This document shows, piece after piece, positions 1 to 64,000 of a stretch of 64,000 bases of DNA. The DNA lies in the NCBI GenBank assembly GCA_043797125.1, contig JAZDPX010000033.1, positions 98,527 to 162,526 of the forward strand. Direction: 5' to 3'. Below the pieces are notes generated by a model that was not told the DNA's origin, made no database searches, and was given only the letters and a program-made list of their open reading frames with translations. The position numbers and the translations under genes were made by a program. How positions within the stretch are numbered: the first letter of the stretch is position 1; every line of letters begins with the position of its first letter. The DNA comes from Candidatus Omnitrophota bacterium. Its GTDB lineage: Bacteria > Omnitrophota > Gorgyraeia > JABMRG01 > JAFGKX01.

Positions 1-92
1 CGAAAATCTCCAGTATTGGTTAATTGGTTAATTGGTTAATTGGTTAATTGGTTAATTAACCACTCACCACTCACCACTCACCAATTGACTAC
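1..92. repeat. Composite palindromic short-tandem-repeat unit: (ttaattgg)x5 then core 'ggttaattaacc' then (cactcac)x3; window starts inside it
   Basis: Direct reading: ttggttaattgg... x5, then ccactcaccactcaccactcaccaattg; the left and right halves are approximate reverse complements (ggttaattgg vs ccaattaacc). Confidence 0.9.
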
Positions 93-365
93 TTTTCTAA
101 AATAACGTGTAAATAAACGGCGCGACTGCCGAGGACTCGGTAAATATTATTAAAAGCCCAAGTAACAACAACATAACAACAATCGGCGCAAGCCACCAGC
201 GTTTGCGCACCTTCAAAAAATCCCACAGCTCTTTTAAAATTGATAACTTACTCATGCTTTGTCCCCTTCCCGTAGGAGCCGCCTCTCCCTCGGCAGGCTC
301 GGGACACCTCGGAAGAGGGACACCGAGCGAAGTCGAGGTGCCGGCGGCGAATGTTCGCTACGCAA

Positions 366-785
366 TTAAAACTGCTTCTCGTAACGCTCTATGTTTTCTT
401 GCGGAGTTTCTTTGGCAATCCAATATGTATTTGCCTTTTTGTTCCAATCTATATCCAAAAAACCTTTGCCGAATAATTTAGCTATCAAGCTTATGAGTGT
501 TAAAACCAAATAAAATAATGCGGTAAGAACCAGAAGCGTGGTAACCGCCATGATAACTTCTAAGGTTTTCTTGAGAACAATTTGAAGCGGCTTCAACGCA
601 ACCGGAGCAAAAATACCCAGAATAAAAATAACAGCGCTCACCGCGTAAAACCATGGATAGACATTCACGCGCCCCTTAAATAAATGCAGCGTGCCTATAA
701 TAGCCAATGCCGCTCCAAAAATAACTCCGAATTTTCGCAGTTCTTTCTTATTTGTTTCCATATTTCTCTCTATGCTATCGACCAT
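366..785 (-). CDS. Small polytopic membrane protein (3-4 TM helices) immediately downstream of a carbamoyltransferase; first codons lie in the heptamer array, so the true start is probably the internal Met (~761)
   Basis: 139-aa ORF with hydrophobic segments (GVIFGAALAIIGTLHLF, YAVSAVIFILGIFAPVAL, AVTTLLVLTALFYLVLTLISLIA). The small-membrane-protein-next-to-carbamoyltransferase arrangement recalls the saxitoxin sxtJ/sxtI pairing (analogy only). Confidence 0.45.
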   Translation of the reverse strand: MVDSIERNMETNKKELRKFGVIFGAALAIIGTLHLFKGRVNVYPWFYAVSAVIFILGIFAPVALKPLQIVLKKTLEVIMAVTTLLVLTALFYLVLTLISLIAKLFGKGFLDIDWNKKANTYWIAKETPQENIERYEKQF

Positions 786-813
786 CGACTATAGACCATA
801 GACTATAGACTAT
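776..813. repeat. Heptamer tandem array (gaccatc/gactata family), intergenic
   Basis: atcgaccatcgactatagaccatagactatagactatc. Confidence 0.9.
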
Positions 814-2709
814 CTAATCCGGTGCGATTTCACTTAAATCCCCTACTTTAATTTCTTCGGCGTTTTGTTCTTTCTTATTCAATAAATACGAACCCATTAT
901 AAGATAATCCATATTTGTGCGCATAAAACATTTATAAGCGTCCTCGGGAGTGCAACAAATAGGCTCTCCCCTTACATTAAAGGATGTGTTTATTACCAAA
1001 GGGCACCCTGTCAATTTATAAAAGGCGTTTATCATATCATAATATAAAGGGTTATCCTGCCGCTTTACAGTCTGCAGCCTAGCTGTATAATCGACATGTG
1101 TTATTGCCGGGACATTTGACCGTTTTACCTTAAGTTTATCAAGGCCCTTGAGCTTTTTGTCCTCTTCCTTACTCGGCAGCCGCTTCTCGTTTTTCACATC
1201 CGCTATTAAAAGCATGTACGGGCTTTCACATTCTAAATTAAAATACTCCTGCGCGTGGTCCAGCAAAACGCTCGGAGCAAACGGCCTGAATGATTCTCTG
1301 AATTTTATTTTAACATTCATTATGGTCTGCATGTCCTTGGAACGCGGATCGCCGAGTATGCTTCTTGAACCTAAGGCGCGCGGCCCGAATTCCATGCGCC
1401 CTTGAAACCAGCCAAGGACATTTTGAGCCGCTATAATCTCTGCGGCCTTTTGCGGTACAGCGGCGTTGGGCAATTTCACATGAGGTATATTTTTCCCTTT
1501 TAGGAATTCTTCGATCTGCTTATCTGAAAAGGACGGGCCTAAAAGCGTTGCCTTTTGCGAATCATTAGAGCCGTCGGCGTTTCTCTCCTTTGCGAGATAT
1601 ATATGCCATATTGCCAGCGCGGCACCTAAGGCTCCCCCCGCATCCGAGGCAGCGGGCTGTATCCATATCCTTTTAAAAGGGCTCTGGCGCAACAATTTTC
1701 CATTGGCAACACAATTTAGCGCAACGCCTCCGGCAAGACAAAGGTTTGTTTCTTTGGTCTGTTTATATACGTGGTTTGCCATTTTTAAGACCGCAGCTTC
1801 AGTCACGACTTGCACGGAACTGGCTAGATCCATATGTCTTTGTTCTATTTTTGCGTCAGGCTTTCTGGGAGGGCCGCCAAATAGCTCGTCAAATTTTCTG
1901 TTTGTCATAGTAAGGCCGGTGCAGTAATTAAAATATTTTAAATTAAGCTTCAGCGACCCGTCTTCTTTTAAATCTACGAGTTCTTTTAAAATCAAATCAA
2001 CATATTTTGGCTCTCCGTATGGCGCAAGGCCCATAAGCTTATATTCGCCTGAGTTGACTTTAAATCCGGTATAATAAGTAAATGCTGAATACAATAGCCC
2101 CAGCGAGTGCGGAAACCTTAATTCAGCGTGTATCTTTATTGTGTTTGCTTGTCCATTTCCATAACTAGCAGTAGCCCATTCGCCGACCCCGTCTATGGTC
2201 AAAATAGCTGCTCTTTTAAACGGTGACGGAAAAAACGCGCTTGACGCGTGAGACTCGTGATGCTCCGGAAACAAGATCTTGCCGTTAAATTGAAGCTGGC
2301 TTTCAATGTAATCTTTCAAGAAAAGTTTTTGTTTAATCCATGGGGGCATGGCCGTAAGAAAGGACCTTATGCCAAGCGGGGCAAAGGCAAGATACGTTTC
2401 AAGCAAGCGTTCAAATTTCACAAAAGGCTTATCGTAAAAGGCAACGTAGTCCATGCCGCGAGAATTTATCCCGGCCTGCTGCAGACAAAAATTGATTGAA
2501 TTAATAGGAAAGCTATAGTCGTGCTTGATCCTTGTAAAGCGTTCTTCCTGCGCAGCGGCTATTATTTCGCCATCTTTTAGGATAACGGCCGCCGCGTCAT
2601 GATAAAACGCTGATATGCCTAAAATATAGGTGGGTTTTTGTAGGCTCATGCTTAGTATTTCTATATGTGTAGTAGTTAAAATATTACTATATTTCGGTTG
2701 ATAGGTCAA
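814..2709 (-). CDS. Carbamoyltransferase, NodU/CmcH family
   Basis: 631 aa; N-terminal Kae1/HypF-like fold motif 'ILGISAFYHDAAAVILKDGEIIAAAQEERFTRIKHD' and C-terminal carbamoyltransferase domain. Confidence 0.85.
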   Translation of the reverse strand: MTYQPKYSNILTTTHIEILSMSLQKPTYILGISAFYHDAAAVILKDGEIIAAAQEERFTRIKHDYSFPINSINFCLQQAGINSRGMDYVAFYDKPFVKFERLLETYLAFAPLGIRSFLTAMPPWIKQKLFLKDYIESQLQFNGKILFPEHHESHASSAFFPSPFKRAAILTIDGVGEWATASYGNGQANTIKIHAELRFPHSLGLLYSAFTYYTGFKVNSGEYKLMGLAPYGEPKYVDLILKELVDLKEDGSLKLNLKYFNYCTGLTMTNRKFDELFGGPPRKPDAKIEQRHMDLASSVQVVTEAAVLKMANHVYKQTKETNLCLAGGVALNCVANGKLLRQSPFKRIWIQPAASDAGGALGAALAIWHIYLAKERNADGSNDSQKATLLGPSFSDKQIEEFLKGKNIPHVKLPNAAVPQKAAEIIAAQNVLGWFQGRMEFGPRALGSRSILGDPRSKDMQTIMNVKIKFRESFRPFAPSVLLDHAQEYFNLECESPYMLLIADVKNEKRLPSKEEDKKLKGLDKLKVKRSNVPAITHVDYTARLQTVKRQDNPLYYDMINAFYKLTGCPLVINTSFNVRGEPICCTPEDAYKCFMRTNMDYLIMGSYLLNKKEQNAEEIKVGDLSEIAPD

Positions 2710-2734
2710 GTTAAATACGCTTCACTTTTCTCCT

Positions 2735-2761
2735 TGCAATACAGGTTTTATATGATATAAT
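2735..2761 (+). promoter_or_regulatory. Putative sigma-70 promoter with extended -10 (ttgcaa ... TGaTATAAT); predicts a leaderless transcript for the 2771 ORF
   Basis: ttgcaa at 2735-2740; tgatataat at 2753-2761; ATG at 2771, about 9 nt after the -10 element. Confidence 0.4.
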
Positions 2762-2770
2762 TTCTGTGAA

Positions 2771-4024
2771 ATGAAACGGACAATTATTTTAATTATATAT
2801 ATTATACTCTGTTATTCTGTCATGTGCTATGCGTCTTCTGGCGGTTCTGTTGAGTTATATTTTGCTACGGGTGAAAAATCGCAGACAGATGAAATCGAGG
2901 ACCGCGACCTTTCCGGGGATTTCGATTATTATAAATGCGGCTTTTCTTCCAATCTTAATTTAGAAAAAAATATATCCTTAAAAATGGGGTTCGACCAATA
3001 TCATAAGGATTTTTCAAGTCTTAATCAATCAAACGCGGACACCGATGTCTACAAGATAGGCGCTGATTTTCTTATCCTGGATAATAAGGAAAGCAGTTTA
3101 AATAGCGGGCTTGATTTTAGCCTGCGCAACAAACATTACAAAAGCGCGCCTCTTTCAAGTTATGACCAGCAAAGGGTAGACGGCGCAATAAAATATAAAC
3201 TCAAGGATATTTATTCGCTTGATTTAAATGCGGGAATAAATAATTACGAATATATTAACGATTATGATAATGATACGATGAAGGCTTTTTTAAAGATATC
3301 TCCTGGCGTCTACCTTTTTGATAAGGCTCTGGAATTGTCGGGGTTTTTTAGGGTACAGCGCTTAGACGCATACGGTAACAATAAAGACACAACGGAAACC
3401 ATGCAGGGCGCAACAACAACCCTAAATCTAGATACGCCATGCCTAAATAAAATAAGGGCTCAATTTGAAAACGGCAAAGAAAACACGCAGGATACGGAGG
3501 ACAGGGAAGATTCTCTAAGGTATAAATATCAGAAATGGAACGCCACAACATATCATAAATTTTTCGAAAAATTAAAAAACCAGGTCGAATACGGGCAAAA
3601 ACGCAGAGTATATCTTGCTAACGATAACGATTATGAAAACTGGTACATAAAAAACAAGAACACGCTCCTGGTTATAGAGAAAGATCCTTTTGACATGGAA
3701 CTTAGCGCGGACTACGAGCATAAGGAAACGACCTTTGACAGCCAGCACACCAAAAGCTATATTTCAAACAAGTTGGGCGGCGGGCTTTCCTTCTCCAGAA
3801 GAGCCGACTGGTCCTTTGACCCTGAATTCAGCTTCACAGGCTATGATTACACGCCAGGCTCAACATCAACACAGAAATCATACAAGGCGCAGATCGGCGC
3901 TAAAAAATACATTAGCGAGGATCTTATTCTTGAGGGCTACTACTGGCACAAATGGAAGGATTATAAAAATAAGGCAGACGCCGAGCAGTGGACCTTGAAC
4001 CTATCCTGCGCTGTCAGATTCTAA
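2771..4024 (+). CDS. Secreted protein, probable outer-membrane beta-barrel; the only substantial plus-strand gene in the first 50 kb
   Basis: N-terminal signal-peptide-like segment MKRTIILIIYIILCYSVMCYASS; alternating amphipathic pattern; C-terminal ...SCAVRF ends in Phe, typical of OMPs. Confidence 0.45.
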   Translation: MKRTIILIIYIILCYSVMCYASSGGSVELYFATGEKSQTDEIEDRDLSGDFDYYKCGFSSNLNLEKNISLKMGFDQYHKDFSSLNQSNADTDVYKIGADFLILDNKESSLNSGLDFSLRNKHYKSAPLSSYDQQRVDGAIKYKLKDIYSLDLNAGINNYEYINDYDNDTMKAFLKISPGVYLFDKALELSGFFRVQRLDAYGNNKDTTETMQGATTTLNLDTPCLNKIRAQFENGKENTQDTEDREDSLRYKYQKWNATTYHKFFEKLKNQVEYGQKRRVYLANDNDYENWYIKNKNTLLVIEKDPFDMELSADYEHKETTFDSQHTKSYISNKLGGGLSFSRRADWSFDPEFSFTGYDYTPGSTSTQKSYKAQIGAKKYISEDLILEGYYWHKWKDYKNKADAEQWTLNLSCAVRF

Positions 4025-5254
4025 CTCTTCTTCAGAAATATTACACACAGCAACTAAAATACCGGCAGTTATCCAGAAAATCGTTACTATTTTCAACGCA
4101 TATAACGAAGTATCAAAAAATGCGTTAACTAAATACGCGATAATCCCCGATACCAGGCTTAACAGAATGATCTTATAAAATTCGTCTTTTGTCTTCTTAA
4201 AACTCGACCTGGCCTTGGCAAATATCCTGAATAAAAAAAGTAAAAAAGTCCCAAGCCCAATCACGCCTATCTCCGCTGCCATCTGCAGGTATGAATTATG
4301 CGAATATATGCCGCCCCTGGGGTGCACTTTAAAGTTAGGGGCGACCAACGTGTATGTATTTATGCCCCAGCCTAAAAATGGCCTTTCCTTAATCATCTTA
4401 ATAGCTTCCTGCCAAAGGCCTATTCTGTATTCACTATACAATGTCTCCATGCTGTTTATTTCCTTTACCCTGCTTTCGACCTTCTGCGGCATAAAAAATG
4501 AAGTTATAAGCAATATGGCTAAAAAGCAGGCAAATATTTTTTTATTAAGCGCAAAAGTAAAAAATGACATGGAGATTAAAAACGCGATCCACGACGCGCG
4601 CACATAACTAAAAATAAGGGCAATAAACGCCGCTAAAAATAAGATAAAAAACATAAAGCGGTATTTAAAAAAATATTTCTTGCCAGCCGCCAGCCCAAAC
4701 AAAAGCGGGATATATGTAATCAAGTAGTTTCCAAAATCATTATGATGTAAAAAAGATGCAGTAATCATATAATCAAGATGCAGCGGGTATTTTCGGATTA
4801 AATCAAAGCCCGCGTAATACTGTATTGCGGCATCCAGGCACATTAAAGAAAAAGAAGCCAATAAAACAGAAATTAATATCTTAAGCCTTTTCTGCTCGGA
4901 AAACATATCCACTACGATTAGAAAAAATAGCGCGTATTCTATTGTTTTTGTGAACAATGCCTTTATGCTGTGGGAAAAGGAGAAGCTAAAAAGGCATGAT
5001 AAAAAATTAATAAAAATAAAAACTCCGAGCGCAAAAAAAATAAAATTGTATTTGTAAGCATACTTTTGAAAGGTTTTGTCTTTAAGCCAGAGTAAGACTT
5101 TTTTCACAACCCACGCTACAATTCCAATAGAACCAAATATTTCAATCCCAGCATTTGAAAAAGGTATTATAAATACCAAGGCATACATCGAGTACGTGGT
5201 AATGATATTTAGGCTTCTAATAATTTTTGACAAGCTTATTTCCTTTTTAAGCAA
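4001..5254 (-). CDS. O-antigen ligase/polymerase family (Wzy_C-like) polytopic membrane protein
   Basis: About 10 TM segments and the periplasmic loop motif 'YSHNSYLQMAAEIGVIGLG' (H-N-x-Y-L-...-E-x-G). Confidence 0.6.
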   Translation of the reverse strand: MLKKEISLSKIIRSLNIITTYSMYALVFIIPFSNAGIEIFGSIGIVAWVVKKVLLWLKDKTFQKYAYKYNFIFFALGVFIFINFLSCLFSFSFSHSIKALFTKTIEYALFFLIVVDMFSEQKRLKILISVLLASFSLMCLDAAIQYYAGFDLIRKYPLHLDYMITASFLHHNDFGNYLITYIPLLFGLAAGKKYFFKYRFMFFILFLAAFIALIFSYVRASWIAFLISMSFFTFALNKKIFACFLAILLITSFFMPQKVESRVKEINSMETLYSEYRIGLWQEAIKMIKERPFLGWGINTYTLVAPNFKVHPRGGIYSHNSYLQMAAEIGVIGLGTFLLFLFRIFAKARSSFKKTKDEFYKIILLSLVSGIIAYLVNAFFDTSLYALKIVTIFWITAGILVAVCNISEEELESDSAG

Positions 5255-5258
5255 GCAT

Positions 5259-6896
5259 TTATATTTTATTACGAATAATAATCTGGACTGTCTTTAAAAT
5301 AATCCATAAATCCAGCTTGAAACTTTGTTTTTGCTTGTATATCGCATTTAATCTCATTTTATGCACTAAAAGCCTATTATAATCATCTTCACGGTTGTTG
5401 CCGTTTAATTTGATTATTTCGTTGGCAAACACCAACTGGGACAAGCCTGTGACGCCTGGCTTAATATCTAGCAGGTGTTTTTTTGCAAATTGCTCATTTT
5501 TCAACCATTTTAAAGACAATGGCCTCGGCCCCACAACGCTCATATCGCCCTTTAAAACATTTATAAAATTTGGTATTTCGTCTATTTTAAAGCGCCTTAA
5601 AAATTTACCTATGTCCGTTACCCTCTTGTCGCCTTGATATGCAAACGGTAAATCTGTATCGATCGCCTTTTCAAACATAGATCTTATTTTATACATCGAA
5701 AACTCTCTGCCATTTAGGCCAAACCTTTTTGCCCTATAAAACACCGAACCTTTTGAAGTAATTTTTACAAGTAATGCACAGACAAGTAAAGGCAAGGCGC
5801 TTGATATCAAAGCTGCTGCTGAAAAAATTATATCAAAGAGCCGCTTTATCATAGCGTCATAGCTTATTTTGTTGTTGTCGACTAATACGTTTGCCCTGTT
5901 GATTAACAGACGCCTGAGGCCGGCAAAAAAACCTAAACCGTAAGAGACGTGGATTATTAAAAAAACTATAGGTAAAATAATAAAATATTCCAAACCATTA
6001 GCCATGGCCACTTTTGCTGTAAAATAGAACATAAGAATCGAATAAGCCCCGACGATTACGAAAAGCGGCAATTTTAAGCCGAATGATACGGCTACGGCTG
6101 CAATAATGGCTGATAAAACAAATAAAAACGGGATAAATTGCCTGTATTGCATGCTTTTGGGATGGCGTTTTGCAATCTCGACCTTCCAGTATCCATTACG
6201 GAAATTTTGGATCCACAGGCTGGCCAAATTGGTTTTAATATAATAATATATTTTTATCGACGGATTAAAAAATATCTTTCCTCCTCTATGCCGCAGCCTA
6301 TAATTAAACTCCGCATCCATGCCCCTTGATAGCGTTTCGTCAAAAAAACCTATTTTGTCAAAAACTTCCCTACGGTACGCGCCAAAAGCAACAGTATCCG
6401 CATATCCTTCCTTGCCCTGGCAGCGAAATTTAGGGCTGCCAAGCCCGAAATAACAGCCCGTTGCCAAAGAAACTGCTTTAGTAATATAGGTTTTGCCATT
6501 AGCCTCAATCTTGCCGCCAACGCAATCTGCTTTAACCTGGTCTAATAATGCCACATTCAAAGTTATAAAGTTCGGCAAGGCCCAGCTATGCGCCCCGAAA
6601 ATTATAATTATGTCGGCATCGCTGTGTATTATACCAATATTCAAGCCGGCAGAAGCAATCCTGGCTTTGTTGTACAGCAGCATAACCTTATGGTTGTTCG
6701 TAAGACCTTGCACTATATCTACCGAATTGTCGGTTGAGCCGCCGTCAACTACAATAATATCGCATTTATCATAATCCTGCGCAATTAACGATTCCAGGCA
6801 TTTTCGGATATACTGCTGCTCATTATACATGGGCACAATGACGCTGACTTTTGGCAGGTTAGCGTTTTTTGTACCCGTTGCAAAGTGCGTTTTCAT
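5259..6896 (-). CDS. Bifunctional fusion: N-terminal GT2 glycosyltransferase + C-terminal polyprenyl-phosphate phosphoglycosyltransferase (WbaP/PglC-type sugar transferase)
   Basis: N-term 'VSVIVPMYNEQQYIRKCLESL...VVDGGSTDNS'; C-term 'RLFDIIFSAAAL...YRAKRFGLNGREFSMYKIRSM...DEIPNFINVLKGDMSVVGPRPL'. Confidence 0.8.
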   Translation of the reverse strand: MKTHFATGTKNANLPKVSVIVPMYNEQQYIRKCLESLIAQDYDKCDIIVVDGGSTDNSVDIVQGLTNNHKVMLLYNKARIASAGLNIGIIHSDADIIIIFGAHSWALPNFITLNVALLDQVKADCVGGKIEANGKTYITKAVSLATGCYFGLGSPKFRCQGKEGYADTVAFGAYRREVFDKIGFFDETLSRGMDAEFNYRLRHRGGKIFFNPSIKIYYYIKTNLASLWIQNFRNGYWKVEIAKRHPKSMQYRQFIPFLFVLSAIIAAVAVSFGLKLPLFVIVGAYSILMFYFTAKVAMANGLEYFIILPIVFLIIHVSYGLGFFAGLRRLLINRANVLVDNNKISYDAMIKRLFDIIFSAAALISSALPLLVCALLVKITSKGSVFYRAKRFGLNGREFSMYKIRSMFEKAIDTDLPFAYQGDKRVTDIGKFLRRFKIDEIPNFINVLKGDMSVVGPRPLSLKWLKNEQFAKKHLLDIKPGVTGLSQLVFANEIIKLNGNNREDDYNRLLVHKMRLNAIYKQKQSFKLDLWIILKTVQIIIRNKI

Positions 6897-7944
6897 AATC
6901 TTTAATAACTTTTTTTGCGATTTCTAAGGGATTATGCCATCTCTCGACATACGCGCGGCTTTTTTGCCCCAGACCCGATAAAGTTTCTCTGTTTTTTACG
7001 ATTTCCTTAAGAACGCCGTATATGGTATCGGGCTGCGCGTTGATAACAGGCAAATCATTTCTCATCTGCTGAGGAATAAACTGTAAATCCTCACGCTTAA
7101 TATAACAAACCACGGGTTTGCCGCACGCCATTGCCTCAACTGAAACCGCCCCGTACCAGCCTATTAAAAGCTGATCCACCACAAGGTCAGCCTTTTTATA
7201 AATATCCTTTAGGCAATTATGGGGTGTTTTCTCGACGACCAACAGGTCCAGGCGATGGCCTTCCTGCTTTAATCTGTTCACCGCGTTGATAATATATTTT
7301 GTCCCCTTTATCTTTCTCTTGCTCGGCAAATGAATAATGTGAAATGTATTTTCAAAACCGTTGCCTTGGGATGGCGTCCATTCCCTTATATCTACGCTTG
7401 CGTAAGGCAAGAATTCGGCTTCAGGGCAGCTGCGGATAAGGTCGGGGTTTAAGGCGTATATTTTATCCGCATAGCGCCTTATGCTGTTAATTCTTCTTTT
7501 CTTAATAAAATCCGGCACCATGCTGTATCTAAGGGCGCTGGTTTTCATTAAGCGGGCGTCTGTTCCCTGCAAAGTAAAAAATATCTTCTTGCCTTTTCTC
7601 TTCAGCAGCGGCAGGTCAAGATGGTTCAGTAAAAAATACGGATAATCAAGGATGGATTTGCCGAAGTTAAAATGAAATACGTTATATTTTTCAATGGCAG
7701 AGCAAAGGAACCAATAGCGTTTCAGTTCCCTGCCGGGCGAAAATATCTTTTTTGCGCCGAGGTTTATATCCGCCGGATAACCGTAAGATGAGCTTCTGAA
7801 AACCATAACATCACTATTAACGCTATGCGTTCTCTCGGCTCTGGATAAACCCCATGGGTTTCCTCCTGTATCTGTCGGGCTGTGCAAAACATTTATTGTG
7901 TTTATTAGCATTTCTAGTTCCTTTTGACGCCGCTTGCCCGCCAA
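6859..7944 (-). CDS. GT-B fold glycosyltransferase (GT1/GT4-like)
   Basis: C-terminal Rossmann half with 'KADLVVDQLLIGWYGAVSVEAMACGKPVVC' resembling the GT4 E-x7-E region. Confidence 0.5.
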   Translation of the reverse strand: MAGKRRQKELEMLINTINVLHSPTDTGGNPWGLSRAERTHSVNSDVMVFRSSSYGYPADINLGAKKIFSPGRELKRYWFLCSAIEKYNVFHFNFGKSILDYPYFLLNHLDLPLLKRKGKKIFFTLQGTDARLMKTSALRYSMVPDFIKKRRINSIRRYADKIYALNPDLIRSCPEAEFLPYASVDIREWTPSQGNGFENTFHIIHLPSKRKIKGTKYIINAVNRLKQEGHRLDLLVVEKTPHNCLKDIYKKADLVVDQLLIGWYGAVSVEAMACGKPVVCYIKREDLQFIPQQMRNDLPVINAQPDTIYGVLKEIVKNRETLSGLGQKSRAYVERWHNPLEIAKKVIKDYENALCNGYKKR

Positions 7945-8708
7945 CTGATACCTTTATACAAGCTTATGCGGATATCGTTGAATTCGTTTGCGTTAAACCA
8001 GCTGCACACTTGCTTGTAGCTGATAAAATCAACCTGCGGAGCGTTGAGCTTGTCAAAAACATTAAGAAGGTTGCGCTGAAATGAAAATCTGCGAAAATTT
8101 CCAAAATACTCATAATAGGGCATCCTTTTTACGGGCAACCTATACAAGGAATACACAACCGGGTATAGCAACGCGGTAATAAATCCGGAGATTAGCAGCA
8201 GCGCTGTTCTTGATATTTTTTTCAGCAAGAGTTTCCTGGCCGGCTCAACTATCTTTTGCATTAAAAGATTGCCTTCCTTAGAATAAACCCATACAATCAA
8301 TTTGCCTCCGGGCTTAACATGCTTCTTAAGATTAGAAAAAGTCTTATCCGGGTTATCGGTATGATGAATTACACCTATGGCTATAACAACGTCAAATAGT
8401 CCGGGCAGGTTCATAGCGGCGATGTCATCTTCAATAAATGCTATATTGCTCAAGGAACCGCACCTGTTTCTAGCTATATCAATTGTATTTAAATCTACGG
8501 CTGTTACAGCTTTTGCGTGCTGGGCTATAAGAAATGTGTGGTGTCCCCCGCCGCAACCGCATTCTAAAACTGACTTGGATCTAATATCGTCAAGCGTATT
8601 GGGATATATCCATTCTGAAAAAAGAGATGATTCCTCATCCCTAAGCATCTGCCACTGTTTGCGCCACTGGTCTTGCTTGCTTTGCTTTGAGGCTTGCGCG
8701 CTTTTCAT
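7914..8708 (-). CDS. Class I SAM-dependent methyltransferase (start set at the internal Met forming an ATGA overlap with the upstream GT2 stop)
   Basis: 'VLECGCGGGHHTFLIA...DLN' motif I; 'KPGGKLIVWVY'. Confidence 0.8.
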   Translation of the reverse strand: MKSAQASKQSKQDQWRKQWQMLRDEESSLFSEWIYPNTLDDIRSKSVLECGCGGGHHTFLIAQHAKAVTAVDLNTIDIARNRCGSLSNIAFIEDDIAAMNLPGLFDVVIAIGVIHHTDNPDKTFSNLKKHVKPGGKLIVWVYSKEGNLLMQKIVEPARKLLLKKISRTALLLISGFITALLYPVVYSLYRLPVKRMPYYEYFGNFRRFSFQRNLLNVFDKLNAPQVDFISYKQVCSWFNANEFNDIRISLYKGISWRASGVKRN

Positions 8709-9580
8709 GCGTTCGACCTTCTGTAGAGTTTGGTTAAAAGAAAGGCCAAGAGCCCGACACAAAAAATAGGCATAAAACTTGCGATGCATATCGAGGCTAT
8801 TATACTGAGAAGCTTTACTCTGAATATAAAATAATTTCCAACCGCAAGAGCGATCCCGAAAAGTATATTAAGAGTACCCAGCAAAAGAAATAATTTTATC
8901 GGGTTATAAAAAAGTATCGCCTCAACTATTATCTGCGCTGTGCGCAAGGTATCGTAAAAATGCCTTACCTTGGAGGTGCCTTCTCTTTTATTCATCTGCA
9001 CTGGAACAAACTTGATATAATATTTGTTCAGCGAAAAGATAAGCGTTAACGTCGTGGTAAAAGAAAAGCCTCCGCACAAAAAAGGCTTAAACTGCAGCAC
9101 CAGGTCTTTCTTAAAAATACGCATTCCCGAATTTACGTCAGGAATTTTTCTGCCGCAGGCATATTCCACTAAAAACTGAAAGACGCTTCGCGCCGGCCTT
9201 TTTATCACGCCTTTTCTGAATTCCTTGCCAAAACGGGCGCCGACAACCATATCGTAGCCTGGATAGTACGAAAACAGCTTTGGCAAGTCATCCACCGGAT
9301 AAGTTGCATCCGCGTCAATAATGCCTATGCAGTTATAACGCGCAGCCTCGATACCGTCAAGCAATGACTTGCCATAGCCCATATTCTCGGGATGGGTTAA
9401 TAGAGTCATTTTTTTGGTCTGACACGCCTTTATCATCTGCTGCGTGTTGTCTGTTGAGCCATCATCGACAACCACAATCTCATAATCTTTAAAGGCTGCG
9501 TCCGCCACAGAGACTAGGCGAAGGAGAACGTTTTTAATGGCTTTTTCTTCATTATACGCCGGAACGATAATGCTAATCAT
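8705..9580 (-). CDS. GT2 glycosyltransferase (Dpm1/GtrB-like, C-terminal TM helices)
   Basis: 'ISIIVPAYNEEKAIKNVL...VVVDDGSTDNT', DxD region, C-terminal hydrophobic helices. Confidence 0.85.
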   Translation of the reverse strand: MISIIVPAYNEEKAIKNVLLRLVSVADAAFKDYEIVVVDDGSTDNTQQMIKACQTKKMTLLTHPENMGYGKSLLDGIEAARYNCIGIIDADATYPVDDLPKLFSYYPGYDMVVGARFGKEFRKGVIKRPARSVFQFLVEYACGRKIPDVNSGMRIFKKDLVLQFKPFLCGGFSFTTTLTLIFSLNKYYIKFVPVQMNKREGTSKVRHFYDTLRTAQIIVEAILFYNPIKLFLLLGTLNILFGIALAVGNYFIFRVKLLSIIASICIASFMPIFCVGLLAFLLTKLYRRSNA

Positions 9581-9583
9581 ATT

Positions 9584-10987
9584 TCACCACCTTGTTTTTA
9601 TGAAGGCCTTTGCGTGGCCCGCAAAAGTCCCTCTATATATTGTTTTCAGCGCCATGGACAGAATATAATTAAGCCTAAAATAATATTTTTTGTGCGAAAA
9701 TATATAAAATTGATCAATAGTGTCCCAGCTAAGAACATCGTGCTCATAGATATGTTTGGGCGAAACAGCAAAATTGTACTTACTCCAATCTTTAGTCTTT
9801 ATCCTTTTCTGGCTGTTAAGAGTATCGAACAACGCAGTGCCGGGATACGGAATTAGGATAGCAAACTTCACGTAATCCGGATTCAGTTTCAATGCAAAGT
9901 CTATGGACTTTTTAATATCATCCTCGGTCTCTGTCGGGCTGCCTAAAACAAAATAGCACTCGGTCTCAAGGCCCGCCTTTTTTGCCAGAGACACTGCGCG
10001 CTGGGCATGATCAAGCGTAATGCCTTTATGCAAAACATCCAGAATTCTCTGAGAACCTGATTCTATACCAAACGGGACACGATAGCAACCGGCCTTTTTC
10101 ATTGCCTTAAATAAATCCAGGCTTACCGTGTCAACTCGCAGCCCGCCGCGGGTATACCAGCATAATTTTAAATCTCTTTTGATAATCAGCTCGCAAATCT
10201 CACAGGCCCTTTTTATGTTCGCGTTAAATACATCATCTATTATCTGCATCTCCATATAGCCTAACCTGCGCATCCTATCCATCTCATCAACTACCCTTTC
10301 AGGCGACTTATATCTGATGCGGGAGCCGTGTATATTTTTATTGCAGAAAATACATTTTCCGTAACAGCCGCGCGATGTTTCAAAATACCCGACAGGCCCT
10401 TTTCTGCTTGAAATATTCGGAAGATTATATTTTTTAATATCAAGCAGCTGATACGCCGGAAAAGGCAACTGGTCTAAATCGTTAATAATCTCGCAATCTG
10501 CGTGCGACGCTATTATGCTGCCGTTTTGTTTAAAATAAATATTAGCGATTGTGGGGACAAGCCCTTCCTCCGCTATCCTCTTAACCGTAAAATCCCCTTC
10601 CCCCGCGGCCACGCAATCTATACTGCTTTCATTAAGAACCTCGGCGGGCATAGCCGAGGCATGAGCTCCTCCAACTATAACAATCGTTTTATCATTATTC
10701 TGTTTAACCATGTCGGCGATATCGTACGCCTTTTTTATGGTAGCGGTCGTAGCTGTTATACCGACGATATCCGGCTTAAAATCTCTAAGTTTTTTTGCCA
10801 AAGTCTCGGCGCCTTTATTATCAGAGTTAAGGTCAAGAAGTTCAACAGCGTGCCCGCTTGCCACGGATGGGGTGGCAGCGCAGATTAAACCTAAAGGCGT
10901 TATGTTACGCGAAAGCGCGGCTCTGGCTTTTGATTTATCAAAAACATCGTCAAAATAATTCGGGTTAACAAATAATATCTTTTTCAT
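9584..10987 (-). CDS. B12-binding domain radical SAM protein
   Basis: N-terminal cobalamin-binding Rossmann region plus radical-SAM CxxxCxxC 'SRGCYGKCIFCNK'. Confidence 0.85.
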   Translation of the reverse strand: MKKILFVNPNYFDDVFDKSKARAALSRNITPLGLICAATPSVASGHAVELLDLNSDNKGAETLAKKLRDFKPDIVGITATTATIKKAYDIADMVKQNNDKTIVIVGGAHASAMPAEVLNESSIDCVAAGEGDFTVKRIAEEGLVPTIANIYFKQNGSIIASHADCEIINDLDQLPFPAYQLLDIKKYNLPNISSRKGPVGYFETSRGCYGKCIFCNKNIHGSRIRYKSPERVVDEMDRMRRLGYMEMQIIDDVFNANIKRACEICELIIKRDLKLCWYTRGGLRVDTVSLDLFKAMKKAGCYRVPFGIESGSQRILDVLHKGITLDHAQRAVSLAKKAGLETECYFVLGSPTETEDDIKKSIDFALKLNPDYVKFAILIPYPGTALFDTLNSQKRIKTKDWSKYNFAVSPKHIYEHDVLSWDTIDQFYIFSHKKYYFRLNYILSMALKTIYRGTFAGHAKAFIKTRW

Positions 10988-12539
10988 GTGTCTGCTTTTC
11001 TTGGCCTTTCATCATCAGCATCGGCAAAAGCGCAAGCGAAAGATAGTTAACAAATTCAAGCGTATAACTGTAGCGTATAAGCGTAAAATTACTAAGCGAC
11101 GTAATAAGCCCTGAAAGTACCGCCGCAGAAACCATAACAAAAAGAATAAAAGCCCCCGTATGCGTAAACTTTGATGATAAAAGCACAAAAAAACTCAATA
11201 AAAATACCGCAAACATTATTACAGACCAAAAGGATTTTCTAAAAATAGGTTGCTGAATTTTCAGCCTAAAGTTGTCGTGTATTTCCTTAAGCAGGGTCTG
11301 CTTGCAGGCAACGCTTACTTGTCCGTTATCCGCTGTTTTGACTTCAAAAAATTTAAGAGGCCTCGGGTCATAATACTCCCTAAGCATGCCTCTTTTAAGC
11401 TCATCTGTAGGAGCTGACATATATCCTTTATCTATATACAGAAATTTATATCTCTGAGCCACTTCATCATAAAAGTCGGTATCATATTTCATATATAACC
11501 AGTGATAACGCGCCATATTGACAAGAAATAACTTAGTATAAACAGCCGGGTATTTCGCTATTGCGTCCTTGCTTATTCTTCTATACCAGTAACGTTGCTG
11601 TTTATCAGGCAGATCCTTTAATGCTTCGTGCAACGGGCCGAATACGAGGCTGTTGTCCCAATATTTCAATGTGCTGAATGCCCTATCAAGCTTAACAAGG
11701 TCCCATGAATTTAACAGAATGTCGCGGTCTTCGTAACTTACGCGGGATTTTACCTTTTCGATGGCGTAATTTAATTTCTGCGGGTATGCCCTGTCCGTGT
11801 CCAAAAATGTCGATGTTGTCAGCGTCATGGTTATCTCGCCAAAATTATTCAAGGCAAATGAATTAATAGTAAAATAATTATTAGCCATCAAAGCTACAAC
11901 AAGAACAGGCATAGGGATCATAAAGCCTATTATGCATTTAATATTAAACTTGTTTCTCAGCAGAAATAAAAAAGTGATTAAGCATATAGGAAGAAAAAGA
12001 ACTGCTGTCGGCCTTACGTATATGGATAATCCTATAAACACCGAACATAAAATAAAGTAAATTGGTTTTTTTAACCTGACCGCTAAAATAAAAAACGCAA
12101 AAGTCAGCAAGAGCAGATTTACGTATAAGCTTTCTGTTAGAGGTGTAGTGTCCATACTAATATGCAAAGAGCTTGATATAAAAGCGGCCAGCGCGACAGA
12201 TGTAAAAAATGTTAATTTCCGATACGTCCTAAACACCGAATAAACAAAGAAAAGCGCGGCAACAAGAGTAAGTATATTCTGCGCGGCTACAACAGCAAAT
12301 ATTTGATATGTGAACAAAAAAATAACATATAAAAAAAACGGAAATCCAGGCGTTCTGACATCAAAATGCGGGATTTGGTGGTGCGTCATCTGGTCTACTA
12401 AAACATAATACGAGCTGTAATCAGGCGTAATATCAGGCACGGGATAATAAAGAAAAAACGGTAAACGCGTAATTAAAAAAACGACAAAAATTATTAAAGA
12501 TGAAATTAAAAGAAGTGTTAATTGGTTTTTGTTAGACAT
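10965..12539 (-). CDS. Polytopic membrane protein (about 11 TM plus C-terminal soluble domain), paralog of 14316..15878; possible GT-C-type glycosyltransferase
   Basis: Shared N-terminal motif 'ITRLPFFLYYPVP..TPDY..YY.LVD....P.FD.RTPG(F/Y)P'. Confidence 0.4.
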   Translation of the reverse strand: MSNKNQLTLLLISSLIIFVVFLITRLPFFLYYPVPDITPDYSSYYVLVDQMTHHQIPHFDVRTPGFPFFLYVIFLFTYQIFAVVAAQNILTLVAALFFVYSVFRTYRKLTFFTSVALAAFISSSLHISMDTTPLTESLYVNLLLLTFAFFILAVRLKKPIYFILCSVFIGLSIYVRPTAVLFLPICLITFLFLLRNKFNIKCIIGFMIPMPVLVVALMANNYFTINSFALNNFGEITMTLTTSTFLDTDRAYPQKLNYAIEKVKSRVSYEDRDILLNSWDLVKLDRAFSTLKYWDNSLVFGPLHEALKDLPDKQQRYWYRRISKDAIAKYPAVYTKLFLVNMARYHWLYMKYDTDFYDEVAQRYKFLYIDKGYMSAPTDELKRGMLREYYDPRPLKFFEVKTADNGQVSVACKQTLLKEIHDNFRLKIQQPIFRKSFWSVIMFAVFLLSFFVLLSSKFTHTGAFILFVMVSAAVLSGLITSLSNFTLIRYSYTLEFVNYLSLALLPMLMMKGQEKQTHEKDIIC

Positions 12540-12588
12540 AAACTAACTCCTGGCTAATCAGCTACCCGCCGCAATTTCCTTACACTTG

Positions 12589-14319
12589 CTATCTGTGCTG
12601 TCCTTGTGATACGAATAGCCTCTTATCCAATAGTAAATAATCCAATTTACTTTTTAAAAAAGTCCTGATCGCATCCTCATAAGTATTAACGATTGGCTCT
12701 CCATGCAAATTAAAACTCGTGTTAATCAGCACCGAACAGCCTGTCAATTCCTTAAAATGCGTTAAAACGTTGTAGATGCTGCCGGTTTCAGGAAAAACGA
12801 TCTGGGGGCGTGTTGTATTGTCGACGTGGTTTGCCGCAGCCGCATGCTGCTGGAATAGCTTGTTGGTTCGACAAGTAATCGTCATGAATTCCATCGCAAA
12901 TTTTTTATTGCTAACATCATCAAAATATGCATCGACATCCTTATCTAAAATAATCGGGGCAAACGGCATAAATTCAGTCCGCATCAGCATCCGGTTTAAA
13001 GTAGTGTTTATCGCCCGGTTAAAAGGATTGCATATTATGGAACGATGGCACAATGCGCGCGGGCCGTATTCCATCCTTCCTTCGACAATGCCAACTATGC
13101 CGCCATTTTTAAGTATTTTCGCGGTATAATAAAAAATGTCGGCTCCTTCAAAAGATTTAATTTCGCAAAGTTTGTACGCACCAATGAGTTTGTCGATATC
13201 GCCGGATGGTTGCGGCCCAAGAAAGACATCCCGTATCTTAATATTTTTGTATTCCTTTCTAAGCATTGCCTTTTCTAGTGATGCACCGAACGCCAGGCCT
13301 CCGTCACCCATATTCGGATGAATATGCATTCCATCTATGAAACTAAGCTCTGAAATCTTCTGATTCAACAACACATTAGCAAAAATACCACCGGAAAGCA
13401 CAATATTAAACTTTGGCATATTAATCAGATTGCGCAAATAACTTATATAATCAATGATATTTACCTCCAAATGCTTCTGTACGCCAGCAGCAATGTCTTT
13501 TTTGCTGTAACCCGCTAAACACTTCCTAAGATAACGTATTTCTGGCTTGCTGTAATATCCTTTGTGCTGGAATAGCCCTTTTGTGTCGCTGAAAGAAAGG
13601 CGTTGATAAAATATAGGAAAAGTCTTTGTTGGGTCTCCAAAAGCCGCCAGACCAGTAACCTTGCCTTCATGCTCCATAGGCCTGAAATTAAGTAATTTAG
13701 TGGCATACCCATAGTAGTGGGCCGGGGATTTAAAAAAAACATTATCATAAATAATATCTTTACATCTGCCATAATTTTTAAAAAAGTATGCTTTTGAAGA
13801 AAAGCCGTCGCCCTGGGCGTCAAAACTTAACGCCAGTCCGTTTTCAAATCCAGAGGTATGAATAGCTGAATTAACATGACAGACATGATGATCAACGAAA
13901 TCAATTTTGCAATTAATGTCAAGCTTATTGATCTGCCTAAACACCATCCTTCTAAACATCATATTTGCCAGCCTGTTAATAACGCAGCGCATAAAAAATT
14001 TATTTTCAAACAGTTTCTTGCCTGCGTGACTGCGCAAAATAAAAGAAACTATTTCTCGCTTTAAACTGAATTTATCCCAATCCCAATCACGGCTACGAAT
14101 ATGTGTATGCGAAGCTACAGCTATTTCACCGATATCTGCAGGCTTTATACCCGCCTCCTTGATGACATATAAAATAGATGCCTTAGGAAATCCTGTATAT
14201 AGTTTTTGTCTGTTAAAGCGTTCCTCATTGGCAGCTGCGACGATTTCCCCTTTATCAGTCAGCAGCGCCGCTCCTGAATCGTGTTCACAGCTAATGCCAA
14301 GTATCATTTTTTTATTCAT
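12589..14319 (-). CDS. Carbamoyltransferase, NodU/CmcH family (second copy)
   Basis: 'MILGISCEHDSGAALLTDKGEIVAAANEERFNRQK' and C-terminal carbamoyltransferase domain. Confidence 0.85.
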   Translation of the reverse strand: MNKKMILGISCEHDSGAALLTDKGEIVAAANEERFNRQKLYTGFPKASILYVIKEAGIKPADIGEIAVASHTHIRSRDWDWDKFSLKREIVSFILRSHAGKKLFENKFFMRCVINRLANMMFRRMVFRQINKLDINCKIDFVDHHVCHVNSAIHTSGFENGLALSFDAQGDGFSSKAYFFKNYGRCKDIIYDNVFFKSPAHYYGYATKLLNFRPMEHEGKVTGLAAFGDPTKTFPIFYQRLSFSDTKGLFQHKGYYSKPEIRYLRKCLAGYSKKDIAAGVQKHLEVNIIDYISYLRNLINMPKFNIVLSGGIFANVLLNQKISELSFIDGMHIHPNMGDGGLAFGASLEKAMLRKEYKNIKIRDVFLGPQPSGDIDKLIGAYKLCEIKSFEGADIFYYTAKILKNGGIVGIVEGRMEYGPRALCHRSIICNPFNRAINTTLNRMLMRTEFMPFAPIILDKDVDAYFDDVSNKKFAMEFMTITCRTNKLFQQHAAAANHVDNTTRPQIVFPETGSIYNVLTHFKELTGCSVLINTSFNLHGEPIVNTYEDAIRTFLKSKLDYLLLDKRLFVSQGQHR

Positions 14320-15878
14320 TGGTATTTTTTTGTGTTAATAAAAAGCGTTGGAAATAACGCTATTGTTATATAATAGATAAATTCCGTTGTGTAACTATAT
14401 CTTACTAGGGTAAAATTAGCAATGCTCGTCAGCAAACCTGCGCAAAACAGGCTGAATGTAAAACAGAACAAGATAAATGCGTTTAAGTCTCTAAAGCGGG
14501 AGTAAAGACATAAACACGTGCTGATTATAAACACAATACCTGTAAGCAGCGGCCAGAAAGCTTTTCTAAATAACGGATATTGTATATGGCTAACATACCA
14601 AAGGTGCGCTTGCTGCATTGGCAGCGATTTGCACTTAACGCTTGCGCCGCCGTCTTCTGTGTGCATAACTTCCATAGTGCTCAGCAAGGATGGGTTAAAA
14701 TATTCTCTAAGCAAACCCCGCCTCAAATGTTCGGGTGATTTTGATTGATAATTTTTATCAATATACAGCAACTTATAGCGGTTGCTTATCTCGGTGTAGA
14801 GATTGTAATCGAATGTGCTATAGGTGTAAAAATATCGCATTAAATTTGTTAATACCAATTTTATATATACATCAAAGTTTTTTCTGATAGCGTCGCGGTA
14901 AATCCTGCGGTAAATAAGCTTTGCCTCATCCTCAGGCATATCTTCCGTCGCCTCAGCCAGCGGCTTGAAAACAGACGAGTTATCCCAATATTTCAGCGTA
15001 TTTATCCTCATATTAAAATCAATTAAATCCCACGAATGTTTCATTGCGTATCTGTCTTGGGCTGCAACCCGGTCGCGTATTTTGTTTATAGCCTCGTTCA
15101 TTGGTTTAGGATATTGTGAATCGGTTTCCAAAAACGTTGAGGTTGTCAGAACCATCGCGGATTCTCCGAAAAGATTTACCGCAAAAACCTTCGTTGTAAA
15201 GAAATTGTACGCCGACAGCGATAAAACCATGATTAAAACCGGCATGACAAAACACAGAATGGACTTTGTACAATAGCTATTCCATATAATATAAAGGATC
15301 ATGATAAGAAAAACCGGGATTAAAAATAACCCCGATGGGCGTATATATATAATGCATCCTGCAAATAATGAACTGAATAAAAAAAATATTTTTTTCCTTG
15401 AATGCAGCGCTAAAACAATAAAAGCGAAAAATAATATAAGGCAGTTAACATAAAGACTCTCACTTAAAAGCGTGGTATCGGAATCCACGTGCAGGCCGCT
15501 TGAGATAAAAGCGGCAAGAGCGATTGACACGGCTAAAGAAATATATTTATAAGTCTTCCAGATTGCATATATAAAAACGGCTAATGATACAAACGTAATA
15601 ACATTCTGAATAAATATAACGGCAATAAGGTTTGGAATAAAAAATAAAATAAGCGATAGAAATAGCGGATAACCCGGCGTGCGTGCGTCAAAAACGGGTA
15701 ATGACCCGTTAAGAATCTTATCTACAAGCGCATAATAACCTGCATAGTCCGGCGTAAAGCTCGGTACCGGATAATACAGAAAAAACGGTAAACGCGTAAT
15801 TAAAAAAGCCGCCAGTATAACAATACAGGAAATTACAAAAAATAGCACCTCTGTTGCTGTATATTGCGCCTTATTCAT
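14316..15878 (-). CDS. Polytopic membrane protein, paralog of 10965..12539
   Basis: Near-identical N-terminal motif; same module position next to a carbamoyltransferase. Confidence 0.4.
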   Translation of the reverse strand: MNKAQYTATEVLFFVISCIVILAAFLITRLPFFLYYPVPSFTPDYAGYYALVDKILNGSLPVFDARTPGYPLFLSLILFFIPNLIAVIFIQNVITFVSLAVFIYAIWKTYKYISLAVSIALAAFISSGLHVDSDTTLLSESLYVNCLILFFAFIVLALHSRKKIFFLFSSLFAGCIIYIRPSGLFLIPVFLIMILYIIWNSYCTKSILCFVMPVLIMVLSLSAYNFFTTKVFAVNLFGESAMVLTTSTFLETDSQYPKPMNEAINKIRDRVAAQDRYAMKHSWDLIDFNMRINTLKYWDNSSVFKPLAEATEDMPEDEAKLIYRRIYRDAIRKNFDVYIKLVLTNLMRYFYTYSTFDYNLYTEISNRYKLLYIDKNYQSKSPEHLRRGLLREYFNPSLLSTMEVMHTEDGGASVKCKSLPMQQAHLWYVSHIQYPLFRKAFWPLLTGIVFIISTCLCLYSRFRDLNAFILFCFTFSLFCAGLLTSIANFTLVRYSYTTEFIYYITIALFPTLFINTKKYQ

Positions 15879-15909
15879 TTTGCGTATCCATCATTTGTTA
15901 AGCGTGAAA

Positions 15910-17982
15910 TTATTTTCTTTCATAAACCTCAAAATAAAACGGTGACCAAACCCCGGCTGTCGCGGCTGTAGACATAAGCCTATTGATATAAAAATGATAT
16001 ATTTTTTCTACAAAATCTATATTTTGAAAAGGCGCTGATTCGAAACGCCGTATTTTTACATACCCGCGATTCACCAAAACCTTTCTTAAGCGCTCTATAT
16101 CAACGTCTTTTTCTTGCGCGAAATAAGCGTCATGGCTCGAAATTATCCAGTAATCAGCGTTATCACCCGTTACCAGGCTTGTCGTTTTCTCGTCGTCAGT
16201 AAGCATGCTGTATCTTTCTCCTGCCTTATTGCAATCAACGTCGCTCTGGGCTCTGTCCATGATCTGCGGATAAAACGGATACCACCAGTAGATAGGATGG
16301 CGAATAACCGATATCTTTTTATCTTTAGGTATGCTTTGACTTATAAACTGCTGGGTCATATATTTTGGGGAATAATGTGTCGTAAAAATCACAAACGAAA
16401 CCCCTGCTAAGGTAATTTCTACACACCAAACACAGACCAGCAATACTTTTATGACTTTACCTACCCTGTATTTTACAAATTTATCAACAAAATTAATAAT
16501 GCCCCAAAGGGCATATACAGAACAACATATAAGAACACCTATAAGAAGCGTGTTTCTTGTCATTGCCCCGTGGTCATTAAGCATCACCTGCGTCGAAAAA
16601 GTTTGCGCTACGACAAGCAACAGCCATAACGCACCGGCAATCTGCTCTAAGGATCTGTTCTTAATCGCCAAAAATAGAAATATAATCAAGCCAAGTGTTC
16701 CGAAAACTGCGTTAACATAGCCTATGTTCGGGATTAAAATAATGTTGTATAGCATATCGAACCGGCGCATTATACCAAAAGATAAAGAAAACTGAGGGAA
16801 ATTGCCCTTTACTACGGAATTAAAAATACCTATAAATCCAGCTGCATCAAAACAAAAACTTCTATAAATAAAAGCGACATAAAGCGCTACTGCCAAAGCA
16901 AGTATGCAGACAGCTTGAAAAATAAAGGTCAAATGCCAGAAGAATTTGCGCTTCCATATAAAAACCCTGTATTTGAAAACTAACGCCACAACAACAAACG
17001 CCAGCAAGGCAATAACGCTATGAAATATCCACTTTGTGGCCAATAAAAGTCCTAAAAGCAGCCCGCACAGCGCCGTAGCCGCAATAAACTTCCGCGCAGC
17101 TTCTGCGGAAAAGCTCTCGTAGTTGCGCATATTATAATTATCCGCGAAAAGCGAGGCCTTCTTTGCAAAATCAATAACACCTAGAACGCAGCCGACAAGC
17201 AAAGCATCAGCCAAAAAATTATAAGTTACAGCGCTTCCCATAAAAATATGGGCTGGCGTCATGGCCAGCAAAAACAAAATCACAAAATACGGCCAGTGTT
17301 TTTTGTCACGGAAAATATAATATCTGGCAAGCGTTATAAGCAAAACTGCGAAAAGAATATTAAAGACAGGGCTCGCAAACCTGGCAAATTCCAGAAACGT
17401 ATTAACCGAAGGCTGCGGGCTGTAACCTGTATGCGAGACAAGCCAATACATACAAAGGCCCGAGATACCCAGAAGAACGCTGGGAAAAGGGTAAAATCCG
17501 GATACCCCTGTCGCGCAAGAGCCGGCCCACATTTCTCTTAGCCAGTCCGTTATTAATTTAAAGGAAATTCTTGGATTTGACGCAAAATAATTATAACAGA
17601 CTGTTGAGAAGCGGTAAAAATGATTGATAAAAGACCCCCAGTCCGGATGATCGTTATTATACATTCCGTGCTGAAAACTAAGAACGCGCAATAAGACAAA
17701 GAAAATAACCAGGCAGAAAAATATTATCCGCATTAGCGCAGAGCCCTGCAGAAAACTAGGGCGCCGGTAAATAAATATCAAGATGCCCGCAACAGCAGTG
17801 TAAATAAACAGGCTGTATAGTTGAAAATTTATGGCTTTCGAATACGCAAACACACAAAATACCTTGCCTGCATCTTGCGGAATAAACTTAAGCAGGCAAT
17901 GCGCAGTTATCATAAACAACGCGAAAAAAACAGCGGCTAACGCAAATCTATGCTTCACTAACCTTTTAATGAAAATAATCAT
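15910..17982 (-). CDS. Large polytopic membrane protein (690 aa, >12 TM) with C-terminal soluble domain; function unknown
   Basis: Hydropathy read from the translation. Confidence 0.4.
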   Translation of the reverse strand: MIIFIKRLVKHRFALAAVFFALFMITAHCLLKFIPQDAGKVFCVFAYSKAINFQLYSLFIYTAVAGILIFIYRRPSFLQGSALMRIIFFCLVIFFVLLRVLSFQHGMYNNDHPDWGSFINHFYRFSTVCYNYFASNPRISFKLITDWLREMWAGSCATGVSGFYPFPSVLLGISGLCMYWLVSHTGYSPQPSVNTFLEFARFASPVFNILFAVLLITLARYYIFRDKKHWPYFVILFLLAMTPAHIFMGSAVTYNFLADALLVGCVLGVIDFAKKASLFADNYNMRNYESFSAEAARKFIAATALCGLLLGLLLATKWIFHSVIALLAFVVVALVFKYRVFIWKRKFFWHLTFIFQAVCILALAVALYVAFIYRSFCFDAAGFIGIFNSVVKGNFPQFSLSFGIMRRFDMLYNIILIPNIGYVNAVFGTLGLIIFLFLAIKNRSLEQIAGALWLLLVVAQTFSTQVMLNDHGAMTRNTLLIGVLICCSVYALWGIINFVDKFVKYRVGKVIKVLLVCVWCVEITLAGVSFVIFTTHYSPKYMTQQFISQSIPKDKKISVIRHPIYWWYPFYPQIMDRAQSDVDCNKAGERYSMLTDDEKTTSLVTGDNADYWIISSHDAYFAQEKDVDIERLRKVLVNRGYVKIRRFESAPFQNIDFVEKIYHFYINRLMSTAATAGVWSPFYFEVYERK

Positions 17983-17994
17983 ATTGCCGTATCC

Positions 17995-20064
17995 TTACTT
18001 TTTTAGCACAAAAAGACTATTTAAGCCATATACAAACTTTTTATGGCTTTCAAGCGTAAAACCGGCGTCTTCTGCCAGTTTGCGCATCATCTTTTTTGAA
18101 ATACCCCACACTTCCTTATCCTCAATATTTCTGCCTGTAGTATGCTGATCGGGATCACCCCAGAACCTCCATAGCACGCGGTGGCCAAACCAGCCTATAA
18201 AAGGTGAAAGCATCGTAATAAGCACAATGCCTTCGTCTTTAAGAAGCCTCTTTGCCTCCTGCAACGCGACAGCGCGATCTGTTATGTGATTAAGGCTTCC
18301 CACAAAAGAAATTGAATCAAAAGAACTTTTCTTTAACGGTAATTCTTTAGAGGCATCCGCTATAATATCGGCCTCGCTGGCTAATATCTTATCCAGGCCA
18401 TAGCCTTCTTGATTTTCAAGCCGGTACATTTTGATAACGGAATTATCGCCGCAGCCTATATCAAGCGCCAAGCCCCTTAAGCGATCTACGACAATGGCGT
18501 ATCTCTCCTTTGAAAGCGCGGTAAGGCCAAGATAGCTCTGAAACGCAAGCTCATTATTAGGAAAAAGCGCGCGAACCGGGAAAAATAGAAAATCCATGAG
18601 GCCCTGCATAAATGTTTTGCCGCGTTTCGGCGCAACACCGGCTTTGGTAAAAACAAGCAACAGAAAACCAAGTACGCAGCGTTTTAAAGACGCGAAGGAA
18701 TTAATGCTTTTAATAAACCTAAATATCACCCGCAAACGCATGTAAAAACTTCTTATTGCATAGCGCTGCAAACGCTTCAGCTCTTCTTGGGTTCTGCCTT
18801 TTTCAACAAACGGCAGCGTACCTTGCGTCCAGCCTCCCTGAGTCTTGTAATCGCTCCAGGAAAATGAGCGTATCTTGCCTTCATTTTTTAATTCCTCAAA
18901 CAGCGGCGTGCCTGGATATGGTATGGTAATGGTAAACTGCGCCCAGTCAGAATCAAGTTTCTTAGCAAAATCTATAGTCTGCAACGAATCACTCGCGTCT
19001 TCCGAAGGCAAGCCCAACATATAAAAAGCCCTTATGGAGATACCGGCTTTTTTTATTAGTTTTGCCTTTTCCATAATAAGCGCCGTAGTCTCTTTTTTTT
19101 GTATTCTGTTAAGCAGCCTATCTACGCCGCTTTCAACGCCTAATGATATCTGCCAGCATCCGGCCTGCTTCATCGCTGCGAGGATTTCTTCATCCAGAGT
19201 ATCTGCCCTGCTCTCACATGTCCAGCGGACTTTTTTGTTAAGGCCGCTGTCTTTTAAGGCTGCGCACAAGGCAATCACAAAATTTTTGTCTATTGTTAAA
19301 GTATCTGCCTCAAGATTTATCTGAGTCGCATTATATCTGCTGACAAGTAAATTTATTTCGGATATTATCCTTTCCGGTGAATGATGGCGGAATGTCCTGC
19401 CCAACGGATGCGAACAGTAAGAACAGCTAAAGGGGCATCCACGCGCAACAATGACTGTTCCGCAATATCCTGATTTTTTTAAGCGGGTGGCGGTCAAAAA
19501 ATATTTACTCATAGGCAGAAGATCCCTGGCAGGCATGGGGATGTTATCAAGATTTCTTTCGAATTCGCGCGGCGGCGCAGCATACAGTGTTTTGCTGTCT
19601 TTAAAAAATATGCCGTTTACCGTCTTTGGGTCATTACCTAACTCAAGCGTATTAGCAAGTTCTCTTAAAGTTATCTCCGCTTCGCCCTTAACGACAAAAT
19701 CGCATTTTATATCGGTAAGCGTTTCAAAGGGGAGCGCGCTGGCATGGGCTCCGCCTATTATTATCCGTGTGCCTGGGGAATATTGCCTTATGGCGCCCGC
19801 CGTCGCTTTGACTTTATCATACGCAGGCGTAAGCATTGTTATGCCGGCAATGTCAAAAGAGTCGTTTTTAAGTTTTTGCGCGATTAACTGCGGCGTAAAG
19901 TTTTCCACAACAGCATCTATTATCTCAACCTTATGGCCGTCTGCTCTGACAGAGGACGCAAGATAAGCAAGGGCTAACGGTTCGGCATTGCCGCCAAAAT
20001 ACTTAAGTTTGCTGCCGTAACGCTCTTCAAGCGTATATGGGGGATTAATGAGCGCTATTTTCAT
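17995..20064 (-). CDS. B12-binding radical SAM protein fused to a C-terminal class I methyltransferase-like domain
   Basis: 'ARGCPFSCSYCSH' radical-SAM motif; N-terminal B12-binding region; C-term 'LALDIGCGDNSV...GYGLD'. Confidence 0.8.
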   Translation of the reverse strand: MKIALINPPYTLEERYGSKLKYFGGNAEPLALAYLASSVRADGHKVEIIDAVVENFTPQLIAQKLKNDSFDIAGITMLTPAYDKVKATAGAIRQYSPGTRIIIGGAHASALPFETLTDIKCDFVVKGEAEITLRELANTLELGNDPKTVNGIFFKDSKTLYAAPPREFERNLDNIPMPARDLLPMSKYFLTATRLKKSGYCGTVIVARGCPFSCSYCSHPLGRTFRHHSPERIISEINLLVSRYNATQINLEADTLTIDKNFVIALCAALKDSGLNKKVRWTCESRADTLDEEILAAMKQAGCWQISLGVESGVDRLLNRIQKKETTALIMEKAKLIKKAGISIRAFYMLGLPSEDASDSLQTIDFAKKLDSDWAQFTITIPYPGTPLFEELKNEGKIRSFSWSDYKTQGGWTQGTLPFVEKGRTQEELKRLQRYAIRSFYMRLRVIFRFIKSINSFASLKRCVLGFLLLVFTKAGVAPKRGKTFMQGLMDFLFFPVRALFPNNELAFQSYLGLTALSKERYAIVVDRLRGLALDIGCGDNSVIKMYRLENQEGYGLDKILASEADIIADASKELPLKKSSFDSISFVGSLNHITDRAVALQEAKRLLKDEGIVLITMLSPFIGWFGHRVLWRFWGDPDQHTTGRNIEDKEVWGISKKMMRKLAEDAGFTLESHKKFVYGLNSLFVLKK

Positions 20065-21953
20065 GAAAAACTTTTGCTTTTTTTGTAATATTCAGACCAC
20101 CAGACCGCAAAAACAAGCAATGTCCATATCTTCCTGTTGTTATCCTTTTTCCTTGAAAAATGTTCGTCAAGGATACTTTTCACATAGGAAATGTTAAATA
20201 ACCCTATGTTTCTTAGGTTTCTGTCGGATAAAACATCCATAACATAATCTTTAAGCTCCGAATAAATCCAGTTAGCTGCCGGCGGTGAGAAACCTTTCTT
20301 TTTAATTGTCGATATCCTGGCCGGAAGATAACGCCTGGCAAGTTTTCTGAATAAAATCTTTGTTGTCATCTTTCCTACTTTAAGGCGGGCAGGCACAGTT
20401 GCCGCAAATTCAATTATATCCCTGTCGCATAGAGGAACCCTCACCTCAAGTGAATGCGCCATGCTCATTCTGTCGGATTTTGTCAGTATGTCATCGAAAA
20501 GAAGCGTAGAATAATCGATAAACATCAGTTTATGCTCGGGCTCGCCAACGCCTGAAGCGTAAAAAAGCTTTTTGCAAAGATTAACTGCGCTCTGTTTCAA
20601 AACAACATCCTTAAGCTCGCCTCTAAGTAAATTCAGCTGCTCTTTTACGTCAAAAGGCGCCCTCCAGTATAGATGACTCTCATAGTCGCTAAGTTCAGCG
20701 CCCTGCACAAAACGCTTGGCCATAAAATCCAGCGTAATGCGGCCGAAAGATGTAGGCAGTTTTTCAATACCTGTCTTTAAATATTTTCTTAAAAAAGACG
20801 GCATTTTCATATAAATATTTTTAAGCGAAGGAGCGAAATAAGTAGGGTAACCGCCAAACAACTCGTCGCCGCCGTCTCCTGTAAGCGCGACCGTTACTTT
20901 TTGACGGGCAAGTTTTGACACAAAATAAAAAGGTATGGATGAATAGTCGGCAAAAGGCTCGTCGTAATGAACGCTGAGTTGCTTTAAAATCCCGCAATTT
21001 GGCTCAACTATCAGCTCGGCATGGTCGGTACCTATATGTTTAGCTATAAGGCGCGCTTCCTTTGTTTCGTCAAATGAGCGTTCCTTAAACCCTATAGAAA
21101 AAGTTTTCACGGGCTCACTCATATGTTTTGTCATAAAATAGACAACAAGCGACGAATCCAGGCCCCCTGATAAAAAAGCGCCCAAAGGCACATCGCTCAT
21201 AAGGTGGCTTTTTACTGTCCGCGAAATAATGTCCTCAAGCTTGTCTAAGGCATCTTCCTCGGTCATATCCCGCTTAATATCGTAACTTACATTCCAGTAT
21301 TGCTTTGTTGTTGCGCCATCGGGCGTTATTTTAATATAGCTGCCGGGCCTAAGTTTTTTTATATCCGTAAAAATGGAGTTATCTCCGGCAATATACATAA
21401 ATGACAAATAATTTGTCAGCGCTTCCAAGTCTATATCTGACTTAGGATGGCAAGCATGTATTGCCTTGATTTCAGAACCAAAAATTATCCTGTCGCTGTT
21501 CAGGCAGTAATAAAGCGGTTTTATACCGACATGGTCACGCCCAAGCAAAAGTATTTTTTTGCCGGCATCATATAAAGCAATGGCAAACATACCTCTTAAT
21601 TTTTCCATAAAACCTTCGCCGTATTGCTCGTAAAGATGCACTATGACTTCAGTATCAGAATGTGTATAAAAATTATGGCCCTGGCTTTTAAGCGTTTGGC
21701 GAAGCTCTCTAAAATTATATATTTCTCCGTTGCATATTGTTACTACGCTTTTGTCCTCATTATATATAGGCTGATGCCCGCCTTTAATATCAATTATGGA
21801 TAACCTGCGCATTCCGAGGCCCACGTTGCCGCGGCAGAAAAAGCCTTCGTCGTCAGGCCCGCGATGCGTAAGCGTTCTGGTCATCTGCTCTAAAACGCGG
21901 GAATTGACCGCTTCGTTTTTATTGTATGAATAAATACCGCATACTCCGCACAT
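20061..21953 (-). CDS. Asparagine synthase (glutamine-hydrolysing)-family amidotransferase
   Basis: N-terminal 'MCGVCGI' with nucleophile Cys2; 'FLSGGLDSS' PP-loop. Confidence 0.9.
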   Translation of the reverse strand: MCGVCGIYSYNKNEAVNSRVLEQMTRTLTHRGPDDEGFFCRGNVGLGMRRLSIIDIKGGHQPIYNEDKSVVTICNGEIYNFRELRQTLKSQGHNFYTHSDTEVIVHLYEQYGEGFMEKLRGMFAIALYDAGKKILLLGRDHVGIKPLYYCLNSDRIIFGSEIKAIHACHPKSDIDLEALTNYLSFMYIAGDNSIFTDIKKLRPGSYIKITPDGATTKQYWNVSYDIKRDMTEEDALDKLEDIISRTVKSHLMSDVPLGAFLSGGLDSSLVVYFMTKHMSEPVKTFSIGFKERSFDETKEARLIAKHIGTDHAELIVEPNCGILKQLSVHYDEPFADYSSIPFYFVSKLARQKVTVALTGDGGDELFGGYPTYFAPSLKNIYMKMPSFLRKYLKTGIEKLPTSFGRITLDFMAKRFVQGAELSDYESHLYWRAPFDVKEQLNLLRGELKDVVLKQSAVNLCKKLFYASGVGEPEHKLMFIDYSTLLFDDILTKSDRMSMAHSLEVRVPLCDRDIIEFAATVPARLKVGKMTTKILFRKLARRYLPARISTIKKKGFSPPAANWIYSELKDYVMDVLSDRNLRNIGLFNISYVKSILDEHFSRKKDNNRKIWTLLVFAVWWSEYYKKSKSFS

Positions 21954-21959
21954 GCTAAA

Positions 21960-22820
21960 TTACCTCACCTGTATTATATCCTTGCGCAACGCCATTATCT
22001 GGTCGAACATAAAACCAAAAAATATCAAATTTAAACCTGTAACCAGTAATAATAGCCCTCCGGAAGAAAATCCGGATGTTAATAAAATTGTTTTAATCGA
22101 CCACAGGACTCCCGACAAAAATAATAACAGCCCTATGGGCAAAAAAACCTTTAAGGGTGAAAACATAACTATCCTAAAGATTAACACTATAAATTTCATA
22201 CCATCTCCGAGCGGGCGTATCTTGCTTATCCCGCCTGCCCGTTTAAAGCATTTTACAGGAATAAACAAAACATTTAAGCCCGACATTAAAAAACACATTG
22301 TTGAGGTGGTGGGAAACGAAAAGCCGTCCGGATAAAGATTCAGAAATTTAAGCGCGTAGCTGCGTTTTAATGCGCGAAAACCCGATGTCATATCCTTAAT
22401 GCGAAAATTTGTTATAAAGCTGCCTAGCCTGCTGAATATCCAATTTGCCATATTTCTGTTCATTTTTGTTTCAGATTCTTTTGTGCGAGCCCCAACAACA
22501 AGATCATATTGCCCAAGCCCTGTTAGGAGATTAGGGATATCCTCCGGTTGATACTGGCCGTCTGCATCAAAAACTACAATGAATTCCGTAGCAGCATTAA
22601 GCAGGCCTGTTTTTACAGCTGCGCCGTTTCCTTTGTTGTAGGGATGCGAAATAACCCTGACCGAGGCAAAGGCCTTGGCCTTTTTTTCAGTTTGGTCCGT
22701 AGAGCCGTCGTTTATTACAATTATCTCTTTCGGAAATCCGAGCCGTTGTATCCCGTCAATTAGCTTAGGTAGATTTGCCTCTTCATTATAAGCAGGTATA
22801 ATAATAGTAACTTTTTCCAT
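21960..22820 (-). CDS. GT2 glycosyltransferase
   Basis: 'VTIIIPAYNEEANL...VINDGSTDQT...FDADGQY'. Confidence 0.85.
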   Translation of the reverse strand: MEKVTIIIPAYNEEANLPKLIDGIQRLGFPKEIIVINDGSTDQTEKKAKAFASVRVISHPYNKGNGAAVKTGLLNAATEFIVVFDADGQYQPEDIPNLLTGLGQYDLVVGARTKESETKMNRNMANWIFSRLGSFITNFRIKDMTSGFRALKRSYALKFLNLYPDGFSFPTTSTMCFLMSGLNVLFIPVKCFKRAGGISKIRPLGDGMKFIVLIFRIVMFSPLKVFLPIGLLLFLSGVLWSIKTILLTSGFSSGGLLLLVTGLNLIFFGFMFDQIMALRKDIIQVR

Positions 22821-23693
22821 CTATTTTCTCCCCCTTATCGTAATTCCGTAAAAATCCACGTGCTCATGGACAGTTCTTAAGCCAGCCTTTTTAAACCAGC
22901 TTCTCACCTCTTCAACGGTATGCCGCGACGCGTCCTGCGGATGATACCAGTCGTAATTTATAGCAACGTTTTCCTTGAATGAAAGCTTTGGGTTCCAGAA
23001 ACACTTCATAAAAAAATGATACACAAACCGCTGTAGCGTATACTCTCCTTTTATAATCTGTAATACATCAACATTCGGTATCTTTATTTTAACATTACTT
23101 TCCGAAAGCTGTTTTCCGAGCCTGGTGATCTGCTCACATTCTTTCATAGCCTTTTTATAGCCGAGACACGAAACCTTGCTTCTTATGTAATCGTCCGCAT
23201 ATTCACGCGTTGGGGATTTCTTCCTGTACACGTATATCGCTATTTCGCCCCCCCTTTCAAGGCAGGAACATAAATTCTTAAAAGCCTTCAGAGGATTACC
23301 TGTATGGTGCAGAACTTCCTGGCAATATATAAAATCAAGCTTCCCGAGGCTGGAAAGATCTTTTAGCAGATCCTTGCTGAAAATGCTCACATTTTTACAG
23401 CTTAGAAGATTCTCTCTTGCCACCCGCGCAGATACCTTATCTATTCCAATGATCTGTGTATCGCGAGGGTCGGTATATTTGCGCATTAACGCCGTAACCC
23501 TGCCGTTTCCGCAGCCTGCGTCAAGAATTCTTTTCTTTTCGGACAAATATCGTTTAAAAGCGCCTGCGCTTTTAAACCCGTTACGGCGCAATATCCATAA
23601 AAAGATATCCGAATTTTCTCTTAGCGTCTCAGCAAACGCCAACTTTTTGTTGCGGAACCATTTGTTCCTGAAACTTTTGGTTGTATTGGTCAT
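22821..23693 (-). CDS. Class I SAM-dependent methyltransferase (start moved to internal Met)
   Basis: 'ILDAGCGNGRVT' motif I; 'ERGGEIAIYVY'. Confidence 0.8.
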   Translation of the reverse strand: MTNTTKSFRNKWFRNKKLAFAETLRENSDIFLWILRRNGFKSAGAFKRYLSEKKRILDAGCGNGRVTALMRKYTDPRDTQIIGIDKVSARVARENLLSCKNVSIFSKDLLKDLSSLGKLDFIYCQEVLHHTGNPLKAFKNLCSCLERGGEIAIYVYRKKSPTREYADDYIRSKVSCLGYKKAMKECEQITRLGKQLSESNVKIKIPNVDVLQIIKGEYTLQRFVYHFFMKCFWNPKLSFKENVAINYDWYHPQDASRHTVEEVRSWFKKAGLRTVHEHVDFYGITIRGRK

Positions 23694-26600
23694 GCGTACC
23701 TTTTTTAGCGAGTATACCCTTATAAACAGCGAGCATTCGCTCAAGGGTCTGTTTAGAGCTATGATATTTTTCAATCCAGAACCGGGCCTTTTCCCTGTGG
23801 TCTGAAACAAAACCGGGCCTTAGCGCTACAAATAACTGCTCTATAATTTCATCTTCTGTTTGGGCAGAGAGCACCGGAGGCGGTTCGGGGAATGTTATGT
23901 CCATGTCGCCGGGTTTATAATTTACTATAACCGCAGCGCCGCAGGCAAGCGCGCGCGGCGTGACTCCGCTAAACGACGGATAAACAAGCTGGTCAAGCAC
24001 GACATCAGCCGCAGACAGCCATTGTGCGAGCTTTACTCTGCCAAATGGGCCTACCCACTCAACAAGATCATTGCATCCGAGTTCATTTATAAGGTGTTTG
24101 CTTTTTTGTATTTCCTTTCCCCATGGTATGAAAAAAACACGAAATTTTCCTTTTATAAGCTCTCTAAGCCTTGGCAAAATCTTTATATACCTGTTAACCC
24201 CTTTTTCCTGCCAATCATGTCTTATCGGGCAAAAAAATATGTAGTCCAGATTTCTGGTGCGGTTTATAAGATTTCGCGCTTCTTTTTGATAAGAAAAATT
24301 TTCTTCATCAAGGGGATGCGGAAGCAGTTCAAAATTCTCGATACCTAAGCGATACGCGCTCTGGATGCAGTCTGTGTTTGTAACAAATACATAATCCGCC
24401 ATTCTATAGCTTAAAGCCGTAAGCCGGCTAAGGGGTGAATCATAAAACGGCCCCTTATACGCCCAGTCTATCTCCGGAGAATCACGCAAGGTACCGTGTT
24501 CAAAAGCTACATAGGGATGAAAAACATTCAAAATTGGAAATATGGGATCTGTCGCATACCCTTGGATAATATCATAATGCTGAAATAAACCTTGCAATAA
24601 ACTGACTCTATGCTCATATGGCAGCAAGTCATCCATAGTAAGCCTATCGGGCCTATCGGGAAAACATTTGCTAAATTTATCTATCAACCAACTACAATGC
24701 GCCAGGTATTTTTCATGAAAAGGTTTACCATTGAATGTATAAACGTCATGTCGCGCCTTTAAACCCGCTGATAGTTTTATTAACGTTTTATCATGCAAAA
24801 TGCGTATTATCCGGTTTATAACGCTTGGCACTTGCAGAATTTTCTTTACAGCCTTGCCTTTTTGCAGTAATTGAGTGTATGAGGTCTTGCATACTATCTT
24901 ACGGGCATTTTCAAGAGACAGCCATAATCCCTCTGATTCTTTTGACATATTTAAATTTTTTGCCGCTAAATATCTCACACATAAATCAAACGGCCCCTGG
25001 GCAAACCAGCGTGGCCTTTCGTAACCGCGCAGATTAAGCCGCCACCAGTCAGGGTGTTGTTGGTCATTTATTGTGCCCTCAAAGTCAGCTTCTTCCCACT
25101 CAGGAGAAGACATAACCCAGTAATTATCATAACAAAGGACATCTGCTTCTACGCCTTCGCGACGAAGGAACTTAGCATTGTAATACGCATTATTTGCGAT
25201 GTTGCCTATATGAAGCACTCTAAACGGGCGTTTAATGTTGTTTGTTTCGTTTTGAGTAACGGCTACCTTCATTCCGTATATATCTAAAAGCTGCTTGCTG
25301 AGTTTATCGTTATCATGTAACTTTAAAATGCTCTGACGCGCTTTAAGTTTCTTTTTTTCGTATTCATCCGGATTTGTGATATAAAATTCAAGAGTTTTTT
25401 CAAGGTCTTTAAGGCTTGTGAAAATAAAACCTGAGTCTCTAAGCTCTTGTGTCATGAATTCAGGGCGGGCATATGTAATTGACGGCACATCAAGAAACAT
25501 GCTTTCAATCTGGGCATTGGCATAGTAACCCATTTTAAGTTTACCTACGCTAAAATCAGCGTCACGGTATTCGGCAAGAGCCTGCTCGGGAGTTACCCCT
25601 TTTAAAAATACAAAATCAATGTCATGCCCCTTATCGCGAAGGTTGTCAATAGCCTTTCTAATCATGCTTGTCCCTTCAATGCCCGGATGATTGGTAACAT
25701 GGACTATTTTTACCTTTTCGCCTGCCTTAAACGCTGCTTTGCGGTTTCTGAATTTTTCATAATCAATACAAGGAGTGAAAAACGGGAAATGTATCGCATC
25801 CGGAATAAATTCTTTCATATCGGGCGTGGTTACAAGCGATATATCTACATATTTTTTTATTCTTTGTATTCTTTTTTTACCTTTGCGGCATACCCAGCCC
25901 TCATAATCGCAATGCTGGCAAATATTAACATCGGGGTGTAATTTTTTATTTTTTTCAGGATCGCGCGCTTCGCAGCCGCGATAGTGCAAAACTATTTTTC
26001 TGCCCATTAGCTTTAAAAAGGGAAGCTCCCACCCTGTCTGGGAAAGAATGATGCCGAAATGCGAATGTATAACCTCATATCTTGCTACAACTTTCCAAAA
26101 AAACAAAAACTCCTGCCATGGCCCGACAGGGTAAAAGTTGTAATCGTATTTATCCCACCATGGGCTTTTGCCACCCACAGCTAGATAGTCGGCTTTTATC
26201 CCGTGCCGGCGCAATATACGCGTAGTATAATAAGGTATGTGCACCATATATGAAATATGCAAAACAGAATCTTTATACTTTTTATTTCTTAAGGCAACAG
26301 CCAAAAGGCTATTTACAGGATACATAAGCATAAAAAAGTTGTGTGATGCGAATCTGTAAAGCGGCTTTAGCATAAAACGTTTGCAAAGTGTAAGCATAGA
26401 AGACTTTAATCTATAACTAAATTTAATAATAGCATTACGAATACGCCACCATATAGCTATTATCAGTATTTTAAAAAAATTAGCGGCAGTATAAAACGGC
26501 CTGTGGTATAAATTTCCGGATTTTTTAATTATGGTTTTTATGCCAAGAGCAACTACTCCCATCAGCTTTTGCAATTTATACAGGGGTATAATCCTATAGG

Positions 26601-26745
26601 CGAGGTTTACAAGTCTCCATCTTAATCCGATACAAATTATAGACAAAAGACAACCCGCACGCCTGGTAAAGGGCATGCCCTTTGTTTTGGCTGTGAAAGC
26701 TGTAAGCCTTTCTGCCAGCGTTGCCTTTTTATCCTTGGTGGACAT
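23629..26745 (-). CDS. Large multidomain glycosyltransferase (N-terminal TM region plus two GT-B-like modules); start uncertain
   Basis: GT4-like 'KVKIVHVTNHPGIEGTSMIRKAIDNLRDKGHDIDFVFLKGV' and a second Rossmann half near the C-terminus. Confidence 0.5.
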   Translation of the reverse strand: MSTKDKKATLAERLTAFTAKTKGMPFTRRAGCLLSIICIGLRWRLVNLAYRIIPLYKLQKLMGVVALGIKTIIKKSGNLYHRPFYTAANFFKILIIAIWWRIRNAIIKFSYRLKSSMLTLCKRFMLKPLYRFASHNFFMLMYPVNSLLAVALRNKKYKDSVLHISYMVHIPYYTTRILRRHGIKADYLAVGGKSPWWDKYDYNFYPVGPWQEFLFFWKVVARYEVIHSHFGIILSQTGWELPFLKLMGRKIVLHYRGCEARDPEKNKKLHPDVNICQHCDYEGWVCRKGKKRIQRIKKYVDISLVTTPDMKEFIPDAIHFPFFTPCIDYEKFRNRKAAFKAGEKVKIVHVTNHPGIEGTSMIRKAIDNLRDKGHDIDFVFLKGVTPEQALAEYRDADFSVGKLKMGYYANAQIESMFLDVPSITYARPEFMTQELRDSGFIFTSLKDLEKTLEFYITNPDEYEKKKLKARQSILKLHDNDKLSKQLLDIYGMKVAVTQNETNNIKRPFRVLHIGNIANNAYYNAKFLRREGVEADVLCYDNYWVMSSPEWEEADFEGTINDQQHPDWWRLNLRGYERPRWFAQGPFDLCVRYLAAKNLNMSKESEGLWLSLENARKIVCKTSYTQLLQKGKAVKKILQVPSVINRIIRILHDKTLIKLSAGLKARHDVYTFNGKPFHEKYLAHCSWLIDKFSKCFPDRPDRLTMDDLLPYEHRVSLLQGLFQHYDIIQGYATDPIFPILNVFHPYVAFEHGTLRDSPEIDWAYKGPFYDSPLSRLTALSYRMADYVFVTNTDCIQSAYRLGIENFELLPHPLDEENFSYQKEARNLINRTRNLDYIFFCPIRHDWQEKGVNRYIKILPRLRELIKGKFRVFFIPWGKEIQKSKHLINELGCNDLVEWVGPFGRVKLAQWLSAADVVLDQLVYPSFSGVTPRALACGAAVIVNYKPGDMDITFPEPPPVLSAQTEDEIIEQLFVALRPGFVSDHREKARFWIEKYHSSKQTLERMLAVYKGILAKKGTHDQYNQKFQEQMVPQQKVGVC

Positions 26746-28495
26746 ATTTTCTCCAAAGGCTAAACACAAATACATACCAGATGCGCGCAGCGTGCCCCGA
26801 GGCGCCGCGCGTAAAATCATCGAGCATAGCTTTTACATAATCAAAATTAAGCCATTCATAAATAGGGTTTCTTGCGTCCATTAGGTGCGATTCTATTATC
26901 GGTTGCAAGGGCCCGCGTAACCATTCAACAATGGGTATGCCAAAGCCCTGTTTCGGCCTTTCTATAAATGATGACGGGTAAAAACGCTCCGCGCTTTTTT
27001 TTAAAAGATATTTTGTCTTTATTCTTCCTAAGAAATTATTCCTTATGCGCAATGACAAAGGCAGTGTAAATGCCTGTTCGACGATTTTATGATCCAAAAG
27101 CGGCACCCGAACCTCAAGAGAATGCGCCATGCTCATTCTGTCAACTTTTGTAAGAACATCGCCCGGTAGATAGGTCTTAAAATCCTGCGCCTGAAAAAAT
27201 AACACCGGGTCGATATCAGTCTTTGTCTTAAGTGAAAAACTTATCCCCTCCGCAACAGGGAGATCGTTTGCAAAAAGCTCTTTAAGCATTGTTGTGTCGA
27301 AACCCTGCCGCTGCGCATTGTACAGCTGTCTGTGGCGCTCTTGCGGTTCGTCTATATTTTTATACGTATCCTGATAACTGTTATAGCCGCAGAAAAGCTC
27401 ATCTCCGCCATCACCTGAAAGGACCATCTTAACCGACTCGGCCGCTTCCTTTGAAACATAATACGTGGGTATGGCTGATGAATCCCCGAAAGGCTCTCCA
27501 AAATGCTGGGCTATTTTAGCGAACATCTCTTCTGCCAGTGTGGGGGTCACTATCTTTTCGTAATGGTCTGAGCCTATAAATACGCTCGCCTTTCGCGCGT
27601 AAGGGGTTTCCGAATGTTTCTGTTCACTAAACCCTATCGTAAATGTCCTTACGGGCTCCTTCATCTGTTTTGCCATAAGCGCGCTTACAAGGCTTGAATC
27701 AACACCACCGCTTAAAAAAGCCCCAAAGACAACGTCGCTTCTGACATACATCCGCATAGTTTCATCAAGAATGCCGTTTAAGTCATCAAGCCATTTTTCT
27801 TCTGTCTTCTCAGCAATGCCAGCTTCAATATCCCAATATTTAATATTTTCCCTCCTGCCGGTGATAGTATCTATCTCCAGATAATGACCGGGTTCAAGTT
27901 TATATATGTCTTCATAGATGGTAAGTGGTGCTGGTATATATTGATAGCGGAAATACTGGCACAAGCCACTGTGCGAAATCTTACGTTTAATATATGGCAA
28001 ACTAATAATAGGCAAAAGCTCAGAACAAAACACTGCGCATACAGGACTATAATAATAATACAACGGCTTGATTCCTACCCTGTCTCTGACAAGGTAGAGC
28101 TTACTCTTTGTGCTATTGTAAAGAGCAAAAGCAAACATCCCCCTAAAACGTCTGAGGCAATCAATGCCCCATTTTTCATATGAACGTAAAACAACTTCAG
28201 TATCCGATTCTGTTTTAAAATCAAATTCTGCCTTCAATTCTTCTCGCAGCTCAATATAATTATAGACCTCGCCATTATATGAAATAATTACGGTTTCACT
28301 ATCATTACATAAAGGTTGAGCGCCAAATTCAGGATCAATAATAGCAAGCCGGCTATGTGCAAGCCCAACACACTTATCTTGCCATATACCATTACCGTCC
28401 GGCCCGCGATGCACCAGCATACAATTCATTTTATCTAATTCATTGCGCTTAACTACCTTACCGTCAAAATTTACTATTCCAGCGATTCCGCACAT
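26729..28495 (-). CDS. Asparagine synthase-family amidotransferase (second copy)
   Basis: 'MCGIAGIVNFDG'; 'FLSGGVDSS'. Confidence 0.9.
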   Translation of the reverse strand: MCGIAGIVNFDGKVVKRNELDKMNCMLVHRGPDGNGIWQDKCVGLAHSRLAIIDPEFGAQPLCNDSETVIISYNGEVYNYIELREELKAEFDFKTESDTEVVLRSYEKWGIDCLRRFRGMFAFALYNSTKSKLYLVRDRVGIKPLYYYYSPVCAVFCSELLPIISLPYIKRKISHSGLCQYFRYQYIPAPLTIYEDIYKLEPGHYLEIDTITGRRENIKYWDIEAGIAEKTEEKWLDDLNGILDETMRMYVRSDVVFGAFLSGGVDSSLVSALMAKQMKEPVRTFTIGFSEQKHSETPYARKASVFIGSDHYEKIVTPTLAEEMFAKIAQHFGEPFGDSSAIPTYYVSKEAAESVKMVLSGDGGDELFCGYNSYQDTYKNIDEPQERHRQLYNAQRQGFDTTMLKELFANDLPVAEGISFSLKTKTDIDPVLFFQAQDFKTYLPGDVLTKVDRMSMAHSLEVRVPLLDHKIVEQAFTLPLSLRIRNNFLGRIKTKYLLKKSAERFYPSSFIERPKQGFGIPIVEWLRGPLQPIIESHLMDARNPIYEWLNFDYVKAMLDDFTRGASGHAARIWYVFVFSLWRKYVHQG

Positions 28496-29192
28496 TGTTT
28501 TTTATAAATTCCCAATAACTACGTGGTTTTAGGCAATAAAAATAATGATCTATTTCAAAATTAGTAATAACGACTTTTTCGATAGTAAAGTACTTTTTAA
28601 AGCTTTCCTCAAACCATGGTTTATCAAAATGAAAAAGGTGGTATTCATCAGCAGGTTTTATTTTCTCCCCGTGGGGATTATAATATTCAGCGCCTTTTAC
28701 AAATGCCAACCATGCAAGAAAAAAACCGTTTTTTTTGACAACCCTATATATTTCACTGTAAGCTTTATCAAGCAAAAAGACATGATCAAGCGAGGTTGCG
28801 GCTATAACAACATCAAAAAAATCTCTCCTCAACGGTAAGAATTCTGCAACACCTTTTTTAAAACAAAAAGGATGGTCCCGCGGCTCAGATATGGGATCAA
28901 TGCCCCATATTTTGTTTAAAGAATATCCTTCTAAATAAAGCGGCAACGGTTGCGGCCCACATCCGACATCCAAAATACGCCCTTTAAGAAATGGGGTTAT
29001 AAAATCCTTAAAGTGCGTTGCTATTTTGTGGCCTTCCACGCTGCAACTGTGCGCAGGAAACCCCGTATACTCCTTACTATTGACTGTCAGCAGCTCACGC
29101 CAAAGCCTGAAGGCGCAAGGGGCTGTCTTTTCTAAACGATGAAAGCTGCGATATAGATTTTTGTAATTCTGATTGCAATTAATGCTTCGCAT
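28464..29192 (-). CDS. SAM-dependent methyltransferase
   Basis: 'ILDVGCGPQPLPL' motif I; 'KKNGFFLAW'. Confidence 0.65.
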   Translation of the reverse strand: MRSINCNQNYKNLYRSFHRLEKTAPCAFRLWRELLTVNSKEYTGFPAHSCSVEGHKIATHFKDFITPFLKGRILDVGCGPQPLPLYLEGYSLNKIWGIDPISEPRDHPFCFKKGVAEFLPLRRDFFDVVIAATSLDHVFLLDKAYSEIYRVVKKNGFFLAWLAFVKGAEYYNPHGEKIKPADEYHLFHFDKPWFEESFKKYFTIEKVVITNFEIDHYFYCLKPRSYWEFIKNNVRNRWNSKF

Positions 29193-30429
29193 GCTGACTA
29201 TTTTCTTTTACTTTTGCTATACCTTTCATATCAAAATCGCCCTGGAATAGGCCTGTCGATTCGACATTAAAAACATAGGCATCGCCAGCATGATGTAAAA
29301 CTGTAAAGTTGCCATCGTCAGGCATATGCGCTATGCCACAGCACAGAAAATATTGGCCGCTTGCGAGGTTGCACACCAACTCAAATTCCACTTCCTGTTC
29401 CTGGCCTGCTTTTATAGAAACAAAGACATTTTGCACATAACTTGCCAGGCCGTATAAAACGCCGCCGCCGGGCTTCTGTATCCTGAATCCAACGCTTAAT
29501 CTTTCATAATCAGTATCGGCAAATACGGTGGCGCGAATATAATATTTTTTATCGTAAGTAAGCGTATTGACTTTGTTATACGCCTCATCAAAAATTAAGA
29601 TGTTTTTTACATATACGGGGGATGGCATTGCGCTTGCTACGCCTGACAGATCGCCAATAGTTGTTATTACATTTTCCTGTTTTTGTACTAACGCCCTCTC
29701 CTCATTTAAAATCTGCTCATAGCGATATCCGACATGGCGCGGTTCGTCGCGGCATATGAGCCGGCCCTGATGCAACAGAATGGCTGTATTGCATAATTCA
29801 TAAATAGAATTAAGACTATGGGTAACAAAAAAGACTGTAGCGCCATTTTGGGTTATCTTGCGGATACGGTTGAAGCATTTTTCAGCAAATAGGGTATCGC
29901 CCACTGAAAGTGCTTCATCAATAATAAAAATATCGGGCTCAACGCTTACTGCTACTGAAAATGTTAAACGTGCCTGCATTCCGCTTGAGTAAGTCTTAAA
30001 TGGCTGGTCAATTACAGAACCCAGCTCGCTAAATTCGATTATACCGCCTATTTTGCGGTTTATCTCTTCCCTGCTCATACCCATGCATAAGCCGCCCATA
30101 TGTATATTTTCGCGGCCTGTATATTCGCCGCTAAAACCTGTGCCGAGTTCAAGTATTGCCGAAATCTTACCGTTGACCTTTACGCTTCCGCATGTTCTAT
30201 CAAGCGTTCCTGTCAGTATTTTTAAAAGGGTGCTTTTTCCAGCGCCGTTTCTTCCCACAACACCAACTACCTCGCCGCGCTTGACCTCAAAGGATACGTC
30301 TTTTAGCGCCCAGAATTCGCGGTGCTTGGGTTTAGCGGTCAGAACTTCCCAAAACATATCAGCCGGCTTAGCGTAAATCTTAAACGCCTTGGAAAGATTC
30401 TTAACATCTATTGCGATATTATTGTTCAT
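29179..30429 (-). CDS. wzt: ABC transporter ATP-binding protein, Wzt-like (polysaccharide export) with C-terminal extra domain
   Basis: Walker A 'GVVGRNGAGKSTLL', signature 'YSSGMQARL', Walker B 'IFIIDEAL'; about 170-aa C-terminal extension; ATGA overlap with the permease gene. Confidence 0.85.
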   Translation of the reverse strand: MNNNIAIDVKNLSKAFKIYAKPADMFWEVLTAKPKHREFWALKDVSFEVKRGEVVGVVGRNGAGKSTLLKILTGTLDRTCGSVKVNGKISAILELGTGFSGEYTGRENIHMGGLCMGMSREEINRKIGGIIEFSELGSVIDQPFKTYSSGMQARLTFSVAVSVEPDIFIIDEALSVGDTLFAEKCFNRIRKITQNGATVFFVTHSLNSIYELCNTAILLHQGRLICRDEPRHVGYRYEQILNEERALVQKQENVITTIGDLSGVASAMPSPVYVKNILIFDEAYNKVNTLTYDKKYYIRATVFADTDYERLSVGFRIQKPGGGVLYGLASYVQNVFVSIKAGQEQEVEFELVCNLASGQYFLCCGIAHMPDDGNFTVLHHAGDAYVFNVESTGLFQGDFDMKGIAKVKENSQHAKH

Positions 30430-31262
30430 AGTAAATCGCCGAACATTATTTTGAAGCGCGCAAATAACGCGTAACCCGCGCAGAAAACAAAAAGCGAGCC
30501 CGCGGGGAATATAAACCATGCCCAGGGGTGCTGGAACCCGCAAAAATAAAATATATCCTGATAGCACCAACTCATATAGCTAAAAGGATTAAGATACAAT
30601 ACGCCTTTAAATATTTTAGGCACCATATCAGGAAGATAAAAAACCGGCATAATATATAAGCCCGCAACGCAGAAAACCTGGACAAAGTCTTTGGTGTCGC
30701 GCAAATAAACGCCTAAAACCGAAAGAATATATGAAACCCCTGCCATGGCCATCAGCTGAAAAATAAAAACAACGGGTATTAAAATATGCATCCACGTCAG
30801 GCTGCCGGCCTTTGTAAAAACATACATCAGGAGTAAAAATGTAGCTACAAACTGCGTTATAGACGAGGCTATTACCCCTTTTACAGGAAGAACCTCTATG
30901 GGAAAAACTGTCTGCTTGACCAGGTTCGCGTTATTAATAATAACAGTACTGCTTTTTGCCATGGATTCCTGAAAACTCATCCACGGTATCAGGCCGCTTA
31001 AAAGATATGTTGTGTAATCAACCGGGAATGCGCCGCGCGAGGCTATCTTCACCTTAAAAACATAAACAAATATAAAAACATATATTGCCATCAATATCAA
31101 CGGATGGCCTATGACCCATAACCTTCCGAATACCTGGCCTGCATATCTGTCCGATATTTCGCGGCGGGTCATCTCCCAGGTAAGCTGCCTGTATTTTGTA
31201 AGCAGGCTCACTATTTCCCTGAAGGCCTGAAAATGTTTCTTGAGATCAAACAACCTTTTCAT
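30426..31262 (-). CDS. wzm: ABC-2 type transporter permease, Wzm-like
   Basis: 6 TM helices, ABC-2 family architecture, translationally coupled to wzt. Confidence 0.8.
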   Translation of the reverse strand: MKRLFDLKKHFQAFREIVSLLTKYRQLTWEMTRREISDRYAGQVFGRLWVIGHPLILMAIYVFIFVYVFKVKIASRGAFPVDYTTYLLSGLIPWMSFQESMAKSSTVIINNANLVKQTVFPIEVLPVKGVIASSITQFVATFLLLMYVFTKAGSLTWMHILIPVVFIFQLMAMAGVSYILSVLGVYLRDTKDFVQVFCVAGLYIMPVFYLPDMVPKIFKGVLYLNPFSYMSWCYQDIFYFCGFQHPWAWFIFPAGSLFVFCAGYALFARFKIMFGDLL

Positions 31263-33042
31263 CTTCTAAAAATATCCTGTTCCACCATTCAAAACAAAGC
31301 AGGCTCCATATAAGAAGCCTGTGGTTTACTTTGCCTGAAATGTGTTCTGTTATTATTTTATTTATATACGCAGGTTTAAAATAGCCGCGATTCAGCGTCC
31401 TTTTATCTAAAATGATCTTTTTCACGTAATCAATAGATTCTCCCCTATACCAGGAAGCGTCAGGCGGGCTGAAACCCTGTTTTCTTTTTTCAATGATTCT
31501 TTTTGGAAGATATTTACTCATAGCCTTTCTTAAAATAAATTTTCCGGAGCCGCTGTTATGTTTGTATTCAGGCGGTATCTTCACGCTAAGCTGTAGCAGC
31601 TCTTTGTCTAAAAATGGCAGCCTTGCCTCCAGCGAGTTAGCCATGCTTATCTTGTCTTCTATAACAAGCAGGCCATGCAAAAAAGTCTTCAAGTCAAAAT
31701 AAAAAGCCCTGTTAAATGAGGCCTCGTTGTTTGAATTTTTTACTATATCTTTATAAATGTCATACGTCGCCAACCCCTTTATTTTTGACCAGGCCTGACC
31801 GCTAAAAAACTTCTTCTTATCCTCATCCGGCATAAGCCTGAGCCAATAACGATAATATTTATCGTCAAATTTATCAATATTTTTGCAGTCTTTGATTAAT
31901 TCGTAGCGCCAAGGGTAACCTCCGAAAATCTCGTCTCCCCCGCCGCCTGTTAACACCACTTTGACAAACCTGCTGGCAAGCTGCGCAACATAGAAATTCT
32001 GATAGCACATACCCACCCTTAAGTCCTCGAGATGCCACACAAGTTTTGGCATTATATGCTGCATATCGCCCGAATGTATCACCATCTCATAATGAGTTGT
32101 ATGAAAACGCCTTGCTATTGCTTCTGCGTCCTTTCTTTCGTCAAAGACCATCTCCATGCCGGATGCCGACGTAAGGTCAAATCCTCCGGTAAAGGTCATC
32201 AAGCGCGGTATCTTAGCGGATGCCACGGCAACTATTGATGCCGAATCCATCCCGCCGCTTAGATAACTGCCTATCGGGACATCGCTTATTAAGTGACGGA
32301 TAACACTTTTCTCAAACACATCTAACACCTTTTTGGTATATGCTTTTTCGCTTAATCTTTCTTCATCAAAGACGATATCCCGATATTGTTTTTGCTCTAA
32401 GCCTTCCTTTGTAACAACCAGCATATGTCCCGGAGAAAGAAGCTTAACGCCCTCAAAAAGAGTTCTGTCCGTAAATATATTCTGAAAGGTAAAATATTCG
32501 CCGAGCGCTTCCAGGCATATCTTTTTTGTGAAATCATTAAGCTTAAAGAACGCTTTTATTTCCGATGCAAAAGAAAATTGCCTGTTCTTGTAGTAGTAAT
32601 ACAGCGGCTTTGTGCCGAATATGTCTCTTGCTAAAAAAAGTCTTTCTTTTTTCTTGTCTCATATCGCAAATGCGAATTCGCCGTTAAATTTCTGAAGACA
32701 TTCTTCGCCCCATTCTTCGTAGGAATGGATAATAACCTCTATGTCTGTCTTGGAACTGAACCTGTGGCCTTTTGATTCCAGTACAGATACCAATTCAAGG
32801 TAATTATATATCTCTCCGTTAGCGATAAGAAAAATATTTTTATCTTCATTGGGCATGGGTTGCCTGCCCAAAGAAGAAAGGTCTATTATTGAAAGCCTCC
32901 TGTGGGCCAGGCCGATATTTTTGTCAATATACTCGCCTTTGTCGTCGGGGCCGCGGTGTTGTAAGGCCTCGGACATACCGTTTATCTGAGCACAGGATAT
33001 GCTTTTATTATCCAGATTATAAATGCCTGCTATACCGCACAT
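31246..33042 (-). pseudogene. Asparagine synthase-family gene (third copy) interrupted by a single in-frame TGA at 32659-32661; otherwise full length and collinear
   Basis: N-terminal fragment ends '...GEFAFAI*' and the same frame continues 'DKKKERLFLARDIFGTKPLYYYY...' into the 392-aa ORF; the stop sits where paralogs have Y/W (FAFALYD / FAIALYD). Confidence 0.75.
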
Positions 33043-33043
33043 T

Positions 33044-33988
33044 TTAGTTATTTGGGGCTTTGCGCAACCAGTTTACGTAGTTTTGAATTCCCTGGCTTGC
33101 AGAATATTTTGGCTGAAAATCAAAACAGTCTTTGGCTTTTTTGTATGAGAGTTTCATTCTCTCTATGTCGCCTTTGGCCTTTGGCCCGCTTTTTGGCTTT
33201 ATATATACGTTTAAGACCTTACAGACAATTTCATAGATTTCATTTATAGATGTTTCTGTGTCGGTCCCCAGGATAAAAATCTCATCTTCTGTGTGCGCCT
33301 GCGAGGCCTTGATAAGGCCCTGAACAACATCTTTTACGTATATAAGATCTCTTGTTTGCTTTCCATCCCAGTATATCGTCGGCTGTTCTTTGCTTAAAAG
33401 CTTCTGAGTGAATTCTGCGATTACGGGTTTCCAGTCGGGTTTCGCCCTCTGCCTTTCCCCGTACACGGTTGCCAGCCTGCATATTGCGACAGGCAGGCTG
33501 TAAATATTGTGGTAAACTTTCAAGTAATACTCAGCCGCTAATTTGTTTACATCGTAAGGCGTGGTTGGATTATCCCTGTGCTTTTCGTCCATAGGTAAAT
33601 ATGTAGGATCTCCATAAATACCGCTATTGCTGGTAAAAATAATTTTGCAATTATGTATTTTTGCGATTTCAAGAATATTCAGCGTTCCTACCGCGTTTAC
33701 CTGGGTATCTCTAAAGGGGTTGCTTAAGCTTAAGGAGCGGGGATGGCACGCTAAATGGAATATTTTTTCAAAATCATAATTAACTAATAAGGATTTAAGG
33801 CTATCTAAAGAATTGGTTATATCAGCTCTTATTAAATCTATCTGGCCCTTGACGTTTTCCAAGTTTTCAATACGCCCGTTGCTAAAATCATCGATTATTA
33901 CAACCTTGTTCTTTTGACTTATAAGCTCCTCTGCCAAATGGGAGCCTATGAAACCCGCGCCGCCTGTTATTAATACTGCTTTTGTCAT
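33044..33988 (-). CDS. NAD-dependent epimerase/dehydratase (UDP-sugar 4-epimerase-like SDR)
   Basis: '[21 protein letters not shown]' glycine-rich NAD motif; YxxxK region. Confidence 0.8.
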
Positions 33989-35622
33989 TGCTTATCCTCG
34001 ATTAAAGCCTCTATGCTGATATCGCTTTTATCCGGCCTTTGGCCTGTCTGAATCAATTTGTTGTTTTCAACTACATACGTATTAGAACAACCCTTGCACT
34101 GCATTATATCTAAGCCGCCCTTTTGTTTTAAGGTTACTCCGCATTCGCACACCCATCCTATTTGCCTTGCAGGGACCCCGACTACCAGCGCGTAATCAGG
34201 GACATCTTTCTTAACCACTGCCCCGGCGCCCACCATCGCGTACCTGCCTATCGTTACCCCGCATATTATAGTAGCGTTAGCGCCTATGGTCGCGCCTCTT
34301 TTTACGAGCGTAGGCAAAAAGGCGTTTTTCCTTTCTATGAACGCTCTCGGCGTATAGACATTCGTAAATACGCAAGACGGTCCGCAGAAGACCTCATCCT
34401 GGATAGTTACGCCTTTGTAGACCGAAACGTTATTCTGTATTTTACACATACTGCCCACGCTGACATCCGGGCCTATCATAACATTCTGCCCGATGACGCA
34501 ATTTTTGCCTATCTTTGTGCCTTTTAAAATATGCGAATAATGCCATATTTTAGTGCCGTCGCCTATGTCTGTGTTTTCATCGACAAAACAAGTAGGATGC
34601 GTAAAATAATTCACAGTTACGGTGCTTTCAGGAATCGTATTTACAATCAGATCGTCAGACCTTTTGCACCTTATGGATTTTTCTGAGCGCTCCAACACCC
34701 TTAAAACCTTTATTGCTTCATCAGCGTCCGTCTTCGGGGTTTGCCTGTTTTTGACGCATTCTAAAAAATGCTTAAGCTCTACTTTTAAGGGTTCTTCATC
34801 TGAAATTTTTACGCAATAATGGTCGGCTTTGCGCGCTATCGGGATTTTACCGTTAGTCCATTCTATTTCGTGCGGATAGATAAAAAGTTTTTCTTTGGTC
34901 AAGTCATCAAAAACAGCCATTGCCTTTGAGCCCACCACTATCAGCTTTTGCTCCTTATACGGATGCAGCCAGCTCACAAAAATATGGGCCTTTATTCTGT
35001 TTTTAAATTCCAGGTTAGTCATGGTGATATCATATATCTGCTCGCTTAGATAATATTCGCCGAAGCAGTTTATCTTTTCCGGCTCATCGCCTACCAGCAT
35101 TAAAATAACCGATATATCATGAGGCGCAAAGCTCCATAAAATATTTTCTTCAACTTTTAATTTTCCAATGTTGAGCCTGTTGGAATATATGTACTGGACT
35201 TTGCCCAATTCCATATTATCTATTAATTCTTTTAGCTTTATCACCGCAGGATGGTAATGCAGAATATGGCCTGTCATTAAAATTTTATTTTTTTCTTTGG
35301 CTATATTACCTAATTCCTGCGCATGCCTAAGGGTCAAAGTCAGAGGCTTTTCAACAAAAATATCTTTTCCGGCTTCAAGCGCCTTTTTCCCCAGGTTATA
35401 GTGGGTAGCCGGGGGAGTAGCAATAACCACCGCGTCTATTTTGGGGTCTTTTAATATGTCTTCGAAATAAAGTGTATACTTTATATCAGGGAATTCTTTT
35501 TCTCTCTCTTTTATGGTCTGAGCGTTGATATCACACGCAATGCGCACAGCTCCCAGCTCATAAAGGTTTCGTAAAATATTCTTGCCCCACCCGCCTAAGC
35601 CTATAACTCCTGCGTTAATCAT
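33985..35622 (-). CDS. Fusion of Gfo/Idh/MocA-type oxidoreductase (WbpB-like) and left-handed beta-helix hexapeptide acetyltransferase (WbpD-like)
   Basis: N-term '[20 protein letters not shown]'; C-term hexapeptide repeats '[38 protein letters not shown]'. Confidence 0.8.
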
Positions 35623-35634
35623 TTTTAGGCTCCT

Positions 35635-36576
35635 CTAATTTTTAAATTTAAACCATTCTATGGTCTTGGCCAAGCCTTCCTGCAGATTTACTACAGGCTG
35701 CCAGTTAAGCTTTTCTTTTGCTTTGCTTATATCAGGCCTTCTGATTTTCGGGTCATTTACCGGAAGCGTTTCGTATACTATTTTGCTTTTCGAGCCGGTT
35801 AGTTTAATAATTTTATCCGCCAGCTGCAATATAGTCATCTCCGCGGGGTTTCCTATGTTTACTGGCTCATTAAGTCCGGAATTCATTAGTTTATATATGC
35901 CTGCCACCATATCCGATATATAACAAAAACTTCTGGTTTGAGAACCGTCGCCGTAGACGGTAATAGCCGCGCCTTTTAAAGCCTGGTCGATGAAATTTGG
36001 TATGGCCCTTCCGTCGCTTTTTCGCATTCTCTCGCCGTAAGTGTTAAATATCCGGATTATCTTGGTATCTATTTTATGGACACGGTGATAAGCCAGGGTT
36101 ATCGCTTCCGCGAACCGCTTTGCTTCGTCATATACGCCGCGCGGGCCTGTCGGGTTTACGTTACCCCAATAGCTCTCCGGCTGGGGGCTAACTAATGGGT
36201 CGCCGTATACCTCGGATGTGGATGCCAGCAAAAATTTGGCTCTGTATTTCTTGGCAACCCCGAGGGCGTTATGCGTGCCTAAAGAACCGACCTTTAACGT
36301 CTTTATTGGATATTTTAAATAATCTACCGGCGACGCGGGCGAAGCGAAATGAAGGACATAATCAACTTTTTCTTTTAACCTTATTTCTTTGGTGACATCA
36401 TGCTTTATGAATTTAAAGTTTTTATCTCCCAAAAGGTGCTTTATGTTTTTTTTGCTGCCGGTTACCAGGCTGTCCATGCACATTATTTTGTGGCCTTTTT
36501 TAATTAAAAAATCGCATAAGTGCGAGCCGATGAAACCGGCGCCTCCGGTAATGAGTATTTTCATGAAAAACTCCAT
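35635..36576 (-). CDS. UDP-glucuronate decarboxylase (UDP-xylose synthase)-like SDR
   Basis: '[20 protein letters not shown]...[19 protein letters not shown]...IFNTYGERM', typical of the UXS/ArnA-decarboxylase family. Confidence 0.75.
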
Positions 36577-36578
36577 CT

Positions 36579-36618
36579 TGGTTAATTGGTTAATTGGTTA
36601 ATTTGTTAATTGGTAACT
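36579..36618. repeat. Left arm of composite repeat (ttaattgg tandem array) flanking the four-helix-bundle gene
   Basis: ttggttaattggttaattggttaatttgttaattggtaact. Confidence 0.9.
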
Positions 36619-36989
36619 GATTCCAGCTTTTTGCCTTTAATATATTTAATGTAACCATTTAATTTTTTTAAAACCATATACCCTTCATGTTTAAGTTTTT
36701 CTATACAATCCGTATCTATATAACTTTCATCCACACAAATATTCAAATCATCAATTAGTTCTTCAAGAGATCCTCTAGACTGCCTTAAGAACTGTATATT
36801 TTCTTGATAATGATACCTTCCGTGTCCTTCAGCTATATTATTTGTTAACGATACTGCTGCTCTGCGCATTTGTCTAATTAGATTATACTCTTCTTCCTTG
36901 GGTAATTTATTTGTCAGCTTATAGATTTTCTTCCTATATTCTCGTGCTAGATTATAAGCATCCAATCTTTCAAAACTATATTCGTTCAT
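36606..36989 (-). CDS. Four-helix-bundle protein (23S rRNA intervening-sequence protein family; homologous to DGR Avd proteins)
   Basis: 'ERLDAYNLAREYRKKIYKLTNKLPKEEEYNLIRQMRRAAVSLTNNIAEGHGRYHYQENIQFLRQSRGSLEELIDDL'; the ORF caller used a TTG at 37010 inside the repeat, the ATG at 36989 is more likely. Confidence 0.85.
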   Translation of the reverse strand: MNEYSFERLDAYNLAREYRKKIYKLTNKLPKEEEYNLIRQMRRAAVSLTNNIAEGHGRYHYQENIQFLRQSRGSLEELIDDLNICVDESYIDTDCIEKLKHEGYMVLKKLNGYIKYIKGKKLESVTN

Positions 36990-36995
36990 TTTCTG

Positions 36996-37041
36996 CTCAC
37001 CACTCACCAATTAACCAATTAACCACTCACCAATTAACCAG
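36996..37041. repeat. Right arm of composite repeat (cactcac / ccaattaa arrays), reverse-complement-like to the left arm
   Basis: ctcaccactcaccaattaaccaattaaccactcaccaattaacca. Confidence 0.9.
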
Positions 37042-37043
37042 AC

Positions 37044-38114
37044 TCAATTTTTTATCTTTAAACTCGTGAACACCCCGAAATCCGGCGCTGCGCCGTTTGT
37101 ATTCTCATCAATGGCAATCTGCCAGGAAATTTTATCATTAAAATTATGATTAAAACCCAATGTCAAAACGCCGGGATCATGGTCTGTGGCCGGAACTCCT
37201 CCGTCATATACTGTCGTATTAGCCGTAAACTGAAAAAGCATTGAAGTCTTATCCGTCAAAAAATATTCAAGGCCCAAAGCACCGTGCAGCATTTCTTTCT
37301 TAAATACATCTAAATTACTTAATATGTCAGGCTTATCAACAAAAATATAATTCATGTTTAAGAATACAAAGAACCTTTTAAATAAACTTTTATCGAGTAA
37401 TATTCCTGCGGCATAATCAAATTTTTTACTTCCCAATAATTCATCTTTGGCAGTAGGAAATTTCACAGCTGCCCGTAAAGAAGCTGTGGGAACCCACTTA
37501 TTTTCATCTAATATTTTATATTTTAGGTATGCGGAAACCTCGCCAAAATCATTCGCCTCTGAAGTGCTAAAAATATAAGGGTTTCCCTTGTTTCTTATTT
37601 CGTATTCATAATTGTATTTTTCTGTTTCTTCTCTCGCGTTGGGAGTTTTTATAAATGAAAAAGAACGTTCAAAATTTTCAATAAAGCTGTCAAGGTAGCC
37701 TCCCGAAAAAATATAGTATGGCATATCGAGACTGATTTCCATATCATCCAAAATTCCGTATGAAAGGTTTGCGTCTACTCTATTTACCTCGGTGTCTACA
37801 TAAACCCACCATTCCCTATCCTTTTCGGTAACGCCACCAAACTGCTGCCCGGGCCAGGGCCTCTGATGTACTACGATATTGGAAACATGGTAAGAAGCGT
37901 CGACTCTTATCTTGCCCTTTTTTAGGGTTTGCGCCTTATCTAGTGTTGGCGACATATAAAATAAATATAGAGGCATCTGGTTGCGCACGTTCAGGGGGCC
38001 TACGGCTTGGTATTTGTTTTCTTCAGCAAAAATAGCTGTGGGCTGTGAGCTGTGGGCTGTGAGCAAAAATACAAAAAAGGCAACTATGGTTGAAATTTTA
38101 TTTTTCATATGCAT
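37044..38114 (-). CDS. Secreted hypothetical protein, possible outer-membrane beta-barrel; N-terminus carries a 14-nt tandem duplication
   Basis: Signal peptide 'KISTIVAFFVFLLTAHS'; alternating hydrophobic pattern; duplication agctgtgggctgtg x2 at 38034-38061. Confidence 0.4.
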   Translation of the reverse strand: MHMKNKISTIVAFFVFLLTAHSSQPTAIFAEENKYQAVGPLNVRNQMPLYLFYMSPTLDKAQTLKKGKIRVDASYHVSNIVVHQRPWPGQQFGGVTEKDREWWVYVDTEVNRVDANLSYGILDDMEISLDMPYYIFSGGYLDSFIENFERSFSFIKTPNAREETEKYNYEYEIRNKGNPYIFSTSEANDFGEVSAYLKYKILDENKWVPTASLRAAVKFPTAKDELLGSKKFDYAAGILLDKSLFKRFFVFLNMNYIFVDKPDILSNLDVFKKEMLHGALGLEYFLTDKTSMLFQFTANTTVYDGGVPATDHDPGVLTLGFNHNFNDKISWQIAIDENTNGAAPDFGVFTSLKIKN

Positions 38115-38119
38115 GTTTT

Positions 38120-39433
38120 TTATAATTTAATAATATTTTTCCCGCGAATATTTCTTACACCAAAGGCGTTACGCGTATCTAAAATCAGTTTCGCGTTTTT
38201 AGCAATCATCCTGTAATTAAATCCGTTATGATCTGTTGTTAAAATGGCCAAGTCGCTTTTTTTAATGTTGTTTGCGTTTTGCTCTGTATTCTTTAAATGA
38301 ATACCTGTAATCTCAAGATATGGTATATAAGGGTCGCAATAAGAAACAGCCACGCCTTTAGCCTGCAAAAGCTCTATAACATCCAATGCCGGCGATTCGC
38401 GCAGATCCTTCACGTCTTTCTTGTACGTAACGCCCAGCACCAATATCTTTGCCTTGGAAATATCTTTACCGTTTTTAGCGAGCATGCTTTCCGCCCTATG
38501 CGCCACATAATGCGGCATAAAAAGGTTGGTTTTTGCCGCGATATCAATCATTTTTGTCTTAAAACCGACTTTGCGCGCCTTCCATGAAAGATAAATTGGG
38601 TCTGCAGGGATGCAATGACCACCAATTCCCGGGCCCGGGTAAAACGGCATGAAACCGAATGGTTTGGTCTTCGCAGCCTCTACTACTTCCCAAACATCTA
38701 TTTTCAACCTGTCACACACCATGGCAAATTCGTTTATAAGGCCTATATTGACTATCCTGAATGTGTTTTCAAGAAGCTTGACCACCTCTGCGGATTCAGC
38801 AGAAGAAACAGGCACAACCTGCTTTATTATTTTAGAATAGAGCTTCTTTGTCAGCTCCCCGGCTTCTTTGCTTATTCCGCCGACAACTTTGGGAATTTTG
38901 GCAAAGGGGTATTTTTTATTGCCCGGGTCTATTCTTTCCGGAGAAAATGATAAAAAGAAATCTTTGCCTTCCCTTAAGCCGCCTTTCTGAAATATAGGCA
39001 TTACCACATCTCTCGTTGTGCCCGGGTATGTGGTGCTTTCCAGAATAACTAATTGAGAGGGGCGTAAATGTTTGTACATGGTGCGGCTTGCCTGGATAAT
39101 ATACGACATATCGGGAGTTTTTCTTTTACGCAAAGGCGTCGGCACGCATATTATTATCGCATCAGAATCTTCTAAAACAGACCTGTTTAGAGTCGGTGAA
39201 AATTTCTTCCCTCTTATGGCGGCTTTTATTTGCGATGACGGAATATCCGTTATATAGGATTTTCCCTTTAGCAGGCTGTCGATTCTATTCTTGTTGTTAT
39301 CCAATCCGTAGACAAAATAACCTTTTTTTACAAATTCAATTGCAATGGGCAGGCCCACATACCCCAAACCAAGCACGCATATTTTGGCATGTTTTGAATC
39401 TATAAGCCTGTTTAATTTAGCGGCGTTATTCAT
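38120..39433 (-). CDS. Nucleotide-sugar dehydrogenase (UDP-GlcNAc/ManNAc 6-dehydrogenase; WbpA/WecC-like)
   Basis: 'KICVLGLGYVGLPIAIEF' N-terminal NAD motif; UDPG/GMD dehydrogenase family architecture. Confidence 0.8.
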   Translation of the reverse strand: MNNAAKLNRLIDSKHAKICVLGLGYVGLPIAIEFVKKGYFVYGLDNNKNRIDSLLKGKSYITDIPSSQIKAAIRGKKFSPTLNRSVLEDSDAIIICVPTPLRKRKTPDMSYIIQASRTMYKHLRPSQLVILESTTYPGTTRDVVMPIFQKGGLREGKDFFLSFSPERIDPGNKKYPFAKIPKVVGGISKEAGELTKKLYSKIIKQVVPVSSAESAEVVKLLENTFRIVNIGLINEFAMVCDRLKIDVWEVVEAAKTKPFGFMPFYPGPGIGGHCIPADPIYLSWKARKVGFKTKMIDIAAKTNLFMPHYVAHRAESMLAKNGKDISKAKILVLGVTYKKDVKDLRESPALDVIELLQAKGVAVSYCDPYIPYLEITGIHLKNTEQNANNIKKSDLAILTTDHNGFNYRMIAKNAKLILDTRNAFGVRNIRGKNIIKL

Positions 39434-40389
39434 CTTATTTTTTCTCTCCAGTAATTAAGCAGGTCTTCCATGGTTTTCTTAAACGGTATTTCAGGTTTCC
39501 ATCCGGTCAGCTTCCTCATTTTAGAACAATTCCCTAAAAGAATAGCGACATCGCTGGGACGCATTCTTGCAGGATCCTGCTTTATTTTTATGGGGACTTT
39601 AGCAAATGACAAAAGCGTGTCAAGGACCTCTCGCATAGAGCGGGCTTTTCCCGAACAAATATTATACACGTCTCCGGGCTTTCCCTTCTGCATAATGAGC
39701 CAGTAGGCTTTAACCATGTCCCTTACATCTGTAAAATCCCTTTTTGCGTTTAAGTTTCCTACATGCATAACCGGCTTTTGTTTGCCTTTCTCTATCATGG
39801 CAATCTGTTTTGCAAAATTAGAAGAAGCAAAACTTTCTCCTCTTCTGGGCCCTGTGTGGTTGAATGCACGCGTCCTTATTACCCTTAAACCGTAACTTTT
39901 GTAATATTGATATCCTAAAAGATCCTGCCCTACCTTAGATACCCCATAGGGGCTAAGCGGCCTTAATGGATTTGTTTCTTTTATCGGTAGTTCATTTTTG
40001 TTTACAAAACCGTACTCTTCAGAAGAACCGGCCACAATAACCCTTGGGTTTTGCTTCAGGCTAAGCAGCGCTTCAAATAAGTTAACCTCACCTATCATAT
40101 TGGTCTTGATTGTTTCTGCCGGGGCTGTCCATGAGGTTGGAACAAAAGACTGGGCTGCCAGGTGTATGATAAAATGCGGTTTAATTTTATTAAGGATATC
40201 GCGCATTGAGACAATATCGTTTATGTCGCATTCGTCGTAAAGTTTTATTTTATCTTTAAGATGCTCTATGTTTTCAGTACTTGCCTTCCAGCGCTCTATT
40301 CCATAAACTTCAATATCTTTCTTGTTTAGAAAAAATTCCGTAAAATGGCTTCCAACAAACCCTGCTATTCCGGTAATAAGGACTCTCAT
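39430..40389 (-). CDS. NAD-dependent epimerase/dehydratase (GDP-sugar 4,6-dehydratase/reductase-like SDR)
   Basis: 'MRVLITGIAGFVGSHFTEFFL'; 'YGVSKVGQDLL' YxxxK. Confidence 0.7.
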   Translation of the reverse strand: MRVLITGIAGFVGSHFTEFFLNKKDIEVYGIERWKASTENIEHLKDKIKLYDECDINDIVSMRDILNKIKPHFIIHLAAQSFVPTSWTAPAETIKTNMIGEVNLFEALLSLKQNPRVIVAGSSEEYGFVNKNELPIKETNPLRPLSPYGVSKVGQDLLGYQYYKSYGLRVIRTRAFNHTGPRRGESFASSNFAKQIAMIEKGKQKPVMHVGNLNAKRDFTDVRDMVKAYWLIMQKGKPGDVYNICSGKARSMREVLDTLLSFAKVPIKIKQDPARMRPSDVAILLGNCSKMRKLTGWKPEIPFKKTMEDLLNYWREKIR

Positions 40390-41336
40390 AGATTCTTTTT
40401 CCTTTCTCTTAAATACCTTGTTAAAGCATCTTTCCAGTCTGCTAAACTGCTGCCATGTATTTTGAAAAAAAGTGTATTATCCAATATTGACATCTTCGGC
40501 CTTTTTGCCGGCCTGTCTAGTTGGTCCGATGATATAGGAATAACTTTTATATCCTCTTTACCTGCCTGGTTAACAATCTCTTTTGCGAACTCATACCACG
40601 AGCATGAGCCGGAGTTGGTAACATTTAGAATGCGGCTATTGGTTAATTGGTTAGTAGTTAATTGGTAACTGTCTACAATATCCGCTATCGCCTTTGCTAA
40701 ATCAACTGCATACGTCGGCGAACCAACCTGGTCATTCACAACTTTTATCCGCTTCTGCGTTTTAGCTTTCTCCAATATCGCTTCTACAAAATTCCTGCCT
40801 CCGGCCCCAAACAGCCAGCTTGTCCTTATGATTAAATAATTATCCAATTCACCCCTGACGGCATTTTCGCCTGCGAGTTTGGTTTTTCCATAAATGCTTA
40901 TCGGGTTTGGCATATCCTGTTCGCTGTAGGGCGAGGCCTTCTCTCCGTCGAAAACAAAATCAGTGCTTATGTATATCATGGACGAAGAGGCGAGTTTGCA
41001 CCCTTCTGCTATTATGGCTGTAGCTTGCGTATTTAGGTTGTGAGCTTTTTCAGGATTTAGCTCGCAGCCGTCAACATCGGTATATGCGGCGCAGTGGATT
41101 GTGATGTCGGGGCTTATCTGTTTGATTTTTTGCAGCGCCAAAACTCTGTCAGTTAGGTCAAGTTTGTGAAAAGCTGTTGGCTTTGGGCTACCTGCCCCGC
41201 ACCTGAACGAAGTGAATGGTGCGGGGTGGGCTATGGGCTCCCTAACATCAATCCCGACAACTTCATGCTCAGGCGCTAATTTTCTGCACAACGCCTGACC
41301 CAACATGCCGCTTGAACCAGTAATAAGTACTCTCAT
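40386..41336 (-). CDS. rfbD: dTDP-4-dehydrorhamnose reductase (RfbD/RmlD) carrying two in-frame insertions
   Basis: 'MRVLITGSSGMLGQAL...' N-term; 'RPAKRPKMSILDN' C-term. Insert 1 is a GC-rich hairpin ccccgcacc/ggtgcgggg at 41195-41226; insert 2 is the ttaattgg-family repeat at 40639-40671. Confidence 0.75.
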   Translation of the reverse strand: MRVLITGSSGMLGQALCRKLAPEHEVVGIDVREPIAHPAPFTSFRCGAGSPKPTAFHKLDLTDRVLALQKIKQISPDITIHCAAYTDVDGCELNPEKAHNLNTQATAIIAEGCKLASSSMIYISTDFVFDGEKASPYSEQDMPNPISIYGKTKLAGENAVRGELDNYLIIRTSWLFGAGGRNFVEAILEKAKTQKRIKVVNDQVGSPTYAVDLAKAIADIVDSYQLTTNQLTNSRILNVTNSGSCSWYEFAKEIVNQAGKEDIKVIPISSDQLDRPAKRPKMSILDNTLFFKIHGSSLADWKDALTRYLRERKKNL

Positions 41337-41350
41337 AGAATCGTTATGAT

Positions 41351-41432
41351 TTGGTTAATTAGTTAATTGGTTAATTAGTTAATTAACCACTCACCAATTA
41401 ACCACTCACTAACTTCACCACTCAATTATCCT
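41351..41432. repeat. Composite palindromic repeat unit (ttaattgg/ttaattag array, core gttaattaacc, cactcac array); 'empty' copy
   Basis: ttggttaattagttaattggttaattagttaattaaccactcaccaattaaccactcactaacttcaccactc. Confidence 0.9.
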
Positions 41433-42407
41433 CGCTCTTTGCTTCAACGGCTTCCACCACCGGCTGTTATTCTTATACCAGCCTATTGTCAAATCCAGGC
41501 CCTCATTAAACGAATACTTCGGCCTCCAGCCCAACTTTTTAATTTTACCGGAATCAAGCGCGTAACGCCTGTCATGCCCAGGCCTATCGGTTACAAATTT
41601 TATATAGCTATCCCTAAGGCGCAGTTTCTTTAAAAGGGCCCCTGCCATATCAATATTGCGTATTTGGGTCCTGGTGCCTATATTGTAAATTTCGCCAATT
41701 TTCCCATTTTTTAAAATACATTCTATGCCGCGGCAGTTATCCTCAACAAATAGCCAGTCGCGTATATTTTTGCCGTCGCCGTACAAAGGCAGTTTTTTGC
41801 CCCCAAGAAGATTGGTGATAAACAACGGCATCACCTTTTCCGGATACTGATAGGGGCCGAAGTTGTTTGAGCTTCTTGCTATTACAACCGGTAATCCAAA
41901 TGTATGATAATAACTAAGGCATAATAAATCAGCTGCTGCTTTTGACGCTGCATACGGAGAATTAGGCAAAAGCGCGTCTGTCTCTTTTGAAAAACCTGAT
42001 TTTATGTCTCCGTACACTTCATCTGTCGAGATCTGCATGAATTTTTTTATTTTGTATTTTCTGGCTGCCTCAAGAAGAACCCTTGCGCCTTCGATATTTG
42101 TTTTTATAAAAGCCCCGGCGTCTTTAATCGAGCGGTCCACATGCGTCTCTGCCGCGAAATTAATTATGGTCGATGGTCGATGGCCAATGGTCGATAGTAA
42201 ATTATTCACTAATTTTGAATCGCAAATATCGCCTTTTACGAATTTATAGCGTTTATCACTTTTGGTATCTCTTAAATTGTTTAGGTTGCCAGCATAAGTG
42301 AGCTTATCAAGATTTATGATTTTAATATCCCTATATTTTTTAAGCATGTATCGAATGAAATTGGACCCGATAAACCCGCATCCTCCGGTTACTAATATAT
42401 TTTTCAT
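41415..42407 (-). CDS. rfbB: dTDP-glucose 4,6-dehydratase (RfbB/RmlB) with an in-frame heptamer-array insertion
   Basis: 'ILVTGGCGFIGSNFIRYML...FAAETHVDRSI...YAASKAAADLL'; array ggtcgatggtcgatggccaatggtcgat at 42168-42195 encodes 'STIGHRPSTI'. Confidence 0.9.
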   Translation of the reverse strand: MKNILVTGGCGFIGSNFIRYMLKKYRDIKIINLDKLTYAGNLNNLRDTKSDKRYKFVKGDICDSKLVNNLLSTIGHRPSTIINFAAETHVDRSIKDAGAFIKTNIEGARVLLEAARKYKIKKFMQISTDEVYGDIKSGFSKETDALLPNSPYAASKAAADLLCLSYYHTFGLPVVIARSSNNFGPYQYPEKVMPLFITNLLGGKKLPLYGDGKNIRDWLFVEDNCRGIECILKNGKIGEIYNIGTRTQIRNIDMAGALLKKLRLRDSYIKFVTDRPGHDRRYALDSGKIKKLGWRPKYSFNEGLDLTIGWYKNNSRWWKPLKQRARIIEW

Positions 42408-42417
42408 CTTTTTACCA

Positions 42418-42445
42418 CAGACTATAGACTATTGACTATAGACCC
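42418..42445. repeat. Heptamer tandem array (gactata family), intergenic between rfbB and degT
   Basis: cagactatagactattgactatagaccc. Confidence 0.9.
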
Positions 42446-43570
42446 TGCGGCCTCCTTTATTACTTTAATCACATGCCCCATCTGCTTCCTGCCAAGCTCC
42501 GGATACACGGGTATAACAAAAGTTCCTTTAGAACAATTCTCCGCTTCCGGAAAATCTCTCTTCTTATATCCTAAATACTTAAAACAAGGCTGAAGATGCA
42601 AGGGCACAGGATAAAATGTCCTTGAATCTATGCCCTTGCCAATAAGATATGCTCTTATCTTTTCTTTGTTTTCCGTTGCCCTTAAGACATACTGGTGATA
42701 TATGTGGGTATTGCCCTTGGCAACATATGGCGTAATAAGACTTAAATCTCTTAAAGCGCTATTATAATAAGCTGCGTTTTGCGCGCGCTTTTTATTCCAT
42801 TTATCTATGTGTTTTAATTTCACCCTTAAGACAGCTGCTTGAATGGAATCCATCCTGTGATTATGTCCTATGCGCAAGTGCACATATTTATCTTGCGGCG
42901 AAGCGCCCTGATTTCTTAGTAATTGTAATTCTTCTGCAATGGCCTTATTATTAGTAACTATACAACCCGCGTCGCCAAACGCGCCTAAGTTTTTACCGGG
43001 ATAAAAACTTACAGTCCCGCAATCGCCTATTGTGCCTGCCTTTTTACCTTTCTGGCTTGCGCCGAAACTCTGAGCAGTATCTTCTATAACTTTCAAATTA
43101 TTCTTTTTTGCAATCTTCATTATCGCATCCATATCAGCGCACTGGCCGTATAGGTGGACTGGGATTATGGCCTTTATAGTATTGAGTATTGAGTATTGAG
43201 TATTGAGTAAAATCTTTTCGATGGAATCGATAGAAATGTTATAGGTTTTAGCGTCGATGTCCGCAAAAACAGGCACAGCCCCGATAGCCGCCACTGCGCC
43301 TGCGGTCGCGTAATATGTAAAAACCGGGCAAATAACTCCGTCGCCCTCTTTTATGCCTAATGCCTTAAGCGCAAGAAAAATAGCGTCTGTGCCGTTTGAG
43401 ACTGCGACTGCATATTTTACCTTGCAATAGGCGGCTATTTCTTTCTCAAGAAGCCTGACTTCTTCTCCAAGTATAAAACTGCCTGAATCAATAACTCTCT
43501 TTACAGCAGAGTCTATTTTCTCTCTAATAGGCTTTGTCTGCGTTTCCATATCCAACAATGGTATCTTCAT
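42422..43570 (-). CDS. DegT/DnrJ/EryC1/StrS-family PLP-dependent sugar aminotransferase (WbpE-like) with in-frame (gtattga)x4 repeat
   Basis: '...AIIPVHLYGQCADMD...' and an active-site Lys region; repeat at 43179-43206 encodes 'NTQYSILNT'. Confidence 0.9.
   Translation of the reverse strand: MKIPLLDMETQTKPIREKIDSAVKRVIDSGSFILGEEVRLLEKEIAAYCKVKYAVAVSNGTDAIFLALKALGIKEGDGVICPVFTYYATAGAVAAIGAVPVFADIDAKTYNISIDSIEKILLNTQYSILNTIKAIIPVHLYGQCADMDAIMKIAKKNNLKVIEDTAQSFGASQKGKKAGTIGDCGTVSFYPGKNLGAFGDAGCIVTNNKAIAEELQLLRNQGASPQDKYVHLRIGHNHRMDSIQAAVLRVKLKHIDKWNKKRAQNAAYYNSALRDLSLITPYVAKGNTHIYHQYVLRATENKEKIRAYLIGKGIDSRTFYPVPLHLQPCFKYLGYKKRDFPEAENCSKGTFVIPVYPELGRKQMGHVIKVIKEAAGSIVNSL
43179..43206. repeat. 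Perfect heptanucleotide tandem repeat (gtattga)x4 inside the degT-like CDS
   Basis: tagtattgagtattgagtattgagtattgagtaa. Confidence 0.9.
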
Positions 43571-44305
43571 TCTGTTGCCTTTCTTGCCACAAGATTATTT
43601 GCTCTAAGAAGGGAATCAAAAGTCCCTGAATCGGTCCAAAAACCATTCAGCTTATCATAGCTCATCTGGCCCAGGTTTATATATTTGTTATTTACATCCG
43701 TAATTTCCAGTTCGCCTCTTTTAGAGGGTTTGAGTGTTTTTATGATATCGAATACCTTCTTATCATACATATAAATCCCCGTAACGATAAAATTGGTGAG
43801 CGGCCTTTTGGGCTTTTCCGTGATATTCAATATTTTACCGTTTTTAAACTCAACCACGCCGAAACGCCCGGGATCAGGCACTTCCTTTATCAATATCCTG
43901 GCGCCATTTTTTTGACTTCGAAATTTATTCACCGAAGCCTTTATAGACTCCTCGACTATGTTATCGCCGAGGATTACCACTATCTTGCCGCCGTCGGCAA
44001 AGTCCTGCGCCAGGCGAAGCGCGTCCGCTATGCCGCCTTCCCCTTTCTGATAAGTATATTCGATGTGCTTTAATCCGAATTCTTTGCCGCTTCCTAAAAG
44101 CCGCAGGAAATCCCCGGCATTATTTCCGCCCGTAACAATTAATATTTCCGTTATTCCAGCATCAACTAAGGTTTGAATAGGATAGTATATCATCGGCTTG
44201 TTGTAAACTTAGCTAATGCAAAAGGTGTTTGTTACAAACCGTAGTTAAAGGATAAAGTCTCGAACCTAATCCTCCACATAAAATAACACCTTTTGTCATT
44301 GGCAT
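43567..44305 (-). pseudogene. rfbA: Glucose-1-phosphate thymidylyltransferase (RfbA/RmlA) disrupted near codon 30 by a 7-nt insertion giving TAG/TAA stops and a frameshift
   Basis: Upstream frame 'MPMTKGVILCGGLGSRLYPLTTVCNKHLLH*' (GGGGGTG SD before ATG at 44305); frame +1 continues '*VYNKPMIYYPIQTL...'; an intact gene would read HLLP-VYNKPM, and 'cattagctaa' replaces a single codon. Confidence 0.7.
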
Positions 44306-44314
44306 CACCCCCTT

Positions 44315-45340
44315 TTATTTTGAAACTTGCTTTTTAAACCTTTTAGTATCCGCAAGTTTCTTTATTTTTTGAAATAGAATAAATTTACGCGGTAAATAAA
44401 CGTCTGTCGATCTTAGGCCTCCATAAATAAAATTCCCTAATTTCACTGTATCCTCAAATCCATATCTTAATTCAAAACAGTTTGGCGTTCGTTTATAGAT
44501 AGTCCCCCGCCGTGTAGGCATTATATTGTGCATCCATTTTAGCACTTCATAGTTAGAGCTGGTAACCATAGATTTATAAATATCATTGCTGACATGATAT
44601 GCAAAGCAACCATCTCCATCAAAATATCCTCTTACAAAATCATGATAAATATTTTTTGGCATATTTAATGGATATAACCTTAAAGGCTTCTTTGGGATTA
44701 CCCCCAATTTTAATAAATCATTGTTTATCTCGTTAGAGCTGAATTCCAATCTAAAATATTTGCCATTTTCGTAACTTCTTATAGGTTTATTGCTTTGAAA
44801 AACTAAATTTATCTTTTCTAACAAAACTTTGTCCTTTGTGGCAAACATCAATTTTCCTTCCCTGCTTACACAACCATCAGCACAAATGTACCCAAGTAAA
44901 TATGCGGTTTTGCTATTAAGGGATTTAAATATATCTCTGCTATAGTTATAAATACGATTATAGCTGCGGCCTTTCATCTTTCTGCTGTGCTCCCTTTTGC
45001 CCCTTTCTGCCTGCATGTAAAATTTACCTTTTTGTGCCGCTATAATAGCCGCCTGCTTTCTGCTTCTCAATTTTATATTCCGTTGCCTTAAGCATCTTTT
45101 GATTCTATTAACGCTATAACCTGACGTTCTTGAAATTTCAGATAATGAAAATTTCCTTTTCACATACAAGTAGACTATTTTATTAATATTGCTGCTTTTT
45201 CTTCTGTTGTGGCCAATAATATACTTTTTACTTAGTCCAACATCTTTATTGCAACCACATGCGCAACTATGGACGCTATAACTCTTTTCCTGTTTTTTAA
45301 TTTTTCCTCCAGTCATAATCAATATCGTTATCAAACGCAT
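44315..45340 (-). mobile_element. Free-standing double-motif LAGLIDADG homing-endonuclease gene between rfbC and rfbA
   Basis: Two dodecapeptide motifs 'AYLLGYICADGCVS' and 'FVRGYFDGDGCFAY'; Cys cluster 'HSCACGCNKD' and basic HTH-like N-terminal region; overlaps the rfbC start by 44 nt. Confidence 0.75.
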
Positions 45341-45746
45341 CCAGCCTATATTCGTCCGGATTTTTTCGATTGTAGGCCCGGGTTGGCGTATTTATCGCTA
45401 CTGCCTCTGTTTTGCCTACGCACTTAAATCCATGATAAACATTAGGCGGAATTTGCACAAGCAAAGGATTGTCCAGGCTTATTTCGAATTCATTTATTTG
45501 TTTGTATGTGGCAGAGTTTTTTCTTGCATCGAAAAGCACAAGGAGCATTTTCCCTGATACGCAGGTGAAATTATCCGTTTGCGAGCGATGCCAATGCCAG
45601 GCCTTTACAACTGCGGGTTTTGCGGTAGTTATATATACCTGGCCGAATTTTTTGAATATTTTATCGTCGCTGCGCAATATCTCCATGAGCCTGCCCCGTT
45701 CATCAGGAATCACTTTAAGCTTTTTTACCTTCACCCCTTTTATCAA
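45297..45746 (-). CDS. rfbC: dTDP-4-dehydrorhamnose 3,5-epimerase (RfbC/RmlC, short cupin form)
   Basis: '...VYITTAKPAVVKAWHWHRSQTDNFTCVSGKMLLVLFDARKNS...' cupin core. Confidence 0.85.
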   Translation of the reverse strand: MIKGVKVKKLKVIPDERGRLMEILRSDDKIFKKFGQVYITTAKPAVVKAWHWHRSQTDNFTCVSGKMLLVLFDARKNSATYKQINEFEISLDNPLLVQIPPNVYHGFKCVGKTEAVAINTPTRAYNRKNPDEYRLDAFDNDIDYDWRKN

Positions 45747-45759
45747 TTTATAACCTCCT

Positions 45760-45794
45760 CAACTATCGACCATCGACTATTGACTATCAACTAT
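45760..45794. repeat. Heptamer tandem array, intergenic rfbC/ugd
   Basis: caactatcgaccatcgactattgactatcaactat. Confidence 0.9.
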
Positions 45795-45795
45795 A

Positions 45796-47091
45796 TTATC
45801 TCCTCCCTATACACACGTATTGAAAACCTAAATCTCTCATTCGCTCGGGTTCAAACATATTTCTGCCGTCTATGATAACCGGCTGGTTAAGCAACCTTTT
45901 TATTTTTTTGAAATCAAGATTCTCAAATTCTTTCCACTCCGTAATGATAACCAGGCAATCACACCCTTTTGCAAGGGAATACGGGTCTTTGGAAAACTCA
46001 ACCATAGAAAGCTCGATTTTGGCCCTTCCCATAGCCTTTGGATCATAGGCCTTTATGCGCGCGCCTTCTTTTTGCAGCATCCTTATTATATCCAGGCAGG
46101 GGGCTTGTCTTATGTCATCTGTATTTGGCTTAAACGCTATGCCCAATATTCCTATGGTCTTATTGTTTAAATTCCAGAGCGCAGATTTTATCTTCTCTAC
46201 AAAAAAGGCTCTTTGCGCCTGGTTTACCTTTGCGATTATCTTTAATATTTCAGGGTTGTAGCCTAAGTTTTCCGCTATGTGTATAAAGGCGGCCAGGTCC
46301 TTTGGAAAGCAAGAGCCGCCGTAACCTATTCCCGCATTCAAAAATTCTTTATTTATTCTTGTGTCCAGGCCCATGCCTTGCGCAACCTTTTTTACATCAG
46401 CCCCGCATAAATCGCATATCCTCGATACAGCGTTGATAAACGATATCTTCAAAGAGAGAAATGAATTAGAGGCGTGTTTTATTATTTCGGCGCTCTCTAT
46501 GTCGGTTACAACTATTTGTGCCTTAAGCGGCTTGTATAATTGCCTTAGAATCTTTTCTGCCTTTTTGCTCTGCACGCCTATAACAATCCTGTCCGGGCGC
46601 ATGAAATCCTTGATAGCCGAACCTTCCCTTAAAAATTCAGGGTTTGAGGCTATGTCAAATTTTACTTTTTTGTTTTTACAGGCGTTAAGCGTATGTGCGA
46701 CCCACCTGCCGGTTTCAACAGGCACTGTGGACTTTTCAACGATAAGCTTATACGACTTCATGTGCCTGGCAATAACAGCGGAAACATTTTCCACTGCCGA
46801 TAGGTCTGCCGCGCCTTTTTCTTTCGGCGGCGTGCCTACTGCAATAAATATAATCCTGGCAAATTTAACGCCGTCTTCTATTTTAGATGAAAAAAAGAGC
46901 CTTTTCCTGCTCACGCTTTTCTTAATAAGAGACGCTAATCCAGGTTCGTATATCGGTATCTCTCCGTTTTGTAGGGCTTTTATCTTTTCAATGTTTTTAT
47001 CAACGCACATCACCCTGTTTCCCAGCTCGGCGAAACACGTACCCGTTACCAATCCCACGTATCCGGTTCCTATAACAGCAATTCTTTCCAT
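45796..47091 (-). CDS. ugd: UDP-glucose 6-dehydrogenase
   Basis: 'MERIAVIGTGYVGLVTGTCFAELGNRVMCVD' and catalytic Cys region 'GYGGSCFPKD'. Confidence 0.9.
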   Translation of the reverse strand: MERIAVIGTGYVGLVTGTCFAELGNRVMCVDKNIEKIKALQNGEIPIYEPGLASLIKKSVSRKRLFFSSKIEDGVKFARIIFIAVGTPPKEKGAADLSAVENVSAVIARHMKSYKLIVEKSTVPVETGRWVAHTLNACKNKKVKFDIASNPEFLREGSAIKDFMRPDRIVIGVQSKKAEKILRQLYKPLKAQIVVTDIESAEIIKHASNSFLSLKISFINAVSRICDLCGADVKKVAQGMGLDTRINKEFLNAGIGYGGSCFPKDLAAFIHIAENLGYNPEILKIIAKVNQAQRAFFVEKIKSALWNLNNKTIGILGIAFKPNTDDIRQAPCLDIIRMLQKEGARIKAYDPKAMGRAKIELSMVEFSKDPYSLAKGCDCLVIITEWKEFENLDFKKIKRLLNQPVIIDGRNMFEPERMRDLGFQYVCIGRR

Positions 47092-47109
47092 TTTAGACCT
47101 TTTCCCTCT

Positions 47110-49317
47110 CTATTGCTTATTTGTTTGAGAGCCTATCTTAGGCTCGTGGTAGCTTCTTCCGAATCTAAACGGCAAATTAGGAAACTCCTTTAATCTGAAA
47201 ACAACTAAGATCTCCTCGCCTCTTTCCCTGAACACATTATAATGTATATCGACTTCCCAGCAGTGCAGGTCGCGGGTAATAACGTATCTTTGCTCCCTTA
47301 AATCATATACATATTTATTGTCGTTTACAATTCTCTTAAAATCGAAATTTTCATATGCCTTTATCTTCCATTGGGGATTTATGCGCCATTCGACCTGCCC
47401 TATTATATCATTTGACTCGACAACGTAGCTATGCGACAAACCGAAAGAAAAATCTTTAACCGTTGCCACAAAATCCGTATTTATATACTTAAGCCATTCA
47501 TGATCGCGCCTTTTGTGAGGATCCATCGCGGCCTCGGATGTTATTGTCAGCCAATTGTAAGGCCTCATTTCAAGCTCTGCTAAATAATCCAAGAGCTGAC
47601 CTCCCGGAGTTTGCTTAAAGTCATATTGCGTGTCAAGGCCAAGCCTCACAAAATCAATCGACTCCTGATTTTGCCCTCTTTTGGTCTGTAGTTTGTTTTC
47701 CAAGGAAAACCCAATCGTGTTATTTCTGTCTATACTGTCGATCGAATCAAATCCAAATAGACTTTCCTTTCTTAATGTCGGCAATGGATTGTAATTATAG
47801 CTTACCCCAGGGGTAATTATGTGCCTTAGGCTGTTTATTTCTATACCGAGCGGAGAGCATTCGGCGTTAAACATCTTATAGAATTTGGTGTTTACATCCA
47901 CGCCTGTATAAAATATCCCCCTTGTATGCGAGGCGCTGCCAAAATCAGTTCCTGAAAGCCCCTGGTCATAGTAAGTTTCTCTAACAGCAGTATAAGGCGT
48001 AACATTAAGAAACGAAACCTTGCTGGCATAAGATAATTTATTGTATACATCAACGCGATTATTCTTATGCACGAGGGTATTAGCTACAGGATCTTCTATT
48101 GTGCTACTGGGATATTTCTTATTTAAATTTACAGCGCTGTATTCTCCGCTATAATAAAGCCTGCTGTCTCCTATGCGGTTATTATAAAGGTCTAATTTAA
48201 CCTCGGGCAGCCTCTCAACAGTTTCCTCGAACCTGTTCGCCCTTTTTTCAGTAAGAACGCTTAAATTATACAAGGGCTGCGTCTTGGTAATTAACAGATA
48301 AGATCTCGGGTGTTCTTCCTTTTCATATTCTTCGTAGAAGTAATCTTTTCTAAAATCCTTGTCTTTATATTTATACAATTCCGTAGTGGCAAGCGTATCA
48401 TTAAAGATCTGCCATTGGTGCCTCCACTGCGCAAGCACCTTTTCCTGCTCTTTTGTAGATTTGCTATCGCTTTGGGCAGAGTAAAGATGATCCCTGCCTA
48501 TGGCTCTTTCATGAGTATAGTATGTCTTTAGCGTTCCTTTGCCTATGAATTTGGTGTCATATATGTGGTCAAATCCGTAAGCAAAGTCCTTTTTTTCCCT
48601 GTGATCCAAATGCACGTAGCCTTTGTGATTAGGGTCAAGATTATAGCGCCATGCAGTCAACAGGTAAGCGCCCCATTCGCTGCTTTTTCCCGGTATTATC
48701 GTAACTCTCGGGCGGTTTTCATCCAAAGGATGCGCATAAACCGGCAGCCACAATACCGGAACAGACCCAACCCAGAACGTTGCGTCCTTTATAACTATCT
48801 TTACGTTTGGATATATCAATACCTTTTTGGCTGAAATTCTATAATGCGGATACTGGCGGTCGCATGTAGTAACATAGGCCTTGTTGACAATAAATTCATC
48901 CGGTTTTGTTTTTTGGGCGCACTCGCCTTTTGTGTGCCATGGTTTTGTATAACCGGTAAACCCTACCACGCTGCCTGTCTCCTTTTCAAAATTATATGTT
49001 ATCGTATCTCCGGTAAAAAAGTTCTCGCCCTGAACAAGCCTCACGTTGCCTTCGGCAATTGCTTCTTTGGTATCTGATTGAACCCTTACCTTATCGCAGG
49101 TAAGGGTGGCGTCTTTGTATTTTATAACTATATTGCCTGTGCCGACTACTTTGCCGTCTTTTTCAAAATACTCAACCTGGTCGCCGTTAACCTCAATAGG
49201 CCCTTCCATTTCTTCTGCCTGTGCAACCGCAGCAAAAAATAAAAAGAGCGCGGCAAAAGACAAAATAAATCTTTTACTTGTGACTTTGTGACCTGGTGAC
49301 CTGGTGACCTCTCTCAT
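47110..49317 (-). CDS. lptD: LPS-assembly protein LptD (OstA) homologue; N-terminal codons lie in an octamer repeat
   Basis: OstA-like N-terminal domain 'IEVNGDQVEYFEKDGKVVGTGNIVIKYKDATLTCDKVRVQSDTKEAIAEGNVRL...' plus a large C-terminal beta-barrel region; repeat gtgacctggtgacctggtgacct at 49279-49310. Confidence 0.7.
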   Translation of the reverse strand: MREVTRSPGHKVTSKRFILSFAALFLFFAAVAQAEEMEGPIEVNGDQVEYFEKDGKVVGTGNIVIKYKDATLTCDKVRVQSDTKEAIAEGNVRLVQGENFFTGDTITYNFEKETGSVVGFTGYTKPWHTKGECAQKTKPDEFIVNKAYVTTCDRQYPHYRISAKKVLIYPNVKIVIKDATFWVGSVPVLWLPVYAHPLDENRPRVTIIPGKSSEWGAYLLTAWRYNLDPNHKGYVHLDHREKKDFAYGFDHIYDTKFIGKGTLKTYYTHERAIGRDHLYSAQSDSKSTKEQEKVLAQWRHQWQIFNDTLATTELYKYKDKDFRKDYFYEEYEKEEHPRSYLLITKTQPLYNLSVLTEKRANRFEETVERLPEVKLDLYNNRIGDSRLYYSGEYSAVNLNKKYPSSTIEDPVANTLVHKNNRVDVYNKLSYASKVSFLNVTPYTAVRETYYDQGLSGTDFGSASHTRGIFYTGVDVNTKFYKMFNAECSPLGIEINSLRHIITPGVSYNYNPLPTLRKESLFGFDSIDSIDRNNTIGFSLENKLQTKRGQNQESIDFVRLGLDTQYDFKQTPGGQLLDYLAELEMRPYNWLTITSEAAMDPHKRRDHEWLKYINTDFVATVKDFSFGLSHSYVVESNDIIGQVEWRINPQWKIKAYENFDFKRIVNDNKYVYDLREQRYVITRDLHCWEVDIHYNVFRERGEEILVVFRLKEFPNLPFRFGRSYHEPKIGSQTNKQ

Positions 49318-50273
49318 AATACCAACGCCGCTGCTCCTATTATCCCGGCCTCATCCGGAAAACTTGCCCTTATTATCTTCAATCCCTTTAAATGCGGCTT
49401 CATGGCTGTTATATTAAGCTGCTTTATTAAACTTGTAAAAATAAATTCGCCTGCCTTTGACACGCCCCCGCCGATGATGAGCATTTTCGGGTTTAAAACA
49501 TTAACTATACCTGCTAAACCAACCCCCAAATAACTGCCTGTTTCCTTTAAAACTTCTATTGCAAGTAAATCTTTTTTCTTCGCTGCCTTTGTTATAAGCT
49601 CGGGCGTTATTCTTGAAAGCTTACCACCTGCCATATTTATTAAGATAGTGCGCTTTTTGCTTTTAATATACTTTTTTGCTCTTTTGACTATGTACTTATT
49701 GCCCACAAAAGCCTCCAGGCAGCCACGCCTTCCGCAGCCGCATTTTGGCCCGTTTGCATCTATGCAGATATGGCCTATTTCTCCTGCGCAGGAAGCGCTT
49801 CCCCTGTAAATTTTTCCGTTTATAATAATGCCGCCGCCGACTCCGGACCCAAGCGTAACGCATATTGCGTCTTTAACGCCAAGCGCAGCGCCCCAGGCAA
49901 GCTGGCCCATGGCAAATGCATTTGCATCATTATCCACAATTACAGGCACCTGAAAATACGAGCGCAGTATCCTGCCAAGTGTTATTTCTTTCCAGCCCTT
50001 TATGTTTGTCAACTCATAAACAATGCCGTTTTTATAATCTACAATGCCCGGCACCCCTATGCCAATGCCGGCCAAATCACTGTTATGTAAATTATTTTCT
50101 TTTATAAGCAGCTTTGCGGTTTCAATTATTTTTGCTATAAAGGCTCTCTTTTTTATAAACAGTTTTGTAGAAAAAGAGGTTTTAGAAAAAATCCTGCCGT
50201 TTCGCTTTACCAAACCCAGCTTTACGGTTGTTGCGCCTACGTCAATACCCAAAACACATTTATTCTTCTTCAT
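49314..50273 (-). CDS. ROK-family sugar kinase (glucokinase-like)
   Basis: 'VLGIDVGATTVKLGLV'; zinc motif 'CGCGRRGCLE'. Confidence 0.85.
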   Translation of the reverse strand: MKKNKCVLGIDVGATTVKLGLVKRNGRIFSKTSFSTKLFIKKRAFIAKIIETAKLLIKENNLHNSDLAGIGIGVPGIVDYKNGIVYELTNIKGWKEITLGRILRSYFQVPVIVDNDANAFAMGQLAWGAALGVKDAICVTLGSGVGGGIIINGKIYRGSASCAGEIGHICIDANGPKCGCGRRGCLEAFVGNKYIVKRAKKYIKSKKRTILINMAGGKLSRITPELITKAAKKKDLLAIEVLKETGSYLGVGLAGIVNVLNPKMLIIGGGVSKAGEFIFTSLIKQLNITAMKPHLKGLKIIRASFPDEAGIIGAAALVL

Positions 50274-51615
50274 GCCTGCATACCCTGTTTTTACCCGCGC
50301 TCTTTGCCCTGTATAACATCTTGTCCGCCTTTTCTATCAAATTAAAGCCCGCCTTTGCATCATCGGGATAAGTGGATAATCCTATGCTGATTGTCGTATC
50401 AAGGGTCTCTATTGTTTTCCTTAACCTGTTTGCAACAAGCTCTGCGCCGTTTAAATCCGTGTCAGGAAGCACTATGCAAAATTCCTCACCGCCGTATCTG
50501 CCGATAATATCTATTTCTCTTATTCCGTTTTTAAGCATTAATGCTATTCTTTCCAGCAAGAGGTCTCCTTTTAGGTGGCCGTATCTGTCATTATATTCTT
50601 TAAAATCATCTATATCTATCATCAGAAGCGAAACCCTGGCGTTAAACAACTCAGCCCTGGTTAATTCTTCGTTTAAACGCTGCATGAGATGCCTCCTGAC
50701 AAACACCTTTGTCAAATCGTCAGTAATGGCCATCTCCTGCACCAGTTCATACAGCCTTACGCGCTCAAGCGCCATAGAAAGCTGGTTTGTAGCTACGACA
50801 AAATGGTCGACCTGCTCAAGATCAATGTCCTCTGCCGCCAAAATCGCGTTTATCTTTTCAGCTGATATAATAGGGGCTGCTATAAACGTGTTAAGATGCT
50901 CGGGGAATATAAACTCTTCGGCATCGATCTTTCCTACCTTGCTGTCTATTACAAGCAACTGTTTCTTGCGCAGCATGAATTTGAGCAATCTATCTTCATA
51001 ACCTGAGCCTTCTACCTGCTCAACCTTTTCGCTTCCTATCTGGAATATCTTATCGATCTTTGTTTCCTTTTCCGAATCATATAAAGTAATAAATTCGCAC
51101 CTTGAAAACTTGAAAGATTCTGCCAGGATATCGCGCAATGCTGTCAATAAATCATCGCTCGTAGCGCAGGAACCCAGTTTTTTTGCAGTATGGTAGAGAT
51201 TGCTTATCTCGGATACCTTATTATCTAAATAAAACTTGCGTTCGCTTATTTGGTTAGCCGGCAATTCACTTTCCTTGAATTTTTCTTCCAATAAACTAAT
51301 GGTGTCTTGTTTTTGGGTTGCGTTTTTAACGAAGGTTGCCCTGGCAAGAGCGGTTAATAAGCCGCACGCGATAAACAGCAAAACACTCTGCAAAAAATTA
51401 GCGCCTGATACGCCTGCCTGAATCAGGGTCAGGCCCAGCAAAGAACAAAATGACACAATAAAAACTGCGGTAAAGTTCCCGTAAAAATAACCGCCAAAGG
51501 CAATGGGTATAACACAGAGGCTAAAAGCAAAATAATAATCCTTTGTGCCGGATGCAAGCAGCAAAGATATCGTGTATATAAAAGCAGCGCACACCAGTAA
51601 TATCAACTTATGCAT
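50260..51615 (-). CDS. Membrane-anchored GAF-GGDEF diguanylate cyclase
   Basis: N-terminal TM helices; 'RYGGEEFCIVLPDTD' active-site motif. Confidence 0.85.
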   Translation of the reverse strand: MHKLILLVCAAFIYTISLLLASGTKDYYFAFSLCVIPIAFGGYFYGNFTAVFIVSFCSLLGLTLIQAGVSGANFLQSVLLFIACGLLTALARATFVKNATQKQDTISLLEEKFKESELPANQISERKFYLDNKVSEISNLYHTAKKLGSCATSDDLLTALRDILAESFKFSRCEFITLYDSEKETKIDKIFQIGSEKVEQVEGSGYEDRLLKFMLRKKQLLVIDSKVGKIDAEEFIFPEHLNTFIAAPIISAEKINAILAAEDIDLEQVDHFVVATNQLSMALERVRLYELVQEMAITDDLTKVFVRRHLMQRLNEELTRAELFNARVSLLMIDIDDFKEYNDRYGHLKGDLLLERIALMLKNGIREIDIIGRYGGEEFCIVLPDTDLNGAELVANRLRKTIETLDTTISIGLSTYPDDAKAGFNLIEKADKMLYRAKSAGKNRVCRHEEE

Positions 51616-53039
51616 ACCTTATTACGCCCCTCTTTTTTTGCCTTGTATAATAAAAAATCCACCCTCTCAAGCAGTTCTTTCTCGCTAGAGGCCTCGTCGG
51701 GAAATGACGCGACTCCGGCAGATACGGTAATCTTTGTCTCCTGCCGTCTTAAAATAAAAGATGTGGCCTCTATGTCTTTTCTTACGCTTTCAGCTGCCTT
51801 AGCGGCATTTTTCTTTTCAATGCCCGGAAATAAAACCACAAATTCCTCGCCGCCGTAGCGCGAGAGTATATTTGTCTGATTGACATTCTTTCGCATAATA
51901 CCTGCTATGCCTTTTAAGACCTTGTCTCCGGCGGCATGCCCGTATTTATCGTTATAATCTTTGAAGTGGTCTATATCAACCATGACAATTGACAGCGGGG
52001 CATTGGCCTTCCTGCAGCGGATAAACTCTTCGGTGAGCCTCTCTTTAAAATAACGGTATAGATATAGGCCTGTAAGGCTGTCCTTTATAGCCAACTCCTG
52101 GGTCCTGATATAAAGGTGCGCGTTATTAATTGCCGCGCTGGATAAGTCTGATATGAAATCCAACAATCTTAGATCATCCGCTGTGTATGCCTCGGGAGCC
52201 TTGCTGCCTAAGCGCAGGATGCCTATTCTGCGCTTCTGCATAATCAACGGCACTATAATAAGCGAGACTGCGGGGGGAGAGCTTTTTTCATATTTGTGAA
52301 AATCAAACCTGAAATCCTTGGTTGCGTCTGTTATGTGCAAAGGCTGCCTTTTATTAATAACCCAGCTATCAAAGACATCCGCGCTTTGATAATCAGGAAT
52401 AAGTTCATGCTGGGCCGGCTTGGAAAAACACAGCGACAGACCCTGGGTGTCTTTTGCAACAAGAAACAGTTTTCCCTCATCTGTCTTTCCGATTATTTCC
52501 CATGCCCTCTGGACCGTGAGCTGATAGATCTCATCTAAAGAAAGCTTTGCGTTAAATGCCTCTCCGAGATCCTTGAGCTTGCCGTATCTATCTAATTTTT
52601 TGGAAAGCGCGTCTATTAGTTCTGTATTTTTGCTGGTGCGGCTGTCTAAAAGATTCTGCTCTTCCTGGATCTTTTCTATTTTGGTGTTTTTCTCTAGTAA
52701 AAAAACTCTTTCTTTTTTATAAAATATGTATGCGGGGATACTCAGGCCTATCATCATGATTATCTGAAAATTAAATACGAGAGAATTCAAGGTCAAAGAT
52801 GCCAGCATAATTAACGGCACTGAAAGCGCTATGAAAGCCATGGCGCCTGAGATTCCTACGCCGTGCCAGATAAACAAAAGCCCCAGGCTAAGCAACATAA
52901 AACAATAGGGTGTTATGTGTTTTGGAAAGTCGGAACCGATATATTTTTGGGAAAATCCGAAGATAAAAAAAGACACAGCGCCGATGAATAAGGCTACAGA
53001 TATAAATGTACAGGCAATTCTGTATTTTTGGGAATACAT
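51603..53039 (-). CDS. Membrane-anchored GAF-GGDEF diguanylate cyclase (paralogous architecture)
   Basis: 'RYGGEEFVVLFPG'; N-terminal TM region; coiled-coil linker. Confidence 0.85.
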   Translation of the reverse strand: MYSQKYRIACTFISVALFIGAVSFFIFGFSQKYIGSDFPKHITPYCFMLLSLGLLFIWHGVGISGAMAFIALSVPLIMLASLTLNSLVFNFQIIMMIGLSIPAYIFYKKERVFLLEKNTKIEKIQEEQNLLDSRTSKNTELIDALSKKLDRYGKLKDLGEAFNAKLSLDEIYQLTVQRAWEIIGKTDEGKLFLVAKDTQGLSLCFSKPAQHELIPDYQSADVFDSWVINKRQPLHITDATKDFRFDFHKYEKSSPPAVSLIIVPLIMQKRRIGILRLGSKAPEAYTADDLRLLDFISDLSSAAINNAHLYIRTQELAIKDSLTGLYLYRYFKERLTEEFIRCRKANAPLSIVMVDIDHFKDYNDKYGHAAGDKVLKGIAGIMRKNVNQTNILSRYGGEEFVVLFPGIEKKNAAKAAESVRKDIEATSFILRRQETKITVSAGVASFPDEASSEKELLERVDFLLYKAKKEGRNKVCIS

Positions 53040-53045
53040 AGAGAG

Positions 53046-53090
53046 TATAAAGTTTAAAGTGTTAAGTGTAAAGTCAAAAGCGTAAAGTTA
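53046..53090. repeat. Heptamer-periodic array (NNaaagt)x6, intergenic
   Basis: gtataaagtttaaagtgttaagtgtaaagtcaaaagcgtaaagtt. Confidence 0.8.
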
Positions 53091-54191
53091 TATTATGGTT
53101 TTTTCGGTTTTGACGTCGAATAAATGCGCTTTTGTCATATCAAATACCAGCTCAAGGTCCTGATTGACCGCGGGCTTGCTATGTCCGCCAACGCGCGCTA
53201 TAAAAGTGTGCTTTCCGCTGTTAAGATACAGAAACGCTTCCGCTCCCATCGGTTCATAGACCTCGCAGGTGGCGCTGACTACATTTTCGCTCGAGGCATC
53301 TTGAGCAAACAGCCTGTCATAAATATCTTCCGGCCTTATGCCGAAAACTATTTCCTTATTAATGTATGGGGCTAATTTATCGCGCATCTCATCAACAAGT
53401 TTGACAGAAAAATTGCCTTCATAAAAATAGAATTTAGTATCCTTTTTTATTATCTGGCCGGTCATGAAATTCATGGAAGGCGAACCTATGAAGCCTGCCA
53501 CAAACTTATTAATAGGCTTGTCATAAAGCGTGATAGGGTCGTCTATCTGTTGTATCACACCGTCTTTCATAACAGCTATTCTGGTTCCCATTGTCATGGC
53601 CTCTGTCTGGTCATGAGTTACATATATCATTGTGGTCTGAAGCCTGGTATGAAGTTTGTTAATTTCGGTTCTCATCTGCACGCGCAATTTGGCATCCAGG
53701 TTGCTCAATGGTTCATCGAACAGAAAGACAATCGGCTTTCTGACTATGGCCCTGCCTACAGCCACTCTCTGGCGCTCGCCGCCTGATAATTCTTTTGGGC
53801 GCTTATTTAGATGTTTGGTGATATTTAGTATCTGCGCGGCTTCCCTTACGCGCTGGTCTATCTCAAGTCTAGGGATCCTACGCAGCTTAAGCCCGAAAGC
53901 CATGTTCTCGTACACTGTCATGTGAGGGTAAAGCGCGTAATTCTGAAACACCATGGCGATGTTTCTATCCTTGGCAGGGATATCGTTGACCATCTTATCG
54001 CCGATATAAATCTCGCCGCTTGTAATCTCTTCCAAGCCCGCTATCATTCTTAACGTGGTGGATTTTCCGCATCCCGAAGGCCCGACAAGGACTAGAAATT
54101 CCTTGTTTTCTATTCCCATGTTTATATCCTTCACCGCATAAACATTGGGCGGGAATTTCTTGGTAACATTCCTTAAACTAACCTGCGCCAT
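53088..54191 (-). CDS. ABC transporter ATP-binding protein, MalK/UgpC-type sugar importer ATPase with C-terminal TOBE domain
   Basis: 'LVGPSGCGKSTTLRMIAGLEEITSGEIYIGDKMVNDIPAKDRNIAMVFQNYALYPHMTVYENMAFGLKL'; 'LSGGERQRVAVGRAI'. Confidence 0.9.
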   Translation of the reverse strand: MAQVSLRNVTKKFPPNVYAVKDINMGIENKEFLVLVGPSGCGKSTTLRMIAGLEEITSGEIYIGDKMVNDIPAKDRNIAMVFQNYALYPHMTVYENMAFGLKLRRIPRLEIDQRVREAAQILNITKHLNKRPKELSGGERQRVAVGRAIVRKPIVFLFDEPLSNLDAKLRVQMRTEINKLHTRLQTTMIYVTHDQTEAMTMGTRIAVMKDGVIQQIDDPITLYDKPINKFVAGFIGSPSMNFMTGQIIKKDTKFYFYEGNFSVKLVDEMRDKLAPYINKEIVFGIRPEDIYDRLFAQDASSENVVSATCEVYEPMGAEAFLYLNSGKHTFIARVGGHSKPAVNQDLELVFDMTKAHLFDVKTEKTII

Positions 54192-54210
54192 TTTGTTTTA
54201 CTCTTTAGCA

Positions 54211-55068
54211 TTATGATAAATAACCCAATAATTTCGTTATCTCTTCCTTCATCTGCGGCCTTGCGACTATCATATCGATAAGCCCATGCTCAAGCAGAAA
54301 CTCTGATCTCTGGAATCCTTCGGGAAGTTTCTGCTTTATGGTCTGCTCGATGACCCTTGGCCCTGTAAAGCCGATTAACGCCTTGGGCTCCGCTATTATA
54401 ATATCGCCTAAAGACGCGAAACTTGCCATTATCCCTGCCATGGTCGGGTGAGTAAGCACAGAAATAAACAGCTTTCCTTTTTTATGTAATTCTGATAACG
54501 CTGCCGAGGTCTTGGCCATCTGCATCAGGGAAAACATGCCCTCGTGCATCCTGGCGCCGCCGCCTGAACCTGATATAATAATAACTGGCAAACCCTTTTC
54601 TATTGCCAGCTCAACAGCCCTTGTTATTTTCTCACCGACAACAGAACCCATAGAGCCCATAATAAACCTTGAATCTGTAACCGCTAAAACTGTGTTTATA
54701 GCGTTTATTTTACCGGTGCCGCATATTACAGCCTCTTTCATTCCGGTAGCAGCCTGGTCTTCCTTAACCTTCTCTTTATATGTCTTTGTGCCTTTGAATC
54801 CAAGAGGGTCTGCCGAAGTCATGTCCGCATCAATTTCCCTGAAAGTGCCTTTATCAATAAGTATGTTTATTCTCTCCTGCGCGCTGATTACAAAATGGTA
54901 ATTGCATTTGGGGCAAACTTTAAGGTTTTCCTCCAGGGCCTTGTTATAAATTATTTCCCCGCAATCCTCGCATTTGGTCCAGAGCCCGTCAGGAATATCC
55001 TTTTTCTTCTGCTGCTTGAATTTTTTCAAGTTTACTATTGTGTATTTTGGCTTTCCGAATATTGGCAT
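54211..55068 (-). CDS. accD: Acetyl-CoA carboxylase carboxyltransferase subunit beta
   Basis: Zinc ribbon 'CEDCGEIIYNKALEENLKVCPKCNYHF' plus carboxyltransferase domain. Confidence 0.9.
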   Translation of the reverse strand: MPIFGKPKYTIVNLKKFKQQKKKDIPDGLWTKCEDCGEIIYNKALEENLKVCPKCNYHFVISAQERINILIDKGTFREIDADMTSADPLGFKGTKTYKEKVKEDQAATGMKEAVICGTGKINAINTVLAVTDSRFIMGSMGSVVGEKITRAVELAIEKGLPVIIISGSGGGARMHEGMFSLMQMAKTSAALSELHKKGKLFISVLTHPTMAGIMASFASLGDIIIAEPKALIGFTGPRVIEQTIKQKLPEGFQRSEFLLEHGLIDMIVARPQMKEEITKLLGYLS

Positions 55069-55077
55069 GTTTGCGTG

Positions 55078-55710
55078 CTATAACCCTAATAGCTCCTTTA
55101 TCTTGTCCGCTGCGGAGGAGGCGTTATCCGCATATCCATCCGCGTCTATTTCATCCGCGTACTTTTGAGTAACCGGCGCCCCGCCTATAACTGTCTTTAT
55201 CTTTCCTTTTAAGCCTTTGTTTTTGAGTAAATCTACCGTAGCTTTCATAGACGGCATGGATGTGGTAAGAAGCGAAGACATAGCTATAACCTTTGCCTGA
55301 TTTTTAACTGCTTCATCGATAAAACGTTTTGGGTCAACATCTATGCCAAGGTCAATGACCATAAAGCCTGCGCCTTTCAGCATCATGGAAACTAAATTTT
55401 TGCCGATATCGTGCAAATCGCCTCTTACTGTGCCGACGATTACCTTACCTTTAGGTTTTACGCCTGCTTTAGCCAAAAGCGGCTCCAGGATATCAAGCCC
55501 TGCGTGCATTGCCTTTGCGGAGATGAGAACTTCGGGCACGTATATTTCATTGGCCTTGAACTTCTCGCCTACTACGGACATGCCTGCGATAAGCCCTTTA
55601 TTCAGCACATCTTCTGAAGAAGCTCCTGCAGATATTGCCTTATTTACAAGAGTTGGAACAGCAGAAATATCGCCATTGAGGATGGCGTTTTTGATTGGGT
55701 CGTAATTCAT
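55078..55710 (-). CDS. Cobalamin (corrinoid)-binding protein, MtbC/MtmC-like (B12-binding cap + Rossmann)
   Basis: 'GTVRGDLHDIGKNLV' DxHxxG motif; start placed at 'MNYDPIKNAIL'. Confidence 0.7.
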   Translation of the reverse strand: MNYDPIKNAILNGDISAVPTLVNKAISAGASSEDVLNKGLIAGMSVVGEKFKANEIYVPEVLISAKAMHAGLDILEPLLAKAGVKPKGKVIVGTVRGDLHDIGKNLVSMMLKGAGFMVIDLGIDVDPKRFIDEAVKNQAKVIAMSSLLTTSMPSMKATVDLLKNKGLKGKIKTVIGGAPVTQKYADEIDADGYADNASSAADKIKELLGL

Positions 55711-55809
55711 ATAATAATAGATACATTTAGTATAGGAGGTATAGTAGCATATCGGGGATAAAAGGCAAGGAAATTCTCTCAAATCCTATGTTAATTCTCA
55801 CTGTATCTA

Positions 55810-55964
55810 AAGCCTTTGCATGCCTTGCCTTCGCTTGTCACTCGCTCAGAGAATTTTTCGCCTTCGGCGAAAGGCGCTCTTCGCTCGTTGTGGCAAAAAT
55901 CGCTCACTAATCGCCGGGTTTTCGCGATTTTTGACAGTCGCTTCGGCAAAGCATGCAAAGGCTT
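55810..55964. repeat. GC-enriched element with nested inverted repeats (outer 14-bp perfect IR aagcctttgcatgc / gcatgcaaaggctt)
   Basis: Outer IR at 55810-55823 and 55951-55964; inner hairpins cgccttcggcgaaaggcg and caaaaatcgc...gcgatttttg. Confidence 0.7.
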
Positions 55965-56080
55965 CTTCTGCGCCTGTAAATTACCATAGGGATTCTCGTT
56001 CATGGCGGGAAAATATTTGTTTAACGGTGGGCAACAGCTAAATCTTCCGCTATTGTTTTTTCGGCAATGCCCAAAGGCTT

Positions 56081-56114
56081 ACCATAGACTATCGACTATT
56101 GACTATAGACTATT
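56081..56114. repeat. Heptamer tandem array downstream of the 1007-aa gene
   Basis: accatagactatcgactattgactatagactatt. Confidence 0.9.
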
Positions 56115-59114
56115 TTACGCTGCTGCGTCAACGGCTACGGTTAAATATCTGCCCCATTCCGGTATGTGTGGGGTAATATCAGCGGGGTTTTGGGTTATAT
56201 CTATGACTGTAACTTTACCTATTTTAAGCATGAACATCTGCCTAAGAGTTTGTTCTATCTCTTTAACATCTTTTGCTCTTTCGCTGCCTTTCTGACTTTC
56301 TAACAGAATCTTCATTTCAACTTTAATATTCTTTATCTCCTTTAACCCGTCAACCTCCATATCTCTGGTTGCTCGAATGACACCGGCAGGGCATTTAATA
56401 GTATAACTTTTTTCCGAAACGGTGATTTCTACTGATATCATTCTGTCTTCCCACCCCCTGATTGTATCTGTTAGTTTTGCCGTCATTAAAGAATACAGCG
56501 ACTCCCAATCTTCTGCTGTAAAATTTGCAATTACTTCTATGCCTTCGGGCTCCGATTCTTTGCTAATATCAGATATGCCTTTTATTTCCAGCGCATAGGA
56601 CTTCATGTATATTCTGAAAGCGTTGCGAAGATCTGTTTGAAATTGTTTCATGGATTTAATATCTTTTGCGAAATTTAAGCGGCCTGTTTCATTAAGTAAA
56701 ATTTTAAGTTCATGTTTAAATTTTTTCATGTCGTGCAAAGACAACATGGCATCACAAATTGCGCTATAGCTGTAGTCATCATCATCAATATCGAAAGATA
56801 TCCCACTGTTAAGAATAATTTTCATATCCATCCAATTTGACCATTTTTTGTATATTTCAATAAGGCTCCTTATCAAAACAGGCATTGTAAGCCCATCTGC
56901 CTTAAAATGTACAGTTGCCCCTTTCTCAAGGAACCTTTGCACATCCTGCTCGCCGACTGTCGCCGCCGCTGGCGGGCGAAGGGCGCTGGAGGCGATGGAT
57001 TGCTCTGCGGATTCCTCAAATTTTTTAAAAAGTTTTCTTAACCGGCGTAGAGAAGGGGCGTTTTCGTCATTATTTTTAGCGCCTTCTATTCTTGCATATT
57101 CTAAAGGCTTCACTATATTCCAGACTTTATAAATAGTAAGATCGTTATAGCTTTCACTTTTAAGAAGAGAGAGAATTTCATTTATATATTTTTCATTAAA
57201 CTCCAAGCTAAAAGGCAGGCGCATAATCCTATAAAGTAAATCGAGATTACCTTTTTCTTTAGAAGCAGGGATAATAAAATCTTGCAAGAATATTTTAGCT
57301 TTTTTAGCGCCGAATTTATCCTTTATGTCTGGCAGCTTTTCTAAAATAGCGTTAATTATGTTAACCCTGCATTTTTTATCAGAGCCGCGCTCTTTAAACG
57401 TAAATTGGTTACCTTTCCACATTAGCCTGTGAATCAGCTCATATGCCTCTGTTCTTCTGAGCTGCCTGGTGAGGATTTTAAAACCTTCCAGTTCTTTCCC
57501 AGCCAGTTTTTTCCCAGCTGGTTTTTTCCCAGCCGGTTTTTTCCCAGTGATAGTCTCACGATAAATTAGCTCATTTTTTGAAAGTAATGTTAAAAATTCA
57601 TTAAAATAATCTCTTCTACTTTCAAGTTTTTTTAACTTGCCTATCTCCACAAAAATGGAATCATCAACTATTGTCTCGCCCAAGTATTTGATTTCTACCT
57701 TCTTGCCGTCAATTTTCACCCATTGATACTCATCATCTATAATCGGCACACCCAGATACTTAAAGGCCTCTTTGAGAGTGGAATATCTTTCGACAGAAAC
57801 AACGCCGGCAACACCGTCAAGTTTTAAGCCATTCAACGTAATATGTATATCCACTGTGGGCATATGTTCTCTTAATTCATCAACAGGGCCTTCCTTTATT
57901 AAAAAGCTGTCAAAAATAACCGGTTTTTTGCCTTCCTCGGATTTTCTTATGGCGCGGGCAATATTCACTATAATGTGGCCGAGTATTCGCCTTTTCTTCT
58001 TATTCTCTATCTTATTGATAATATCATCCGTTATGTCTTTCATTATACCGGACAATATATTTTTGATTTCTTCGTCTTTTACCTTGCTAATCGCGACAGG
58101 CAATACAGCCTTAAGCTTATTCTCATTTGCCTGCTTGATTAATACCGGCAAAAATCGCTTGATAAAGATTGAAGGTGTTTTTTTAACTAATTGCAGTATT
58201 TTTTTTCCTAATTCTGTTTTGGATATTTCTATCGGCTCGTTTGGCAGGCTTCTTATGTCTAACCCAGAATCTGATTCAAGCAGCATTTTGCTAATTGAAG
58301 TGCCTCTTATCCACTTTTTAAACCTGCCTGCAGGCATTTTCTCGATTGCAGCCAGCAATATTTCTTTAACGCTGTCGGGAGGAAGTTTATTGATACTACT
58401 AATTGCAATCTTCTTAATTTCAGCAGGGGGGAGTTCATTAATAATATCCGGCAATATTTTTTTTGTCATATCCGCGGGAATATTTTTAAACACGCTGGGA
58501 AATAAGTTTGTTATCATATCGGACGGTATACTTTTGCCAACATCAGAGGCCTTGCCTTGCATAACGTTATCTGCATACTTAAGCAATTCAATGCATTCGA
58601 TGAGGATATATTCAACCTCTTCTTTTTTCGCTAATTTTTGTATTTCAAGAAGAGGCATTAATATGTACGCGACTTCTACAGGCCGCTGGTCTGCTAAAAC
58701 ACGAATGATTCCCAACGCATAATCATGAAAGATTTCCTGCTTATCGTCTTTTAGTATCAATATTATGGATTTCAGGAGTTTGCTTAATTTTTCCGGCGTA
58801 TCAAGTTTAGTGTTTGTAATCTCTTTTAATATATAGACTTTTTCATTAAAAGTATTTACATCTATGATATCTTCAGCGCCACGTGGTTTTTTAGCAAGTG
58901 TTTCAATATAATCGTTTAATTTTGCAGGAGAAATCTGATCTCTTTTCTCATATGGAATTTTCTCAAAATTATATTTGGCATAAAACTCCTGCCAAGTCAT
59001 CGTCTTTTCAAGTTCCATCTCCAGTTGCGTCTTATTCGCCATCGGGCGCAGGCAAAAGGCATTCGGGGGTACCGCTAATATTATCGCTATCGTTATCGCT
59101 GTTATTTTTCTCAT
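56115..59114 (-). CDS. Giant secreted/anchored hypothetical protein (about 1000 aa) with internal 'LPP...IKK' helical repeats and a (PAGKK)n tract; co-oriented 22 nt downstream of the sigma-fusion gene
   Basis: Start moved to Met9 (ATG 59114, AGGAAA SD); N-term 'MRKITAITIAIILAVPPNAFCLRPMA'; 'KKPAGKKPAGKKLAGKELEG' encoded by ttttttcccagcc(a/g)g x4 at 57493-57548. Confidence 0.5.
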   Translation of the reverse strand: MRKITAITIAIILAVPPNAFCLRPMANKTQLEMELEKTMTWQEFYAKYNFEKIPYEKRDQISPAKLNDYIETLAKKPRGAEDIIDVNTFNEKVYILKEITNTKLDTPEKLSKLLKSIILILKDDKQEIFHDYALGIIRVLADQRPVEVAYILMPLLEIQKLAKKEEVEYILIECIELLKYADNVMQGKASDVGKSIPSDMITNLFPSVFKNIPADMTKKILPDIINELPPAEIKKIAISSINKLPPDSVKEILLAAIEKMPAGRFKKWIRGTSISKMLLESDSGLDIRSLPNEPIEISKTELGKKILQLVKKTPSIFIKRFLPVLIKQANENKLKAVLPVAISKVKDEEIKNILSGIMKDITDDIINKIENKKKRRILGHIIVNIARAIRKSEEGKKPVIFDSFLIKEGPVDELREHMPTVDIHITLNGLKLDGVAGVVSVERYSTLKEAFKYLGVPIIDDEYQWVKIDGKKVEIKYLGETIVDDSIFVEIGKLKKLESRRDYFNEFLTLLSKNELIYRETITGKKPAGKKPAGKKLAGKELEGFKILTRQLRRTEAYELIHRLMWKGNQFTFKERGSDKKCRVNIINAILEKLPDIKDKFGAKKAKIFLQDFIIPASKEKGNLDLLYRIMRLPFSLEFNEKYINEILSLLKSESYNDLTIYKVWNIVKPLEYARIEGAKNNDENAPSLRRLRKLFKKFEESAEQSIASSALRPPAAATVGEQDVQRFLEKGATVHFKADGLTMPVLIRSLIEIYKKWSNWMDMKIILNSGISFDIDDDDYSYSAICDAMLSLHDMKKFKHELKILLNETGRLNFAKDIKSMKQFQTDLRNAFRIYMKSYALEIKGISDISKESEPEGIEVIANFTAEDWESLYSLMTAKLTDTIRGWEDRMISVEITVSEKSYTIKCPAGVIRATRDMEVDGLKEIKNIKVEMKILLESQKGSERAKDVKEIEQTLRQMFMLKIGKVTVIDITQNPADITPHIPEWGRYLTVAVDAAA

Positions 59115-59124
59115 ATTTTCCTGC

Positions 59125-59160
59125 CGACTATAGACCATCGACTATCGACCATAGACCACT
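59125..59160. repeat. Heptamer tandem array between the two giant genes
   Basis: cgactatagaccatcgactatcgaccatagaccact. Confidence 0.9.
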
Positions 59161-62100
59161 CTACGCCGCCTGCGCTATCGCGGCGGCTTTCTTGTTGCCG
59201 TTTACAAGGTCATATACATTTATAACATAGCTATTTTTGTTTTTGCCGTTGCTTTTACCGTTATATGCGCCTACAAGTTCCTGTATAAACACGCATAACT
59301 CACTTTCAATATCAACGTTTTTAACAAACACCTCAAAGTCATCTTCACTTAAGGCTGTCTTTTTTAGTTCTTCTGCCAGAAGTTCTTCCATTGTATTTTC
59401 ACCTAAGCGAATGGTTTCCCTTGTAACATCGTAATCCTCGCCAATCTCTTGTAAGGTTTCGGTCTCGCCTACTCCAAGCATTGGCAGGATTCTTTTTATA
59501 AAGGTTGTCACCATTCTGTTAAATTTATGCACATTATATTCTCTCCACTTTTTGAATAATTTTTCTGCAACTATTCCTATGGCTTCAAATATTTTATCTT
59601 GAATTAGGGCGAGGTCTTCTATTTTATCATCCGCAATAGTGCTCTCAATTGTGTAGCCTTCATCTTCATTGCCTAAAGGCGTGCTCAGTAAAACGGTTGA
59701 GTATTTCATATAATTTATTACATTAGTTACTTTTGTTTCACTCATATCAATCGCGCTGGCTATTTCCGGAATAGTCAGTTTCCCGGATATAGGGTTAATA
59801 TCTTTCACCTGGCATCTTCTTTTAAATTCCTTAATCTGATTATATATATATGAGGATATTTTTGTATCGTTAAGATAGAATCCTATCTGGCTATCAATAA
59901 TTTGTTTAATTATCTTAACAGCAAATGTGGAAAATCTATAACCTTTTTGCGGTTTAAACTCTTTGGCTGCTTTCATAAGGCCGTCGTGAGCAGGGCCCAA
60001 TAATTCTTCCAAAGGTAAGTTATATGACCAAGCATAGCTTTTTGCAATGCTATATTCAAGCCTTAGGTTTGACTCAACAAGCTTATTTCTTGCTGCGGTA
60101 TCGCCGATCTGCGCAAGCACTCCATATTTAATTTCACCCAAGGGGGTTAACATAGAAAAATCGTACATCCTAGCAAGGTGCTGGGCAACAGGATCTGGTA
60201 TTTCTTTTGATTGTTTTTTTGGCAAGCTTTTGCCATTAGGAATAAACGCGTGCTTTTCGGGTATGGATTCAAAGAATTTTTTACCCTCTTTTCTAAGTTT
60301 ATCCTGATACCTGCCTTCATAGCTTACAAATTTGCAGACGGCTTTAGCCAAAGTTAGCACTTTATCTTCTTCTTCTTTATATTCTTCTGGTAATTCGTTA
60401 ATGATACATAAAATAGCTGTATTTAAATATATTTGGCTTTCATGCTCACTATTAAAATCCAGAATATCTATAAGCTGTTCAATTAACGCCGTCGTCTGTT
60501 CAGGAGACAATTGCATTAATTGCCTAAAATTAGTTAATACCTTATTTTTATCTTCATCAGCTTTTTTGCCTCTATATATTGCATCCGCCAAAAGCACTAA
60601 ATAGAAATCGACTCCGCGATCTTTGAATGGCAAAGTTTTATTTTCTAAAAACTGCAATCTATCTTTTTTGAGCCTATCTGCCGTATTTAGAAGTGTCGTT
60701 ACTGTAATTTTTTCCTGCTTATGCGCGGGGCGAGATCTTTTCTTGTGTCTTTGCGCTGTATGTTGCAAAATATCAATTGCTGGCTCCAGAATGCCTCTCT
60801 CCAAAAGTTCTTGCGCAAACTTAACGGTAAACTGGCTTATGGGTATTAATTTTTTAAAATAGGCATTTCTTATTAAAGTAATTTTCGGCCTTGACTTTTT
60901 ATTTTTTGAATATTTCCCGGCATCATAAACATAAACTTTCCAGCCGTGTTTAACATCTTCTACGGGAACAAATGCCGGTTTTTTGCCTGCTAATGATTTT
61001 AGGCCTCGCACTTCCAGCCATCTATTTCTATATGCCAGTTTTATAATGCCGTTTTTGGGAACAACATAAGGATGATAATATTCCCTGGGGGCCACTGGGC
61101 CACCATAAATATCTTTATTGCATAAAACATAATCTAAAAATGCTATTTTTGAAAAATCAATAGGCATATGCATTGGAAAATTATCGAGGTAATAATGCCT
61201 TGCAACCACGACTTTCTCTTTCCCTGTTTTATACCATATCTCTTCATAAGGCCCATAGGATGGGTCGTTTTCAACTGTTCCTAAGGCTTTTTGCGGCATC
61301 TTTTTGTCTTTGAATATTCCCTTGGCAATAGGGTACAAAGCAAAATCAAAACTATCTTTTCTTCTCATATCCGACATAGTCTTGGAAGCCTCATACCGGA
61401 CGGTGCCGTCTTTTTCTGTTACGCGCCTTACAGTTAATTCTAATATTCTATCCTTCACTGGTTTAATATCGTACCTGCCGTTGTAGCAATCGATGGCATC
61501 TAAAAAAGCCAGGTCAACCTGCCTGCATTTTGTTAGTTTGATGCCAGGGCCGCAATGTCTGATTTTTCTTAACATGCTTTTATAAGTTGCTAAGGGTTTC
61601 GGTGAAGTGGATTTTTCATATTCTGATTCAAGATAAATATTAATAACCTGCCTTTGGTTTATATCTTTCTCGACTTTTATGATAGCGGGTTCATTAAGCA
61701 GCGCGCCTTCCCCCATGCGGTCTTTCTTTATAAAAAATGATATTGCGTCATCGCGCCGGTATTCGTTTATAAAAGGAACGACACAAACGCCGCATCCCTC
61801 TCCGCCGTCTTTAATTGTCGTTTTATAAATTCTACCGCACTCTTGCAACTCTATTCCCTTGTGCGCTTTTAAAATATCGTGTTTTGCAAGATTAATCTGC
61901 ATAGTTTTCGAGCGCAATGTTTTCCATTTATCTTTTCCCTCAATAGGGCTAATATCTTTAAAATGCTTATATGTTACTAATGGCTTGGGATTTTTCTTAG
62001 CATAATAATCGTCTTTAAGATAAATATTTATTACCTGGCCGTGGTTTTTATCGTTCTCAACCACGACAGCCACATCTTTATATAAAAGATTTGCATTTTT

Positions 62101-62748
62101 AAATTTCTTTGGAGGTATATTGAAGGTGGTGGGTGGGTATGGATTATAGCCGTGCCTGTGGCAACTAACCTGTATAATGCCTCCTTTTAATATTTTTGTT
62201 ATATATGGCCTTGCTAATGTTTCTATTTCCCGCAGACCGTAGGTTGCGGCTAAAACATCCATAGACGGCAAATTAACCTGTACGGCTTTTCCCTTTTCAG
62301 CGTAAAATTTATATGTACAAAACGGCTGCTCGATATATTCTTTATTATAATCATCTAAATAATAAAAATTTAGTAACAGGCCATTATTTACCTCATCTGG
62401 CAAGCTGTGGTTTGGATCGTATTCCCCCAAAAAAACTATATTCGCATTCTTTGCTTTTTCGCCTTCTGAAGTAAAGGAAAAATATGCTATCACACCATTG
62501 CTTGTAAGCGTTTTTTGTGCTTGGCTATCAGAGGCAGTAATTAATTTATCACCCTCTCTTAAGCTTAAGCCTGTATTCTTGTAATCCACAATCCTAGCTT
62601 TTACCTCATCGTAAGAGCTTCCGCTTATACACACGAGCGGTGTTTCTTTAGAGTTAACACTTGCTATTGGCCGTAAGGCATAACTCTGGCATGGATTTGC
62701 CGTGGCAGCAATACTAAATACTAATATAATCGAAATTATTCTCTTCAT
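59161..62748 (-). CDS. 1195-aa protein: N-terminal signal-peptide-like leader, about 850 aa of repeat-containing and Cys-containing domains, and a C-terminal complete sigma-70-like domain (regions 1.2, 2, 3, 4) at about 59400-60200
   Basis: 'DPVAQHLARMY...NLRLEYSIAKSY...GLMKAAKEFKPQKGYRFSTFAVKIIKQII...' (region 1.2/2; canonical TWWIRQ is VKIIKQ here), region 3 'LTIPEIASAIDMSETKV...', region 4.2 'TLQEIGEDYDVTRETIRL'; N-term 'MKRIISIILVFSIAATANPCQSYALRPIAS'. Confidence 0.6.
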   Translation of the reverse strand: MKRIISIILVFSIAATANPCQSYALRPIASVNSKETPLVCISGSSYDEVKARIVDYKNTGLSLREGDKLITASDSQAQKTLTSNGVIAYFSFTSEGEKAKNANIVFLGEYDPNHSLPDEVNNGLLLNFYYLDDYNKEYIEQPFCTYKFYAEKGKAVQVNLPSMDVLAATYGLREIETLARPYITKILKGGIIQVSCHRHGYNPYPPTTFNIPPKKFKNANLLYKDVAVVVENDKNHGQVINIYLKDDYYAKKNPKPLVTYKHFKDISPIEGKDKWKTLRSKTMQINLAKHDILKAHKGIELQECGRIYKTTIKDGGEGCGVCVVPFINEYRRDDAISFFIKKDRMGEGALLNEPAIIKVEKDINQRQVINIYLESEYEKSTSPKPLATYKSMLRKIRHCGPGIKLTKCRQVDLAFLDAIDCYNGRYDIKPVKDRILELTVRRVTEKDGTVRYEASKTMSDMRRKDSFDFALYPIAKGIFKDKKMPQKALGTVENDPSYGPYEEIWYKTGKEKVVVARHYYLDNFPMHMPIDFSKIAFLDYVLCNKDIYGGPVAPREYYHPYVVPKNGIIKLAYRNRWLEVRGLKSLAGKKPAFVPVEDVKHGWKVYVYDAGKYSKNKKSRPKITLIRNAYFKKLIPISQFTVKFAQELLERGILEPAIDILQHTAQRHKKRSRPAHKQEKITVTTLLNTADRLKKDRLQFLENKTLPFKDRGVDFYLVLLADAIYRGKKADEDKNKVLTNFRQLMQLSPEQTTALIEQLIDILDFNSEHESQIYLNTAILCIINELPEEYKEEEDKVLTLAKAVCKFVSYEGRYQDKLRKEGKKFFESIPEKHAFIPNGKSLPKKQSKEIPDPVAQHLARMYDFSMLTPLGEIKYGVLAQIGDTAARNKLVESNLRLEYSIAKSYAWSYNLPLEELLGPAHDGLMKAAKEFKPQKGYRFSTFAVKIIKQIIDSQIGFYLNDTKISSYIYNQIKEFKRRCQVKDINPISGKLTIPEIASAIDMSETKVTNVINYMKYSTVLLSTPLGNEDEGYTIESTIADDKIEDLALIQDKIFEAIGIVAEKLFKKWREYNVHKFNRMVTTFIKRILPMLGVGETETLQEIGEDYDVTRETIRLGENTMEELLAEELKKTALSEDDFEVFVKNVDIESELCVFIQELVGAYNGKSNGKNKNSYVINVYDLVNGNKKAAAIAQAA

Positions 62749-62807
62749 TATTTTAATAAAATATTCTAATTTTATCTACTTTATATGATAGTTATAAAAG
62801 GTATTAT

Positions 62808-62836
62808 ATTATAGCAGGTGTTTTCACTTAAGTCAA
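62808..62836 (-). promoter_or_regulatory. Canonical sigma-70 promoter TTGACT-17nt-TATAAT driving the sigma-fusion gene
   Basis: Minus strand: ccTTGACTtaagtgaaaacacctgcTATAATataatacc; -35 at 62831-62836, -10 at 62808-62813, ATG at 62748. Confidence 0.55.
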
Positions 62837-62868
62837 GGGATAATATTAGAGATTGCTGAAATACTGCT

Positions 62869-63047
62869 GTAGGGGTTCGATTTATCGAACCCTTTATAAG
62901 GCGCCATAAATGGCGCCCCTACATTAGATAAACCTGTGCCCCTGAAAAGGGGCATTAAGCCCCTGCATTTTGGCGCAAAATACGAATATCGTAGTTGCCC
63001 AATTTATTGGGCCACCGGGGTTTTAGCCCGATGAATCGGGCAACTAC
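62869..63047 (+). ncRNA. Candidate structured RNA with two consecutive Y-shaped three-way junctions plus a GAAA-capped hairpin; class unknown, strand uncertain
   Basis: Junction 1: gtagg[gggttcg-atttat-cgaaccc]tttataa[ggcgcca-taaa-tggcgcc]cctac. Hairpin tgcccct-gaaa-aggggca. Junction 2: gtagtt[gcccaa-ttta-ttgggc]...[cccga-tgaa-tcggg]c-aactac. Confidence 0.3.
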
Positions 63048-63063
63048 ATGTTCGAGTAAAGCT

Positions 63064-64000
63064 TTAGAATTTATGGAATACTACGCCCGTAAAGGGCTTG
63101 GGGAAAAAATAGGTGGACTTGTGCGGCATGTTATTGCCTGATGTGGCAACTTTTTCAACTTCTTTTATCCTGGTGGGATTCAGGAATATCGCCATTTTAA
63201 ATTCATCGCTTTTTACGACTCTTATGGCCTCTGTCTTTCCCCTGTAATAATATATGTTGCGCATTCCGCGCACTTTCTCTTTTATATTAAGCAGTTGCGG
63301 AAGGATAAAATGGTGCAATATGCTGACATCTAATTTCTTCCAGCTTATGCTGTTATCGGCAGAGCCGATATTTTTAATAATATTTTCATCTTTTAGCAAT
63401 GCGAATACGAAACTATCGTCGTAAAAAAAGCCAAACGCGTGCCTTTTTTGCCTGTCCGCTGTCTCTAATTTTTTAATCAGGTCTTCTTTACTATTTACCA
63501 TGCTTACATAAAAATGCCTTGACAGCTTTTTTAGCATAGAATCTTTAGAATAATTAGCTGGCAGAAACTTGATTGCCCTGTGCGTAGGAAGTATCGCAAG
63601 ACCCTTATCTTTCATGCTTAAAAAATAAACCATAGCGTAGTCGTAAGGCATTTTGCATGTTGTATTTTTTTGTCTTCTGGACAGATGATCCCTTAATGCA
63701 ACGCACGCGTTAAAACGATGATGCCCGTCAGCTATGAATATTTTTTCATTCTGCATAATATTCTGCAGCTTATTTATAATCTCAACATCGGAAATCTTCC
63801 AAAGCTCCTTTTTCACCCCATCCGCGCTAAACTCAACATCAGGCTTTTGTTTTCTCATAACAGATATGAGCATATCTTCAACTTTTGCGGCGTCGTCTTT
63901 AAAAACAGTAAATATGGGGCTTAAATGCGCCTGTGTTGTAAGCATGAGATTAAATCTTTCAACTTTGAACTTTTTAAATATTTTTTCGTGAGGCAGGGCT
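63064..64000 (-). CDS. DUF1015-family protein, N-terminally truncated by the window edge
   Basis: 'SPIFTVFKD...KIFIADGHHRFNACVAL' (the ADGHHR motif typical of DUF1015); the reading frame stays open to position 64000. Confidence 0.75.
   Translation of the reverse strand, partial: ALPHEKIFKKFKVERFNLMLTTQAHLSPIFTVFKDDAAKVEDMLISVMRKQKPDVEFSADGVKKELWKISDVEIINKLQNIMQNEKIFIADGHHRFNACVALRDHLSRRQKNTTCKMPYDYAMVYFLSMKDKGLAILPTHRAIKFLPANYSKDSMLKKLSRHFYVSMVNSKEDLIKKLETADRQKRHAFGFFYDDSFVFALLKDENIIKNIGSADNSISWKKLDVSILHHFILPQLLNIKEKVRGMRNIYYYRGKTEAIRVVKSDEFKMAIFLNPTRIKEVEKVATSGNNMPHKSTYFFPKPFTGVVFHKF

Follow-up and report, generated by a model that had tools for sequence, protein, structure and literature searches.

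In bacteriophage T4, the homing endonuclease (HE) MobA and the 50-nt gap of gene 60 form one mobile element, and the gap protects against MobA (bioRxiv 10.1101/2022.08.31.505936). A stop codon, UAG, follows the take-off codon of gene 60, and bypassing outlives decay of the endonuclease (bioRxiv 10.1101/2022.08.31.505936). Pairing of mRNA as it exits the ribosome has been proposed as a driver of bypassing (bioRxiv 10.1101/2024.12.09.627546; PMC5009743). In E. coli stop-hops and tRNA hopping of the Weiss/Atkins/Gesteland type, peptidyl-tRNA leaves the codon that precedes a slow-to-decode stop, and decoding resumes a few nucleotides downstream irrespective of frame (PMC5009743). Phage HEs of the Seg and Mob groups, among them MobE, which splits nrdA, lie between conserved genes and have a presumed cut site in a neighbour; their intronless homing leaves a co-conversion gradient in the flanks, and immunity arises from changes in the target sequence. 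To our knowledge, cassettes that combine an HE with bypassing are so far known only from T4-like phages.

Here we describe a locus, in a 64-kb stretch of Omnitrophota DNA (the window), in which a LAGLIDADG HE gene adjoins an rfbA-like gene interrupted by 7 nt. As in T4 mobA/gene 60, the HE gene lies just upstream of a short 5′ coding segment, which is followed by a non-coding gap in the gene for a conserved enzyme. UAG directly follows the putative take-off codon, the length of the host protein would be kept, the mRNA could pair at the take-off site and 5′ of it, and HE and gap are inherited together, with the gap retained where the HE decays. The two systems differ in that MobA is an HNH enzyme carried by a phage, whereas the present enzyme belongs to the LAGLIDADG family and resides in a chromosomal sugar operon; the gap measures 50 nt there and 7 nt here, and there is no sequence homology between them. 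At the present locus the take-off and landing codons are unmatched, there is neither a local take-off stem-loop nor a Shine-Dalgarno sequence in the gap but instead a predicted long-range helix to the start codon, the HE leaves its host gene unsplit, and we infer both bypassing and protection from cleavage from sequence.

The proposed event also resembles the E. coli stop-hops, with peptidyl-tRNA leaving its codon before a stop and decoding resuming a short distance downstream. Those hops, however, are inefficient, occur between matched codons and are for the most part synthetic or incidental, whereas here a natural gene under selection has a conserved site, a predicted helix and a partial codon match. 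The Seg/Mob systems are similar to ours in the position of the HE between conserved genes, the presumed cut site in a neighbour, the gradient in the flanks and the dependence of immunity on the target sequence. They differ in nuclease family and host, and immunity at the present locus is apparently conferred by a frame-breaking insertion.

We judge the chances to be even that the locus represents a minimal, 7-nt programmed bypass that evolved independently in a gene on the chromosome of a free-living bacterium, promoted by a long-range mRNA helix zipping up behind the ribosome and serving the self-immunity of a LAGLIDADG cassette, and that it is a second, non-homologous origin of the T4 strategy. 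No description of a bypassed 7-nt gap linked to such a helix was found in the full-text literature searched. If the reading is true, an HE paired with a coding gap that ribosomes skip would be a recurrent evolutionary solution, and take-off, sliding and landing could be dissected at the locus in a natural system of very small size. For annotators, it would mean that some "frameshifted pseudogenes" beside HE genes are functional. If the gap marks the cleavage site, it would also reveal which sequence is cut by a new LAGLIDADG scaffold that carries an additional helix-turn-helix (HTH).

A free-standing LAGLIDADG gene in a dTDP-sugar operon

The operon comprises, in order, genes for UDP-glucose dehydrogenase, an rfbC-like cupin, the HE, an rfbA-like protein, a DegT aminotransferase, rfbB and rfbD; features of the central region are listed in Table 1. 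The rfbB and rfbD products score above NCBIfam equivalog cut-offs and the DegT gene is intact, while the rfbC-like cupin scores below the cut-off of the NCBIfam rmlC model. The rfbC gene, with its stop codon at 45297-45299, forms the left border of the insertion site.

Table 1. Coordinates (positions in the window) of the features of the HE/rfbA region
Feature	Position	Strand	Evidence or remark
rfbC-like cupin (dTDP-4-dehydrorhamnose 3,5-epimerase family), 149 aa	45297..45746	minus	Pfam PF00908, 64 bits
HE gene, HTH plus double-motif LAGLIDADG	44315..45340	minus	Pfam, profile, AF2 model, NCBI annotation
Putatively cassette-borne Shine-Dalgarno and rfbA start, AAGGGGGTGATGCCAATG	44297..44314	minus	Invariant in all five gap lineages
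Predicted helix, 5′ arm, GCCAATGACAAAAGGTGTT	44285..44303	minus	Covers the rfbA start codon
rfbA N-part, 28 codons, MTKGVILCGGLGSRLYPLTTVCNKHLLH	44216..44299	minus	Last codon is the putative take-off codon, CAT 44216-44218
Predicted helix, 3′ arm, AACACCTTTTGCATTAGC	44212..44229	minus	Covers the take-off CAT and the TAG stop
7-nt coding gap, TAGCTAA	44209..44215	minus	Conserved in five lineages, absent from HE-less loci
rfbA C-part, 213 codons plus stop, VYNKPMIYYP...	43567..44208	minus	+1 frame relative to the N-part

The initial annotation had described a 341-aa ORF with two LAGLIDADG motifs, situated between rfbC and a disrupted rfbA, and had named Pfam and profile searches as the check on its assignment. 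Both the ORF and its position are borne out. Read from its first ATG to a TAA at 44315-44317, the ORF encodes 341 aa and contains LLGYICADGCVS and VRGYFDGDGCFAY, in which LLGYICADG and GYFDGDG are the two motifs, each with a catalytic acidic residue. Pfam LAGLIDADG_3 (PF14528) matches at 39.9 bits against a cut-off of 22.5 (E=5e-10), and profile and structure searches agree on the fold. The probable start is the ATG at 45316, Met9 of the ORF, giving a protein of 333 aa; NCBI protein P0001, which has this start and length, is identical to the HE from Met9 and is already annotated as a homing endonuclease. By itself, the HE is an ordinary, previously annotated member of a known family. The 44-nt overlap with rfbC reported earlier exists, but it falls on the 3′ end and stop codon of rfbC, not on its start, and it shrinks to 20 nt if the NCBI start is used.

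The catalytic aspartates, D147 in ADG and D235 in GDG, are invariant across the 17 homologs aligned, and the N-terminal HTH region is also present in many relatives in an alignment with 16 homologs. The AF2 model (mean pLDDT 80; core ~90) consists of a three-helix HTH followed by a tandem LAGLIDADG fold (alpha-beta-beta-alpha-beta-beta-alpha), with low confidence for residues 1-38, which include the Cys cluster. Foldseek searches with the model returned I-Tsp061I, I-AniI, I-SceI and I-DmoI at a probability of 1.00, along with the LAGLIDADG domain of WhiA. A profile search of the PDB matched 2dch (I-Tsp061I) at 4e-13 and also I-DmoI, and intein HEs are among the best solved relatives in addition to these four enzymes. 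The HE thus shares its double LAGLIDADG fold and catalytic Asp pair with monomeric archaeal and organellar enzymes. Those four are intron-encoded, whereas the present gene is intergenic and its product carries an additional N-terminal Cys-rich segment and HTH.

The HE is free-standing, as had been proposed, and is neither an intein nor intron-encoded. The intein reading was rejected on the grounds that the ORF is preceded by the stop codon of rfbC and followed by a separate Shine-Dalgarno and ATG for rfbA, and that a Pfam search found no Hint/intein domain. An intron-encoded origin was rejected as well: Rfam, including its group I and II introns and all other RNA families, gave no match at E<=1 in the 8 kb between 41000 and 49000, or at the gathering threshold anywhere in the 64-kb window, and the HE lies between genes rather than inside one. 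No tRNA genes were found in the window.

An rfbA gene interrupted by seven nucleotides

The rfbA-like gene starts with an ATG at 44299, 16 nt after the HE stop codon. After 28 codons its frame is broken by a gap composed of a TAG stop directly following the putative take-off codon, a C, and a putative landing triplet, TAA (YAW across lineages). The interruption falls between codons 28 and 29, within the most conserved motif of the family (NKHLL-P/N-VYNKPMIYYP). When the N- and C-parts are joined, the rmlA profile aligns in a single collinear stretch, residues 3-236, and the joined protein is 84% identical to intact Omnitrophota enzymes of 239-246 aa. Gene callers (NCBI, JGI) instead give a truncated rfbA ORF of 208-211 aa that begins at an ATG 15 nt past the gap.

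The earlier suggestion that insertion of the HE may have damaged rfbA is not supported. The HE is intergenic, and the lesion in rfbA is a separate, conserved 7-nt insertion located 84 nt inside the gene. Comparison of the rfbC-rfbA junction in relatives, also named as a check at that stage, revealed the empty site in syntenic HE-less genomes. L107 is fully syntenic with the window (amino acid identity of 79% for UDP-glucose dehydrogenase, 74% for rfbC, 80% for rfbA and 68% for DegT), yet has an empty site, no gap and intact NKHLLNVFNKPM; AAYAARCAYCTNYTNCCNGTNTAYAAYAARCC is likewise a stretch of uninterrupted rfbA (L107 or L014 sequence). Where Omnitrophota lack the HE, the stop codon of rfbC is 3-8 nt before the rfbA ATG or overlaps it. 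The motif, NKHLLP[VI]YNKPMIYYP, is intact at all 80 HE-less genome loci retrieved with RfbA, which have neither HE nor gap.

Close HE orthologs (P0002-P0006; 66-79% identity) are every one located between rfbC and rfbA. The gap pattern CAY-TAGCYAW-GTY occurs in five deeply diverged Omnitrophota lineages, four of which read GTT after the gap (the window, L001/L002, L003-L006 and L007-L011). The fifth, L094 (CAT-TAGCTAA-GTC), was recovered by scanning metagenomes with the conserved start region. The L094 HE has become a pseudogene, bearing two frameshifts and an internal deletion, but both rfbA parts are intact with the gap retained; L095 likewise carries a decayed or frameshifted HE. The gap is present in at least 13 independent assemblies drawn from NCBI, JGI, ENA and Logan and from many samples, and with this number of independent contigs an assembly artefact was excluded; the gap lineages are known from metagenomic data only. 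In five lineages the gap is thus inherited with an adjacent HE or HE remnant, compared with none of the more than 80 HE-less loci.

In a sixth HE lineage, L012/L013, rfbA is uninterrupted and the stop codon of the HE has been lost. Its rfbA reads LLNIYRLPM (L012) where all other homologs have [ND..][KR]P. As L012 shows, an HE can be carried without the gap. The cassette appears to be rare, since the metagenome scan with the 5′-arm pattern yielded L094 as the only additional lineage. As the five gap lineages descend from one cassette, they represent a single evolutionary origin, not five. A search of IMG/VR with the 18-nt gap pattern produced 9 matches, all of them chance in-frame 'TPFALA' codons unrelated to rfbA. 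No similar gap was found beside a more distant HE relative, L096. The surroundings of another distant relative, L097, are rich in HEs, may include split genes and are not comparable.

Both parts of the interrupted gene show signs of selection. In the N-part, dN/dS among the gap lineages is 0.04-0.46. In the C-part, pS is 0.75-0.95 and dN 0.1-0.23 across the five gap lineages; synonymous sites are saturated in host genes, a dN/dS ratio is lacking for most C-part pairs, and timing arguments are approximate. HE orthologs differ by dS 0.54-2.0 (dN/dS 0.10-0.21), from which it follows that the common ancestor of the cassette is old. In substitution-only simulations, a neutral 213-codon ORF stays open with a probability of about 0.009 at t=0.27 and 0.0002 at t=0.5, and the C-part ORF is open in 5/5 gap lineages.

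These results bear on the notion that rfbA is dead, in which case the 7-nt indel arose by random mutation or as a scar of repair after cleavage by the HE, and inertia explains why the halves look intact. The frame-breaking indel does adjoin a nuclease gene, and NCBI and JGI gene callers find a truncated ORF only. Set against this are an identical indel in five lineages separated by the HE divergence given above, over which a neutral ORF would almost never survive in all; a dN far below dS in both halves; an otherwise intact dTDP-sugar operon with no second rfbA in the 64-kb window; and persistence of the gap after the HE has decayed. We regard a dead gene as highly improbable. Given purifying selection on both sides of a gap that is common to five diverged lineages, the insertion behaves like a component that the HE cassette maintains, not like collateral damage. 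We conclude from the comparative evidence that rfbA appears to have stayed functional and expressed despite the gap; expression is indicated because both halves are selected, the window holds no second rfbA and the downstream pathway genes are intact.

Reading across the gap

The five VYNKP codons directly after the gap all vary among lineages, solely at synonymous third positions, and the chance that 5 variable sites would fall exactly on these third positions is about 1 in 3003. Because the variation is confined in this way, we take the VYNKP codons to be translated in the frame of the C-part. An arrangement in which translation stops at TAG to give a 28-aa peptide, reinitiates at the ATG of Met34, and yields two polypeptides that assemble has documented precedents in functional HE-split enzymes (nrdA/MobE, T4 gene 39/60). 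It could also draw on the purifying selection seen on both pieces and on the conservation of the ATG used by gene callers. The VYNKP codons, however, precede that ATG and vary synonymously only, and hence would be translated. In addition, there is no start codon between TAA and GTY, the ATG is not preceded by a Shine-Dalgarno sequence, and the 28-aa fragment, which contains the G-rich nucleotide loop, would need to dock non-covalently. On balance, expression in two pieces is unlikely.

At the take-off site, CAY UAG C is present in 5/5 gap lineages. UAG followed by C is a weak termination context in E. coli. A stop codon in the A site followed by C would also suit a programmed +1 frameshift at CAY-UAG of the prfB or antizyme style, in which U is skipped, AGC-YAW-GUY is decoded and two residues are added, and L001, L003 and L008 have an open +1 frame. 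In the window and L094, whose RfbA proteins are only ~70% identical to each other, TAA stands immediately before GTY as the second codon of the +1 frame. YAW would read as Q, Y or stop and so is not conserved as a codon, the upstream sequence (AACACCTTTTG) lacks an internal Shine-Dalgarno, tRNA-His is unable to re-pair with AUU, and all of the more than 80 homologs are equal in length at the motif. The combination that characterizes prfB-type sites, an open +1 frame, a slippery P-site codon and a Shine-Dalgarno stimulator, is absent at the gap. These observations make a frameshift of this kind very unlikely. The 7 nt might instead be removed from the RNA; we know of no such process in bacteria.

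Only a hop of 7 nt, from CAY onto the triplet that precedes GTY, would account for all five lineages. Its predicted product, ...NKHLLH-VYNKPM..., has the exact length of the intact enzymes. According to this model, a ribosome would arrive with CAY (His28) in the P site and UAG, then C, presented to the A site. Peptidyl-tRNA-His would un-pair, the mRNA would slide by 7 nt, and weak re-pairing with YAW would allow decoding to resume at GUY. The landing triplet is CAA, TAA or TAT and is unmatched with the take-off CAY; only its positions 1-2 can pair with the tRNA-His anticodon (C/U with G36, A with U35). Landing would use G:U in three lineages, and this is a weak point, as the TAG at +3 matches equally well. 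For the latter reason, we abandoned a rule by which the ribosome lands on the first YA triplet.

The arms listed in Table 1 are predicted to form an 18-bp mRNA helix with one mismatch and one bulge, linking the take-off site to the rfbA start codon. The MFE fold contains the helix in 5/5 gap lineages but lacks it in L012. The duplex energy ranges from -17 to -22 kcal/mol in gap lineages, compared with -10.6 +/- 3.0 in 75 HE-less controls and -6.9 in L012; one HE-less control reaches -22.9 through a different pairing. The fold of the segment from the window has a z of -2.6. RNAalifold, applied to five sequences of which three start too far 3′, recovered the inner helix only.

Constraint on the arms is visible at synonymous positions. 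Third positions are variable in 1/10 arm codons and 11/16 loop codons (Fisher p=0.005). The sole variable arm codon, codon 22, lies outside the 3′ arm, and 0/9 codons inside the arms vary, whereas variation at the same NKHLL codons is unrestricted in 79 HE-less homologs. With arms invariant across the five lineages, there is no covariation in the helix. A simple gradient of co-conversion fails to account for this pattern, because the variable loop sits between the gap and the invariant 5′ arm. Conservation of the arms could reflect a function at the DNA level, or it could reflect control of initiation at a sequestered AUG. In keeping with the latter, the modelled fold suggests that the helix may sequester the rfbA start codon and thereby regulate initiation.

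In the hopping model, the helix probably helps, and it could do so by zippering shut behind the ribosome once the 3′ arm emerges from the exit channel, in the manner suggested for the 5′ stem-loop of T4 gene 60. While CAU occupies the P site, this arm would be buried in the ribosome, and a forward slide of 7 nt would free AACACCU to pair with AGGUGUU.

A candidate homing cassette

We lean slightly towards the view that the HE gene, a new rfbA 5′ end and the 7-nt gap constitute a single homing cassette that is bypassed in translation. The cassette would span the interval from the rfbC stop codon to the 7-nt gap, about 44209..45296, and would have three parts: the LAGLIDADG HE gene inserted at the rfbC/rfbA junction, a replaced rfbA 5′ end that brings its own Shine-Dalgarno, and the 7-nt insertion between rfbA codons 28 and 29. 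Highly conserved gene stretches are typical HE targets. The HE is proposed to cut the uninterrupted rfbA motif, its presumptive target, in cassette-free genomes, with repair copying the cassette in. The 7-nt insertion would split the target of the HE and shield cassette-bearing DNA, and bypassing would compensate for the loss of frame, making the insertion a candidate 'savior indel', a term from PMC5009743 that we apply here. In L012, substitutions at the same place may provide an alternative route to immunity.

Among cassette lineages, synonymous divergence along rfbA climbs away from the gap: pS is 0.41 for codons 1-30, 0.75 for codons 31-60 and ~0.9 further on. For the HE, pS is 0.38-0.70 compared with 0.72-0.94 for rfbC, a difference that may in part be a composition effect of the AT-rich HE. 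GC content is 33% in the HE gene and 42% in its flanks, and the rfbA N-part is HE-like in this respect (33-34.5% versus 42%). The pS gradient, the contrast between HE and rfbC and the shared low GC point to the HE, the gap and the new 5′ end of rfbA travelling and evolving together as a unit. Incongruence between HE and rfbC trees was set aside as evidence of transfer, as L001 is an outlier in rfbC only and perhaps has a different rfbC.

As an alternative to a mobile nuclease, the protein could be a domesticated DNA-binding regulator of the rfb operon, similar to WhiA in pairing LAGLIDADG and HTH domains, with gap and helix serving regulation. The WhiA domain among the Foldseek matches, the HTH, the purifying selection on the protein and the fixed location of the gene in all orthologs are in line with such a role. 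Both catalytic aspartates are nonetheless invariant, the gene is missing from more than 80 relatives including the fully syntenic one, its copies in L094 and L095 are decayed or frameshifted, and the stop codon of the L012 copy has been lost. Its GC content and synonymous divergence are unlike those of the flanks, and the pattern as a whole is that of a selfish HE life cycle. We attach hardly any likelihood to domestication. Indirect signs of homing at the locus comprise presence/absence polymorphism at one site, HE decay, pS below that of the flanks and the shift in GC.

Base composition of the cassette

The segment of the window that spans the homing endonuclease gene, a free-standing HTH-LAGLIDADG reading frame, and the first 28 rfbA codons has a GC content of 33-34.5%, while rfbC and the rest of rfbA stand at 42%. 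The low-GC segment shows how far the foreign cassette reaches.

Coordinates of the cassette and of the loci compared with it
Locus	Positions	Strand	Feature
Window	44216-45316	minus	Endonuclease gene and first 28 rfbA codons
L012	1883-2941		Endonuclease ortholog P0003 (also in L013)
L094	3369-4011	minus	Endonuclease pseudogene
L095	434-1415		Nearest endonuclease ortholog
L097	1748-6662		Contig with P0008, a distant HTH-LAGLIDADG relative
L101	4412-4429		Chance match to the gap pattern (IMG/VR contig)

Endonuclease and gap in related loci

In L094, residues ~26-170 of the endonuclease are retained, ~171-269 are lost, and the remainder is spread over two other frames. The 7-nt rfbA gap and both halves of rfbA are still intact beside this pseudogene. 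T4 mobA/gene 60 is described as decaying in the same order.

The ortholog in L095 shares 78% identity with the window enzyme across the core, but a frameshift at about residue 90 breaks its reading frame in two. Decay or sequencing error is possible, as L095 is a single Logan contig, one that ends before the gap position. Its 5′ arm of the predicted long-range helix reads GCCGATG, versus GCCAATG.

In L012 and L013, P0003 lacks its stop codon and its frame runs 26 codons into rfbA, in a frame other than that of rfbA. The rfbA gene at these loci has no gap and carries a motif unique to them, LLNIYRLPM; the long-range helix is not present there.

Distant loci and the wider window

On the L097 contig, Cys-rich HNH-like ORFs are interspersed with sugar and E1-dehydrogenase-like genes. 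The E1_dh-like ORF, with a length of just 211 aa, overlaps the endonuclease stop by 32 nt; these may be genes-in-pieces of the kind split by homing endonucleases. The L101 match, which sits within an apparent further LAGLIDADG-type motif (PFALAIFVMDDGS), was rejected as a relative of the rfbA gap, having no relation to rfbA.

Across the 64 kb of the window (1-64000), no tRNA genes or Rfam families were found. The minus strand carries 39 of the 40 long ORFs, and stop codons are TAA (17), TGA (15) and TAG (8).

What the first reader, a model, noticed from the sequence alone, without database searches (positions are those of the whole stretch)
56115..59138. Second giant gene co-transcribed with the sigma-fusion, sharing its unusual N-terminal leader motif
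The 1007-aa ORF lies 22 nt downstream of the sigma-fusion, on the same strand and with its own AGGAAA ribosome-binding site. Its N-terminus (MRKITAITIAIILAVPPNAFCLRPMANK) resembles the sigma-fusion leader (..SIAATANPCQSYALRPIASV): both are a hydrophobic segment followed by N-x-x-C...LRP(I/M)A. The body has many helical 'LPP..IKK' repeats and a (PAGKK)n tract. The arrangement of a sigma-like gene followed by a large exported partner is reminiscent of sigma/anti-sigma pairs, but at unprecedented size. The shared motif could be a sorting or processing signal specific to this pair.
Basis: partly seen in the sequence, partly recalled or inferred. Interest (0 to 1): 0.55.

Follow-up and report, generated by a model that had tools for sequence, protein, structure and literature searches.

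The report
Shared end-tags on clustered Omnitrophota proteins
The gene after the sigma-factor fusion is a real 999-residue orphan protein from an uncultured Omnitrophota bacterium, and the "LRP" leader it shares with its neighbour is a recurring start-tag, paired with a small-residue end-tag, on clusters of otherwise unrelated large proteins, so it looks like a lineage-specific sorting or processing label and not a sign of a sigma/anti-sigma pair.

Summary
ORF B is a real gene, but it is 999 aa (start 59114, not 59138). It lies 46 nt (not 22) downstream of the sigma-fusion ORF A. No terminator-like site lies in the gap. The source is a Candidatus Omnitrophota MAG.

The pairwise leader similarity is weak: an unrelated signal peptide scores as high. 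The core L-R-P-x-A is nevertheless real.
- It is invariant in ORF A's homologue.
- It is present in both ORF B homologues.
- It is present (once as LRA) in two unrelated proteins next to one of those homologues.
- It is absent from the ordinary signal-peptide proteins checked in the same loci.
- It also sits at internal module boundaries, including ORF B residue 712.

Carriers usually end in a small-residue tail (ATQA, ATSA, AQAA, AAA). Fused homologues keep tail and LRP together as one linker. N-x-x-C is not conserved.

ORF B matches no curated family, and confident structure models could not be obtained. The A–B pairing is not conserved elsewhere, so the anti-sigma reading is unsupported.

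My best reading (about 0.4) is a lineage-specific pair of end-tags that directs Sec-exported modular proteins to shared sorting or maturation. The main rival is a membrane-tethering pro-sequence, as in pro-sigma-K.

The parts
56115..59114 (-). ORF B coding sequence, 999 aa plus stop. The start is MRKITAIT...
   Evidence: ORF list. An identical 999-aa NCBI protein, V2A72_06430, comes from a Candidatus Omnitrophota MAG. The N-terminus is conserved with P0005.
59052..59114 (-). ORF B leader, aa 1-21: MRK, hydrophobic ITAITIAIILAV, then PPNAFC
   Evidence: n-region charge +2 and a 12-residue h-region with mean hydropathy 2.88. This is Sec-signal-like by eye; no dedicated predictor was available.
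59037..59051 (-). L-R-P-M-A motif, aa 22-26
   Evidence: P0005 has the same CLRPMA.
58569..58991 (-). Conserved helical sub-domain of the B1 module, aa 42-182
   Evidence: BLAST to P0005 (E 5e-12) and to P0007. Alignment A1.
57966..58568 (-). Insertion specific to ORF B, aa 183-383. It holds the 8/16-residue LPPxxIKK helical repeats (aa 196-268, nt 58311-58529).
   Evidence: The region is gapped in both homologues. Periodicity peaks at lags 8 and 16. The Pfam MgtE_N match is sub-threshold, E 0.016.
57630..57872 (-). Beta-rich stretch, aa ~415-495, possibly a beta-grasp (ubiquitin-like) fold
   Evidence: Strand-strand-helix-strand pattern in low-confidence models. Only weak hits: Ub-Mut7C E 0.11 and scattered ubiquitin-like Foldseek matches, none at E <= 1e-3. 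Not established.
57492..57536 (-). PAGKK-PAGKK-LAGKE linker, aa 527-541
   Evidence: Absent from the homologues.
57015..57491 (-). Conserved helical C-terminal part of the B1 module, aa 542-700
   Evidence: BLAST to P0005 and P0007. Alignments A1 and A4.
56967..56984 (-). Internal junction motif A-L-R-P-P-A, aa 711-716, preceded by SIASS
   Evidence: It parallels the internal AISES-ALRPEA junction of P0003.
56118..56966 (-). B2 module, aa 717-999: an orphan region ending in the tail VAVDAAA (nt 56118-56138)
   Evidence: No homologue covers this region and there is no PDB match. Tail.
59126..59156 (-). Tandem heptamer array (RGTCNAT) x4-5 that fills the A-B spacer. The RBS AGGAAA lies at 59117-59122.
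56080..56110 (-). Second heptamer array, directly after the ORF B stop codon
59161..62748 (-). ORF A, the 1195-aa sigma-fusion. Leader aa 1-24 (62677-62748); LRPIA aa 25-29 (62662-62676); sigma-70 regions aa ~844-1136 (59341-60219); tail AIAQAA (59164-59181).
   Evidence: Pfam Sigma70_r2/r3/r4. RpoS and RpoD profiles match almost full length. A24, L25, R26, P27 and A29 are invariant against both modules of P0003.
62808..62836 (-). Promoter-like site TTGACT-17-TATAAT with an extended TG, upstream of ORF A
   Evidence: Matches 11 of 12 consensus positions, tied for the best score in the region.

Best explanation
ORF B is a lineage-restricted Omnitrophota protein that is probably co-transcribed with the sigma-fusion ORF A. 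Both belong to a small class of large, modular and otherwise unrelated proteins that sit next to each other in the genome and carry the same two end-tags.

The tags:
- At the N-terminus, a Sec-type signal-like leader (basic start, 11-14 hydrophobic residues) is followed after 6-20 further residues by [A/T/C]-L-R-P-x-A.
- At the C-terminus, the protein usually ends in small uncharged residues (ATQA, ATSA, AQAA, AAA).

How I think it works (inferred): the leader takes the protein across the inner membrane. The LRPxA motif, which then lies at or near the new N-terminus, and the tail are read by one shared downstream machinery for sorting or proteolytic maturation. Where modules are fused into one polypeptide, tail plus LRP persists as the inter-module linker.

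The body of ORF B has no recognisable catalytic motif. It comprises a helical region, ARM-like 16-residue repeats, a possible beta-grasp, more helices and an orphan second module. It is most likely a non-enzymatic scaffold or adaptor. It is not an anti-sigma factor in any recognisable sense.

Shown: the gene, the motifs, and their recurrence and specificity. Inferred: export, and the reading of the tags by a common machinery.
For: Recurrence of the motif:
- LRPxA is invariant in ORF A and in both modules of its homologue P0003.
- It is present in ORF B's homologues P0005 (CLRPMAK) and P0007 (TLRPAAS).
- In locus L005, the two large genes upstream of P0007 are unrelated to ORF A and ORF B. They carry TPR repeats and NagB/PIG-L domains. 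They have the same leader with DTLRATSA and DTLRPIATA, and all three L005 genes end in ATQA*.
- In L004, the gene just upstream of P0005 ends in FATSA*, 5 nt before the P0005 start codon.

Specificity:
- A scan for a hydrophobic segment followed by LR[PA] finds only these genes at N-termini.
- AT[QS]A* occurs 4 times in six-frame translations of all loci, each time at the end of one of these genes.
- The signal-peptide proteins checked in the same loci (LptD and three small L001 proteins) lack the motif.
- Between the non-homologous carriers, only the leaders align.

Protein-level selection: every instance uses different codons, so this is not copied DNA.

Linker form: fused versions keep tail and motif as one linker, TTAAISES-ALRPEAS in P0003 and EQSIASS-ALRPPAA in ORF B.

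Leader geometry fits signal peptides: n-region charge +1 to +4 and h-regions of 11-14 residues.

Context from papers: 94% of long Omnitrophota proteins carry a signal peptide or TM helices, including ones with regulatory or metabolic domains (10.64898/2026.06.07.730766). Cleavage of giant Omnitrophota proteins into several products has been proposed, with no cleavage points known (10.1101/2023.11.21.568195).
Against: - Every identifiable domain in carriers is of a cytoplasmic type: sigma-70, a CheR-like methyltransferase, GlcN6P deaminase/PIG-L, TPR. This fits export poorly unless the proteins act inside another cell.
- From general knowledge of E. coli Sec export, an Arg close after the cleavage site is unfavourable.
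- No signal-peptide predictor could be run.
- The sample is small: about 8 proteins from 5 assemblies. Part of the recurrence is simple inheritance within the A and B families.
- The tail is missing in P0005 and is less specific in the window (AQAA, AAA).
- ORF A relatives L001 and L002 lack a clean LRP.
- No candidate protease or secretion gene lies next to any cluster.
Confidence: 0.4

Rival explanations
1. Membrane-tethering pro-sequence. The hydrophobic leader does not export the protein. [quoted passage not shown] This is how Bacillus pro-sigma-K (cut by SpoIVFB) and pro-sigma-E (cut by SpoIIGA) are activated. ORF B would be released in step with the sigma-fusion.
For: - It resolves the paradox that all recognisable domains are cytoplasmic types.
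- The h-regions of 11-14 residues are too short to span a membrane.
- The motif also occurs internally without any hydrophobic segment, which fits a protease site better than an export signal.
- Pro-sigma factors give a precedent (established knowledge).
Against: - The leaders have the full n-h-c layout of ordinary signal peptides and look like the ordinary exported proteins of the same loci.
- The tag is also on non-sigma proteins.
- No S2P-type or SpoIIGA-type protease gene is nearby.
- The distance from the hydrophobic segment to LRP varies from 6 to 20 residues.
Confidence: 0.2
2. Inter-module linker or docking remnant. Tail plus LRPxA is a structural linker (or a pair of docking ends) inherited as modules were shuffled, split and fused. 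It has no sorting or cleavage role, and the signal peptides were acquired separately.
For: - The fused forms carry tail and LRP contiguously: the P0003 junction and ORF B residue 712.
- ORF A's tail AAAIAQAA joined to ORF B's LRPMA closely resembles those internal linkers.
- The alignments of ORF A to P0003 start exactly at ALRP.
Against: - Unrelated proteins (L005 genes 1 and 2) share the termini but nothing else, which module inheritance does not explain.
- The motif keeps a fixed place just after a signal-like leader in seven proteins.
Confidence: 0.15
3. Sigma/anti-sigma (or sigma-regulator) pair. ORF B binds and controls the sigma domain of ORF A.
For: The two genes are adjacent, on the same strand and probably co-transcribed. 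The helical repeats could be a protein-binding surface.
Against: - No anti-sigma domain or any other family hit.
- B-family genes lie beside non-sigma genes in L005, and no sigma similarity was detected in the upstream gene fragment in L004.
- The A-family gene in L001 has no B-like neighbour.
- No fused A-B protein was found.
Confidence: 0.08
4. Chance. The two leaders are ordinary signal peptides and the LRP match is a coincidence.
For: An unrelated signal peptide scores as high as ORF B against ORF A. Profile-profile comparison is not significant.
Against: The motif and the matching tails recur in homologues and in unrelated neighbours in other genomes, with a chance expectation of about 3e-4 per protein.
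Confidence: 0.03

Closest known systems
Sec (SPase I) signal peptides followed by a sorting motif in the mature N-terminus, such as the Bacteroidota lipoprotein export signal or the lipoprotein +2 rule
   Same: A basic n-region, a 11-14 residue h-region and small residues before a likely cut site. A short conserved motif lies within a few residues of the mature N-terminus and is restricted to a subset of exported proteins.
   Different: The LRPxA sequence corresponds to no sorting motif I know of. The carriers are not lipoproteins (no lipobox). The motif also occurs internally at module junctions and is paired with a C-terminal tail.
Sigma/anti-sigma gene pairs
   Same: A sigma-domain gene is followed directly by a probably co-transcribed partner gene.
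   Different: There is no anti-sigma domain. The partner is 999 aa and carries a signal-like leader. The pairing is not conserved in relatives. The sigma protein itself carries the same leader.
Pro-sigma-K and pro-sigma-E of Bacillus (N-terminal pro-sequences removed by SpoIVFB and SpoIIGA)
   Same: A sigma-70 family protein with a hydrophobic N-terminal extension that could tether it to the membrane and be cleaved off.
   Different: About 840 residues of non-sigma domains lie between the leader and the sigma part. The leader looks like a classical signal peptide. The same tag is on non-sigma proteins. No cognate protease was identified.
Long and giant Omnitrophota proteins (West-Roberts et al. 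2023 preprint; 2026 complete-genome preprint)
   Same: Same phylum. Modular proteins with signal peptides that nonetheless carry regulatory or metabolic domains. Post-translational cleavage into several products has been proposed.
   Different: ORF A and ORF B are about 1 kaa, not 10 kaa or more. No C39 or S8 peptidase domains. No adjacent type II secretion-like locus in the window. In the text searches made here, neither paper mentions a sigma factor or a junction motif.
C-terminal small-residue degrons read by Tsp/Prc or ClpXP (ssrA-like ...LAA, model tail WVAAA)
   Same: The tails AQAA, DAAA, ATQA and ATSA end in small uncharged residues, which is the known preference of tail-specific protease. 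This comparison is from memory and was not tested.
   Different: There is no evidence of degradation. ATQA and ATSA are not ssrA-like. No S41 protease gene is seen nearby.
MgtE_N / FliG-type armadillo-like helical repeats
   Same: Repeated helices of the form 'LP-x-acidic-x-x-basic-basic-I...', about 16 residues each.
   Different: The Pfam match is below threshold (16.2 bits against a cut-off of 25.9). The repeats are an insertion found only in ORF B, not in its homologues.

Membership tests
Anti-sigma factor | A recognisable anti-sigma domain (ASD / zf-HC2, RsbW-like kinase, FlgM and similar) | tested here: not met
   No such hit in Pfam at E <= 0.1, NCBIfam, PADLOC or PHROGs.
Anti-sigma factor | Conserved genomic pairing with its sigma gene | tested here: not met
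   P0007 is flanked by non-sigma genes. No sigma similarity was detected in the 59-aa C-terminal fragment of the gene upstream of P0005. The L001 sigma-fusion has no B-like neighbour. The sample is small.
Anti-sigma factor | Physical binding to sigma regions 2 and 4 | not testable with these tools
   No multimer prediction was available. The monomer models were of low confidence.
Sec / SPase I signal peptide | Basic n-region, a hydrophobic h-region of 10-15 residues, and small residues at -3 and -1 | tested here: inconclusive
   The n-region charge is +2 and the h-region is 12 residues. A-F-C precedes LRP in ORF B and S-Y-A precedes it in ORF A. Only heuristic rules were applied, with no SignalP or DeepTMHMM.
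Lipoprotein (SPase II) signal | Lipobox [LVI][ASTVI][GAS]C | tested here: not met
   NAFC in ORF B, ANPC in ORF A and HHLC in P0005 do not fit. Other carriers have no Cys there.
Tat signal | Twin-arginine S/T-R-R-x-F-L-K before the h-region | tested here: not met
   The N-termini are MRK and MKR, with no RR motif.
MgtE_N / FliG-like repeat domain | A Pfam match above the gathering score | tested here: not met
   PF03448 scores 16.2 bits against a cut-off of 25.9, E 0.016.
Beta-grasp (ubiquitin-like) fold | A confident structural match | tested here: inconclusive
   pLDDT is about 50-64 in that stretch. No Foldseek PDB hit at E <= 1e-3, with several weak ubiquitin-like hits. Pfam Ub-Mut7C gives E 0.11.
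MZA anti-phage system | MzaA together with MzaB-E partner genes | tested here: not met
   ORF A matches MzaA only through its sigma domain. ORF B has no PADLOC hit.
Omnitrophota giant proteins | Length of 10,000 aa or more, often with C39/S8 peptidase domains and an adjacent T2SS-like locus | tested here: not met
   ORF B is 999 aa and ORF A is 1195 aa. No peptidase domains. The neighbours are housekeeping genes.

The most novel reading that the evidence does not exclude
LRPxA after a signal peptide, together with the small-residue C-terminal tail, is a previously undescribed address code. It would mark a set of Omnitrophota effector proteins built from cytoplasmic-type domains, including a complete sigma-70-like factor, for export and delivery into a host or prey cell. 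There the sigma-fusion would redirect the victim's RNA polymerase and ORF B would act as its co-delivered adaptor. The same motif would mark the cleavage or junction points of the phylum's much larger polyproteins.
Probability: 0.1. Interest if true: 0.9.

Novelty: new variant of a known kind. Interest (0 to 1): 0.5.

Why it matters
Omnitrophota are uncultured, mostly ultra-small bacteria with host-dependent or predatory traits (PMC10066038). Their long proteins often combine signal peptides with domains that should only work in a cytoplasm, and nobody knows where these proteins go or where they are cut.

A short, conserved tag pair that marks module ends and recurs on clustered, unrelated proteins gives a concrete handle on that question. 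It can be searched for across the phylum. It can be used to predict cargo sets and candidate cleavage points. It can be tested with simple reporter fusions.

If the tagged sigma-fusion is really exported, it would, to my knowledge, be the first secreted bacterial sigma factor.

For annotation, the practical result is smaller. ORF B is a 999-aa orphan, not an anti-sigma factor, and its start codon is 59114.

Tried and rejected
Searches that found little or nothing:
- The word-indexed homology search with ORF B, and with the B-family profile, found only ORF B itself.
- The exhaustive HMMER search gave only two real relatives, P0005 and P0007. P0006 is a low-complexity artefact.
- Scans with the B-family profile of genome, metagenome and viral contig collections found nothing.
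- The A-family profile found three Omnitrophota loci in genomes and nothing in metagenomes or viral contigs.
- Look-ups of the encoding contigs of P0001, P0002 and P0003 found nothing, so the window could not be extended.
- PDB sequence searches were negative for the B profile, the B2 module and the N-terminal half of ORF A.
- Rfam found nothing in 55-64 kb. No tmRNA was found to compare tag peptides with the tails.

Readings rejected:
- Lipoprotein or Tat signal: the motifs do not fit.
- MZA defence system: the only hit is through the sigma domain.
- Recent DNA duplication of the leader: the codons differ.
- N-x-x-C as part of the motif: it is not conserved.
- Similarity between the L004 upstream fragment and L005 gene 1: weak and out of register.
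Full report
**1. What is at the coordinates**

The minus strand carries two long adjacent ORFs: 59161-62748 (ORF A, 1195 aa) and 56115-59138.

The 1007-aa reading of the second ORF starts at an ATG that lies inside an intergenic repeat and has no ribosome-binding site. That start gives MRKITAITIAIILAVPPNAFCLRPMANK and a 999-aa protein. It is identical to the NCBI protein 'hypothetical protein V2A72_06430 [Candidatus Omnitrophota bacterium]' on a 174-kb contig. It also matches the N-terminus of the homologue P0005 (MKKLLTITIAIILAMP...CLRPMAKG).

The gap to ORF A is therefore 46 nt. It holds no terminator-like site. The promoter-like match upstream of ORF A, at 62836-62808, is tied for the best score in the region (TTGACT-17-TATAAT, 11 of 12, with an extended TG). 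A two-gene operon is plausible but not shown.

Both genes are more AT-rich (GC 0.37) than their neighbours to the left (0.41-0.45).

The surrounding genes are housekeeping: DUF1015 | ORF A | ORF B | a B12-binding protein | AccD | a MalK-like ATPase | two GGDEF proteins | a ROK kinase | LptD. Beyond them lies a large polysaccharide-biosynthesis cluster.

**2. ORF A**

Residues ~844-1136 match RpoS and RpoD profiles over almost their full length (E 5e-28), Pfam sigma-70 regions 2, 3 and 4, and the phage sigma family phrog_351. The MzaA hits come through the sigma domain only.

The first ~840 residues hold four or five copies of a beta-rich repeat (core VVENDKNHGQVINIYL). This part has no Pfam hit and its first 627 residues have no PDB match.

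**3. Homologues are very rare**

*ORF B.* It has only two real relatives among 1.8 billion representative proteins:
- P0005, 626 aa.
- P0007, 1627 aa, where the homologous part is residues 814-1373.

The shared 'B1 module' covers ORF B residues 42-182 and 383-644. Residues 183-383, which contain the LPP..IKK repeats, are an insertion found only in ORF B. The PAGKK tract is also unique to it. Residues 717-999 ('B2') have no relative at all.

*ORF A.* It has one long relative, P0003 (2015 aa, partial), which consists of two complete ORF A-like modules in tandem, each with its own sigma domain. There are also three Omnitrophota genome loci, L001-L003.

**4. The leader**

Taken as a pair, the two N-termini are not convincingly similar:
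- Only 5 of 5000 shuffles reach the observed score, but an unrelated signal peptide from L001 scores the same against ORF A.
- Profile-profile comparison of the two families is not significant.

The N-x-x-C element is not conserved in relatives. What is conserved is L-R-P-x-A.

| Protein | Motif | Position after the hydrophobic segment, or internal | C-terminal tail |
|---|---|---|---|
| ORF A | YALRPIAS | 7 residues | AIAQAA |
| ORF B | FCLRPMAN | 6 residues | VDAAA |
| ORF B, internal | SSALRPPAA | residue 712 | – |
| P0003 | IALRPIAG | 19 residues | unknown (partial) |
| P0003, internal | ESALRPEAS | start of second module | – |
| P0005 | LCLRPMAK | 17 residues | none (GLWVR) |
| P0007 | DTLRPAAS | 13 residues | LATQA |
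| L005 gene 1 | DTLRATSA | 20 residues | FATQA |
| L005 gene 2 | DTLRPIAT | 16 residues | LATQA |
| L004 upstream gene | unknown (partial) | – | FATSA |
| L001 sigma-fusion | none at N-terminus; AALPEAS internal | – | none |

(Sources.)

A24, L25, R26, P27 and A29 of ORF A are invariant against both P0003 modules, and the BLAST alignments begin exactly there.

The decisive observation comes from the neighbourhood of P0007 in locus L005. The two large genes directly upstream are unrelated to ORF A and ORF B. One is a TPR protein. The other combines a glucosamine-6-phosphate deaminase-like domain, a PIG-L domain and TPR repeats. Both have the same kind of leader followed by the motif. Between these non-homologous proteins, only the leaders align.

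Specificity checks:
- A scan for 'hydrophobic segment then LR[PA]' finds, at N-termini, only ORF A and ORF B in the window, only the three clustered genes in L005, and P0005 in L004.
- In six-frame translation, [ACT]LRP.A occurs 4 times in the window, three of them in ORFs A and B.
- Composition predicts about 3.4e-4 per protein.
- The signal-peptide proteins checked in the same loci (LptD and three small L001 proteins) lack the motif.
- Each instance uses different codons, so selection acts on the protein and this is not copied DNA.

**5. A matching C-terminal tail**

All three L005 proteins end in ATQA*. The gene just upstream of P0005 in L004 ends in FATSA*, 5 nt before the P0005 start codon. 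ORF A ends in AIAQAA* and ORF B in VAVDAAA*.

AT[QS]A* occurs four times in six-frame translations of all loci held, each time at the end of one of these genes. The tails in the window are less specific.

P0005 has the leader but no tail. The L001 sigma-fusion has neither a clean LRP nor a tail.

In the fused forms, tail and motif are contiguous: TTAAISES-ALRPEAS in P0003 and EQSIASS-ALRPPAA in ORF B. ORF A's tail joined to ORF B's LRPMA resembles these linkers (...AAAIAQAA|LRPMA). The two tags therefore look like the two halves of one junction element.

**6. The body of ORF B**

- No hit in NCBIfam, PADLOC or PHROGs, and no Pfam hit above threshold.
- The repeats at aa 196-268 have an 8/16-residue period. 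They give a sub-threshold MgtE_N match.
- Structure prediction with the three available sequences failed: pLDDT 39.8 for the full length and 47.4 for the conserved core.
- The secondary-structure pattern around aa 415-495, together with weak Ub-Mut7C and ubiquitin-like Foldseek hits, hints at a beta-grasp domain. Nothing reaches significance.
- The columns invariant in the family show no obvious catalytic motif.

**7. Is it a sigma/anti-sigma pair?**

No anti-sigma domain is detectable. B-family genes sit after non-sigma genes in L005, and no sigma similarity was detected in the upstream gene fragment in L004. The only A-family gene with readable flanks (L001) has no B-like neighbour.

In all three clusters seen, the B1-module gene comes after the other tagged gene or genes. 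It could therefore be a common component with variable partners. With three cases, and with the downstream flank unreadable in L004, this is only a lead.

**8. How it most likely works**

*Established:* there is a class of clustered, unrelated, modular proteins with a shared N-terminal tag and, usually, a shared C-terminal tag.

*Inferred:* the leader has the layout of a Sec signal peptide, with an n-region charge of +1 to +4 and an h-region of 11-14 residues, which is too short for a membrane anchor. LRPxA then lies at or within about 14 residues of the mature N-terminus, where sorting motifs of other systems sit. My best reading (about 0.4) is that the two tags direct exported proteins to one shared sorting or maturation step.

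This fits reports that most long Omnitrophota proteins carry signal peptides or TM helices even when their domains are regulatory or metabolic (10.64898/2026.06.07.730766). It also fits the proposal that they are cleaved into several products at unknown sites (10.1101/2023.11.21.568195).

*Main difficulty:* every recognisable domain is of a cytoplasmic type (sigma-70, CheR-like, NagB/PIG-L, TPR). This leads to two alternatives:
- The proteins act in another cell's cytoplasm, which would fit the host-dependent lifestyle inferred for the phylum (PMC10066038). This is the novel reading, at about 0.1.
- The leader is a membrane-tethering pro-sequence removed by a motif-specific protease, as in pro-sigma-K and pro-sigma-E. 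This is the main rival, at about 0.2.

A purely structural linker (0.15), an anti-sigma role (0.08) and chance (0.03) follow.

**9. Novelty and verdict**

ORF B is an orphan protein of unknown fold. The tag pair corresponds to no sorting or processing signal I know of, but it belongs to a familiar kind of feature, the terminal address tag. I rate it a new variant of a known kind.

Interest is moderate (0.5). It rests, however, on about eight proteins from five assemblies, with no localisation data and no confident structure.

Noticed in passing
window 780-810(-), 42169-42192(+), 42420-42443(-), 45761-45791(-), 56080-56110(-), 59126-59156(-): Tandem arrays of 4-5 heptamers (RGTCNAT) occur at six sites, against 0.01 expected by chance. 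Five lie on the coding strand in the short spacers after a stop codon. In four of these the next gene's ribosome-binding site follows directly, including the A-B spacer. The fifth follows ORF B's stop codon, with no gene close behind. They are absent from the related loci L001-L005. No Rfam family was found for the two arrays within 55-64 kb. They may be an intercistronic RNA element or a protein-binding site.
   Followed up: partly
window 62868-63047: A series of short GC-stem hairpins with AT-rich loops (for example GGGTTCGAT..ATCGAACCC, GGCGCCAT..ATGGCGCC, GTTGCCCAAT..ATTGGGC) lies between the DUF1015 gene and the ORF A promoter. Several of them are related to one another.
   Followed up: partly
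window 55810-55964: An inverted repeat with 20-nt arms (95% complementary, 115 nt apart) encloses an inner 13-nt hairpin. It lies in the 330-nt gap between ORF B and the B12-binding gene. It has no Rfam match, so it is not a recognisable cobalamin riboswitch.
   Followed up: partly
P0003 (homologue of ORF A; not in the window): One 2015-aa (partial) Omnitrophota protein contains two complete sigma-fusion modules in tandem. That puts two sigma-70 domains in a single polypeptide, joined by an ...AISES-ALRPEAS... linker.
   Followed up: partly
L005 9065-13948 (P0007) and L005 2622-5075: A second short motif, [KF]-x-S-S-A-G, recurs four times in P0007 (aa 56, 574, 818, 1603) and once in the neighbouring gene. 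In P0007 it sits at apparent module boundaries; the B1-like module starts right after the third copy. It is absent from ORF A and ORF B.
   Followed up: partly
window 59161-62748 (ORF A aa ~100-620): Four or five copies of a beta-rich repeat with the core (V/I)VENDKNHGQVINIYL...P(L/V)xTYK. There is no Pfam or PDB match. It is conserved in all ORF A relatives and was the best search pattern for them.
   Followed up: partly
L005 9007-9064: A near-perfect palindrome of about 55 nt (TTAATTCGGTGACACACACCTAATTAA | TTTAATTAGGTGTGTGTCACCGAATTAA) fills the spacer between two tagged genes. A consensus promoter (TTGACA...TATAAT) lies between the first two. In that genome the tagged genes may therefore not form one transcript.
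   Followed up: no
window 44315-45340(-): An ORF with a LAGLIDADG-like domain (E 5e-10) sits inside the polysaccharide-biosynthesis cluster, next to one of the heptamer arrays.
   Followed up: no
window 56115-63945: ORF A, ORF B and the DUF1015 gene have GC 0.37-0.38, against 0.41-0.45 for the fifteen or so genes to their left. This may reflect Lys/Ile/Asn-rich composition or a different origin.
   Followed up: no
window 55078-55782(-): The mechanical TTG start of the B12-binding gene adds 24 residues that look non-native (MREFPCLLSPICYY...). The internal ATG (MNYDPIKNA...) is the more likely start.
   Followed up: no

Follow-up and report, generated by a model that had tools for sequence, protein, structure and literature searches.

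Sigma-70 domains behind export-type leaders in an apparently Omnitrophota-restricted protein family

We found that ORF1, located at 59161..62748 on the minus strand of the 64,000-nucleotide stretch of DNA analyzed here (the window) from an uncultured Omnitrophota bacterium, is an intact gene of an undescribed modular sigma-70 protein family, apparently restricted to Omnitrophota. Its product of 1195 aa starts with an ATG and is read through a 3.6-kb frame without interruption, as the initial annotation of this DNA had stated, and it places a sigma-70 domain behind a Sec-type leader and two family-specific domains (Table 1). The unfamiliarity of this architecture, already remarked upon then, holds, since no description of a signal peptide-led sigma-70 protein was found in the literature searched. 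Sigma factors are the classic example of soluble, cytoplasmic initiation factors; here they stand behind export-type leaders, in a phylum whose ultra-small members are suspected predators or parasites. Our preferred reading, with a probability of roughly 40%, is that ORF1 encodes a precursor targeted to the membrane, with a sigma module that binds the RNA polymerase core in the cytoplasm of the producer under the control of proteolysis. The options first raised for it (a membrane-tethered sigma released by RIP-like cleavage, a decoy, or a secreted protein) all remain live, and the evidence narrows them.

Table 1. Positions of the features of ORF1 and its surroundings in the window.
Feature	Position	Strand	ORF1 residues	Remarks
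Sigma-70-type promoter-like site	62808..62836	-		TTGACT, 17-nt spacer, TGcTATAAT (extended -10); consensus match only
Sec-type signal-peptide-like leader	62680..62748	-	1-23	MKR / IISIILVFSIAATA / NPCQSYA
ALRPIAS motif, type 1, [ATC]LRP[IMLPE]A	62659..62679	-	24-30	
Basic beta-rich multi-barrel domain, family-specific	60799..62616	-	45-650	AF2 pLDDT 85.8, pTM 0.78
All-helical family-specific domain	60229..60798	-	651-840	
Sigma regions 1.2 and 2.1-2.4	59863..60192	-	853-962	Core-binding part conserved; melting and -10 residues replaced
Sigma region 3	59614..59862	-	963-1045	3.0 RIPVH lost; 3.1 HTH and 3.2 finger-like acidic loop kept
Sigma region 4	59344..59613	-	1046-1135	4.2 HTH TLQEIGEDYDVTRETIRLGE, partly canonical
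C-terminal tail	59161..59343	-	1136-1195 and stop	Low confidence; ends AAAIAQAA-COOH
(GTCKATR)x4.5 heptamer tandem repeat	59126..59156	-		Between ORF1 stop and ORF2 start
ORF2, orphan K/I/L/E-rich protein	56115..59138	-		1007 aa; NCBI start at M9, giving 999 aa (V2A72_06430)

The C-terminal part of ORF1 (approximately aa 840 to 1136) carries sigma regions 1.2 to 4.2 in collinear order, a proposal of the initial annotation on which three comparisons agree: the NCBIfam models (RpoS, 5e-28; RpoD, 1e-25; MzaA, 4e-25), the alignment with solved SigA/RpoS chains, which spans r1.2 to r4.2 collinearly (E about 1e-22), and a Foldseek search with the AF2 model, which retrieved sigmaS/SigA with a probability of 1.0. 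The AF2 model predicts a confident fold for the domain, a point that had been raised as well. The expected set of Pfam matches was recovered in part, with Sigma70_r2 (PF04542) above its cutoff (29.4 versus 24 bits) and r3 (20.1 versus 25.3) and r4 (17.4 versus 24.1) just below; PF04542 matched all 17 of the 17 family segments.

This resemblance to group 1/2 sigma-70 factors (RpoD/SigA, RpoS), whose SigA and sigmaS structures are the best matches, has its limits. ORF1 scores far below the equivalog cutoffs (98.4 versus 378.7 bits for RpoS and 90.9 versus 572 bits for RpoD), and an 840-aa extension made up of the leader and the two family-specific domains replaces region 1.1. The alignment with SigA/RpoS also bears out the earlier view that the promoter-melting cluster is degenerate and the -35 residues are partly kept: ORF1 reads FSTFAVKIIKQ where canonical sigmas read FSTYATWWIRQ, so that F-A-V-K-I-I-K-Q-I-I-D covers the melting and -10 residues (Y430, W433, W434, Q437, T440), with Y430 and the W433/W434 pair lost, TKISSYI stands for IRIPVHM, and TRETIRLGE for TRERIRQIE. 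We infer that ORF1 is not a housekeeping sigma, but either a specialized one or a nonmelting one that competes for or tethers the core. An assignment to the ECF (group 4) sigmas was rejected, regions 1.2 and 3 being present and the TIGR02937 score (41.6) lying below the cutoff of 42.9.

At the other end of the protein, no start codon other than M1 is usable ahead of the conserved A24, and the hydrophobic N-terminus must therefore be translated. It had been taken for a classical cleavable signal peptide, and every sequence feature of a Sec (SPase I) leader is there: a positive n-region (MKR), an h-region of 14 residues (IISIILVFSIAATA), within the usual 7 to 15, and a small -3/-1 pair (S-Y-A), followed by LRP. 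The leader has the same form as those of LptD and a DUF3187 outer-membrane protein of the same window, and a scan of the whole protein found no second hydrophobic segment. Similar textbook leaders open 36 of the 45 apparently full-length family members, with K/R in the n-region, an h-region of 11 to 15 residues, and a c-region [SA]-[WYF]-A that follows the -3/-1 rule. Behind the family leaders there is an [AT]-L-x-P motif that recurs internally at module boundaries; as ALRP, it was seen in 8 cases behind leaders and in 3 linkers that open a new module. In ORF1, ALRPIAS is disordered in the AF2 model and marks the exact point where homology to copies 1 and 2 of the homolog P0002 begins. The initial annotation had overlooked both this [AT]LRPxA motif and the conserved C-terminal tail, which are shared with the neighboring gene.

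No Shine-Dalgarno sequence is visible before the ORF1 start. The promoter reported upstream (TTGACT-17-TATAAT) is present approximately 55 nt 5' of the ATG, matches the consensus at 11 of 12 positions, and is the top-scoring site between 55.5 and 64 kb, while such matches overall are no more common than in shuffled sequences (32 found versus 28.8 expected). A canonical -35/-10 promoter of its own implies that a distinct, canonical housekeeping sigma exists.

The region between leader and sigma is more than the two tandem modules originally described. Those modules do exist, as DxNHGQVINIY...KPLxTYK units at aa 227 to 262 and 356 to 391, and the AF2 model displays additional, more degenerate units resembling them; they belong to a conserved, confidently modeled (pLDDT ~86) and strongly basic domain (net charge +27, pI 9.3) for which no relative was found in Pfam, PDB, or BFVD. 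The "Cys-rich stretches" did not survive a count of 15 Cys in 1195 aa (1.3%), C322 being the sole Cys invariant over the three closest copies. The helical domain is always found before sigma, including in sigma proteins that lack the beta-rich domain; Y810 and G812 are invariant in it and N776 and P830 nearly so. A Pfam match to bpX0 within it, seen in 1 of 17 members, was dismissed as due to chance.

A profile built on the first 850 aa retrieved 67 cluster representatives of 85 to 7240 aa, and every representative with an organism name is from Omnitrophota. The order basic beta-rich domain, helical domain, sigma is shared by at least 16 proteins that are independent and come from different assemblies, which disposes of the chimeric join considered at first. 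The position of the unit varies among its proteins, which span 0.6 to over 6 kaa and in some cases have 2 to 4 sigma domains in one chain; one homolog of 2015 aa aligns across 95% of the ORF1 length. Averaged over alignment columns, the frequency of the commonest residue is 0.56 in sigma 1.2, 0.51 to 0.55 in sigma 2, and 0.48 to 0.51 in the N-domain, the unit being conserved to the same degree as sigma region 2, and is lower in sigma 3 (0.42) and sigma 4 (0.40); outside the linker and sigma 1.2 and 2 there are no invariant or near-invariant residues. Because conservation within the sigma domain peaks in regions 1.2 and 2, the common function of the family would be binding of the RNA polymerase core through them. 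The melting, -10, and -35 determinants that are degenerate in ORF1 are fully canonical in some members, which retain FSTYATWWIRQ, IRIPV, and TRERVRQIEAKALRKLRHP, and some also keep an RpoD-type C-terminus; this points to descent from genuine primary-type sigmas. Elsewhere in the same polypeptides there are HTH, SAM-methyltransferase, HD, HATPase_c, and radical-SAM/B12 domains, internal TM hairpins (P0069, P0042), or a TM segment followed by KKIRHKTR (P0043). In about half of the large members, the C-terminus consists of a helix and [SAT][AVL]-COOH, a pattern that the ORF1 tail fits.

ORF2, probably cotranscribed with ORF1 across a 22-nt gap, is unrelated to it but has the same type of leader, motif, and tail: CLRPMA at aa 29 to 34 (59037-59054), an internal SSALRPPA at approximately aa 719 (56967-56984), and the C-terminus VAVDAAA-COOH. 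Such a pairing with an unrelated neighbor is repeated at one independent locus; in L004 the unrelated neighbor with textbook signal-peptide features is a 2778-aa methyltransferase protein. The presence of an N-proximal [AT]LxP and a C-terminal helix-[SA][AV] on unrelated neighbors at two independent loci points to an unrecognized sorting or processing system, which could bear on why the long proteins of Omnitrophota combine signal peptides with cytoplasmic-type domains.

We propose that the ORF1 product would be made as a precursor, which its hydrophobic leader would direct to the cytoplasmic membrane, and that the two conserved terminal signals common to its operon partner would govern its handling. 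One of them would be a putative [AT]|LRPxA site, also present at internal module boundaries, whose cleavage would expose Leu-Arg as the new N-terminus; the second would be the small nonpolar C-terminus. The sigma module could then act on the RNA polymerase of the producer itself, membrane tethering and proteolysis gating its activity by analogy with pro-sigmaK/pro-sigmaE, BldN, and RIP-controlled sigma systems. Counting for such a precursor are the intact, conserved fusion (the 2015-aa homolog and at least 16 proteins), the occurrence of ALRP both at leaders and at module-opening linkers, and the partner domains listed above, which need cytoplasmic cofactors. The positive-inside rule, applied to the TM segments of P0069, P0042, and P0043 in a crude hydropathy scan of these three proteins, also suggests that the flanking soluble domains, sigma included, are cytoplasmic. 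If so, these bacteria would tether a primary-type sigma at the membrane and meter it out by proteolysis, in a manner not seen before.

Precedents are a membrane-associated pro-sigma that a membrane protease cuts (PMC11486902) and sigmas with N-terminal pro-extensions (PMC7826278). ORF1 resembles pro-sigmaK/SpoIVFB, pro-sigmaE/SpoIIGA, and BldN in having an N-terminal hydrophobic or extra segment to be dealt with before or while acting. However, the known pro-sequences abut the sigma core, have 20 to 27 residues in Bacillus subtilis sigmaK/sigmaE (more in Streptomyces BldN), lack a Sec-type n/h/c structure, and have a known dedicated protease each, whereas in ORF1 some 840 folded residues intervene and the processing is putative. 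No peptidase family was matched, and no candidate protease, whether of the S2P, the SpoIIGA-like, or another type, emerged, among 43 window ORFs, a scan that included all those flanking the locus and left out six ORFs at 814..9580 and those at 21960..23810, 28464..29192, and 30426..31262. It also counts against the precursor that the leader, by its sequence, looks like a genuine cleavable Sec signal rather than an anchor on the cytoplasmic side, and that, as there is no second TM segment, the entire chain with its sigma domain would be exported upon canonical insertion. The RIP systems (RseA-sigmaE, RsiV, RsgI-SigI) share control by membrane tethering and proteolysis, but there the membrane protein is a separate anti-sigma. 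In ORF1, which does not belong to the ECF sigmas, the hydrophobic segment is instead part of the sigma protein. In the RIP pathway, small nonpolar C-termini serve as protease tags, as in the RseA fragment ending in VAA.

The main rival is a possible though tentative reading in which the whole protein is exported by Sec and delivered to a bacterial host or prey, where its sigma module binds the core of the victim. The [AT]LxP and C-terminal signals would guide delivery, canonical sigma copies would redirect transcription while degenerate ones such as that of ORF1 would block it, and the beta-barrel array would bind nucleic acid or aid entry. The signal-peptide features throughout the family and on its unrelated neighbors and the absence of a stop-transfer segment in ORF1 speak for export, as does the conserved extreme C-terminal helix with its small nonpolar end, positioned like C-terminal secretion signals. 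Sigma 2, the best-conserved part, binds a universally conserved surface of the core, and cofactor-dependent domains would work in the cytoplasm of another cell too. The proposed predatory or parasitic life of Omnitrophota, with signal peptides or TM segments on nearly all their long proteins (PMC10066038; 10.64898/2026.06.07.730766; 10.1101/2023.11.21.568195), is in keeping with it. However, no precedent for a secreted bacterial sigma was found in the literature searched, the window is mostly an O-antigen cluster with no secretion or injection genes flanking the locus, moving proteins of 1 to 7 kaa into another cell would require an unknown machine, the positive-inside analysis favors the cytoplasm, and archaeal hosts would be unaffected by a bacterial sigma. 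The fuller claim that sigma-70 polyproteins are exported as interbacterial effectors and that their terminal motifs form a new sorting system shared with ORF2-like proteins seems to us unlikely. If it were true, bacteria would ship sigma factors out of the cell, a cellular analogue of sigma takeover by phages, with canonical modules reprogramming and degenerate ones jamming the RNA polymerase of the victim.

It is rather improbable that the leader remains uncleaved as a permanent anchor and that nothing is released, the sigma domains recruiting core to the membrane as a scaffold (for example, so that transcription of envelope or giant genes is linked to translation and insertion, or so that core is kept sequestered) and the basic N-domain binding DNA or RNA. 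Several sigma domains per chain and some internal TM hairpins would suit a multivalent scaffold, as would the charge of the N-domain and the loss of melting residues in ORF1 with retention of the core-binding region, but a stable anchor would be expected to exceed the 11 to 15 residues of these h-regions, the conserved -3/-1 site speaks for cleavage, the [AT]LxP at internal boundaries and the conserved tail are left unexplained, and the orientation problem is the same as for the precursor. That a secreted-protein gene and a sigma gene were wrongly joined in a chimeric assembly, or that the sigma is pseudogenized and functionless, is highly improbable. The source is a MAG, the sigma is degenerate at its melting residues, and the local GC (0.37) lies a little under the average of the window (~0.41); yet the 3.6-kb frame is intact, all domains have confident AF2 folds, N-domain and sigma 2 are similar in conservation, and the chimera is effectively refuted by the homology to P0002, which is unbroken across the N-domain/sigma junction (aa 24 to 1159), and by the same collinear unit in many independent assemblies.

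Other known systems come less close. MzaA, of the MZA antiphage system, also has a C-terminal sigma-70 domain in a larger protein, and both NCBIfam and PADLOC match it over sigma, but the score is 88.6 bits versus a cutoff of 800 and the N-terminal parts are unrelated; with the PADLOC match covering aa 885 to 1117 only and no Mza partner genes (MzaB-E) nearby, this identity was rejected. The conserved C-terminal tail is reminiscent of type I secretion substrates, a candidate discarded because of the Sec-type leader, the absence of RTX repeats, and the absence of an adjacent ABC/MFP pair. The giant proteins of Omnitrophota, in nearly all of which signal peptides or TM segments stand ahead of cytoplasmic-type domains (10.64898/2026.06.07.730766), come from the same phylum, and relatives of ORF1 of up to 7240 aa adjoin other giant genes; ORF1, in contrast, has only 1195 aa and no TM segment besides the leader, and sigma-70 domains go unmentioned in both giant-protein papers.

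Arrays of the heptamer type found between ORF1 and ORF2 follow stop codons at least five times in the window.

The C-terminal part of ORF1, a protein of 1195 aa, is a sigma-70 domain, as the initial annotation had proposed. Pfam Sigma70_r2 is over threshold, with r3 and r4 slightly under, while the NCBIfam RpoS, RpoD, and MzaA models match aa ~840 to 1136 (1e-25 to 5e-28), and phmmer against PDB sequences gives a collinear alignment of aa 841 to 1117 to SigA and RpoS that spans regions 1.2 to 4.2. Foldseek with the AF2 model of the whole protein retrieved sigmaS/SigA chains with a probability of 1.0. On the alignment to SigA and RpoS, the substitutions noted previously in the TWW cluster and the -35 readers are real: the melting region reads FSTFAVKIIKQ instead of FSTYATWWIRQ, the 3.0 motif IRIPVH is lost, and region 4.2 has TRETIRLGE in place of TRERIRQIE.

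The gene is a single unbroken, uninterrupted frame with an ATG start, just as first described. Nine sense codons separate the upstream stop from this ATG, none of them (0/9) a possible start, and no alternative start codon occurs before the conserved A24; hence, the hydrophobic N-terminus belongs to the protein. The exact sequence is present in databases as 'MAG: sigma factor [Candidatus Omnitrophota bacterium]' on a 174-kb contig. The promoter proposed upstream, TTGACT-17-(TG)cTATAAT, is the best consensus match in the region; shuffled sequence gives promoter-like matches about as often. A cluster of GC-rich hairpins (arms such as GGGTTCGAT/ATCGAACCC, GGCGCCAT/ATGGCGCC, and GTTGCCCAAT/ATTGGGCCAC) separates this site from the DUF1015 gene. 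They lie upstream of the ORF1 promoter and are probably terminators of the DUF1015 gene, which is the simplest reading, or a repeated element. No riboswitch or known RNA was found in the ORF1 5' region or in the window, and the hairpins have no Rfam match.

Word-index homologue searches missed nearly the whole family of ORF1, which was recovered by an exhaustive search of 1.84 billion representatives with a profile built from three N-terminal copies. This yielded 67 proteins of 85 to 7240 aa, 31 of them below 1e-30. All members with a named organism, and all three genome loci (3/3), are from Omnitrophota; one further member carries a product name only. Among metagenome contigs, 307 pattern matches gave no confirmed additional locus. 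By jackhmmer over the family, at least 16 proteins contain the complete unit (beta-rich, ~aa 40 to 650; helical, ~650 to 840; sigma, 840 to 1140), whose place in the chain differs (e.g., 989 to 2093 of 2400 aa or 424 to 1572 of 1588 aa), and about a dozen further proteins contain a shorter unit made of the helical and sigma domains. Several chains (P0025, P0026, P0005, P0002, P0018, and P0069) contain more than one distinct sigma-70 domain, from two up to four; jackhmmer counts four in P0025, where Pfam r2, r3, and r4 all match strongly. Sigma-domain giants adjoin other giant genes at the genome loci L004 (617 to 8953 and 8964 to 16166) and L005 (8773 to 27900), and in the 6375-aa P0060, domains of the HATPase_c, PrmA/TrmB-like, HTH, pentapeptide, and sigma types share one chain.

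The possibility that ORF1 is an artefact, either a chimeric join of the assembly or two separate genes, was raised initially and is now essentially excluded, because the unit recurs and because P0002, an Omnitrophota protein of 2015 aa, aligns to ORF1 aa 24 to 1159 without a break at the junction, after which a second copy of the same architecture begins. The first homologue search also returned P0003 (1493 aa), an oversized sigma protein of another, unrelated kind. It starts with a canonical sigma-70 without a leader; another segment similar to region 4 comes next, then a methyltransferase-like region, and an RNase H domain forms the C-terminus.

Family-wide conservation (the frequency of the most common residue, averaged over alignment columns) peaks in sigma 1.2 (0.56) and sigma 2 (0.51 to 0.55), is similar in the beta-rich domain (0.48 to 0.51), and is lower in sigma 3 (0.42) and sigma 4 (0.40). 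All invariant or near-invariant columns fall within the helical domain, sigma 1.2, or sigma 2. The motifs FSTYATWWIRQ, IRIPV, and TRERVRQIEAKALRKLRHP are fully canonical in some members; others are degenerate there, like ORF1. From this pattern we infer that the function under common selection would be binding to core RNA polymerase, and that the housekeeping role does not belong to ORF1.

The AF2 model of ORF1 (17-sequence alignment; mean pLDDT, 77.6) consists of a disordered stretch (aa 1 to 42), a confident beta-rich region (45 to 650), an all-helical region (650 to 830), and the sigma helices. Modelled separately (pLDDT, 85.8; pTM, 0.78), the beta-rich region is built of repeated hairpin/short helix/strand units. 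The two tandem modules described before do exist (DxNHGQVINIY...KPLxTYK at aa 227 and 356) but are merely the best preserved of more units. This region is strongly basic (net +27; pI 9.3), and searches of Pfam, NCBIfam, and PDB sequences gave no match to it. No relative of its fold was found; the best BFVD match is so weak (E 1e-3, probability 0.35; LEF-3 and SSB, OB-like) that the model gives at most a hint of a relation to small nucleic-acid-binding barrels. The supposed Cys-rich stretches did not hold up: ORF1 has 15 Cys in 1195 aa (1.3%), with C322 alone invariant in the three closest copies, which rules out a Cys-rich extracellular domain. A match to bpX0 of the MoxR-vWA system at aa 768 to 861, seen in 1/17 members, was discarded as due to chance.

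The N-terminus of ORF1, MKR-IISIILVFSIAATA-NPCQSYA|LRPIAS, has all the sequence features of the signal peptide originally suggested, and its form is also that of the leaders of LptD and a DUF3187 outer-membrane protein, the bona fide exported proteins of the window. Among family members starting with Met and of at least 600 aa, 36 of 45 share this type: a K/R n-region, an h-region of 11 to 15 residues, and a c-region [SA]-[WYF]-A fitting the -3/-1 rule (QSYA, VSYA, ISWA, IAWA, ISYA, DAFA). Five to 25 residues past the h-region there is an [AT]-L-x-P motif in three flavours, [ATC]LRP[IMLPE]A (type 1), L[SA]PW[LV][SA]SQ (type 2), and TL[AV]P[ST]SR[LF]NP (type 3). Type 1 follows leaders in eight cases and is internal in three (P0002 aa 1171, P0012 aa 615, and aa ~719 of the neighbouring ORF2), always in the linker that opens a module; in ORF1 it is the exact point from which both P0002 copies align. 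The motif does not depend on the beta-rich domain: it directly precedes the helical-plus-sigma part in P0040, it precedes an HTH in P0054, and in P0006 the two are 400 residues apart, with the motif upstream. At the other end, ORF1 finishes in AAAIAQAA and ORF2 in VAVDAAA. The ending [SAT][AVL]-COOH, often preceded by a helix DDLxxLN[DE]RMxxLLxS[AV], is found in 26 of the 57 family members of at least 600 aa, many of them shortened by contig ends, compared with 1/41 other ORFs of the window (Fisher p = 6e-7). Both the architecture and these terminal motifs are conserved.

ORF2 (1007 aa) starts 22 nt downstream of ORF1, and the two are probably co-transcribed as a two-gene unit with its own promoter-like site. 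It has no similarity to ORF1 or other proteins, no Pfam, NCBIfam, PADLOC, or PHROG match, and no homologues among 5.8 billion clusters, so it was rejected as a paralogue of ORF1 or a known anti-sigma factor. It has K/I/L/E-rich helical repeats of the form 'KKILPDIINELPPAEIKKIAISSINKLPPDSVKEIL' and includes a 15-nt tandem repeat coding for (GKKPA)n. What it shares with ORF1 is the leader type, the type-1 motif (CLRPMA), and the Ala-rich tail. Similarly, directly upstream of the sigma protein P0010 at L004, an independent locus, is an unrelated 2778-aa methyltransferase protein that starts with MIIKNSKSRWPLIVRVISCLIIISFLFHDISWA|YP...DKLAPKSFF, a leader and LAP motif, and ends in ...ENALISA. As leader, motif, and tail recur on unrelated neighbours at two loci, the shared termini define a class of proteins, which would all depend on one handling machinery.

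Evidence on whether the sigma domain is exported or cytoplasmic conflicts. Our preferred reading, at a probability of roughly 0.4, is that ORF1 is a precursor targeted to the membrane, with a sigma module that works on the RNA polymerase of its own producer, under control by tethering and proteolysis. Cleavage at [AT]|LRP would leave an N-terminal Leu-Arg, a destabilising N-terminus of the ClpS type in the bacterial N-degron pathway. The C-terminus, rich in Ala, is similar to ssrA or RseA-fragment tags, and both ends could fit proteolytic dosing. Taken at face value, the leader would instead make ORF1 an effector that is exported and targets RNA polymerase in a bacterial host. This main rival is somewhat less probable than the preferred reading. 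In its favour, the leader shows all the attributes of a Sec signal that is cleaved, and ORF1 has neither a stop-transfer segment nor any other hydrophobic segment beyond the N-terminal one. In favour of the cytoplasm, HTH, SAM-methyltransferase, HD, HATPase_c, and radical-SAM/B12 domains occur in the chains of relatives together with sigma. Also, internal transmembrane segments with K/R-rich flanks (hairpins in P0042 and P0069, and one followed by KKIRHKTR in P0043) would place sigma and the flanking soluble domains in the cytoplasm by the positive-inside rule, a test informative in these three proteins only, based on a crude hydropathy scan and at odds with the logic of the leader. Export, if true, would be categorically new. 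A permanent membrane scaffold for RNA polymerase appears less probable still, and an artefact extremely improbable.

Long proteins of Omnitrophota pose the same paradox, 94% of them having a signal peptide or transmembrane segment with metabolic or regulatory domains behind it (10.64898/2026.06.07.730766). Sigma domains are not mentioned in that recent preprint or in two other papers on the phylum (PMC10066038; 10.1101/2023.11.21.568195). Our literature search found no report of a sigma factor that is secreted or bears a signal peptide, and none of Omnitrophota proteins with sigma domains. The closest working analogies to a tethered precursor are pro-sigmaK/SpoIVFB (PMC11486902), pro-sigmaE, BldN (PMC7826278), and RIP systems; however, ORF1 is not of their type, as its leader and sigma domain are 840 folded residues apart and no protease gene lies nearby. 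Secretion and anti-sigma genes are likewise absent near ORF1/ORF2. Membership in the MzaA/MZA defence system was rejected, the sigma part alone matching, far below the cut-off. The sigma-70 domain itself is already known, and databases label family proteins 'sigma factor', but we found no description of the architecture, of a family with multi-sigma members, of the large conserved domain with no known fold relative, or of paired terminal signals shared with unrelated neighbours.

Nearly all genes of the window are on the minus strand. ORF1 and ORF2, where the local GC is 0.37 (window mean, about 0.41), stand between the DUF1015 gene and genes for a B12-binding protein, an ACC carboxyltransferase subunit, a MalK-type ATPase, two GGDEF proteins, a ROK kinase, and LptD. 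Further along is a large O-antigen/polysaccharide cluster with three AsnB-like amidotransferases, a carbamoyltransferase, a Wzt-type ABC ATPase, and two B12-binding radical-SAM proteins, of which one is a methyltransferase fusion. The cluster also holds three large multi-TM ORFs that lack a Pfam match.

Features of the ORF1 locus and of the remaining window
Feature	Window position	Strand
ORF1	59161-62748	-
ORF2	56115-59138	-
Promoter-like site of ORF1	62836-62808	-
Hairpin cluster	62868-63015	
Tandem repeat within ORF2	57488-57547	
O-antigen/polysaccharide cluster	9584-32424	-
Multi-TM ORFs of the cluster	10965-12539, 14316-15878, 15910-17982	
LAGLIDADG-like ORF	44315-45340	-
(GTCKATR) arrays	59126-59156, 56080-56110, 45761-45791, 42420-42443, 780-810	-
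(ATTGGTTA)n / (TTGGTTAA)n repeat	15-57, 36578-36614, 37006-37040, 40638-40666, 41351-41424	

Arrays of four to five (GTCKATR) heptamers occur on the coding strand right after stops or at gene junctions, with 16 matches to the pattern in the window vs 0 expected in shuffles. They follow ORF1, ORF2, and unrelated genes as well; thus, the array is a genome-wide junction element. A second intergenic short tandem repeat, with (ACCACTC)n runs, is also located at gene junctions. A LAGLIDADG-like ORF (PF14528, 5e-10), alone inside a sugar-nucleotide/O-antigen cluster, may be a relic of a free-standing homing endonuclease.
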